Assembly: GCA_025058985.1 (NCBI GenBank)
Contig: JANXEB010000044.1
Location: 1-32,201, forward strand
From: Candidatus Aenigmatarchaeota archaeon
GTDB lineage: Archaea > Aenigmatarchaeota > Aenigmatarchaeia > CG10238-14 > SpSt-28
DNA: 32,201 nucleotides
Direction of reading: 5' to 3'
The position numbers and the translations under genes are program-made. Positions 1 to 32,201 of this stretch are shown here, in pieces; positions within the stretch are counted from its first letter, which is position 1; each line of letters starts with the position of its first letter. The notes under the pieces are model-generated. The model did no database searches, had not been told where the DNA came from, and saw nothing but the letters and a program-made list of their open reading frames with translations.

Positions 1-1
1 C

Positions 2-142
2 GAAGATGTAGAAATTGTTGTTAACAAAAGAATTAAGGAAAAACAATCTGAATTGGAAGAAGAAATAAACAATCTAAAAACAAAAGTTTTAGATCTAGAA
101 AACAAACTTAATAAACTATTGGAAATATTGGAAAGTATATAA
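2..142 (+). CDS. 3' end of a coiled-coil protein of unknown function, truncated by the window edge
   Basis: The frame is open from nt 2 and reads EDVEIVVNKRIKEKQSELEEEINNLKTKVLDLENKLNKLLEILESI. The TAA at 140-142 shares its last A with the next ATG (TAATG coupling). The sequence has a heptad-like Leu/charged pattern. Confidence 0.4.
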   Translation, partial: EDVEIVVNKRIKEKQSELEEEINNLKTKVLDLENKLNKLLEILESI

Positions 143-375
143 TGGAGAAAGAATTTGATAAAAAAATAGAAGCTTTAAGAGAGAAGTTAAAAGCTTTAAA
201 AACACTATCAAAAGAAATAGAAGAATTTAAAAGAAGACAAGAAATTTTTGAAAGTAGAGAAATAATAAATAGAATAGAAAGACTAGAAAATGTTATTAAA
301 AATATGCTTTTAATTATGGAGCAATACATAGAAATAATAACTATTTTATATGAAGGATTAGAAGAGTTATATTAA
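142..375 (+). CDS. Small coiled-coil protein (77 aa), unknown function
   Basis: ORF-track ORF with an ATG start. It shares a stop/start overlap with both neighbours (TAATG at 140-144 and at 373-377). The sequence is charged and helical (KIEALREKLKALKTLSKEIEEFKRRQE). I recognise no family. Confidence 0.5.
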   Translation: MEKEFDKKIEALREKLKALKTLSKEIEEFKRRQEIFESREIINRIERLENVIKNMLLIMEQYIEIITILYEGLEELY

Positions 376-1235
376 TGGCCGAAAATAAATTAGTTATAAA
401 AAATTTTTTAATATTTACAATTATTTCAATATATTTTTTAGCTCTCGTTTTTGCTAGAAACGAATTAACTATTCCAATTCAAATAAAAGAAATATCTCAT
501 ACTAAAGAAGTAATAAAAATTGACATAAAAAAATCTAAAGAAATAGAACATTTCATTCCAGGATGTAAAAATTTATGTGGAGATGGGATATGTCAAGAAA
601 TTGTTTGTCTTGCAATAGGATGTCCTTGTCCAGAAACTAGTGAAACTTGTAAAGAAGATTGTAAAGAGTTAAAGGAACTGAAACCAGTTATAACATTACA
701 AACAGATGCTTGTATTAAAATTTCTCCACTTGAAGAAAAACCAATTATTATTGATGAAAAACCAGTTGAATTTAGTGGTATGGAAGAAGTTCCAATTTTA
801 GTTGAGGCAAAATTTACAATTCCATCAAAATTTAATATTACTGAAGAGAAAACTTCTATTAGAATTAGTTTGGATAAAAATAAAAAAATTGCAAATCTTG
901 AAATTAATAATGTTCTAATAACAACAAAAGAAAATTTGAAAATAGAGAATTCTTCTTTAAAAATAGAAACTAAAAAAAGAGATGTTGTAGTAAATATAAC
1001 TCCAGAATTAGCTAAGTATATTATAAATAATAAAGAAAAATTACAAGAAATTAAAAAAATTGAGCTAAAAAAATTTGATGATAAAGTAGTTTATGAAATT
1101 AATGGCTTAAAAAAAGTTAAATTGTTTTGGTTAATTCCAATATTAATAAACATAAAAAGTAACATAAATGTAGAAAATGGTGGAATAGAAAAAATTGAAA
1201 AATCTTGGTGGAGTTTTTTTATAAAAAGTTCATGA
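375..1235 (+). CDS. Membrane-anchored or secreted Cys-rich protein, unknown function
   Basis: 286-aa ORF with an N-terminal hydrophobic anchor (FLIFTIISIYFLALVFA). It has one compact Cys cluster, CKNLCGDGICQEIVCLAIGCPCPETSETCKEDCKE. The remainder is Lys/Ile-rich and looks beta-rich, ending in a WWSFF motif. It is translationally coupled to the upstream small ORFs. Confidence 0.65.
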   Translation: MAENKLVIKNFLIFTIISIYFLALVFARNELTIPIQIKEISHTKEVIKIDIKKSKEIEHFIPGCKNLCGDGICQEIVCLAIGCPCPETSETCKEDCKELKELKPVITLQTDACIKISPLEEKPIIIDEKPVEFSGMEEVPILVEAKFTIPSKFNITEEKTSIRISLDKNKKIANLEINNVLITTKENLKIENSSLKIETKKRDVVVNITPELAKYIINNKEKLQEIKKIELKKFDDKVVYEINGLKKVKLFWLIPILINIKSNINVENGGIEKIEKSWWSFFIKSS

Positions 1236-1762
1236 AGAAAATTCTCAATGTTGGTTGTGGTAATGATACATACGGAACTCACTTTGTAGATATTTATTCA
1301 ACGAGAAAAGAAGTTATAAAATGTGATGTAGATGTGGAAAAACTACCTTTTCCAAACAATTATTTTGATGAGGTTTAGAACATCTTAGAAATCCAGGTTT
1401 TGCTCTTGAAGAAATGAAAAGAGTATGCAAAAAGAATGAGAACTGATAACGCTGGTTTTTGGGAATTTCACATACTTGGTACTCACGTTAAACCAAAGAT
1501 AAATTTAAAAAGACTTAGTTTTTATAAAGGTTTTGGTGAATTGGATACACATTATTGTTTGTATACAAAAGAACATTTGATAAATCATTTTAAAAGATTA
1601 AAGCTAAAAATAGAAAGTATTGAATTTATTGATTTCGATAGGAAAAAAGAAAACCTAGGTAAATATAGACCCTTTCTTAATTTAATTTCATATTTTTTAA
1701 GACTTTTCAAAATATTTGAAAATCTTTCTTATCCACGAATAAAAATAGTTGGAAGAAAATAA
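1232..1762 (+). pseudogene. Disrupted class I SAM-dependent methyltransferase (Methyltransf_11-like) with two frame breaks
   Basis: The ATG at 1232 overlaps the upstream TGA (ATGA). The first frame reads MKKILNVGCGNDTYGTHF...LPFPNNYFDEV and stops at TAG 1376-1378. The expected next motif continues in a different frame from 1378 (EHLRNPGFALEEMKRVCKKNEN, TGA 1444-1446). The C-terminal part returns to the first frame (ORF 1436..1762, MRTDNAGFWEFH...). The VGCG glycine loop plus the FD..(V)LEHL.NP..AL.EM.RV motifs are typical of this methyltransferase family. Confidence 0.6.
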
Positions 1763-1836
1763 TGGGCCTGGCGGGATTTGAACCCGCGACCTACCGGTTA
1801 AGAGCCGGCTGCTCTACCATGCTGAGCTACAGGCCC
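1763..1836 (-). tRNA. tRNA-Lys (anticodon CUU), no intron, CCA not encoded
   Basis: The reverse complement folds as a cloverleaf: GGGCCTG TA GCTC AGCATGGTA GAGC A GCCGG CTCTTAA CCGGT AGGTC GCGGG TTCAAAT CCCGC CAGGCCC A. All four stems are Watson-Crick paired. It is a GC-rich island in AT-rich DNA. Confidence 0.93.
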
Positions 1837-2571
1837 TTATAAATAAACTAAACCTATTCCAAATCCTTTTTGGTTTTTATCATAAATTATTTCCCTACAT
1901 CTATAAATTCTTTTAACTTCATACCAAAGTTTATATACTTCTATTTTTAAAAGTTCATTAGGTAAAATATCGTGTAAAGCTATTATACTATTTTTTCCCG
2001 CAAATTTTTTATAATTATAGAAATCTTCTTTAACAGCTTTATATCTATGATCACCATCTATAAAAATAAAATCTACTTTTTTATTACTAAGTATATTACT
2101 AACAATATTAAGAACTTTCTCGTCATTAGATCTTCCTCTTATAAGGAATAATTGTTGATTATCTTTAACAAAAGATCTATACAGATCTATTTTCCACTTC
2201 GAATATCCTCCGCCAAGATAACCATGTGGTAAATCTATACTAATAATTTTAGCATTTTCTCTAGCAAGCTTACAAAAACAAAATAAACTTCCTCCATTAG
2301 CGGTTCCTATTTCTATTATATTTCTTGGTTTATGTCTTTTAAATATTTTTAATAAACCAACAAATTCTTCCTTTAATTGCATAGGTCTTATTAATCCGTT
2401 TAAAAAATTATAAGAAAAGTCGAAAACTTCCTCTACATTATTCGACTCAAAATTTCTAACAATTTCAATCACTTTTTTAATTCCTTTTTTAAAGACTATT
2501 TTGTGTTTTATATGAATAAGAGAAAAATAAACAAAAGATGCTAAATCTTTTATATAAAAAGAATTATTCAT
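1837..2571 (-). CDS. Class I SAM-dependent methyltransferase (CmcI/Methyltransf_24-like)
   Basis: 244-aa ORF. The IIEIGTANGGSLFCF glycine-rich SAM loop, the ISIDL acidic strand and the FIFIDGDHRY motif resemble the cephalosporin-hydroxylase / O-methyltransferase family 3 fold. Its stop codon abuts the tRNA-Lys 5' end. Confidence 0.7.
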   Translation of the reverse strand: MNNSFYIKDLASFVYFSLIHIKHKIVFKKGIKKVIEIVRNFESNNVEEVFDFSYNFLNGLIRPMQLKEEFVGLLKIFKRHKPRNIIEIGTANGGSLFCFCKLARENAKIISIDLPHGYLGGGYSKWKIDLYRSFVKDNQQLFLIRGRSNDEKVLNIVSNILSNKKVDFIFIDGDHRYKAVKEDFYNYKKFAGKNSIIALHDILPNELLKIEVYKLWYEVKRIYRCREIIYDKNQKGFGIGLVYL

Positions 2572-3802
2572 CTCTCTTAAGAAAATTTATTAAATCACCA
2601 AAACTATTAAATAAAATCTCCTCTCTTTTTTTCATATCTTTCAACCTAAATATTCCTTTTTCTATTTCTTCTTTTCCAACAAGAATAACAAAAGGTATTT
2701 TTTTGTTATTTGCATATTCTAGCTGCGATTTCAAATCTCTATTCTTTAAATCATACTCTGTTTTTATTCCATTCTCTCTTAGCTTTAATACAATTCTAAT
2801 AGCATCAATTTTTTGCTCCTTTTTAATATTAGCGACAAAAACGATTTTTTGCTCCTTCTTATATTCTGATTTAAGTAAATTAAAAACTCTTTCAACCCCT
2901 ATAGAAAATCCTACAGCTGGTAAATTTCTTTTTCCAACTTTTCCAATTAAATTATCATATCTACCACCGCCAGCTATAGAAAATTTTTCTTCTTCAACGG
3001 AAACTTCAAAAATATTTCCTGTATAATATTCTAAACCTCTAGCTAAACTAAAATCAATTTTTATTTTTTTATCAAACCCATAAATCTTAGACAAATCCAA
3101 AAAATCAAAAATTTCTTTACTACCATCTAACTCACTAATATCATATATTTTTTTATTTTCTATAAAATCAAAAATTTTTTCTTCATCTACTCCAATTTTT
3201 CTAAGCTCTTTTTTAACATTTTCTTTACCAATTTTATCTAATTTATCAAGTATTCTTAAAATTTCTAAGGATTTGTTGGCTAAGTTAATTTTTCTGAAAA
3301 AGCTATTCATAACTTTTATATTGTTTAATCTTAAAACAAAATTTTTTATACCAAGTTTTTCCAAAGCTTCTAAGCCACAAGCAACAACCTCAACGTCAGC
3401 CTCTATACTATCACTACCAACAACGTCTATATCAGCTTGATAAAATTCTCTCAATCTATTTTTTTTAACATCTTCGTATCTCCAAACTTTTCCTATTTGA
3501 TATCTTTTAAAAGGAAGCTGTAAATTTGGATTATTTGCCACGAATCTTGCTAATGGCAAAGTCAAATCAAATCTTAAACCAATATGCCTTCCTCCAAAAT
3601 CTTTAAAATTATATATTTGAGATTTTATTTGTTCACCAACATCTTTTATAGAAAGTAGCTCAAAAGTTTCTAAAACAGGTGTTTCCAGAGGTAAAAAACC
3701 ATATTTTTCAAAAACCTCTTTTATATCATCTAAAATATTATTTCTTAAAAACGCTTCATCACCAAAATAATCAGCTGTTCCTTTAACATTTTGGAATTTC
3801 AT
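2564..3802 (-). CDS. hisS: Histidine--tRNA ligase
   Basis: Class II aaRS motifs and HisRS signatures are present: KGTADY, RYQIGKVWRYE, REFYQADIDVVG, GGGRYDNL, and a C-terminal anticodon-binding domain (KIPFVILVGKEE). The ORF track extends to a TTG at 3823. I prefer the ATG at 3802 (MKFQNVKGTADY), which gives the usual N-terminal spacing. Confidence 0.9.
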   Translation of the reverse strand: MKFQNVKGTADYFGDEAFLRNNILDDIKEVFEKYGFLPLETPVLETFELLSIKDVGEQIKSQIYNFKDFGGRHIGLRFDLTLPLARFVANNPNLQLPFKRYQIGKVWRYEDVKKNRLREFYQADIDVVGSDSIEADVEVVACGLEALEKLGIKNFVLRLNNIKVMNSFFRKINLANKSLEILRILDKLDKIGKENVKKELRKIGVDEEKIFDFIENKKIYDISELDGSKEIFDFLDLSKIYGFDKKIKIDFSLARGLEYYTGNIFEVSVEEEKFSIAGGGRYDNLIGKVGKRNLPAVGFSIGVERVFNLLKSEYKKEQKIVFVANIKKEQKIDAIRIVLKLRENGIKTEYDLKNRDLKSQLEYANNKKIPFVILVGKEEIEKGIFRLKDMKKREEILFNSFGDLINFLKRDE

Positions 3803-3832
3803 AAATTTAATTAAACTATTCAAAATTATTTT

Positions 3833-4939
3833 ATGATTATAGTTAATTTTAAAAACTACCTAGAATCTTCTAACAAAAATGGTATAAAGCTTGTTAAAAT
3901 TTGTGAAGAGGTTTCGAAAAAATTTAATGTAGAAATAATTGCTTGTCCAAATTTTATAGATATAAAAGAAATTGTTAAAAAAGCAAAAATAAAAATTTTT
4001 TCCCAACATATAGACCCTATAGAAGATTTTGGAGCATTTACTGGCTCTACTGTTGCAAGCTATTTAAAAAATATTGGTGTAAAAGGAAGTTTAATAAACC
4101 ACTCTGAAAAGCCATTAAAAATTAAAGAAATTAAAAAATGTGTTGAAATATGTAAAAAACTTAACCTAACTTCAGTTGTTTTATCTAGTAAAATAAATCA
4201 AATAAAAAAAATAGTAAAATTTAAACCAAACTATATCGCTTATGAACCAAAAGAACTAATTGGTGGTGATATAAGTGTTTCTACTGCAAAACCAAAGATA
4301 ATAAAAAGAGCTTTTGAAATTTGTAGAAAAGAAAATATTAAGTTACTAGTTGGAGCTGGTATAAAAAATGGTCAAGATGTAAAAAAATCTAGAATATTTG
4401 GAGCTAAAGGAATTTTAGTTTCTAGTGGCGTTGTAAAAGCTAAAAATCCAAAAGTTACACTAGAAGATTTTGCAAGAAATATAAAAATAAAGGGACTTTT
4501 TGTTGGAAGATTTCAACCATTACACTTAGGTCATGTATATGCAATAAACCAGGCTTTTGATCTTTTTGATGAAGTAATAGTTGGTATAGGATCTTCTCAA
4601 TATTCTAATGAACCAAGAAATCCTTTTTCTGCAAAAACTAGAGAAAAAATGATAAAAGCTGTTTTTAAAAACAGAGAAAACTTAAAAATAGTTAAAATTC
4701 CTGATTTTAATAATGACGAAATTTGGACAAATTATTGTTTAAAAAGTTTTGACTTCGATGTTGTTTTTACTGGCTCTAAACATGTTATAAAATGCTTTGA
4801 GGGAAAAAAAGAAATAATAAAGCCTTTGATTTTGAAGCCTAGAAACATTTATAGAGGGACTTTTATTAGAAAATTGATGAAAGAAAATGATGAAAAATGG
4901 AAGGAATTAGTACCGAAAGAAATTATTGGATTATTTTAA
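3833..4939 (+). CDS. tpiA-nadM: Fusion protein: archaeal-type triosephosphate isomerase (about 3833-4480) plus nicotinamide-nucleotide adenylyltransferase (about 4493-4939)
   Basis: The N-terminal half has archaeal TIM motifs: VNFKNY, SQHIDPI, LINHSEK, IAYEPKELIGG, VGAGIKNGQDVKK, VSSGVVKAKNP. The C-terminal half has archaeal NMNAT motifs: GRFQPLHLGHV, IVGIGSSQYS..NPFSA, YRGTFIRKLM, EKWKELVP. It is one uninterrupted 368-aa frame. Confidence 0.85.
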   Translation: MIIVNFKNYLESSNKNGIKLVKICEEVSKKFNVEIIACPNFIDIKEIVKKAKIKIFSQHIDPIEDFGAFTGSTVASYLKNIGVKGSLINHSEKPLKIKEIKKCVEICKKLNLTSVVLSSKINQIKKIVKFKPNYIAYEPKELIGGDISVSTAKPKIIKRAFEICRKENIKLLVGAGIKNGQDVKKSRIFGAKGILVSSGVVKAKNPKVTLEDFARNIKIKGLFVGRFQPLHLGHVYAINQAFDLFDEVIVGIGSSQYSNEPRNPFSAKTREKMIKAVFKNRENLKIVKIPDFNNDEIWTNYCLKSFDFDVVFTGSKHVIKCFEGKKEIIKPLILKPRNIYRGTFIRKLMKENDEKWKELVPKEIIGLF

Positions 4940-7900
4940 TTTTTTTATTAATACAATTTTCTTATTCACAAATTGCAAATTTAATCATCTATCCAACACA
5001 AATTTATGAATGTATCAAATTTAATAGAAGTAGTATATGTAATCTAACTAACATAGTTACGAATGATACCTTATACGAATATCTAGATATAACCGATTCT
5101 TCATCCAGAAAATTTGGTAGAATAAATGTTTCTTTTTTTAACTTATCAATACCACACCACTGGATAAATGTTCTTAGAATTTACATAAAAATGAGATCTG
5201 ACGATTATGAGTTGATGTTTGGACAACATCCTACTCCATTAGGAAATAATGAGAAAGATGAATGCTACATAGCAATTTCTGAAAACTCTACTGGAATATT
5301 TATATACTCCTATGTTCTAACTCCATCATATATAAGTTGTAAAAATTTTTCTAATATAAGTTTGTTCATACAAGAGTTTGAGGTGACTAGCTTTTTAAAC
5401 CACATTAACAAAATAAGAAGTTCGGCAATTTCGTGGAGAGGTTACGATGAAAATGATTTACGAGTAGGTCTTGCTATTGATTTTATCCATATAATAGTTA
5501 ATTATTTCAATTTAACTTTTTCAAATTGGAATTTATCTAAGAGTGAAATCAATAGAGGAGAACTAGTTAATATTCATGCATTATTTAATATAACAGATGT
5601 AAATCATACTTTCTTGATTATAACAACTCCTTTGGGAGAAATTGTTGTTCTAAACAGAAGTTATGCTGGTATAAGTAATATTTCTTTATATCTATATTGG
5701 GTAAACTATACTTTTAATAGCTTTGAAAGAACTTACAAAATAGCTGGAATATATTCTTTTGGTCCTATTTTTGTTAACAACTCATTTGGTGGATACAATG
5801 CAACATTTCCTAAGTTAAACCTAACTCTATGGTCTTTTCCTATGATAGAAAGAATATTTCCAGAAGATTACTATATATACGTAAATGAAAATATAAATAT
5901 CCTTTGTGCTGTTTCAGACAATACAACTTTATATCCATTATCACGACAACCTGTTAGATTTTGGATAGACGGCAGTGCTGATGATTTTAATAGAACAACT
6001 AATGAAAGTGGTATTGCAACTAGAGGATTTCTCTCTTCTTCTGTTGGCAATCGTACAATAGACTGTGAAGTATTTGGAAATATCTCATCTTATTATAAAC
6101 AAAATTTAATATTACGTCAAAACAAATCTTCAACATGGGTTAAAGTTTTAGAACTATCAGCAATTCCAAAGTTAAATAAAACCACAAATATAAAAGTGAG
6201 AGAACCTATAAGAATTTTTGTTAATATTACAAACGCTAGTTTTATAAAAAATGTTAATGCGGCTATAAATTATCTAAAAATAAACTCTTCGGGATCTTTT
6301 AACATAATAGAATTTTATAACTTAACATTTAGTAGAACTTATGCTCCAGACTTACAAGAATATTGTTTAGACTATATTCCTAACTCTTCAGGTCTTTATA
6401 ATGTTTATATAACAACAGAAGCAAATCAACGCACAGCTTTCAATTCTACTTCTTTTTTTGTAGATTTTGGTAGAATAGAAATAGATGTTGAATTCCCAAA
6501 AAACAAACTATTGATAAACCAAACTTTTTTTGCCAAAATTAAGTTTAAAGCTATTGATGGAGATGTTTTAAATATAAATGCAAGCTTAAATAGCAGTAAT
6601 TATAGTAGATTGCAATTAAACAATGATGTTTTTTTCAATAGTTTGTTCAATTTATCTTCTGGAGAAACATTTACTATAAATAAATTTTGGAATCTCACTA
6701 GCAATGATTTCGGATCTGTTTTGCTAAATATAACTGCTATTCCCTCTAATGGAACATATAATTCAACTTCTTTTAATATATCAATTATTGGTTTCGAAAC
6801 TTTTATCTTAAACAAAACCTTAGATTTTGGTAATTCTACAACAATTAAAGCAGTAATAGAGAAAGATTCTAACGCCACTATAATAGAAAATGTATATCTT
6901 ATAACAAAATTTTTTAATATAACTGATTATAATACAATAGAGCTAACAAATCTAAAAATAGATATGCAACATATTGGAATAGAAAGTAATAAATATATTT
7001 TTTCAACTACTTTTATACCACCGAGAAGCGGAAACTATAGTGGAGTAATAAGTTTAAATTTAACTTCAACAATAATAACAAATAGTACAGAAAATTTTAA
7101 TGTAAGTTTTGGTACATCAAAAATATCTTTTCTAATACCATTTTATTATGTATTAACAAACCAAACTTTTAATATAACAGCAATAGCAGAAGCTTTGAAT
7201 GGAGATTTATGGAATGTTAGTTTTAACTTAACAATATTTGATCAAAAAACTATTAATATAACAGAAAATGAAAATTTTTTCCATGGTAAAAATATTTTTA
7301 TAAAAAATGGTAGTAAGTATTTTGAAAAATGGTTAGCTTTCTCTAACAATAGTGGATTGAATAGAATGATTGTTAGTTTAGTTTCTCTATATAGCAACTC
7401 TAGCGCAGATGAAAGTTTTGAAATTATAGAGCCATTAGAAATGGAAATAGAAAATAATCAAACTTATATAGATGAATTTTCAAATCTAATAGTACCTGTT
7501 GTTGGTAATGCAAGTGAAGTTAATGTTAATTTTACAATTTTCAAAGCTTTTGATTCTGGAGTAGAATCATTCCTTGCAAAAACAGTTACAATTAAAAATG
7601 TTATAGACTGCAATATAGAAATAGAAACTGGTAATGTTGCTTTGTTAGAAAAAGGATCTAGTGCTTTTTCACTTGGTGGAAGTAATGCAAATTTTTCCAT
7701 AGATAATAACAATAATACAGCATGGATAACATTTTCAAAAGATTATCTTATTGTTAATTTAAGAAGTATATTTCCAGTAGGAAAAATAGAACTATTATGG
7801 TTTGGTCCATCAAATAGCTTTGCTAATATAAGTTATATAAATGAGAACAATGAAATAATAATTCTTGAAAAAAATATTTTAATACCAACTTCATTATCAA

Positions 7901-15045: not shown

Positions 15046-15345
15046 ACTATCTACAGGGGGTGCAGGTGGTCTGACCGGAAGCATCTCTAAGTACGAAAGG
15101 AACGGAGATGCGGCACCTCTGGTGTACCGGCTGTTAATTGCATGCCGGGTAGCCACGTGCTTATGGATAAGTCCTGAAGGCATCTAAGGACGAAGCCATC
15201 CGGGAAAATAGACCACCGTCTTCTTACTACTGGCAACAGTAGTAAGAGGAGAAGAGCTGCTATAGACGATGGCGTTGATGGGGTGGTGGTGTACGTGTGG
15301 AGGTTTCGACCAACACACTTAGCCTACCACTCCCAATCGCTCAAT

Positions 15346-15382
15346 CACTAGACCCTTATAGTCAAATAACCCTATGACATCT
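15346..15382 (+). repeat. 3' strand of the 23S rRNA processing stem
   Basis: Perfect complement of 12005-12024 and 12030-12041 (see the 5' strand feature). Confidence 0.85.
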
Positions 15383-15413
15383 TTTTATAAGAAATTCCGT
15401 TCTCCAATTGGAG
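15382..15413 (+). terminator. Possible rRNA transcript terminator: T5 run followed by a 12-nt palindrome
   Basis: A TTTTT run at 15382-15386 lies immediately after the processing stem. ctccaattggag at 15402-15413 is a perfect palindrome. Archaeal termination at oligo-T is established; use of this particular site is inference. Confidence 0.3.
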
Positions 15414-15446
15414 CATAGATATTAGAAAAGATGATATTGAAAAACT

Positions 15447-15968
15447 TCAATAGTTCTGTTTTTTCACGATTTTACCTTTCTCACTAGGAATTATTTTTAA
15501 CATAGCGTTTTCAAAGTTAGTATAAAATTCTTTTCCTTCAAATATTCTGTCCAAGAAGACAGCTAAAGCAGCTATTTCAGAATGTGGTTGATTTGTTATA
15601 GATATATTCAAATCAACCATTTCATATACTTCTTTCGGAACCTTCTCAGAACCGACTATAATTAAAACTTTATTAAAAGACTTTATATAATCAATTTTTT
15701 CTAGCAAAGGTATTCCGTACATTGTTAAATGTATCTTCAATCCATCAAAATTTTTAATTAAACTTTTCCAATCTTTAATAAAAACTACACTAAAGTTACT
15801 TCCAAAGTTTTTATTAACTTTTTCTATATTCTTTTCTAATTTCTCATCTTTATTACCACAATAATACATTTGTTCTGTCAAAAAAGCTCTTGAAACTAGT
15901 GCACAGTGAGTAGTAATTCTTTTATCTCTTTCTGCTCTATGAAAAAGTCTTAATACGTATATTTTCAT
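15447..15968 (-). CDS. trm56: tRNA (cytidine56-2'-O)-methyltransferase, aTrm56 (SPOUT family)
   Basis: 173 aa. VLRLFHRAERDKRITTHCALVSRAF, LKIHLTMYG, IVGSEKVPKEVYE and ITNQPHSEIAALAVFLDR closely match the Pyrococcus aTrm56 pattern: [24 protein letters not shown] ... HLTMYG ... GAEKVPREVYE ... GNQPHSEVAALAVLLDR. Confidence 0.88.
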   Translation of the reverse strand: MKIYVLRLFHRAERDKRITTHCALVSRAFLTEQMYYCGNKDEKLEKNIEKVNKNFGSNFSVVFIKDWKSLIKNFDGLKIHLTMYGIPLLEKIDYIKSFNKVLIIVGSEKVPKEVYEMVDLNISITNQPHSEIAALAVFLDRIFEGKEFYTNFENAMLKIIPSEKGKIVKKQNY

Positions 15969-16004
15969 ATATTTATTTTTATTTTTTTAGAAGAAAACTA
16001 AATT

Positions 16005-16832
16005 ATGGCAGAAAGAAAACCAATTGATGAGTTTGTCTTTATATTAATGGCTGGTTTAGTTTTAATATCCATAATAATTGTTTATCAATATTCTCAAAAC
16101 CAAACAACTAATAACGTAACAAATTTAACAATAGCTAGAAACATTAAGATTTTTAATTTTGGGGATTTTGAGATATCTTACCAAATAGGAACCGAAAATA
16201 TAATAAAAAAAGAAAATATTAGAATTGAAAAAAGTATATTTTCAGAAAACTTCGTTGGTTATAGTTTCGAAATAAGCTCCGATAAATTAAAAATATTGCA
16301 AGCATCCAACCTTGAAGTTTCTGTGCATTCTACGAGTAAAAATGGTAAAATAATAATTAAAATAAATGGAAATGAAGCTGTTAATGAAGTTTTAGATAGC
16401 GGTACATACTTGTTTGAAGTATCTAAGTCTTTTTTACAAGAAAAAAATAAGATAGAAATATTGGTAGAAAAACTTCCGACATGGAAATTTTGGCAACCTG
16501 CCTTTTACGAAATATCGTTTAAATTTTATATAAACTATGCTGGCCAATCTTTTAAAGATTTTTCATTTACGCTAGAAGAAGATGATTTGAAAAAGTTTGA
16601 AAATGCCTTCATATCATTTAAAACTAGCGAAGAATCAGTAAAAAACGGAAAAGTGACTATCAGATTGAATGGTGGAAAAATATATAGTGATATACCACCA
16701 CTTCTAACAAACATAACAATAGACTTTGTTGGTAAGTTTAATAAAGGTAAAAATAAATTAGAATTTTCAACAGAACCAGGATCGGTTTATAAAATCGAAA
16801 ATTTAATAATAGTAATTAGTAAAAGGAGATAA
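16005..16832 (+). CDS. N-terminally anchored extracellular protein with an internal duplication, unknown function
   Basis: 275 aa with a TM segment (FVFILMAGLVLISIIIVY) and no Cys. It has two similar halves: SKNGKIIIKINGNEA...EKNKIEILVE and VKNGKVTIRLNGGKI...GKNKLEFSTE. It is convergent with the 935-aa gene, with a 7-nt gap. Confidence 0.6.
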   Translation: MAERKPIDEFVFILMAGLVLISIIIVYQYSQNQTTNNVTNLTIARNIKIFNFGDFEISYQIGTENIIKKENIRIEKSIFSENFVGYSFEISSDKLKILQASNLEVSVHSTSKNGKIIIKINGNEAVNEVLDSGTYLFEVSKSFLQEKNKIEILVEKLPTWKFWQPAFYEISFKFYINYAGQSFKDFSFTLEEDDLKKFENAFISFKTSEESVKNGKVTIRLNGGKIYSDIPPLLTNITIDFVGKFNKGKNKLEFSTEPGSVYKIENLIIVISKRR

Positions 16833-16839
16833 TATCTTT

Positions 16840-19647
16840 TTAGAATTGATTATTCGGCCATAAATCAGCACCTCCGAACCACCAACCACAAGCTTCTGCA
16901 GATGCGCCCATAACAAACAAAGTTATTGTACTACCAATTCCACCAGTAAGTAGTGTTAAAAATACTGGACCAACTAGACCCATAAGTTGACAAAAGCTTT
17001 TAGCTCTAGCCTCAATTTTATCTCCGTAAGGAATGCAATAATTTCTTGCGATTTGCAGATCATCTTTTAAACCTGGTATTTTCATTTCTTCAAAATATTT
17101 TTTCATAGATTCCTGATCCACATCTATAATTATCTGCTGTGCAGGACTATCTGTAGAGCCTAGAAGACTTGCTATTCCTGTCCATCCGGAAGAAGTACAC
17201 TCTGAAACAATAGTCTCCATACCATTGCTTAATACTTTGTAATTTATAGGTTCTATTTTATATGTTCCGTTAATCAATCCCCTTATAAAATCTTCTCTAT
17301 CTTTTATTTTACATTTATCTACTAATACTCTATACATACACTCCAATATACTTTTATCTTCTAGGCATTCGTTGTAACCTACTGAGTTTTCACAAATAGT
17401 AATATACGTTGTGATTTCTTCATTTTCAATGTACTGTATTTCCTTTTCTTTAACTTTAAAATACAATTTATCAGATTGATAAAACTTATCGCATTTAATG
17501 ATACTATCCTTAGTTTTTTTCACAATCAAATCTGTTTTACATGGAGAAACTAACCAAGCTCTACTATATGTATCCCTTAGTCCAAATGCTTCCATCTTTT
17601 CTAGCATTACCGTAACAAAAGAATTGCTAGGATTCTCTAAAGATATGTTAAACATATTATTCACTATCGAAGATGAAACATATAAGCACATTGAGTTTCC
17701 ACCACATCCATTATAAGGTTCTTCGTATGAGTTTGCTAAAAGTGAATAAATGGCGTCTATAGCTATAGCTGCAATGATGTAATCCGCGTAACAAATACCC
17801 TGCTTCCATTTACTCCATTCGTAACCACAAGTTATAATTCCAGAAGGAAATCCTAAAGGTATTCCTTCTACCGCTCCCAGAGTAGCTGCCGATACTCCGC
17901 TTATGTAATATTTCAACGTGCCGAAATATTGTTTTTCAAAAACATTTTCACCCACCTTTTCAATTGTTTCGTCAGCCCATTCCTTAAACGTAGTCCAAAA
18001 ACTCTTACCTATTTCTTCATAGTATTCTTTCATAGTTATTTCTCCAGACTCCTCCATAAACTTAAAGTTAAAAATTGTTCTTTTGACATTAAGATCTACA
18101 AATTCTTCTATTAATTTCTTAATTCTTTTAGCTTCTTTTTCAGGCATTTTCGATAAAACTTTTTCCAAGCTTGTTAATGTGCCTTTCTCATCAAGCAAGC
18201 TTTTAATAACCTTCTTGTTAAGGAACCAGCTAGCAAATTTTTTAAAATCTTCACTCTTCACAGCCGACTTTATTCTTTCTTTTACTATAGTCTTTTCTTT
18301 TTCTTCCAGTAAATTAAGTTTTACAACTCTTTTAGCTATGCTATTGTCTCCTGTTCTTTTAAAATCTGCCGCTAATTCGTTTTTAAGCTCCTTGGCAAAT
18401 GAAGCTAAATCATTATATCTTGGTTTTCCATCAACTATTTTAATTCCTCTAATCATAGATTCGGCAAACGCTTTTCTTGTTGTCTCATATCTTATTAAAG
18501 CATCTTCTGGTATAGATCCTACAATAACAGAAATTATTTCGTCTTCTGAAATTTTTTCTATATGACCGCCTTTATTTTTTATCAAATCATAAATCCCTCC
18601 TATTATTCTTTTTTCTATTGTTTCTGGTTGCATGGATTGATGCAGATAAACCATTGTTTTTATTTCCCTTTCTTCAAACAACTCTATTAATTTATCTACA
18701 ATAGCTTTCTCAACTATTTCGTCAACAGGACCTGTGTTTTTTATGGCAGAAATGAGTGCGAGATTCAAAAAATTTCTAGGAAGAAAACCCCTAGCTAAGG
18801 TTTTTAAGACTTCTTTCCACGCCTTTGGACTAAAAGCCATTTTGGGATTCAGAACGATTTTTTTCGTAGTATACCAAACAGATTTTAAGCCAGCCTTACT
18901 AATCGGTATGACATTTGTTACACCTCCCATTGCTATACTTGCAACTACCCATTCTAAGGGTTCATCTCTATTGCTCCACCAGTCCTCTGTTTTTGGTTCT
19001 AGCTTCTCGAACATAACAATATACTTTGGATGTTGAAAAGCTCTTATAAAACAGTTATACCAAAAAACCGGAGTAATTCCTATAGACGGTACACACCACT
19101 CAGTTGTTTTAATGTAAGTTTCTAAAAGAAAAGTCGAAAACATATTTATTACGGGAACTCTTATTATTGTTTCTGAAGTTATAGCTAATAAAAGTTTATC
19201 AAAAAACCAAACGCCAGTAGCGATTGATGGTTTTTGTAGTAGAGTAAAGCCAATTACCTTACATTTCATTTCCTTTTTATTACATTCTACGTTAACAACA
19301 TCTTTATAAATACTGGAACATCTATAATAAACCGTATTACCATTACTACCTATTTTTTCACAAGAAACCATAGAAAAATTTGGTAATAGTTTATACTCTC
19401 TCTCTACCTCTAGTTCCTCAAAGGTTATTTTTTTATAACATGTACTGACAGTTTCTTTTTCCGTCGAAACGAAATCTATAGCACAACTCAAAGCAGCTGT
19501 AGAAGTTAGTGCATAAGCGGTGTCTCTATCTATCGGATATGGTATCATCGGTATTTGTATTCTTAACGCAAGTAAAACAAGGTAAGAAAATATAGCGACG
19601 GTTATAATTCCAATAATTAAGTATACGAGATATGTAACAGTTGGCAT
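16840..19647 (-). CDS. Large (935 aa) polytopic membrane protein; last gene of the orphan operon
   Basis: Long ORF with an N-terminal TM (YLVYLIIGIITVAIFSYLVLLAL). By eye it has 22 Cys, confined to the N-terminal about 210 aa and the C-terminal about 330 aa. The central region of about 370 aa is Cys-free and Lys/Glu-rich. Hydrophobic segments flank that central region, and there is a C-terminal Gly-rich TM (LVGPVFLTLLTGGIGSTITLFVMGA). I recognise no family. Confidence 0.8.
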   Translation of the reverse strand: MPTVTYLVYLIIGIITVAIFSYLVLLALRIQIPMIPYPIDRDTAYALTSTAALSCAIDFVSTEKETVSTCYKKITFEELEVEREYKLLPNFSMVSCEKIGSNGNTVYYRCSSIYKDVVNVECNKKEMKCKVIGFTLLQKPSIATGVWFFDKLLLAITSETIIRVPVINMFSTFLLETYIKTTEWCVPSIGITPVFWYNCFIRAFQHPKYIVMFEKLEPKTEDWWSNRDEPLEWVVASIAMGGVTNVIPISKAGLKSVWYTTKKIVLNPKMAFSPKAWKEVLKTLARGFLPRNFLNLALISAIKNTGPVDEIVEKAIVDKLIELFEEREIKTMVYLHQSMQPETIEKRIIGGIYDLIKNKGGHIEKISEDEIISVIVGSIPEDALIRYETTRKAFAESMIRGIKIVDGKPRYNDLASFAKELKNELAADFKRTGDNSIAKRVVKLNLLEEKEKTIVKERIKSAVKSEDFKKFASWFLNKKVIKSLLDEKGTLTSLEKVLSKMPEKEAKRIKKLIEEFVDLNVKRTIFNFKFMEESGEITMKEYYEEIGKSFWTTFKEWADETIEKVGENVFEKQYFGTLKYYISGVSAATLGAVEGIPLGFPSGIITCGYEWSKWKQGICYADYIIAAIAIDAIYSLLANSYEEPYNGCGGNSMCLYVSSSIVNNMFNISLENPSNSFVTVMLEKMEAFGLRDTYSRAWLVSPCKTDLIVKKTKDSIIKCDKFYQSDKLYFKVKEKEIQYIENEEITTYITICENSVGYNECLEDKSILECMYRVLVDKCKIKDREDFIRGLINGTYKIEPINYKVLSNGMETIVSECTSSGWTGIASLLGSTDSPAQQIIIDVDQESMKKYFEEMKIPGLKDDLQIARNYCIPYGDKIEARAKSFCQLMGLVGPVFLTLLTGGIGSTITLFVMGASAEACGWWFGGADLWPNNQF

Positions 19648-19674
19648 ATAAATTTATTTTATTTTTAAAAAATA

Positions 19675-20580
19675 TTAGCAGTTGTAATTGTTTTCAATTC
19701 CTTTGGTAATAAAAAGCATTAGCGGAATACCTCTTGCCGATGATGTAGCCACAAACCTTAGAGAAGAACTTATTGAGGAGATCACGCAATCTTTACTTGA
19801 ACAATATCTGTAACATACTTCCTCTCCTTCTGGTGTCGTATAGCATGACGTTCTATAATAGTATTTTTCATAAAAAGTTACTCTAACATCAACAAACATA
19901 TCTTTAACCTCCACAAATGAATTTTTATTGCTATTCAATTTTGCTATTTCCTTAATCTTTTCTCTCATAGCTCTCTCTATCATGGTTTTTGCGTTAGAAT
20001 GGGGACAAGTATCTCTACATGAAAGTCCAGTATAAGTATATCTAAGGTAAAGAGTGCATATATTTTTCATTTCATAGTCTATCAAATCCAAAACTTTATA
20101 GAAAATATCTTTATAGACAAAATATTTTTCTTCTATACAAGCATTTAGATTAAACTTTTTTGTTATAGTTGGATTTTCAATATTAATTTCCAAACTAGAA
20201 GTACTGATACAAATGTCATTATTTTTTTCTTTATTTATTTTGTCTACTTTTACAGGTAATCCCGATAATTTAATCCTACTTTTTTCACTAAGCTTTACTA
20301 CATAATCATTTAAATAAATTTGTAATTTATTTTTGAAATCTTCGTATTGATTTGATCTTAATCTATAATAGTTAAAATCGGAATCATTCCACGCTCTTAT
20401 AGTTGATAAATGTAAGGATGCTTTCATAGACTTGTAAACACTCTCTATCATAAAAACTTTTTTCAAATTTTCGAAAACTATTAAATTGCTCCTATACATG
20501 TGATTTTGAAAAATTATTAAAGAAAAATAAATAGATAATACAACAAACAAAACTAAGAAAAACACTATCCAACTTTTCAT
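19675..20580 (-). CDS. N-terminally anchored Cys-rich protein (301 aa), operon gene 4
   Basis: The ORF track starts at 20607. The ATG at 20580 (MKSWIVFFLVLFVVLSIYF) gives a classic ATGA stop/start overlap with the upstream gene. It has 10 Cys, including TSCYTTPEGEEVCYRYCSSKDC. I recognise no family. Confidence 0.7.
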   Translation of the reverse strand: MKSWIVFFLVLFVVLSIYFSLIIFQNHMYRSNLIVFENLKKVFMIESVYKSMKASLHLSTIRAWNDSDFNYYRLRSNQYEDFKNKLQIYLNDYVVKLSEKSRIKLSGLPVKVDKINKEKNNDICISTSSLEINIENPTITKKFNLNACIEEKYFVYKDIFYKVLDLIDYEMKNICTLYLRYTYTGLSCRDTCPHSNAKTMIERAMREKIKEIAKLNSNKNSFVEVKDMFVDVRVTFYEKYYYRTSCYTTPEGEEVCYRYCSSKDCVISSISSSLRFVATSSARGIPLMLFITKGIENNYNC

Positions 20581-21155
20581 GGCATACGAACCAATGTTAA
20601 TTTCCAATCAGACGGTTGTAGAACAACATTAGTAAAAGCAAAAATCATACTACTCACTTCACCATTGAAAAGTGGGAAGAATATTATGTATCTCTCTATA
20701 ATGCTTTCTGTTTTACATTCCTTATACTCACTTATGTATTCGCCCTCACCAAAATTTATTCTTGCACAGACCAGAAGTGGCAGATTATTAGCAAAGTATT
20801 TTTTGAACAGACGAGAAAAAATGTTATCTTTTTTAATCCGATAATCATAGCTTGCAACGTAAATATATGGAACTTCTGCTTTACACGTGCAAACCTCTTT
20901 TTCACCAAAAACCTGACAATTTGAACTACAATAGCTTTCTTTTTCCTGTCCTCTATAGTATTCCTCTTTCCACTCGTATTCTATAGCTAGTGATAGAAAA
21001 AGTTCTGGAATGTTGTTGAAAGATATGTACTCGAACAAATCTAAATAAAAACTCTCCATTCTATACCTAAAGAATGTCAAGAAAGTAATTGTAATTATCA
21101 ATACTACCACTATCACTACGATACTTAACTTTTCCAAAAGAAATATTCCTTTCAT
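20577..21155 (-). CDS. N-terminally anchored Cys-rich protein (192 aa) with a prepilin-like N-terminus, operon gene 3
   Basis: It starts MKG-IFLLE-KLSIVVIVVVLIITITF, that is Gly followed by a hydrophobic segment with Glu at +5. It has 6 Cys (SYCSSNCQVFGEKEVCTC...). Its start forms an ATGA overlap with gene 2. Confidence 0.7.
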   Translation of the reverse strand: MKGIFLLEKLSIVVIVVVLIITITFLTFFRYRMESFYLDLFEYISFNNIPELFLSLAIEYEWKEEYYRGQEKESYCSSNCQVFGEKEVCTCKAEVPYIYVASYDYRIKKDNIFSRLFKKYFANNLPLLVCARINFGEGEYISEYKECKTESIIERYIIFFPLFNGEVSSMIFAFTNVVLQPSDWKLTLVRMP

Positions 21156-21877
21156 TTTTTAGGAACCTTCACAAATATTTTTTTCTCTGTTTTAAGAAAA
21201 TTAACTATTATCTCACTACATTCTTGAACCGCGTCGTACTTAATTATTTCTAACTTCAAACCACAATCTGTATAAGTTTGACATACGTTGTTTAAACAAA
21301 CTTTACCTTTGCCTATGCTAAGACTACGAAAGTCATTCAGCAATATTTTTATCCTCTTCTCGAACGATAAAGTCGATAAACAAGAATATGTTAAATAATA
21401 AGCTAACTGAGACAATGGTGTAACTAATGAAATTATTCTAACTCTAATTGGCTTGCAAAAAAATTCTTTTTCACAAATAGCGACATAACTTTCGAACATT
21501 GATTTCTTCAACATACCAGAATCGATATAACAAGAATTTTCCTTAAAAGCTTGAGTAATAAATGGGCCATCAAAGTTTGCTATATATCTGTTAACAGATT
21601 CGTTAGAAAAATTCACTACATAATTCAATTCATAGCTTTCTATTTTTTCTATTTCTCTATCGTTCCACTCATTGAAAAAACTCCTAGAAATTAACAGTCT
21701 ATCAATTAAGAAATTAGAAGAAGATATATAAGAATTTAATATAGAATAAGTTAGCAAAAATTGTTTAGAACTTACTATCTCAACTCTTAATTTAAAAAAA
21801 TTTCCACTAACTACTAGAAGCAATGCTACGACAATAGCCATTAAAAATACCCAAATCAAAATATCTCCTAACTCCAT
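21152..21877 (-). CDS. N-terminally anchored Cys-rich protein (241 aa), operon gene 2
   Basis: It starts MELGDILIWVFLMAIVVALLLVV. It has 8 Cys, including KVCLNNVCQTYTDC. It overlaps gene 1 by 10 nt. Confidence 0.7.
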   Translation of the reverse strand: MELGDILIWVFLMAIVVALLLVVSGNFFKLRVEIVSSKQFLLTYSILNSYISSSNFLIDRLLISRSFFNEWNDREIEKIESYELNYVVNFSNESVNRYIANFDGPFITQAFKENSCYIDSGMLKKSMFESYVAICEKEFFCKPIRVRIISLVTPLSQLAYYLTYSCLSTLSFEKRIKILLNDFRSLSIGKGKVCLNNVCQTYTDCGLKLEIIKYDAVQECSEIIVNFLKTEKKIFVKVPKK

Positions 21878-22251
21878 TTTTTTTCGATTAAAAAAACTAT
21901 TTCATTAGCACTCTCCTTTATTCGTACATTTAGTCGCTTTATTGGTATTGTTAAACAATCCTCGGTAGTTACTACAAACTGAGAATTTATACATAACATT
22001 GGAAAAAAATGGCTTACAGTATATTTAACATTTCCAGTATTTTCTATCCTATACTCATAATTAAAATTTGTCCTATAAAAAAGCGAAGAATATATCAATG
22101 ATAATAAAGTAGTTGTCTGCATATCACTAAACCTTAAGCCCAATATGTTGGAAATTTCCCCAGCAATTTGCATAGTTGTCATGATTATAACCAAGGTCAT
22201 TATTGTAAGGAAAATTAAGACAAATAGCTTTTTTGCTGCAAATTCTCCCAT
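21868..22251 (-). CDS. N-terminally anchored small protein (127 aa), operon gene 1
   Basis: It starts MGEFAAKKLFVLIFLTIMTLVIIMTT. It has 2 Cys. It is the first ORF after a 64-nt divergent spacer shared with the recombinase gene. Confidence 0.6.
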   Translation of the reverse strand: MGEFAAKKLFVLIFLTIMTLVIIMTTMQIAGEISNILGLRFSDMQTTTLLSLIYSSLFYRTNFNYEYRIENTGNVKYTVSHFFPMLCINSQFVVTTEDCLTIPIKRLNVRIKESANEIVFLIEKKWS

Positions 22252-22315
22252 AATTTTATTTACACAGAAAGAAAAATATTTAGTAAAATAAATTTTTTTT
22301 ATCTAAAAATATGTT

Positions 22316-23212
22316 GTGTTAGAAAAATTTGAAAGTTTTAGAAATTTATGCGGTGAAATAGATTTATTAACAAGAAGTGAAAACACAAAAAAAACTTATG
22401 AAAAAGGTTTAATGGCTTTCATGAAAATTTTTGAAATAGATGACCTGGACAAATTTATAAATAAAGTTAGAAATGGTGAAATAATACCAAATGAAGTATA
22501 TAAACAGTTTCTTCTAAACCTAGCGAAAAAACAAACAGCTCCAAAAACTATATTAACTTGGTCTTCCGCTTTAAAAAAATTCTTTGAAGCAAATTCTATA
22601 AAAATAGATGAAAAAATAAGAATTAAAGTTTTTAATATTCATGAAGATCACCTTATCTCAAAAGAAGAACTTAGGTTTATTGTTAACAATGTTAATATAA
22701 GAACACAATCTATTATTCTAATTTTATCTTCTTCTGGTTTAAGAATAGACGAACTTAGAAATTTAAAAATAGGAGATGTTGATTTGAAATCAGAACCAGC
22801 AGTAATAAAAGTTAGAGGAAGTTTAGCAAAAGAAAGAAAACCAAGAGTAACCTTCATTTCAAAACAAGCAAAAGAAGTTTTGCTAAAATATTTAAGTACT
22901 AGAAAAAATGTAGACAATGATTCTTATCTAATTACAAGCAGGGAAGAAAAACAATTAAGCTATTCACAAATTCAATACATAATTAACAAAGCTTTTAAAC
23001 TAATTGCAAAAAAAGAAGGTAAAAGATATAACTTACATGCACATGTTTTAAGAAAGTTTTTTAAAACCAACATGATAGCTGCAGGTGTACCTGCTCCAAT
23101 AGTCGATAGATTAATGGGACATAAAAGATACCTTAGTGAAGAATATGAACTCTATACTTTTGATCAATTAAAAGAATGGTACTTAAAAGGAGAAGCAAAT
23201 TTAACATTATGA
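22316..23212 (+). CDS. Tyrosine recombinase / integrase (XerA-like)
   Basis: 298 aa with a GTG start. It has an N-terminal SAM-like core-binding domain (TKKTYEKGLMAFMK). The catalytic-domain pattern is SSGLRIDELRNLKIGDV ... HAHVLRKFF ... LMGHKRYLSEEYELY, matching R...HxxR...Y. Confidence 0.8.
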   Translation: MLEKFESFRNLCGEIDLLTRSENTKKTYEKGLMAFMKIFEIDDLDKFINKVRNGEIIPNEVYKQFLLNLAKKQTAPKTILTWSSALKKFFEANSIKIDEKIRIKVFNIHEDHLISKEELRFIVNNVNIRTQSIILILSSSGLRIDELRNLKIGDVDLKSEPAVIKVRGSLAKERKPRVTFISKQAKEVLLKYLSTRKNVDNDSYLITSREEKQLSYSQIQYIINKAFKLIAKKEGKRYNLHAHVLRKFFKTNMIAAGVPAPIVDRLMGHKRYLSEEYELYTFDQLKEWYLKGEANLTL

Positions 23213-23412
23213 GGAGAAAAAGAAGAATAAGTTTATTTTCAAGAATGATTTCTATGCTACTAGTAATAGTTGGCTTTTCTTTAATAACAGTAGTAGTATT
23301 TTTACACTCCTCAACAATAGAAGAAATCGAACTGAAAATAAAAATTTTATCAGTAATAGTTGGTAGCTTATATATAATGTTCTCTCTGCTTATTTTTAAA
23401 CAACAACAATAG
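23209..23412 (+). CDS. Small two-TM membrane protein (67 aa), hypothetical
   Basis: The ATG at 23209 forms an ATGA overlap with the recombinase stop. The sequence is MRRKRRISLFSRMISMLLVIVGFSLITVVVF...VIVGSLYIMFSLLIF. Its 3' end overlaps the leuS 3' end by 17 nt. Confidence 0.35.
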   Translation: MRRKRRISLFSRMISMLLVIVGFSLITVVVFLHSSTIEEIELKIKILSVIVGSLYIMFSLLIFKQQQ

Positions 23413-26065
23413 AAGGTTTACCTGGAAAACTTTTTTTAGCTTTTTCCTCTTTACTCTCCTCTTCTTTCTCCACAACTACTTCAACTCCAAACTCTTCTCT
23501 TAAAAATTCCAAGTTTTCTTTCAAAGCAACTTCCTCTAACTCAGTTTCAACAAAACGTTGCAAAATTTCTGGATTAATGTTTGTTTTGAATAACCTGCTA
23601 AGCTCTCTTTTTGCTTCTTCGTAACTCAAATTACTTTCTATGATTCTTTTAACTATAGAAGCTTTTTCTCTACTACAAACTATTATTTTAATTTTCTCTA
23701 TTTTTTCAATCTTAGCTAATTTTAATACACTTTTTATATCCTCTATTAAATTCTCCATATACTTTTCAACTTTTAAATAATTTTCATCTACCTTAGAAAC
23801 TTCTATCCATTTTAATTCAAAATTCAACTTTTCAAAAATTTCACTAACTATATGTGGTATTATAGGATAAACTATTAAACTCCTAATTTTTTTATAATAC
23901 TCTACATATTTTTTGCTTGGTGTTTTACACCTCTTCAAATACCAGTTAAACATTCTCTCGAGCTCATACCATTTATTTATAACATTCCTGAAGTCTAGCT
24001 CTTCATAAAAAACTTCACACTCTTTAAGAGCCTTATTCAACACTGTCTCAAACCATTTATCTATCATTCTTTCTTTTTTTAAATCATTTCCGAACTCTTT
24101 TAAACAAAAATCATACCAAGAAACTATTTCTTCTTCTATTTTATCAATTTTACCAATTTCCACATTCATATCATTTAAACTAGAATAACTATTCATTGCT
24201 AATAAAAATCTTAAAGAATCAGAAGAATATTTTTTCAAGACATCTAAGATTGGAATAAAATTTCCCTTACTTTTACTCATTTTCTCCCCATTTATAAGAA
24301 CATGCCCATTAATAGCTATTGCTTTAGGCCAATGTTTTCTGTCGAATATAGCAACATGATGAAATATCATGAACGGAAGATGATTATAGAGCAAATCTTT
24401 TCCACTTACCCTTAAGTCAAGTGGATACCAATAATTAAATTCTTTATCTTTTGAAAACAACTCATCAAAAAACTCTTCAGTTAAATTCTCTTCACCACAA
24501 TTTTTTAGAGAATGAGCTACTGTATAAAAAGCCATGTAAATTGTTGAATCGGAAAGAGATTCTATGAACCATTCTTTATCTAAGAAAAATCTAGTTCCTA
24601 AAATATCTTTATGAACAAAGGCCCAATCTCTCATATTTTTAATAGCTCTTATTATTTCGTTCTTCGCTTCCTTAGGATAAAAAATCATTTGCTCAACACA
24701 TTCTAAAGCTAAATTTTTCCATCCTTGGTTAGAATAATTTATAAACCATTGATCTATTAATCTCACAACACACTTATTTCCATATCTTGAATGGAATCTT
24801 ATTGGCAAAGTACAATGTTTAATAGCAAGTCTTTTTTTAATCAATTCATTAGCAAATTCATCTTTGATTTCACAAACTCTTTTGCCAGCAAACTTTCCAA
24901 AAATTACTTTTGTTATACCATAATAAAATTCTTTTGAATATATCTCTTCGGTAGCTTTTTCTAATTTCTCTTTATCTTTTTGAGAAGTTATTTTCATTCT
25001 TTCTACAACATCTCTAGCTGGATATTCTGAATAACCTTCTAAAGCAAACAATGATTTCATGTTTTGTAAACATTTTTTAGCAATTTCGTCATTCAAATCA
25101 ATTAAAGCTATATAATCGTATGGAGCGTGCGAAGGAACACTCATAACTATTCCTGTGCCTATCTCTGTATCAACAAAAGTAGATGGTAATATAGGAACTT
25201 CTTCATTAGTGTACGGGTTTTTAACGCGTTTGTATAACAAACTTTTGATGTCTATTTTATTTATAACTTCAACCATATGCTCTTGAGCTTTTATTTCATC
25301 AATAACTATTGTATTTGGTAATATCCATTTTTCTCCATCAACCTTAACCAACAAATATTCACCATCTTTGTTAACCCAAATATTTGTAACTCCCAATAAA
25401 GTTTCTGGTCTTAAAGTAAAACATGGTATTATAAAATCTTCTAAATAAAACTTTATTATATAACCCTCCACATAACTTATATCAACAAACTCATCTGGCC
25501 TATCATGATCACCAATAACTTTATCTACTTTCAAATCATAAACAACATGATGCTTTCCTTTTTTTATCAAATCTTTTTTAGCTAGCTTTTTATATTGCCA
25601 CTCAACAAATTTAGTAAAAGATTTTTCAGGATCTGTAGTTATAAAAGTTCTTCTAAAATCTATTGATGCACCCAACTTTTTCAAAGCTTCTACAGCTTTG
25701 GGAATAAAATAATCAACCCAATAATTAGCATTTTTAAATTTCTCTATTTCCTTCTCATCTACATGTTGCATCAATAAATCGTTGACTATTTTTTTATCAC
25801 CACTTTTTAGCCTATAAACTGCTGCCATTATTGGAGAGCCAGTTGTATGAAAAGCTTGAGGAAGAAGCACATTAAATCCTTTTAACCTTTTATATCTAGC
25901 TAAAAACTCTGCTCTACAAAAAGTAGCAGCATGGCCAAGATGTAATAAACCATTTACATACGGAATTGGAAAAGTTATGAAAAACTTTTTTAATTTTTCA
26001 TCAACATTTGCCTCAAAATTCCATATATTTTGCCACTTTTCTTCTATTTTCTTCAGACTATCCAT
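23396..26065 (-). CDS. leuS: Leucine--tRNA ligase (archaeal type)
   Basis: 889 aa. HIGH motif (PYVNGLLHLGHA), KMSKS motif (GEKMSKSKGNF), CP1 editing-domain strings (TLRPETLLGVTNIWV, GTGIVMSVPSHAPYDY) and WLISRQ-like DQWFI. Confidence 0.93.
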   Translation of the reverse strand: MDSLKKIEEKWQNIWNFEANVDEKLKKFFITFPIPYVNGLLHLGHAATFCRAEFLARYKRLKGFNVLLPQAFHTTGSPIMAAVYRLKSGDKKIVNDLLMQHVDEKEIEKFKNANYWVDYFIPKAVEALKKLGASIDFRRTFITTDPEKSFTKFVEWQYKKLAKKDLIKKGKHHVVYDLKVDKVIGDHDRPDEFVDISYVEGYIIKFYLEDFIIPCFTLRPETLLGVTNIWVNKDGEYLLVKVDGEKWILPNTIVIDEIKAQEHMVEVINKIDIKSLLYKRVKNPYTNEEVPILPSTFVDTEIGTGIVMSVPSHAPYDYIALIDLNDEIAKKCLQNMKSLFALEGYSEYPARDVVERMKITSQKDKEKLEKATEEIYSKEFYYGITKVIFGKFAGKRVCEIKDEFANELIKKRLAIKHCTLPIRFHSRYGNKCVVRLIDQWFINYSNQGWKNLALECVEQMIFYPKEAKNEIIRAIKNMRDWAFVHKDILGTRFFLDKEWFIESLSDSTIYMAFYTVAHSLKNCGEENLTEEFFDELFSKDKEFNYWYPLDLRVSGKDLLYNHLPFMIFHHVAIFDRKHWPKAIAINGHVLINGEKMSKSKGNFIPILDVLKKYSSDSLRFLLAMNSYSSLNDMNVEIGKIDKIEEEIVSWYDFCLKEFGNDLKKERMIDKWFETVLNKALKECEVFYEELDFRNVINKWYELERMFNWYLKRCKTPSKKYVEYYKKIRSLIVYPIIPHIVSEIFEKLNFELKWIEVSKVDENYLKVEKYMENLIEDIKSVLKLAKIEKIEKIKIIVCSREKASIVKRIIESNLSYEEAKRELSRLFKTNINPEILQRFVETELEEVALKENLEFLREEFGVEVVVEKEEESKEEKAKKSFPGKPSIVVV

Positions 26066-26091
26066 AATATAATAAATTATTAAAACAAATT

Positions 26092-26586
26092 ATGGTAAAA
26101 TGTCCAGTTTGCGGAAGTGAAAATGTAATAAATAATACTATTGATTATAGTGAAAAATTCTTTAAAAAAATTTTGATAAGCACAATAGTTTGTAATTCTT
26201 GTGGTTTTAAACACTCTGATATTTTAACGGAAGAAAAAGGAGAAAGCGTAGAAATAAATTTTTTTGTAGAAGAAAAAGAAGATTTAAATATCTTAGTAGT
26301 AAAATCTTCTAAATGTTCTATCGAAATTCCAGAAATAGGATTAGAAATAACTCCTGGTCCTTATAGTGAAGGATATATTACAACTATTGAAGGAATTTTA
26401 GAAAGAATTGAAAATTTTCTATACGAGCATATGCACTTATTCGAGCAAGAAAAAGTCAAAAAAATAATGGAAAAAATAAAAGAGATGAGAAATGGTAATT
26501 TAAAATTTCATTTAATATTAAAAGATAGCTCTGGTATTTCGAAAATATTTTCAAAAAAAGCTAAAGAACTAAAAAACACAAAATAA
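26092..26586 (+). CDS. ZPR1-type zinc-finger protein
   Basis: 164 aa. The CPVCG...(x26)...CNSCGF C4 finger is followed by VVKSSKCSIEIPEIGLEITPG...GYITTIEGILERI, the pattern of the ZPR1 zinc-finger plus A domain (archaeal COG1779). Confidence 0.6.
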   Translation: MVKCPVCGSENVINNTIDYSEKFFKKILISTIVCNSCGFKHSDILTEEKGESVEINFFVEEKEDLNILVVKSSKCSIEIPEIGLEITPGPYSEGYITTIEGILERIENFLYEHMHLFEQEKVKKIMEKIKEMRNGNLKFHLILKDSSGISKIFSKKAKELKNTK

Positions 26587-27161
26587 TTTATTAAAATTAA
26601 TAAAGGTATTAAAAAAATTTTTTCGAAAGTAGTTCTTGTAATGAGAGAGGAAAAAAATAACAAGTTAATAGAGCTTATCGAAGAAACTAAAAACAAAACT
26701 AATACATCTGTTTGAACAAAAATAGAAATGAAAAAAAATGAAAGTGGGAAAACGAAAAAAGAAAAAGCAGTCATCCATCTAGCAAGGCTCTTCAACTCGT
26801 TTTTAAACTTCACCTCCTCTTCGTATACCTTTTTAAAATACTCGACTTCAGAAAAAACTTTTGACATTTGTAAACCAAATTTTAAAGCTTCTAAAATCAA
26901 TATACAACTATTTTTAATAGCTTTTGACATACTATTGATACTAACAAAACTTACATATTCATCAAAACTTTTAAAATTTGATGAAATTTTTCTAAAAGAA
27001 GTTTCTAGTGCTATTCCCTCTTTTAGAGCATTGTTCAAAACATAACAAGTTTCAAAAAAATCTTTCTCAATCTTTTCTTTTTTTATTCTTTTATTCCTTA
27101 AAGTAAAAAAGATCAGAAAAGAAAGTAAAGATAAAATTATTAGAAAAACTTTTTCAATCAT
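26508..27161 (-). CDS. Polytopic membrane protein, TadC/FlaJ-like (T2SS-F domain); tentative
   Basis: 217 aa. It has an N-terminal TM, a helical soluble segment of about 100 aa, then three hydrophobic helices. It has an ATGA overlap with the upstream paralogue-like gene. The call rests on architecture rather than motifs. Confidence 0.45.
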   Translation of the reverse strand: MIEKVFLIILSLLSFLIFFTLRNKRIKKEKIEKDFFETCYVLNNALKEGIALETSFRKISSNFKSFDEYVSFVSINSMSKAIKNSCILILEALKFGLQMSKVFSEVEYFKKVYEEEVKFKNELKSLARWMTAFSFFVFPLSFFFISIFVQTDVLVLFLVSSISSINLLFFSSLITRTTFEKIFLIPLLILINYFVFFSSLAFFENIFEIPELSFNIK

Positions 27162-27679
27162 TTTTTAAAATAATAAAACATCATTATACATTCTGTCAAA
27201 AAAATTGCGAACAAGAAAAAATATAAAAAACTTTCATCGAGCTTTATTCCTATGTTTAAAAACTCTAAGCTATGAAGCACTGAAAGAAATGTATAGAAAA
27301 CAAAAGCAACAATAGGAAGAATAATTGAAAAAATTATGAAAAAAGTAGCAAAAGACTTTGAAAATTCTATCCTGTTCTTTCTTTCATTCAGATCTTCCTC
27401 GCTAAACTTCTCTACTATTAAATCCAAATTCTCTCCCAAAGTTTCTAATTCCAATCCTTCGTAAATTTTTTCGAGACAATATTTAGTTCTTTCGTTCTTT
27501 TCCTTCTCAATTGCCTCTTTTATTGCTTCTTTCATAGGCTTATTTGACTTTGCTATAGAAGAAAAAATTGATTTTGGATATTTTTCACTAACAATTTTTA
27601 AAGATTGCTCAAAAGATATACCATTTATCAAAAAACTTCTTATCAACCTAATTTCGTTCAGCAAATCTTCAAACCTCAC
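27158..27679 (-). CDS. Membrane protein, TadB/FlaJ-like (T2SS-F domain); tentative
   Basis: 173 aa with a GTG start. It has a helical soluble N-domain of about 115 aa (LINGISFEQSLKIVSEKYPKSIFSSIAKS...) followed by two TM helices. It is translationally coupled to 26508..27161. Confidence 0.45.
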   Translation of the reverse strand: MRFEDLLNEIRLIRSFLINGISFEQSLKIVSEKYPKSIFSSIAKSNKPMKEAIKEAIEKEKNERTKYCLEKIYEGLELETLGENLDLIVEKFSEEDLNERKNRIEFSKSFATFFIIFSIILPIVAFVFYTFLSVLHSLEFLNIGIKLDESFLYFFLFAIFLTECIMMFYYFKK

Positions 27680-27745
27680 AAATTTATTTCAATCTATATT
27701 TTTTATAATACAAAAAAATTTAAAAAATAATACCACCATTCCTTT

Positions 27746-28084
27746 ATGCAAAGACAAGTAACGTTAATAAACTTAATAGAAAGAATGGATAAAATTGACA
27801 TAATATTGCTCAAAAAATTTTACTTTACATCTAAGGATTTCCCAAATGATATGCAAGTTTATGCATTTCCAATACTAATAAAAGAATTGAGAGAAGTACA
27901 TAAAGTTAGTTTAACAGACGATGCTATTAGAAAAAGATTAAAAAAGCTTTGTGAGCTTGGTTTATTAGAACACGTTAAAAACTCTAATCCATCCATATTT
28001 TTACCAATAGAAGAAAAAAAGAATTTTGTAGAAGAATTAATAAAGCAATTCATTTCCTATATTGGTTTGGAAATTTTTATTTAA
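27746..28084 (+). CDS. Small winged-helix DNA-binding protein (putative transcription regulator)
   Basis: 112 aa. SLTDDAIRKRLKKLCELGLLEHVKN resembles a wHTH recognition helix plus wing. This is weak, motif-level evidence only. Confidence 0.4.
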   Translation: MQRQVTLINLIERMDKIDIILLKKFYFTSKDFPNDMQVYAFPILIKELREVHKVSLTDDAIRKRLKKLCELGLLEHVKNSNPSIFLPIEEKKNFVEELIKQFISYIGLEIFI

Positions 28085-28104
28085 GATTTTCTTAATATAG
28101 ATAT

Positions 28105-28196
28105 GGGCCCGTAGCTCAGTGGTAGAGCGGCCGCCTTATATGGCAACTGAGCTATGAGAAAGCGGTAGGTCAAGGGTTCAAATCCCTTCGGGCCCA
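28105..28196 (+). tRNA. tRNA-Ile (anticodon UAU) with a 20-nt intron
   Basis: The fold is GGGCCCG TA GCTC AGTGGTA GAGC G GCCGC CT-TAT-A [tggcaactgagctatgagaa] A GCGGT AGGTC AAGGG TTCAAAT CCCTT CGGGCCC A. The anticodon is at 28137-28139. The mature length is 72 nt. It is a GC-rich island, and CCA is not encoded. Confidence 0.85.
28141..28160 (+). other. tRNA intron at the canonical 37/38 position
   Basis: 20 extra nt lie between the anticodon-loop A37 and A38. The exact cut sites are ambiguous by 1-2 nt because of flanking A residues. Confidence 0.7.
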
Positions 28197-28357
28197 TTTA
28201 AGTATTTGTGAAAGATTTGAAGAAAATGAAATAGTAAAAACTGCAAAAACACATCTCTCATATTTTTCATAGGAGAAAATAACATATAATCAAATTAGCA
28301 CACCAAAATTTATAATAATGATTTCTTTTCTCATCCTTTCAAAATCCAAAGCTATAT

Positions 28358-28549
28358 TTATTTTTTATTTATAAATTCTAGAAAAATAAAAATCAATGTA
28401 AAACAAAAAATTAAAAACGAAGAAATCATAGCTAGTAAAGTAAATATTTTTTGATTAAAGGGAGCTAAAGCTAGACTAATGCTAAAAACTAAAGAAACCA
28501 ACAATAATGAAAAAAAATGCCAATCTTTCTTTAATTTTTCAATTACCAT
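28358..28549 (-). CDS. Small two-TM membrane protein (63 aa), hypothetical
   Basis: ATG-start ORF with two hydrophobic helices (FFSLLLVSLVFSISLALAPF and LLAMISSFLIFCFTLIFIFL). Confidence 0.4.
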   Translation of the reverse strand: MVIEKLKKDWHFFSLLLVSLVFSISLALAPFNQKIFTLLAMISSFLIFCFTLIFIFLEFINKK

Positions 28550-28558
28550 TAAATAATT

Positions 28559-28795
28559 ATGGAAAATGAAAATTTAAAAATATTAAAATTAGATAAAAAA
28601 GGTGCCAAAAACACTTCTTTTATATTTGGATGTGAAGATAAGATTTTCTCGATTAGCGAAAAAATAATACCATACAAAAACACTAAAAAAATGAGAAAAA
28701 GAAACTATTTTTTTATATTAGAACGCAGAGAAAACTCAAGTTTAATTATAGATGAAGATATAGAATTTTTTGAAAAGTGTTCGAAATTGTTGTAG
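28559..28795 (+). CDS. Hypothetical protein (78 aa)
   Basis: ATG-start ORF directly upstream of the prepilin peptidase gene, overlapping it by 19 nt. I recognise no motifs. Confidence 0.3.
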   Translation: MENENLKILKLDKKGAKNTSFIFGCEDKIFSISEKIIPYKNTKKMRKRNYFFILERRENSSLIIDEDIEFFEKCSKLL

Positions 28796-29556
28796 GAGTT
28801 TCACTTTTCATTGCATCAATCTATGATTTAAAAACAACTGAAATACCAGATGAAATTCCGATATTTTTAATATCGCTTGGTATTTTTTTAGTAGTTTTTG
28901 ATTTAATTCTTTTTAAAGACTTATCAAAACTAACAAATACGATAATTGTAGGTCTTGTTTTTTCTGTTTTTTGTATTTTAATGTATTATGGTGGTCATTG
29001 GGGAGCTGGAGATTCGGCACTATTAGCTTCTATAGCATTTTTATACCCTAATTTTTCATTTCTTTTCAAGTACTTGATAAACCTAATAATTTTTGGTTCT
29101 TTTTTTATGGTAGCTTTTTCAGTAGTTTTTTGTTATCTTTACTCAAAAAAGGTTTTTAAAAAATTTTCTATAGAGCAAAAAAAACTTAAATACTTATACA
29201 TTTCTTTGCTCCTATTAGGATTAGTCTCTTTTATAATATTAAAAAATAAATTTTTATTGATTTACTCAATCGTCTTAACTCTTGCTATAATGACAATAAA
29301 TTTTTGCATAATTGTAGAAAAATACGGATTTAAAAAAAGAATAAGAGTAGATAAATTGAAAGTTGGTGATGTTTTAGTTAGTTTTAAAAGATGGAGAGGA
29401 ATAACGGAAAAAGAAATAGAAGCAATAAAAAAGAGTGGAAAAACTTTTGTTACTATAAAAGAAGGTGTTAGATTTGCTCCAGCTTTTCTAATAGCTTATC
29501 TTTATACAATATTAACAAACGAAGCTATTTTGTTTAACTATTTAATAGTATGGTAA
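28777..29556 (+). CDS. A24-family prepilin/preflagellin peptidase (FlaK/PibD/EppA-like)
   Basis: 259 aa, polytopic, GTG start. The first catalytic Asp context is SIYDLKTTEIPDE. The second is the GxGD motif (HWGAGDSALLASI). There is a C-terminal soluble extension, as in FlaK. Confidence 0.7.
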   Translation: MFEIVVGVSLFIASIYDLKTTEIPDEIPIFLISLGIFLVVFDLILFKDLSKLTNTIIVGLVFSVFCILMYYGGHWGAGDSALLASIAFLYPNFSFLFKYLINLIIFGSFFMVAFSVVFCYLYSKKVFKKFSIEQKKLKYLYISLLLLGLVSFIILKNKFLLIYSIVLTLAIMTINFCIIVEKYGFKKRIRVDKLKVGDVLVSFKRWRGITEKEIEAIKKSGKTFVTIKEGVRFAPAFLIAYLYTILTNEAILFNYLIVW

Positions 29557-30161
29557 AAGTAAAAGAAGTTATGAATAAGGATGTTGTTAAACTGCAACAC
29601 CTCTCTACTTTAGAAAAGTGTTATAGACTTTTGGAAGAAAAAAGAGTTCCGTCAATAGCTGTATTGAAAAAAAATAAACTAATTGGGCAAATAGAAAGAG
29701 AAGACATTTTAAAATTTGTTAAGAAAAAAAATCTTGAAAGTATAAATGAAAACGATATAAAAAAACTTAAAAAAAATAGAGTTTTTAAAATAAAGAAAAA
29801 ATGTGAAACAGTTTACGAAAATGAGGATATAGAAATAGCTATAAGAAAAATGAATGAAAACAACTTATCTAGACTTTTTGTTACTGACGAAAAAGGTAAC
29901 TTAGTTGGTGTTTTTTCTAGGAGTGATATATTAAAACTTAAAAGAAAAGGAGAAGTTTATACAACAATAGATTATATGTTAGAAGTAATAAGAGAAAAGA
30001 AAAGAATATCATTAAGAAACTTATCAAAAACTTTAAACTTACCAGAAGATTTAATAGAAAGTTGGGCAAAAGCATTGGAAGAAACCGGAGAAATAGAAAT
30101 AGAGTACCCAGTTATGAGTAGTCCTATAGTGAAAAGTAAAATAAATATAGCCAAAAATTAA
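29550..30161 (+). CDS. CBS-domain pair protein with a C-terminal winged-helix-like module
   Basis: There are two CBS repeats: VKEVMNKDVVKL...PSIAVLKKNKLIGQIEREDILKF and ETVYENEDIEIAIRKMNENNLSRLFVTDEKGNLVGVFSRSDILKL. A wHTH-like tail follows: ISLRNLSKTLNLPEDLIESWAKALEETGEIEIEYP. Confidence 0.7.
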   Translation: MVKVKEVMNKDVVKLQHLSTLEKCYRLLEEKRVPSIAVLKKNKLIGQIEREDILKFVKKKNLESINENDIKKLKKNRVFKIKKKCETVYENEDIEIAIRKMNENNLSRLFVTDEKGNLVGVFSRSDILKLKRKGEVYTTIDYMLEVIREKKRISLRNLSKTLNLPEDLIESWAKALEETGEIEIEYPVMSSPIVKSKINIAKN

Positions 30162-30163
30162 AT

Positions 30164-30349
30164 ATGGGACTATTAAAAACTATAATTGGTCTTGCGTTAA
30201 TTTTAATTGGTATATTCAATTTTTTGAATTTAAACATTCTATATAGAATAGTTTTAGTTATCCTGGGCGGTATAATAGGTGGTATATTAACTTTTCTCTT
30301 AGCGATACTAATTGTCATAATTATTTACTTTGAAATACTACCGTTTTGA
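30164..30349 (+). CDS. Small two-TM membrane protein (61 aa), hypothetical
   Basis: ATG-start ORF that is almost entirely hydrophobic (LLKTIIGLALILIGIFNF and VLVILGGIIGGILTFLLAILIVIII). Confidence 0.4.
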   Translation: MGLLKTIIGLALILIGIFNFLNLNILYRIVLVILGGIIGGILTFLLAILIVIIIYFEILPF

Positions 30350-31330
30350 TTGCTTTATAAATTTTAAAAAGAATTTTTTGAATTGATTGAAACTGTTAAA
30401 TATTTTATCACTATAATATGGAGTAAACGGTGATAATTTTTTTTGAGGAAATATTAACCAAACTTCTTTGTTTGAAGTATGTGCATAAGAAATTTCCTTT
30501 TCTACTCCTGGACTATGAATGATTTCCGGAAAATAAGCAACCAAAATATCTGATTGGTCTATTAATTTATAATCTTTTCTAACTATCCAATTCCTAAGTT
30601 GATTGATAGGTATCTTTTCTTCAAACTTTCCTTTATCTTCTTCCAAAGATGGAGAAAAAACTACGGCGTACTTTTGCAAAAAGTTTATAAATTTTCTTAC
30701 TTTATAAGTAGATTTAAAAAAAGTCATTGGAAAACTGGTATAAATTTTTGGCTTATTACTAAAAATCATATCATAAAAAGTTTGTAAAGGATAATCTACA
30801 TGAAAAACATAAAAGCTTTTATTCTGAAGCATTGCCATTATTTCTGTTGTATAGATTTCAAGCTCTTGCCAAGTTATTATTTCGGAAACTTTTATGATTT
30901 CTCTACCCCATTTTGGATCACTATAAATTTTATCCCTAATTCTTACTATATCGTTTATAAAAGTTACGTAAATGTCTATTTTTATTTTATTCAAAAAAGA
31001 AATGTCAAAAGCATGCTCTGGTCCATTTTTCCACCAATAGGATGCATGAGTTGAAATTATCATTAAATCATAGTTGCTTTTTCTTTGAGAATATTCTATC
31101 AAACACCTCTCAAAAGCTAAAGATATTAAAGTTCTTAATGTAGTTCTTGGCAAGTTAAGTATTTTTTCTTCTTTAACTTTAATTCCTATCTCTTCAGCAG
31201 CTTGAAACATTAAATCCCCTATAGACACTACTTTACAATTTTTACCATTTTCGAAACAGAACTTCTCAAACTCTCTTAAATACCTTGGTTTACCACAACC
31301 AGCTATTCCAGTTGCTAAAACTGTTATCAT
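30338..31330 (-). CDS. P-loop (kinase-like) N-terminal domain fused to a Rossmann-like C-terminal domain; function unknown
   Basis: 330 aa. It has a deviant Walker A at the N-terminus (VLATGIAGCGKPRY). The C-terminal about 130 aa (PKIYTSFPMT...SDILVAYFPE...SPGVEKEISYA) is reminiscent of nucleoside 2-deoxyribosyltransferase-like folds, but that similarity is tentative. Confidence 0.6.
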   Translation of the reverse strand: MITVLATGIAGCGKPRYLREFEKFCFENGKNCKVVSIGDLMFQAAEEIGIKVKEEKILNLPRTTLRTLISLAFERCLIEYSQRKSNYDLMIISTHASYWWKNGPEHAFDISFLNKIKIDIYVTFINDIVRIRDKIYSDPKWGREIIKVSEIITWQELEIYTTEIMAMLQNKSFYVFHVDYPLQTFYDMIFSNKPKIYTSFPMTFFKSTYKVRKFINFLQKYAVVFSPSLEEDKGKFEEKIPINQLRNWIVRKDYKLIDQSDILVAYFPEIIHSPGVEKEISYAHTSNKEVWLIFPQKKLSPFTPYYSDKIFNSFNQFKKFFLKFIKQSKR

Positions 31331-31357
31331 AATTATAATTCTTTCTAATTCTAATTT

Positions 31358-32201
31358 ATGAAGAACAAAATTGTTTGTGACACAAGCGCAATAATAGATG
31401 GAATAGTTAGTAAAATTGTTGAAAAAGAAAAAATAAAAGAAATAATAATACCATTAGCAGTTTTAGACGAACTGCAAAATCAAGCAAGTAAAGGAAGAGA
31501 AATTGGTTTTATTGGATTAAACGAAATAAAAAGAATGAGAAACATAGCGAAGAATAAAAAATTGAAAATAAGATTTAGTGGAGAAAGACCTAGCTTAGAA
31601 GATATAAAGCTTGCTAGGAGTGGGCGAATAGATTCTTTCATAATAAACGTTGCAAGAGAAGAAAATGCTACGCTAATAACTAGTGATTATGTTCAATCTC
31701 TAGTTGCTGAAACTGAAGGTGTTGATGTTAGATACTTTCCTTCAACTCAAACTTTTGAAAAACTTTCATTCGAAAAATATTTTGAAGAAAAAACTGTTCT
31801 TTTACACTTGAAAGAAGGTGTTGAGGTTTATGCAAAAAAAGGAGAACCTGGAAAGTTTGAGCTAGTTAAACTTACTGATAAACCAATAACTTTAGAAGAA
31901 CTAGAAAAAATGGTTAAAGAAATTTTGGATGCTACAAAAGCTAGGAATGATGCTTATTTGGAAATAGTTAAAAACGGTGCTATAGTTGCTCAAATAGGAA
32001 ACTACAGAATATCTATAGCTAGACCACCTTTTTCTAACGCTTTAGAAATCACCATAGTTAGGCCAATAGTTAAACTTAGTCTGGAAGATTATAAGTTATC
32101 GGAAAAATTAATAGAAAGATTGAGAGAAAGAGCTGAAGGAATTTTGATTTGTGGTTCTCCTGGTTCTGGAAAAAGTACTTTTGCAGCTAGTTTAGCTGAA
32201 T
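31358..32201 (+). CDS. PIN-domain / PilT-family ATPase (COG1855-type), 3'-truncated by the window edge
   Basis: ATG at 31358. The N-terminal PIN domain is VCDTSAIIDG...IIPLAVLDELQNQ...GRIDSFIINVAREENATLITSDY. A Walker A motif (CGSPGSGKSTFA) lies at the window end. There is no stop codon before nt 32201. Confidence 0.8.
   Translation, partial: MKNKIVCDTSAIIDGIVSKIVEKEKIKEIIIPLAVLDELQNQASKGREIGFIGLNEIKRMRNIAKNKKLKIRFSGERPSLEDIKLARSGRIDSFIINVAREENATLITSDYVQSLVAETEGVDVRYFPSTQTFEKLSFEKYFEEKTVLLHLKEGVEVYAKKGEPGKFELVKLTDKPITLEELEKMVKEILDATKARNDAYLEIVKNGAIVAQIGNYRISIARPPFSNALEITIVRPIVKLSLEDYKLSEKLIERLRERAEGILICGSPGSGKSTFAASLAE

What the first reader, a model, noticed from the sequence alone, without database searches (positions are those of the whole stretch)
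4897..10629. 1910-aa sequon-saturated surface protein with a transmembrane anchor and cytoplasmic tail
A single ORF occupies 18% of the window. By eye I count 41 N-X-S/T sequons in the first about 600 residues, roughly one per 15 aa, and the density continues across the ectodomain. This points to very heavy N-glycosylation, although Asn, Ser and Thr are all favoured by AT-rich codon bias. The architecture is signal/anchor, long beta-rich ectodomain, PSPPSPG linker, Cys cluster, coiled coil, TM, then a basic coiled-coil tail. It fits an S-layer protein or a giant adhesin of the kind DPANN archaea are thought to use for host contact.
Basis: partly seen in the sequence, partly recalled or inferred. 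Interest (0 to 1): 0.6.

Follow-up and report, generated by a model that had tools for sequence, protein, structure and literature searches.

The report
Giant sugar-coated DPANN surface fibre protein
This 1910-residue gene of a tiny hot-spring archaeon (Aenigmatarchaeota) encodes a membrane-anchored surface protein with three times more sugar-attachment sites than chance predicts, and it belongs to an unannotated DPANN family in which most relatives have a KaiC-like ATPase gene directly after it.

Summary
ORF 4897-10629 is intact and carries 103 N-X-S/T sequons against 35±5 expected (z≈13). Reversed and shifted motifs sit at expectation, and so do the other 24 ORFs of the window.

AlphaFold and profile searches give this layout:
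- signal peptide;
- about 16 beta-sandwich domains, including a CBM32/discoidin lectin-like module;
- Pro-rich hinge and an 8-Cys knot;
- Ig-like domain and helical bundle;
- one transmembrane (TM) helix;
- a 97-aa basic cytoplasmic helical hairpin.

The last 370 residues define an unannotated family. It has about 175 representative clusters and was found in DPANN genomes, apart from one Heimdallarchaeota-labelled bin. The module is always C-terminal and carries varied heads.

Two new points emerged.
- In two sister-species genomes that are otherwise base-identical, only the first ~365 codons differ (67-94% DNA identity). The distal tip is therefore a swapped, hypervariable cassette.
- In 27 of 45 family loci a KaiC-like ATPase gene starts within 150 nt of the giant's stop codon. 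This is not so in this window or its closest clade.

I read the protein as a glycan-shielded contact or recognition fibre, not the S-layer lattice protein, with moderate confidence. AglB, the ATPase and a classical S-layer gene could not be sought in the organism's own genome, because the genome search was shut.

The parts
4897..10629 (+). Whole gene: 1910-aa type-I membrane glycoprotein precursor. The mature polypeptide is about 216 kDa, pI 6.1. Its start overlaps the 3' end of the upstream TIM-NMNAT gene by 43 nt.
   Evidence: The start and the overlap are conserved in the orthologue locus L001.
4897..4968 (+). Signal peptide, aa 1-24 (MEGISTERNYWIILIFLLIQFSYS|Q). The cleavage site is inferred.
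   Evidence: Hydrophobic segment aa 11-29. It is conserved in the orthologues.
4969..5541 (+). Membrane-distal N-terminal tip domain, aa ~25-215: beta-rich with two short helices and 4 Cys. This is the most variable part of the protein.
   Evidence: AlphaFold model mf85f3aeae2c2. Identity to P0002 is 48-55% here against 61% overall. In sister-species strains the variation is concentrated at aa ~40-215.
5542..7218 (+). Array of Ig-like beta-sandwich domains, aa ~216-774. It holds two of the three copies of the repeated '...SGxY...F.V.FG...NQTF...GD.WN' module (aa 498-, 711-).
   Evidence: AlphaFold pLDDT is mostly 75-92. Repeat copies are shown and internal BLAST repeats. Foldseek gives only generic Ig/MG-domain strings.
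7219..7623 (+). Low-confidence segment, aa 775-909. It is beta-rich by sequence, but the fold is not resolved.
   Evidence: pLDDT 27-46.
7636..8001 (+). CBM32 / F5-8 type C (discoidin)-like module, aa ~914-1035: a candidate carbohydrate-binding domain.
   Evidence: The profile of 9 family members hits CBM32 domains in PDB: 2vc9 E=8e-7, YeCBM32 2jd9 E=2e-5. All 9 members hit PF00754, best E=1.4e-6, although the window copy alone scores only E=0.0055, below Pfam's cut-off. AlphaFold pLDDT is 70-86.
8020..9477 (+). Conserved stalk, aa 1042-1527: about 6 beta-sandwich (Ig/macroglobulin-like) domains shared with the wider DPANN family. It includes the third copy of the repeated module (aa 1054-).
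   Evidence: BLAST to P0006-P0015 covers aa 1042 onwards. AlphaFold pLDDT is 80-96. Foldseek finds MG-domain strings. There is a weak Pfam MG2 hit in P0014.
9478..9540 (+). Pro/Gly-rich hinge, aa 1528-1548 (contains PSPPSPG).
   Evidence: pLDDT below 50 at model residues 487-507. Motif position.
9541..9678 (+). Eight-cysteine knot, aa 1549-1594 (C-x-C-x7-C-x4-C-x11-C-x3-C-x7-C-x5-C).
   Evidence: Cys positions. The motif C.C..W...GCG...C...YQ.R.C.P.GC..E..C is conserved across the family.
9685..10002 (+). Membrane-proximal Ig-like beta-sandwich, aa 1597-1702, with a conserved Cys pair (aa 1641 and 1644; adjacent CC in most relatives).
   Evidence: There are weak hits to HYDIN/VesB-like Ig and 2qsv.
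10006..10263 (+). Extracellular helical bundle or stalk, aa 1704-1789. It is free of sequons.
   Evidence: Helices H663-687, H696-711, H715-738 and H740-747 of the model. No sequon lies after aa 1673.
10267..10335 (+). Transmembrane helix, aa ~1791-1813 (YVIILLSITAFSSIYLILEVIVP).
   Evidence: It is continuous with the cytoplasmic helix in the model (H749-802).
10336..10626 (+). Cytoplasmic basic helical hairpin, aa 1814-1910. The family-invariant motif QYF-KRKIS-EKAF (aa 1841-1852, nt 10417-10452) sits at the turn between the two helices.
   Evidence: Invariant columns Y1842, F1843, R1845, I1847 and F1852 in 30 sequences. The helix break is at model residues 803-807. This is the most conserved 100-aa block against P0002 (77%). 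Charge.

Best explanation
The gene encodes a type-I, single-pass membrane glycoprotein that stands on the cell surface of a hot-spring Aenigmatarchaeon (DPANN) as a long, glycan-shielded fibre used for contact or recognition. It is not the lattice-forming S-layer protein.

**Shown**
- An intact ORF with an N-terminal signal, about 16 beta-sandwich domains, one TM helix and a basic cytoplasmic tail.
- 103 sequons, three times expectation, specific to this protein and conserved in position.
- A CBM32/discoidin-like module.
- Membership of an unannotated DPANN family defined by its C-terminal module: Cys knot, Ig-like domain, helical bundle, TM and a cytoplasmic hairpin with an invariant YF-R-I-F motif.

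**Inferred mechanism**
- After Sec export, an AglB-type oligosaccharyltransferase loads many of the ~100 sequons. The glycan coat stabilises and protects an extended polypeptide at high temperature.
- The conserved membrane-proximal half (aa 1042-1910) acts as stalk, hinge and anchor.
- The lineage-specific distal half (aa 25-1041) is the working end. It combines a lectin-like module with a hypervariable N-terminal tip that is exchanged by recombination between otherwise identical genomes of the sister species. That pattern is what one expects of a surface that recognises a partner (host cell, glycan) or is targeted by viruses.
- The cytoplasmic hairpin is a docking site. In most relatives its likely partner is the single-domain KaiC-like ATPase encoded immediately downstream. 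In this genome that gene is not adjacent and its presence is unknown.
For: **Sequons**
- Statistics and controls.
- Enrichment across the family (median 2.9-fold in 108 members).
- Positional conservation.

**Structure**
- AlphaFold models have mean pLDDT 82.2 (aa 1042-1910) and 72.6 (aa 25-1041).
- CBM32 profile hits.

**Family and taxonomy**
- 175 representative clusters, with the module always C-terminal.
- 42 loci in 42 assemblies, almost all Aenigmatarchaeota, Nanohaloarchaeota or other DPANN.
- Heads differ between members, for example a NosD/beta-helix in P0038 and Big_13 arrays in P0020.

**Hypervariable tip**
- L001 and L003 are 100% identical in DNA except for a 1.3-kb tract that covers giant codons 1 to ~365 (dN 0.18, dS 0.29 in codons 1-150).
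- Four cluster members are 66-85% identical in the first 300 aa and 96-100% identical elsewhere.

**Cytoplasmic coupling in relatives**
- A co-directional KaiC-like ORF (PF06745, E~1e-60) starts within -60 to +150 nt of the stop codon in 27 of 45 loci. These include the 36-37%-identical full-length orthologue loci L004 and L005.

**Against the S-layer reading**
- No hit to S-layer families.
- Literature assigns MSTP-like S-layer proteins to Aenigmatarchaeota.
Against: - No experiment or expression data exist. No RNA runs hold this sequence.
- Glycosylation is inferred from sequons only. AglB could not be sought in the genome.
- The KaiC-like gene is absent from the whole 32-kb window and from the three closest loci (L001, L003, L006). 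The coupling may therefore have been lost in this lineage.
- The tip hypervariability was seen in the sister species, not in the window's own population. There the available contigs are 3-5x deep and identical to the window.
- One hit per genome, conserved synteny and only moderately faster evolution than the neighbours (61% vs 72-78% identity) also fit a core envelope or S-layer component.
- The fold searches do not discriminate. Ig-like strings occur in S-layers (N. maritimus 8c8o, rank 39) as well as in adhesins.
- The window's own CBM32 copy is below Pfam's cut-off, and no sugar-binding residues were checked.
Confidence: 0.5

Rival explanations
1. It is the S-layer glycoprotein of this organism. 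One polypeptide would combine the canopy-forming Ig-like domains with its own stalk and membrane anchor, as in tetrabrachion of Staphylothermus marinus or the halobacterial S-layer glycoprotein. The sequons would provide the usual S-layer glycan coat.
For: - It has a signal peptide, many Ig-like domains, extreme sequon density, a helical stalk and a C-terminal TM.
- It is single-copy per genome and syntenic.
- It is moderately conserved.
- Foldseek lists the N. maritimus S-layer among generic hits.
- Variable outer faces are also typical of S-layers.
Against: - There is no homology to S-layer families.
- Johnston et al. predict MSTP-like S-layer proteins for Aenigmatarchaeota.
- In the cultured DPANN N. 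aerobiophila the top-expressed S-layer candidate is NEQ300-like without a TM, while sequon-rich Ig proteins with a C-terminal TM are lower-expressed accessory surface proteins.
- A conserved 97-aa cytoplasmic tail and a dedicated KaiC-like ATPase in relatives are not S-layer features.
- The same anchor carries very different heads in other members.
- The gene has no intergenic region of its own upstream.
Confidence: 0.2
2. It is a passive protective coat, a glycocalyx or spacer protein. Its only role would be to display glycans and keep other cells, viruses or proteases at a distance, with no specific ligand and no signalling.
For: - 51% of ectodomain Asn sit in sequons.
- No catalytic domain was found.
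- The Ig-like array is generic.
Against: - A lectin-like CBM32 module is conserved beyond the close orthologues.
- The tip is swapped by recombination in a clonal background.
- The invariant cytoplasmic motif and the ATPase linkage in relatives are hard to explain for a passive spacer.
Confidence: 0.12
3. It is a short relative of the SPEARE-type giant proteins of Nanohaloarchaeota and serves as a conduit or secretion device into a host cell.
For: - The overall layout is the same: signal, Ig-like ectodomain, TM near the C-terminus and a conserved cytoplasmic part.
- Family members occur in Nanohaloarchaeota, including strain SG9.
Against: - The defining cytoplasmic VirB4/TraG-like ATPase domain (PMC10266531) is absent. 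The tail is a 97-aa helical hairpin.
- No laminin-G or protease domain was found.
- The SG9 homologue (L037) also ends right after the tail.
Confidence: 0.04
4. The sequon excess is a by-product of AT-rich codon usage (Asn, Ser, Thr, Ile rich) and has no biological meaning.
For: The window is 25% G+C and the protein is 11.3% Asn.
Against: - Composition-preserving shuffles give z=12-13.
- Mirror and shifted motifs are at expectation.
- The other 24 ORFs are at or below expectation (33 vs 41).
- Higher-GC homologues show the same 3-fold excess.
Confidence: 0.01

Closest known systems
Sequon-rich Ig-like surface proteins with a C-terminal TM helix in the cultured DPANN archaeon Nanobdella aerobiophila (e.g. 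MJ1_0076, MJ1_0691; preprint 10.1101/2023.10.27.564410)
   Same: - Thermophilic DPANN.
- Signal peptide, several Ig-like folds and lectin-like modules.
- Dozens of N-glycosylation sequons (14-52 per 900-1300 aa).
- C-terminal TM helix.
- Proposed role in host contact.
   Different: - No sequence relation was tested or found.
- The present family has a specific conserved Cys-knot/Ig/helical-bundle/TM/cytoplasmic-hairpin module and a 97-aa tail.
- Its sequon density is higher (1 per 16 aa).
SPEARE / giant membrane-anchored proteins of Nanohaloarchaeota (Hamm et al. 2019, PMC6642349; PMC10266531)
   Same: - Type-I topology.
- Long tandem Ig-like ectodomain.
- TM near the C-terminus.
- The cytoplasmic part is the most conserved region.
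- DPANN-restricted, with proposed host interaction.
   Different: - SPEARE proteins are 3,000-9,400 aa and carry a cytoplasmic VirB4/TraG-like ATPase domain in the same polypeptide.
- Here the tail is a short helical hairpin. In relatives the ATPase is a separate KaiC-like protein encoded downstream.
Archaeal S-layer glycoproteins with a stalk and C-terminal membrane anchor (tetrabrachion; halobacterial Csg; SlaB of Sulfolobales).
   Same: - Beta-sandwich domains, a helical or coiled-coil stalk and a C-terminal TM.
- Heavy N-glycosylation in thermophiles.
   Different: - Those anchors end within a few residues of the membrane.
- There is no conserved cytoplasmic domain, no ATPase partner and no sequence similarity.
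ArlX-ArlH of the crenarchaeal archaellum motor. ArlX is a membrane protein with a cytoplasmic coiled coil that scaffolds ArlH, a single-domain KaiC-like ATPase. KaiC-like ATPases were proposed as archaeal signalling hubs by Makarova, Galperin & Koonin (2017). Both points come from my own knowledge.
   Same: A single TM helix continues into a cytoplasmic helical domain, and the gene sits next to that of a single-domain KaiC-like ATPase (in 27 of 45 family loci).
   Different: - ArlX has no large ectodomain and lies in archaellum operons.
- No homology was tested.
- The interaction is inferred from gene order only and is not seen in this window.
CBM32 / F5-8 type C carbohydrate-binding modules (e.g. 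of Clostridium perfringens GH89, Yersinia YeCBM32)
   Same: The profile of aa ~914-1035 matches these modules (E=8e-7 to 2e-5), with the conserved Trp and the beta-sandwich.
   Different: - It is embedded in the middle of a giant archaeal surface protein, not appended to a glycoside hydrolase.
- The ligand is unknown.
- The window's own copy is sub-threshold on its own.

Membership tests
Archaeal S-layer (lattice-forming) glycoproteins | Sequence or profile homology to a known S-layer family (MSTP/DUF1608, S_layer_N/C, SlaA, Csg) | tested here: not met
   There is no such hit in Pfam, NCBIfam or PDB sequences.
Archaeal S-layer (lattice-forming) glycoproteins | Forms a 2D lattice and is among the most abundant proteins or transcripts | not testable with these tools
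   No RNA runs hold the sequence. No multimer prediction or imaging was available.
Archaeal S-layer (lattice-forming) glycoproteins | Secreted, beta-sandwich rich, N-glycosylated and membrane-anchored | tested here: met
   Signal peptide, about 16 beta-sandwiches, 103 sequons and a C-terminal TM. Glycan occupancy itself was not tested.
SPEARE-type giant proteins of Nanohaloarchaeota | Cytoplasmic VirB4/TraG-like (earlier called 'type III restriction') ATPase domain after the TM helix | tested here: not met
   Only 97 residues follow the TM. They are helical and have no Pfam hit.
SPEARE-type giant proteins of Nanohaloarchaeota | Signal peptide, tandem Ig-like ectodomain and a TM near the C-terminus | tested here: met
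DPANN C-terminal anchor-module family (unnamed; defined here) | C-terminal module: 8-Cys knot, Ig-like sandwich with a Cys pair, helical bundle, TM, and a cytoplasmic hairpin with invariant P-Y...Y-F-x-R-x-I...F | tested here: met
   All elements and invariant residues are present in the window protein. phmmer finds 175 representatives, 137 of them at E<1e-10.
DPANN C-terminal anchor-module family (unnamed; defined here) | Single-domain KaiC-like ATPase gene directly downstream | tested here: not met
   It is present in 27 of 45 loci but absent from the window and from L001, L003 and L006. No KaiC-like ORF lies anywhere in the 32 kb. The rest of the genome could not be searched.
CBM32 / F5-8 type C domain (for aa ~914-1035 only) | Profile match to PF00754 / solved CBM32 structures and a beta-sandwich fold | tested here: met
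   Family profile against PDB gives E=8e-7. All 9 members hit PF00754 (best 1.4e-6), but the window copy alone scores E=0.0055, below the gathering score. The model shows a beta-sandwich with pLDDT 70-86.
CBM32 / F5-8 type C domain (for aa ~914-1035 only) | Sugar-binding site residues and measured glycan binding | not tested
   No coordinates were available for inspection and no assay was possible.
Alpha-2-macroglobulin / thioester proteins (top Foldseek hits) | Thioester motif CGEQ and a thioester domain | tested here: not met
   There is no CGEQ-like motif. Foldseek TM-scores are 0.1-0.2, which indicates only a shared string of MG/Ig-like domains.
Archaeosortase or sortase substrates (PGF-CTERM, PEF-CTERM, LPXTG) | Sorting motif followed by a TM and a short basic tail at the extreme C-terminus | tested here: not met
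   There is no PGF, PEF or LPxTG motif, and the tail is 97 aa long.

The most novel reading that the evidence does not exclude
The protein would be the outer arm of a DPANN-wide transmembrane contact device. An exchangeable, glycan-shielded ectodomain, with a recombination-swapped recognition tip and a lectin module, would be joined through one TM helix to an invariant cytoplasmic hairpin. A dedicated single-domain KaiC-like ATPase would read or drive that hairpin, in the manner of ArlX-ArlH. What the cell touches outside would thus be coupled to an ATPase switch inside. In this lineage the ATPase gene would simply have moved elsewhere in the genome.
Probability: 0.3. Interest if true: 0.75.

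Novelty: new variant of a known kind. Interest (0 to 1): 0.55.

Why it matters
DPANN archaea live by physical contact with other cells, yet almost nothing is known about the molecules that make that contact. This protein gives several concrete, testable handles:
- one of the densest sequon loads I have seen, a direct target for archaeal glycoproteomics;
- a defined lectin-like module;
- a tip domain that is swapped between otherwise identical genomes, which points to partner or virus recognition;
- a conserved, unannotated anchor and tail module that defines a family found in DPANN genomes.

Every database entry seen for this family is named 'hypothetical protein'. In most relatives the tail is genetically tied to a KaiC-like ATPase. 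If that link is functional, it would be an example of outside-inside coupling through a giant surface protein in archaea.

Tried and rejected
- **Sequence annotation.** Pfam, NCBIfam and PDB sequence searches of the whole protein gave nothing significant. Profile searches of both halves gave only the CBM32 hit and noise.
- **Fold searches.** Foldseek of both AlphaFold models against PDB, and of the N-terminal half against BFVD, returned only generic strings of Ig/MG-like domains (alpha-2-macroglobulin, complement, HYDIN, phage tail proteins) at TM-scores of 0.1-0.2. No fold family could be assigned. The alpha-2-macroglobulin reading was rejected because there is no thioester motif.
- **Word-index searches.** A search restricted to aa 1540-1910 found only the closest orthologue. 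A search with the N-terminal 330 aa alone, looking for fragmentary tip alleles, found nothing.
- **Genome-collection scan.** The 16-sequence module alignment A3 was too diverse for the scan. The 15-sequence alignment A2 worked.
- **SPEARE link.** P0015 is RLG15458.1, not the RLG14629.1 listed as SPEARE-like. The tail has no ATPase.
- **Expression and population data.** No RNA runs exist. The three DNA runs hold only 3-5x contigs identical to the window, so neither expression nor within-population diversity of the window's own gene could be measured.
- **dN/dS.** The comparison between the window and its 61% orthologue was not attempted because synonymous sites are saturated. The near-identical pair L001/L003 was used instead.
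Full report
**1. The observation**

The window is 25% G+C. It carries an archaeal LSU rRNA gene at 12031-15356 and two tRNA genes. ORF 4897..10629 (+) is uninterrupted and encodes 1910 aa, which is 17.8% of the window.

The protein holds 103 N-x(not P)-S/T sequons, 37 of them in the first 600 residues.

The excess is well above chance:
- 2000 whole-protein shuffles give 35.4±5.1, with a maximum of 54 (z=13.2).
- Shuffles confined to 20-, 40- or 100-residue blocks give z=12.2-12.7.
- Motifs with identical composition but no meaning for the oligosaccharyltransferase sit at expectation. [ST]-x-N scores 31 against 35, N-[ST] 30 against 36, and N-x-x-[ST] 28 against 36.
- N-x-T is enriched 3.9-fold and N-x-S 2.2-fold.
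- The other 24 ORFs of the window share the same codon bias. Together they hold 33 sequons against 41 expected, and the predicted secreted or membrane proteins among them show no excess.

In the ectodomain 51% of all Asn lie in a sequon, one per 16.3 aa. There is no sequon after aa 1673, that is in the helical stalk, the TM helix or the tail.

**2. Relatives and origin**

Full-length orthologues exist only in Aenigmatarchaeota MAGs.
- One group is 61% identical (P0002 and cluster mates, 1915-1923 aa).
- Others are 36-37% identical (P0003-P0005).
- More distant proteins of 1500-3300 aa align only from aa ~1042 onwards.

All 15 homologues have the same roughly 3-fold sequon excess. This includes P0014 and P0015, whose composition points to a much higher G+C. 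Across 108 longer family members the median excess is 2.9-fold.

Sequon positions are conserved well beyond background:
- 79 of 102 are shared with the 61% orthologue.
- 43 of 98 are shared with a 36% orthologue.
- 30 are shared by all four full-length proteins.

The sequence is held by hot-spring metagenome runs. Every database name seen for the family is 'hypothetical protein'.

**3. Anatomy**

Two AlphaFold models were built on my own alignments. The aa 1042-1910 model used 30 sequences and reached mean pLDDT 82.2. The aa 25-1041 model used 13 sequences and reached 72.6. Together they show about 114 beta-strands, which corresponds to about 16 beta-sandwich domains. From the N-terminus the parts are:
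- signal peptide, aa 1-24;
- a distal tip domain, aa ~25-215;
- Ig-like domains to aa ~774;
- an unresolved segment, aa 775-909;
- a CBM32/discoidin-like module, aa ~914-1035;
- a conserved stalk of Ig/macroglobulin-like domains, aa 1042-1527;
- a disordered Pro-rich hinge that includes PSPPSPG, aa 1528-1548;
- an 8-Cys knot, aa 1549-1594;
- a membrane-proximal Ig-like sandwich, aa 1597-1702;
- a sequon-free helical bundle, aa 1704-1789;
- a TM helix, aa ~1791-1813. In the model it continues without a break as a cytoplasmic helix to aa 1843;
- a turn, then a second helix, aa 1849-1884, and short terminal helices.

The tail is basic (K+R 28, D+E 13), which fits an inside location. A module of the form '...SGxY...F.V.FG...NQTF...GD.WN' recurs three times, starting at aa 498, 711 and 1054.

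The lectin-like module is the only part with a specific known relative. A profile of nine family members matches solved CBM32 domains: C. perfringens GH89 at E=8e-7 and YeCBM32 at E=2e-5. All nine members hit Pfam F5_F8_type_C, best E=1.4e-6, although the window's own copy is sub-threshold alone at E=0.0055.

Foldseek returned only generic strings of Ig/MG domains with TM-scores of 0.1-0.2. The hits were complement and alpha-2-macroglobulin, HYDIN, RPTPmu, the N. maritimus S-layer and phage tail proteins. There is no thioester motif and no sortase- or archaeosortase-type signal.

**4. The family is defined by its C-terminal module**

A full HMMER scan of 1.84 billion representative proteins with aa 1540-1910 found 175 hits, 137 of them at E<1e-10. 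Hit lengths run up to 6221 aa, and the module always lies at the C-terminal end, at most a few hundred residues from the terminus. The shortest hits are assembly fragments.

The scan of one genome per GTDB species found 42 loci in 42 different assemblies. Most are Aenigmatarchaeota. The rest are Nanohaloarchaeota (strain SG9, Nanohalobium, Nanoanaerosalina, Asbonarchaeum), other 'Nanobdellati', one Nanoarchaeota and one Heimdallarchaeota-labelled bin, which is probably a binning error.

The heads in front of the module differ between members. Examples are Big_13/Big_7 arrays, a NosD/right-handed beta-helix, or nothing recognisable.

Within the module the cytoplasmic part is the best conserved. 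Residues P1813, Y1842, F1843, R1845, I1847 and F1852 are invariant in 30 sequences. The motif QYF-KRKIS-EKAF sits exactly at the turn of the predicted hairpin. Against P0002 the tail is 77% identical, while the adjacent extracellular stalk is 42% identical. Neither Pfam, NCBIfam nor PDB knows this module.

**5. A hypervariable, recombination-swapped tip (new)**

Two MAGs of the sister species, L001 (GCA_039091915.1) and L003 (a hot-spring bin), are 100% identical in DNA in two stretches. One is at least 2.8 kb upstream of the giant gene. The other runs from about codon 365 of the giant gene to its end and on into the downstream genes.

Between these stretches lies a 1.3-kb tract that is only 67-94% identical. 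It covers the last ~200 nt of the upstream TIM-NMNAT gene and giant codons 1 to ~365. In codons 1-150 dN is 0.18 and dS is 0.29, while both are 0 beyond codon 450.

Four proteins of that 90% cluster show the same picture. They are 66-85% identical in the first 300 residues and 96-100% identical elsewhere, with the differences concentrated at aa ~40-215.

This is the signature of an allelic cassette exchanged by homologous recombination. The window's protein is also least similar to P0002 in this part, at 48-55%. I could not test the window's own population. The available contigs are 3-5x deep and identical to the window, and no fragmentary tip alleles were found.

**6. Gene neighbourhood**

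Around the window gene the neighbours are housekeeping genes. They are a sugar-O-methyltransferase-like MTase, HisRS, a TIM-NMNAT fusion upstream, and then an RMMBL hydrolase, a 97-aa ORF and the LSU rRNA downstream. This order is conserved in L001 and L003. The giant is 61% identical to its orthologue, while most neighbours are 72-78% identical.

A note from an earlier agent of this scan prompted me to test all family loci for KaiC-like ATPases.
- In 27 of 45 loci a co-directional ORF starts within -60 to +150 nt of the giant's stop codon. Twenty-five of these are among the 40 loci with at least 500 nt of downstream flank.
- All seven such downstream ORFs I scanned are single-domain KaiC-like ATPases (PF06745, E~1e-60). 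One convergent second ORF scanned in L004 is KaiC-like as well. The Nanohaloarchaeota versions carry N-terminal extensions.
- BLAST often finds this second KaiC-like paralogue lying convergently just after the first.
- The set includes L004 and L005, the 36-37% full-length orthologues of the window protein.
- The window, its closest clade (L001, L003, L006) and a few other clades lack the adjacent gene. In L002 four KaiC-like genes lie 0.9-5.7 kb upstream instead.
- No KaiC-like ORF exists anywhere in the 32-kb window.
- The rest of the genome could not be searched.

Another agent had reached the same family-level conclusion on the genome of L008. That note is not independent evidence, but my count was made on my own loci.

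**7. Interpretation**

The following are shown:
- topology and domain layout;
- the selected and conserved sequon load;
- the lectin-like module;
- the DPANN-specific anchor family;
- the tip cassette in the sister species;
- the KaiC linkage in relatives.

The following are inferred:
- the sequons are occupied by an AglB-type oligosaccharyltransferase. AglB is near-universal in archaea by my own knowledge, and aglB is present in the cultured DPANN N. aerobiophila;
- the glycans stabilise an extended fibre in a hot spring;
- the distal half recognises a partner;
- the cytoplasmic hairpin docks a partner, most likely the KaiC-like ATPase.

With about 16 domains of roughly 3.5-4 nm each, an extended ectodomain could reach some 50-60 nm. 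That is a rough estimate of mine.

I prefer 'contact or recognition fibre' over 'S-layer lattice protein' for six reasons:
- there is no S-layer homology;
- the literature places MSTP/NEQ300-like S-layer proteins in Aenigmatarchaeota and other DPANN;
- the cytoplasmic tail is long and invariant;
- an ATPase is linked to the gene in relatives;
- one anchor carries many different heads;
- the tip is swapped by recombination.

The S-layer reading is not excluded. The gene is single-copy, syntenic and only moderately fast-evolving, and stalked, TM-anchored S-layer glycoproteins do exist.

**8. Comparison with known systems and novelty**

As a kind, sequon-rich Ig-like DPANN surface proteins with a C-terminal TM have been described (N. 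aerobiophila). So have giant DPANN surface proteins with conserved cytoplasmic parts (SPEARE). This protein fails the defining SPEARE feature, an in-chain VirB4/TraG-like ATPase, and it fails homology tests for S-layer families.

Three things are new relative to the papers I searched:
- the conserved anchor and tail module as a family marker;
- its frequent pairing with a separate KaiC-like ATPase;
- the recombination-swapped tip.

I therefore rate it a new variant of a known kind. The functional analogy I find most useful is ArlX-ArlH of the archaellum: a membrane protein with a cytoplasmic coiled coil that scaffolds a KaiC-like ATPase. That analogy is a lead from memory, not a tested relationship.

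**9. Limits**

- There are no expression, proteomic or glycan data.
- The organism's own genome could not be searched.
- The hypervariability and the ATPase linkage were observed in relatives, not in this window.

Noticed in passing
window 3833-4939 (+): One 368-aa ORF combines triosephosphate isomerase (PF00121) with a cytidylyltransferase-like / NMN-adenylyltransferase-type domain (PF01467). The fusion is conserved at 77% identity in L001 and L003. Its 3' end overlaps the giant gene's start by 43 nt, and its last ~200 nt belong to the recombination tract seen between L001 and L003.
   Followed up: partly
window 12031-15356 (+): The archaeal LSU rRNA gene stands alone, with no SSU or 5S gene in the 32 kb. 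It spans 3326 nt against a 2987-position model, so it carries about 340 nt of insertions.
   Followed up: no
window 28105-28196 (+): The tRNA match spans 92 nt against a 71-position model, which probably means an intron-containing tRNA.
   Followed up: no
window 1837-2571 (-): This is a methyltransferase of the RMNT_CmcI (rhamnosyl O-methyltransferase-like) / Methyltransf_24 type. In L001 and L003 it lies directly beside the TIM-NMNAT and giant gene pair. It could methylate glycan sugars, but nothing was tested.
   Followed up: no
window 2564-3823 (-): HisRS is only 45% identical to the copy in L001, whereas the neighbouring genes are 72-78% identical. It also sits at a different place there. 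This suggests a replaced or paralogous gene, or a local rearrangement.
   Followed up: no
window 16840-22251 (-), 27158-27679 (-), 28777-29556 (+): Five consecutive ORFs with N-terminal hydrophobic anchors have no Pfam hit and no sequon enrichment. A T2SSF-like fragment and a type IV prepilin peptidase (Peptidase_A24) lie nearby, so this looks like a type IV pilus-related neighbourhood. These secreted proteins lack the sequon excess of the giant.
   Followed up: partly
window 22316-23212 (+): A tyrosine recombinase / phage-integrase family gene (PF00589, E=1e-25) lies between the anchored-protein cluster and LeuRS.
   Followed up: no
window 375-1235 (+): A 286-aa ORF has an N-terminal anchor and a dense Cys cluster (CKNLCGDGICQEIVCLAIGCPCPETSETCKEDC). 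It has no Pfam hit.
   Followed up: no
L002 17746-18027 and the equivalent ends of P0006-P0013 and P0129: In one clade of the family the cytoplasmic tail is followed by a second hydrophobic segment and a ~75-aa C-terminal domain (…REIRIKGKISFIQK…DETGDIYIFSNKE…). By eye it looks like an OB fold. It has no Pfam hit.
   Followed up: no
L002 2694-8501: Upstream of the family member P0006 lie four KaiC-like ATPase genes, one of them fused to a small-GTPase-like domain. A Roadblock/LC7 gene and a Peptidase_M73 gene are also there. Together they look like a signalling-type neighbourhood.
   Followed up: partly
L031, L032, L035, L037-L039, L025, L041 (downstream ORFs): In Nanohaloarchaeota-type loci the KaiC-like ATPase directly after the giant gene is 425-820 aa long. 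It has an N-terminal extension of 200-580 aa with no Pfam hit.
   Followed up: partly

Follow-up and report, generated by a model that had tools for sequence, protein, structure and literature searches.

The window analysed here, 32,201 nucleotides from a tiny hot-spring archaeon of the Candidatus Aenigmatarchaeota, carries five adjacent genes that no curated family covers (Pfam, NCBIfam, PHROGs, PDB), which raises the question of whether they encode a free-standing, undescribed apparatus, as an initial annotation had proposed, or a part of a known kind of system. The five co-directional ORFs, termed g1 to g5, occupy positions 16840-22251 of the minus strand, and the lengths and tight coupling previously ascribed to them were confirmed. 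The product of g1 (21868..22251, minus strand; 127 aa; n1 family) is bitopic: an anchor helix stands at its N-terminus, its two Cys are conserved, and a class III motif is absent. That of g2 (21152..21877, minus strand; 241 aa) is also bitopic, with an N-terminus that is acidic, an anchor helix, and a domain of 8 Cys in which a TPLSQLAY motif is conserved. The g3 protein (20577..21155, minus strand; 192 aa, 6 Cys) has a prepilin-like start, MKG/IFLLE, and is a candidate minor pilin, and g4 (19675..20580, minus strand; 10 Cys), with the start MKS/W, is a candidate minor pilin or pseudopilin of 301 aa when read from the ATG at 20580. A TTG would extend g4 to 310 aa (19675-20607), and the product annotated by NCBI is the 301-aa version. 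Finally, g5 (16840..19647, minus strand; 935 aa, 22 Cys) is the founding member of a rare family. By ORF coordinates, g1 and g2 overlap by 10 nt, g2 and g3 by 4 nt, and g3 and g4 by 4 nt if g4 starts at 20580, while a gap of 27 nt separates g4 from g5.

The Cys counts reported by eye (2, 8, 6, 10 and 22, from g1 to g5) proved exact, and amount to a Cys content of 1.6-3.3%, compared to ~1.2% in most other proteins of the window. All five proteins also carry the described hydrophobic N-terminal helix within their first ~35 residues (Kyte-Doolittle 19-residue maxima of 2.6-3.2). These helices are not equivalent, however, as only those of g3 and g4 follow a class III start.

The five genes are real and conserved, and the block is more than a chance arrangement, since the five-gene order, whose conservation had been suggested as a check, recurs in a second Aenigmarchaeota genome, together with nearly all of the Cys, at 47-61% amino-acid identity. 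Conserved Cys number 2/2 in g1 (61% identical to its L002 orthologue), 8/8 in g2, which is the best-conserved small subunit, 5/6 in g3, all 6 of the orthologue's 6 in g4, and 22/22 in g5, and the counts are even in 10/10 proteins across the two genomes. This pattern, resembling that of structural disulfides, supports the earlier expectation of disulfide-bonded domains. The loci L001-L004 derive from one organism, such that the comparison comprises two independent contexts only, the window and its sister.

Homology between the two genomes spans exactly positions 16838-23406 of the window, with unrelated flanks, and includes a divergently oriented tyrosine recombinase gene (22316..23212, plus strand; Pfam Phage_integrase, 1.3e-25) that lies immediately upstream of g1 in both. 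Together with a GC content that is slightly raised over the block (0.28-0.33 versus about 0.25 elsewhere), these features would suit a 6.6-kb integrative element made up of the recombinase, the five proteins and a 78-aa TM ORF, in which the Cys-rich proteins serve a virion or transfer. Such an origin as mobile element or provirus cargo is nonetheless extremely unlikely. The differing flanks are weak evidence, as only two independent contexts are available; att-like direct repeats are absent from the block ends, as are replication, capsid and transfer ATPase genes from the block itself; the recombinase is the sole PHROGs match; and relatives were found neither in IMG/VR viral contigs nor, for the g5 model, among BFVD folds. 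The recombinase itself looks like a housekeeping XerA: its top PDB matches are XerA (5HXY, 1.6e-18) and 4A8E, it scores 132.7 bits against NCBIfam XerA_Arch (below the cut-off of 220), and it is 84% identical between the two genomes, compared to 47-61% for the five genes, as expected for a housekeeping gene. It is absent beside the cluster in all seven of the distant loci described below and probably has no function within the module. Nothing supports a provirus. The 64 bp between the recombinase gene and g1 (22252..22315) form an AT-rich divergent intergenic region and are presumed to hold the operon promoter; a promoter scan of this region was of bacterial type and is uninformative for archaea.

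The claim of orphan status stands insofar as none of g1-g5 significantly matches a Pfam, NCBIfam or PHROGs family, known pilin family models of Pfam and NCBIfam included, nor anything in PDB, yet it fails for g5, g2 and g1, which have distant homologues. A search of 5.8 billion proteins yielded only one close homologue of g5 (53% identity), and an exhaustive profile search of 1.84 billion representatives added 14 distant relatives (E 1e-27 to 7.5e-4) with motifs shared throughout. At 50% identity this extremely rare family forms about 15 clusters, and its members measure 900-1190 aa. Their predicted layout begins with a pilin-like N-terminal helix and a Cys-rich ectodomain, continues through a Cys-free, K/E-rich helical middle region, predicted to be cytoplasmic, and ends in a second Cys-rich, beta-rich ectodomain, one or more C-terminal TMs and a terminal WPxxQ[FY] tail. 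Across the family, Cys are restricted to the two regions predicted to be external; of an overall 21-39, the middle of 270-370 residues has 0-2. As TM2 and TM3 are only moderately hydrophobic, it is uncertain that the middle domain is cytoplasmic. HHalign finds the N-terminal helix of g5 similar to the one in the small class III proteins (92.6% over 28 residues), and a KG motif precedes the helix in 4 of 13 family members; g5 of the window has no class III motif. Structure prediction, another of the checks proposed, gave an AF2 model from a 15-sequence MSA with a pLDDT of 59 and confident domains at 40-140, 310-470 and 640-860, for which Foldseek returned nothing with E <= 1e-3 in PDB or BFVD, so that no fold can be assigned.

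In the filament reading set out below, g5 would be a large polytopic scaffold or adhesin. Its size, its C-terminal TM and its many conserved Cys also recall S-layer-like, C-terminally anchored, Cys-containing proteins (arCOG05471), which recur in archaeal T4P loci (Makarova et al. 2016, PMC4858521), and could make it an S-layer-like or cell-wall sheath protein with g1-g4 as its anchoring or export helpers. This assignment is very unlikely, in view of the N-terminal TM helix and the long Cys-free K/E-rich middle flanked by hydrophobic segments, which are atypical, of the rarity of the family, and of S-layer family models that match nothing in g5.

Further evidence comes from the neighbourhoods of the g5 homologues in seven distant loci (L006, L008, L009, L010, L011, L012 and L013). 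In four of these (L006, L008, L010 and L013) the g5 homologue directly follows, on the same strand, a T2SSE ATPase of 726-745 aa, a polytopic, TadC-like platform protein of 614-649 aa and 2-3 tiny, Flp/Epd-like pilin ORFs of 47-78 aa. The gaps separating the immediate neighbours of the homologue stay below about 150 nt, and in L013 the cluster is broken by a toxin-antitoxin insertion. The ATPase matches the models TadA (7.6e-36) and FlaI (7.4e-33), and its solved relatives are afGspE (2OAP, 2e-26), CpaF (1.5e-18) and FlaI (3e-13). The polytopic protein of L010 reaches the Pfam T2SSF threshold (26.8 bits, cut-off 25.2). Tiny TM ORFs lie directly upstream of the g5 homologue in 7/7 distant loci, and small Cys-rich class III-type proteins (KG/IA..) downstream of it in most. 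Further downstream in the same clusters stand homologues of g1 and g2, in that order, and the positions of g3 and g4 are then taken by proteins with class III starts. The fuller clusters place the g5 homologue ahead of those of g1 and g2, whereas g5 sits behind g4 in the two Aenigmarchaeota genomes.

The homology of the smaller proteins to their positional counterparts is uneven. In the HHalign matrix the diagonal holds the top match in every row, with 87% probability (E 3.9e-6) for g1, which a profile built from the distant loci only also recovers among 296 ORFs (E 3.8e-5). The match of g3 is weak (33%, E 4.6e-4; distant-only profile E 0.011), and that of g4 reaches 21% with no match to the distant-only profile among the 296 ORFs, so that the assignment of g4 to its cluster position is positional only. 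By profile comparison, g1, g2 and g5 have distant homologues in pilus-type clusters. Class III-type starts ([KR][GAS]/hydrophobic) occur in 5/5 proteins at the g3 position and 5/5 at the g4 position, and in none of six members of either the g1 or the g2 family; the pattern is a short one. Both g3 orthologues of the Aenigmarchaeota genomes have Glu at +5, and the g4 orthologue starts with MKG/W, compared to MKS/W in the window.

Rather than a wholly new apparatus, at least g1, g2 and g5 represent part of a rare pilus-type gene cluster that has become detached. Because their homologues sit inside clusters with ATPase, platform or TadC-like protein and tiny pilins, the five genes as a whole probably constitute an accessory sub-module, detached from its type IV filament (TFF) machine, which is Tad/Epd-pilus-like and occurs in a small number of archaea. 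The initial annotation's free-standing apparatus is thereby replaced by a known kind of system, and of the pilus-like, pore-like or attachment complexes that it had listed, the evidence favours the first.

The same neighbourhoods bear on the reading of g1-g5 as an autonomous disulfide-rich envelope complex (a pore, an anchor or a host-contact device) that is independent of a filament motor and adjacent to TFF genes through co-regulation. An adjacent ATPase is absent from five of nine contexts (L009, L011, L012, the window and L001), g1, g2 and g5 of the window have no class III motifs, g5 with its C-terminal TM segments is polytopic and unlike a filament subunit, and no known pilus family or fold is matched. 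Yet four independent distant loci hold the g5, g1 and g2 homologues in one same-strand cluster with ATPase, platform and tiny pilins, the g5 homologue remains flanked by tiny pilin-like ORFs and small class III-type proteins even in the distant loci that lack the ATPase, and g3 and g4 have prepilin-type starts with a peptidase encoded in the window. Autonomy of the complex is consequently rather unlikely.

Of the genes previously noted in the window, the prepilin peptidase and a TadC-like gene were verified by family matches, and linking the prepilin peptidase and TadB/C-like genes to the operon is reasonable. The class III signal peptidase of family A24 (28777..29556, plus strand; Pfam PF01478, 33.7 bits, cut-off 26.5; weak match to NCBIfam FlaK_Arch) lies 6.5 kb from the five-gene module and is the candidate processing enzyme for g3 and g4. 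A TadC/T2SSF-like platform gene (27158..27679, minus strand; 173 aa; Pfam PF00482 T2SSF, 26.1 bits, cut-off 25.2), 7.5 kb from the g5 start and 4.9 kb from the g1 start, is a candidate machinery partner. It is overlapped by 4 nt by a second polytopic membrane gene (26508..27161, minus strand; 217 aa; no family match), possibly a second platform gene, and two platform genes are reported to be typical of TFF system 1/4A in DPANN (bioRxiv 10.64898/2026.04.22.720090). The platform genes of the window are short (173 and 217 aa) and may belong to another TFF subtype than the 614-649-aa platform of the full clusters. Neither the 32-kb window nor the sister genome's 29-kb contig contains a secretion ATPase or tiny pilin ORFs. 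The window further contains an ORF for a 1910-aa protein (4897-10629), whose earlier description as adhesin-like is not borne out by any family match.

In the proposed detached TFF sub-module, g3 and g4 would be made as prepilin-like proteins with three-residue leaders, MKG and MKS, to be cleaved by the A24 peptidase 6.5 kb away, and the cleaved products, as minor pilins or pseudopilins, may serve to prime, cap or decorate a filament. The g1 and g2 proteins, whose families hold a conserved position in the cluster, would keep uncleaved N-terminal anchors, and their disulfide-stabilised external domains may join a membrane-proximal assembly or anchoring complex. A large membrane protein by its predicted layout, g5 could connect the ATPase/platform motor with the components outside the cell or hold the base of the filament in place; a membrane-tethered adhesin is the alternative. 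The module stands alone in the two Aenigmarchaeota genomes and presumably works with machinery encoded elsewhere, that is, the TadC-like pair and peptidase of the window and an ATPase outside it. The most likely output would be a surface filament for adhesion, possibly to a host.

Several known systems offer points of comparison. Among archaeal T4P loci, some that combine several Cys-rich minor pilins with large proteins have been described (Makarova, Koonin & Albers 2016, PMC4858521), and T4P genes in Aenigmarchaeota have been reported only from thermal-habitat MAGs (PMC8407114). Thermoproteales clade 4 T4P loci likewise have a run of small, N-terminally anchored, conserved-Cys proteins and a large protein with a C-terminal TM, tied to a secretion ATPase and TadC-like platform in thermophilic hosts. 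In contrast to these, g1-g5 have no detectable relationship to curated pilin or accessory families, g5 additionally has a helix at its N-terminus and a long helical middle without Cys, and the module of the window is detached from the ATPase, in a lineage of Aenigmarchaeota and other unplaced archaea. Tad/Flp and archaeal Epd pili share with the full clusters an ATPase closest to TadA/CpaF/FlaI/afGspE followed by a T2SSF-type platform, then 47-78-aa pilin-like ORFs without globular domain and larger pilin-like proteins with an N-terminal helix (analogous to TadE/F/G). However, TadE, TadF, TadG and Flp families match nothing in the clusters, the cluster ATPase, at 726-745 aa, far exceeds theirs in length, Tad systems have nothing that corresponds to g1, g2 and g5, and Epd locus components are not recognisable. 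The compact bacterial minor-pilin operon fimU-pilVWXY1E, in which four small pilin-like proteins precede one of about 1000 aa and which is thought to prime and tip the filament, offers an analogy only, as g5 matches neither the PilY1/PilC family nor a beta-propeller and is membrane-anchored at both ends, and g1 and g2 have no prepilin motifs. That orphan islands of DPANN genomes represent divergent parts of pili has been published before as a general idea: 'dark matter' islands beside FlaI/TadC genes, with orphan signal-peptide or TM proteins next to recognisable TFF core genes, were read as divergent pilins by the same reasoning (Makarova, Wolf & Koonin 2019, PMC6393860, Fig. 2A). There, every protein of this sort is termed a 'pilin', whereas g1, g2 and g5 do not resemble cleavable pilins.

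The five minus-strand genes studied here encode proteins of 127 aa (g1, 21868-22251), 241 aa (g2, 21152-21877), 192 aa (g3, 20577-21155), 301 aa (g4, 19675-20580) and 935 aa (g5, 16840-19647), exactly as described in the initial annotation. The tight coupling described there is likewise present, g1 overlapping g2 by 10 nt, the next two junctions being ATGA overlaps of 4 nt, and 27 nt separating g4 from g5; g4 has an ATG start, which is also that of the annotated product. The cysteine counts, originally made by eye, are indeed 2, 8, 6, 10 and 22 from g1 to g5, which amounts to 1.6-3.3% of the residues, compared to about 1.2% in most other proteins of the window, and each of the five begins, as had been noticed, with a strongly hydrophobic helix at its N-terminus. 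That no family could be recognised by inspection is borne out by searches of Pfam, NCBIfam and PHROGs, none of which yields a significant match, and no paralogy is detectable among g1 to g4. The window itself is archaeal, as reflected in its 23S rRNA, Trm56, aminoacyl-tRNA synthetases and GC content of ~25%, and the source is named by NCBI as a Candidatus Aenigmarchaeota MAG.

A search of 5.8 billion proteins revealed a single close homologue of g5 (53% identity), encoded in another Aenigmarchaeota MAG. The contigs carrying this sister copy of the block (L001-L004) are overlapping contigs of one organism, being 100% identical over 6.8 kb by BLAST. The gene order, whose conservation across genomes had been proposed as a check, is kept in this sister genome: the recombinase gene is followed by genes for proteins of 127, 237, 192, 282 and 941 aa, as in the window. 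DNA homology between the two genomes covers exactly 16838-23406, and the flanks are unrelated. The proteins are 47-61% identical to their orthologues, depending on the gene, and the conserved cysteines number 2 of 2 in g1, 8 of 8 in g2, 5 of 6 in g3 and 22 of 22 in g5, together with all six cysteines of the sister orthologue in g4. Such near-perfect conservation is typical of cysteines with a structural role in genuine proteins. Word-indexed searches returned little else, namely the self-match alone for g4 and only the two close members for the g5 family alignment, where K/E-rich low-complexity words swamped the prefilter. The pattern of the close pair (A1) was found among the GTDB representatives in the known sister genome only, and nothing was found with it in the JGI metagenomes and IMG/VR.

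The origin of the block in a provirus or mobile element was considered and rejected. The recombinase gene adjoining g1 in divergent orientation (22316-23212, plus strand) is XerA-like, its best solved relatives being XerA proteins; its product is 84% identical between the two genomes, compared to 47-61% for g1 to g5, and none of the seven loci with distant g5 homologues carries it. The block lacks att repeats and PHROGs hallmarks of replication, capsid or transfer, and has neither IMG/VR relatives nor a viral fold match in BFVD. A small two-TM ORF (23176-23412, plus strand) overlaps the 3' end of the XerA-like gene and is conserved within the syntenic block, its counterpart lying at 2803-3000 of L002 (78 versus 65 aa, 51% identity).

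When 1.84 billion cluster representatives were scanned in full by HMMER, the profile of the g5 pair recovered 14 distant relatives (E 1e-27 to 7.5e-4), most of them 900-1190 aa long. The family shares motifs along its whole length (ALxCAID, FxLPQ, GEPxYxVYYETFP, AIGG, TCGGNSLCLH, SPCKxD and NYC) as well as a C-terminal TM, with a terminal WPxxQ[FY] in most members. The neighbourhoods of seven loci were examined, and genes for Alba, RNase P p29, aIF-2B, form III RuBisCO and Hef/XPF nearby identify these loci as archaeal chromosomes. In four of the seven (L006, L008, L010 and L013), the g5 homologue belongs to one same-strand cluster with mostly short gaps, and is preceded by a T2SSE ATPase of 726-745 aa, a polytopic protein of 614-649 aa and two or three ORFs of 47-78 aa, the last resembling Flp/Epd-type pilins without a globular domain. 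The ATPase matches TadA/FlaI models and has afGspE, CpaF and FlaI as solved relatives, while the polytopic platform protein scores 26.8 bits against T2SSF in L010, above the cut-off, and 17.8 bits in L013, below it. Downstream of the g5 homologue are small Cys-rich proteins with classical KG/IA... class III starts (the slash marking the end of the leader), followed by a four-gene series, two members of which are demonstrably homologous to window genes, namely g1 and g2. For g1, comparison with the distant counterparts gives an HHalign probability of 87% (E 3.9e-6) and an E of 3.8e-5 with a profile built from the distant proteins only. The similarity of g3 to its positional counterparts is weak (HHalign 33%; distant-only profile E 0.011), and none was found for g4 by either HHalign or the distant-only profile. 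The remaining three loci (L009, L011 and L012) are without an adjacent ATPase, but tiny ORFs and small proteins of the class III type still surround the g5 homologue there. Four minus-strand genes of L011 (157, 358, 239 and 1014 aa) resembled the four-gene series by eye, a likeness that profiles did not confirm.

The distant g5 clusters are overall rich in disulfide-type proteins. Very Cys-rich neighbours of the g5 homologue occur in L009 (14716-16635, minus strand; 639 aa, 46 Cys), L010 (13252-14835, plus strand; 527 aa, 40 Cys) and L012 (9448-10623, plus strand; 391 aa, 26 Cys), one of which weakly matches the WAP 'four-disulfide core'. Two or three conserved coiled-coil proteins (~130, 230 and 265 aa) are always encoded divergently from the filament ATPase (L006 3074-5043, L008 2740-4734, L010 3133-4119 and L013 1571-3608); two have weak FlaC_arch matches (E ~3e-3), and one carries a conserved 'GFSEPEMIDVLRRDGFSPEEIDKAL' motif. 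They may be cytoplasmic components of this type of type IV filament (TFF), with a regulatory or stator role, and no counterpart was seen in the window. In L013, the ATPase and platform genes of the cluster are separated by an inserted ParE-toxin pair (79 and 87 aa; 6788-7301).

Prepilin-type starts distinguish some of the five proteins from the others. A class III start was taken as a short basic leader ending in [KR]-[G/A/S] and followed by a hydrophobic helix of ~20 residues, which is a short motif. By this definition g3 fits (MKG/IFLLE..., with Glu+5 in both orthologues), as does g4 (MKS/W..., and MKG/W... in its orthologue). Across the clusters, [KR][G/S] directly precedes the hydrophobic helix in all five proteins at the g3 position and in all five at the g4 position. 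The start is absent from the g1 and g2 families (0 of 6 in each), and a KG motif precedes the N-terminal helix in 4 of 13 g5-family members, the window g5 not being one of them. The curated N-terminal models for pilins and archaellins in Pfam and NCBIfam match none of g1 to g5, even at E <= 1.

Candidate filament machinery is also encoded in the window, where the prepilin peptidase and one TadC-like protein of the initial annotation are upheld by profile matches. The peptidase (28777-29556) matches PF01478 (A24) with 33.7 bits against a cut-off of 26.5, and weakly matches FlaK_Arch as well; the TadC-like gene (27158-27679), which matches PF00482 (T2SSF) with 26.1 bits against a cut-off of 25.2, lies 4.9 kb from the g1 start, outside the five-gene operon. 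The TadC-like gene, the second polytopic gene that abuts it and the peptidase gene are found 4.3-7.3 kb from the g1 start, and two platform genes are described as typical of TFF system 1/4A in DPANN (bioRxiv 10.64898/2026.04.22.720090). A secretion ATPase, the tiny pilins and the small KG/IA pilins are absent from the window and from the sister contig (L001/L002). That more than half of the contexts have no adjacent ATPase would suit an autonomous, motor-independent envelope complex, yet the recurrent same-strand linkage to filament genes and the prepilin-type starts make such a complex the less likely explanation.

Judging by hydropathy and cysteine distribution, the g5 family consists, from N to C, of a TM, a Cys-rich external domain, a moderately hydrophobic segment with the AIGG motif, a K/E-rich helical region, a K/R-preceded hydrophobic segment, a second Cys-rich domain and one or two C-terminal TMs. 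The K/E-rich region spans 270-370 residues with 0-2 cysteines, and is probably cytoplasmic. The AlphaFold and Foldseek check proposed at the outset was run on g5: confident domains were obtained, and Foldseek with the model gave no match at E <= 1e-3 in the PDB or BFVD. The AF2 model, unusable with a two-sequence alignment (mean pLDDT 33), reaches a mean pLDDT of 59 with the 15-member alignment, the three confident domains being a helix plus four-stranded sheet that directly follow the TM helix (40-140), a helical domain (310-470) and a beta-rich domain (640-860). Helices at 3-29 and 41-62 and four strands within 92-136 follow a pilin-like order (pLDDT 84-93). By HHalign, the N-terminal helix is similar to that of the small class III proteins (92.6%), though the similarity is confined to 28 TM residues. 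PDB searches with the 2- and 15-sequence g5 profiles returned coiled-coil noise only, and the family profiles match nothing in Pfam. Large tip adhesins of the PilY1/PilC type have a C-terminal beta-propeller and no membrane anchor, and g5 does not fit this type: no such Pfam match exists in any of the 15 family members, Foldseek finds no match in the PDB, and TM segments are located at both ends. An S-layer-like, C-terminally anchored Cys-containing protein of type IV pilus loci (cf. arCOG05471, Makarova 2016), with a single C-terminal TM, is a less likely candidate identity; g5 has a C-terminal TM together with an N-terminal TM and internal hydrophobic segments.

The window operon probably represents a sub-module that is accessory to a type IV filament machine. 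The neighbourhoods of the distant relatives indicate a rearranged, detached accessory part of a filament cluster, in which g5 would have moved behind g4 relative to the fuller clusters. The products of g3 and g4 would be likely cleavable minor pilins, and those of g1, g2 and g5 may serve as uncleaved anchor or scaffold components. The initial proposal is partly supported: of the pilus-like, pore-like or attachment structures considered there, the pilus-like one fits best, but not as an undescribed apparatus, since this kind of system is already known. Archaeal type IV pilus loci have been described in which several Cys-rich minor pilins occur together with large accessory proteins (PMC4858521), orphan islands adjoining FlaI/TadC in DPANN have been read as divergent pilins (PMC6393860), and type IV pilus genes of Aenigmarchaeota have been reported from thermal habitats only (PMC8407114). 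What is new are the g1, g2 and g5 families, which lack a curated model and, among 15 billion proteins, amount to only ~15 clusters at 50% identity, the evidence for their products as uncleaved anchor or scaffold components instead of pilins, the unusual architecture of g5, and the detached arrangement in Aenigmarchaeota.

A further-reaching reading, which we regard as improbable, holds that the g1-g2-g5 core and the prepilin-like g3 and g4 form an unrecognised trans-membrane module, added to a Tad/Epd-like filament motor by a few ultra-small, probably host-dependent archaea, and that g5, whose two external domains would be rich in disulfides and whose helical domain would be cytoplasmic, acts as a stator, anchor or host-contact device of a new kind. 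In that case g5 might, for instance, link the motor in the cytoplasm to a structure for host attachment or cell-cell bridging, and the Aenigmarchaeota module might even work without a dedicated ATPase.

Physical contact with a host is thought to be something on which DPANN archaea such as the Aenigmarchaeota rely, and the surface machinery for this contact is mostly annotated as 'hypothetical protein'. As parts of a filament accessory module, five orphan genes become testable parts of a pilus-type system: three very rare families (g1, g2 and g5) that travel with a Tad/FlaI-type motor are defined, and the likely cleavable minor pilins (g3 and g4) are set apart from the putative uncleaved anchor or scaffold components. 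If g5 truly joins a domain in the cytoplasm to two disulfide-rich domains outside the cell, it would be an accessory component without a described counterpart in archaeal type IV filaments, and a role in anchoring the filament or attaching to a host could then be considered for it. The g1, g2 and g5 families could also extend the detection of type IV filaments, for example through the MacSyFinder models of Sivabalasarma & Albers 2026.

Several other features of the window, all on the plus strand, were recorded. The giant protein pointed out as adhesin-like in the initial annotation is present (4897-10629; 1910 aa, 23 Cys), with a Sec-like N-terminus, a C-terminal TM and, beyond it, a basic coiled-coil tail, and has no Pfam match that would bear out the putative adhesin role. 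An N-terminally anchored protein of 286 aa (375-1235) without a family match contains a dense cysteine patch (CKNLCGDGICQEIVCLAIGCPCPETSETCKEDC) and is a candidate for another Cys-rich surface protein. Convergent to g5 lies a gene for an N-terminally anchored, probably beta-rich protein of 275 aa without cysteines (16005-16832), which has weak matches to FlgD Ig-like domains (Pfam E 0.11; NCBIfam E 0.0034) and is not conserved beside the block in the sister genome. In the single ORF at 3833-4939, a triosephosphate isomerase domain (1-205) precedes a cytidylyltransferase-like domain (222-293), which is an unusual fusion or possibly the result of a stop or frameshift that was missed. The archaeal 23S rRNA match (12031-15356) extends over 3326 nt compared to 2987 nt in the model, the ~340 extra nt being insertions or a small intron, and no 16S or 5S gene is adjacent; rRNA of ~50% GC in a ~25% GC genome is consistent with a thermophile. 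Finally, the gene at 28105-28196 was called 'tRNA-Stop (tta)' by ARAGORN. Alignment to the Rfam covariance model reveals the anticodon loop C-U-UAU-A and a 20-21-nt insertion at the canonical position 37/38, which together identify an intron-containing tRNA-Ile(UAU) that reads AUA and is not a suppressor; a tRNA-Ile(UAU) replaces the agmatidine system in some small archaeal genomes.
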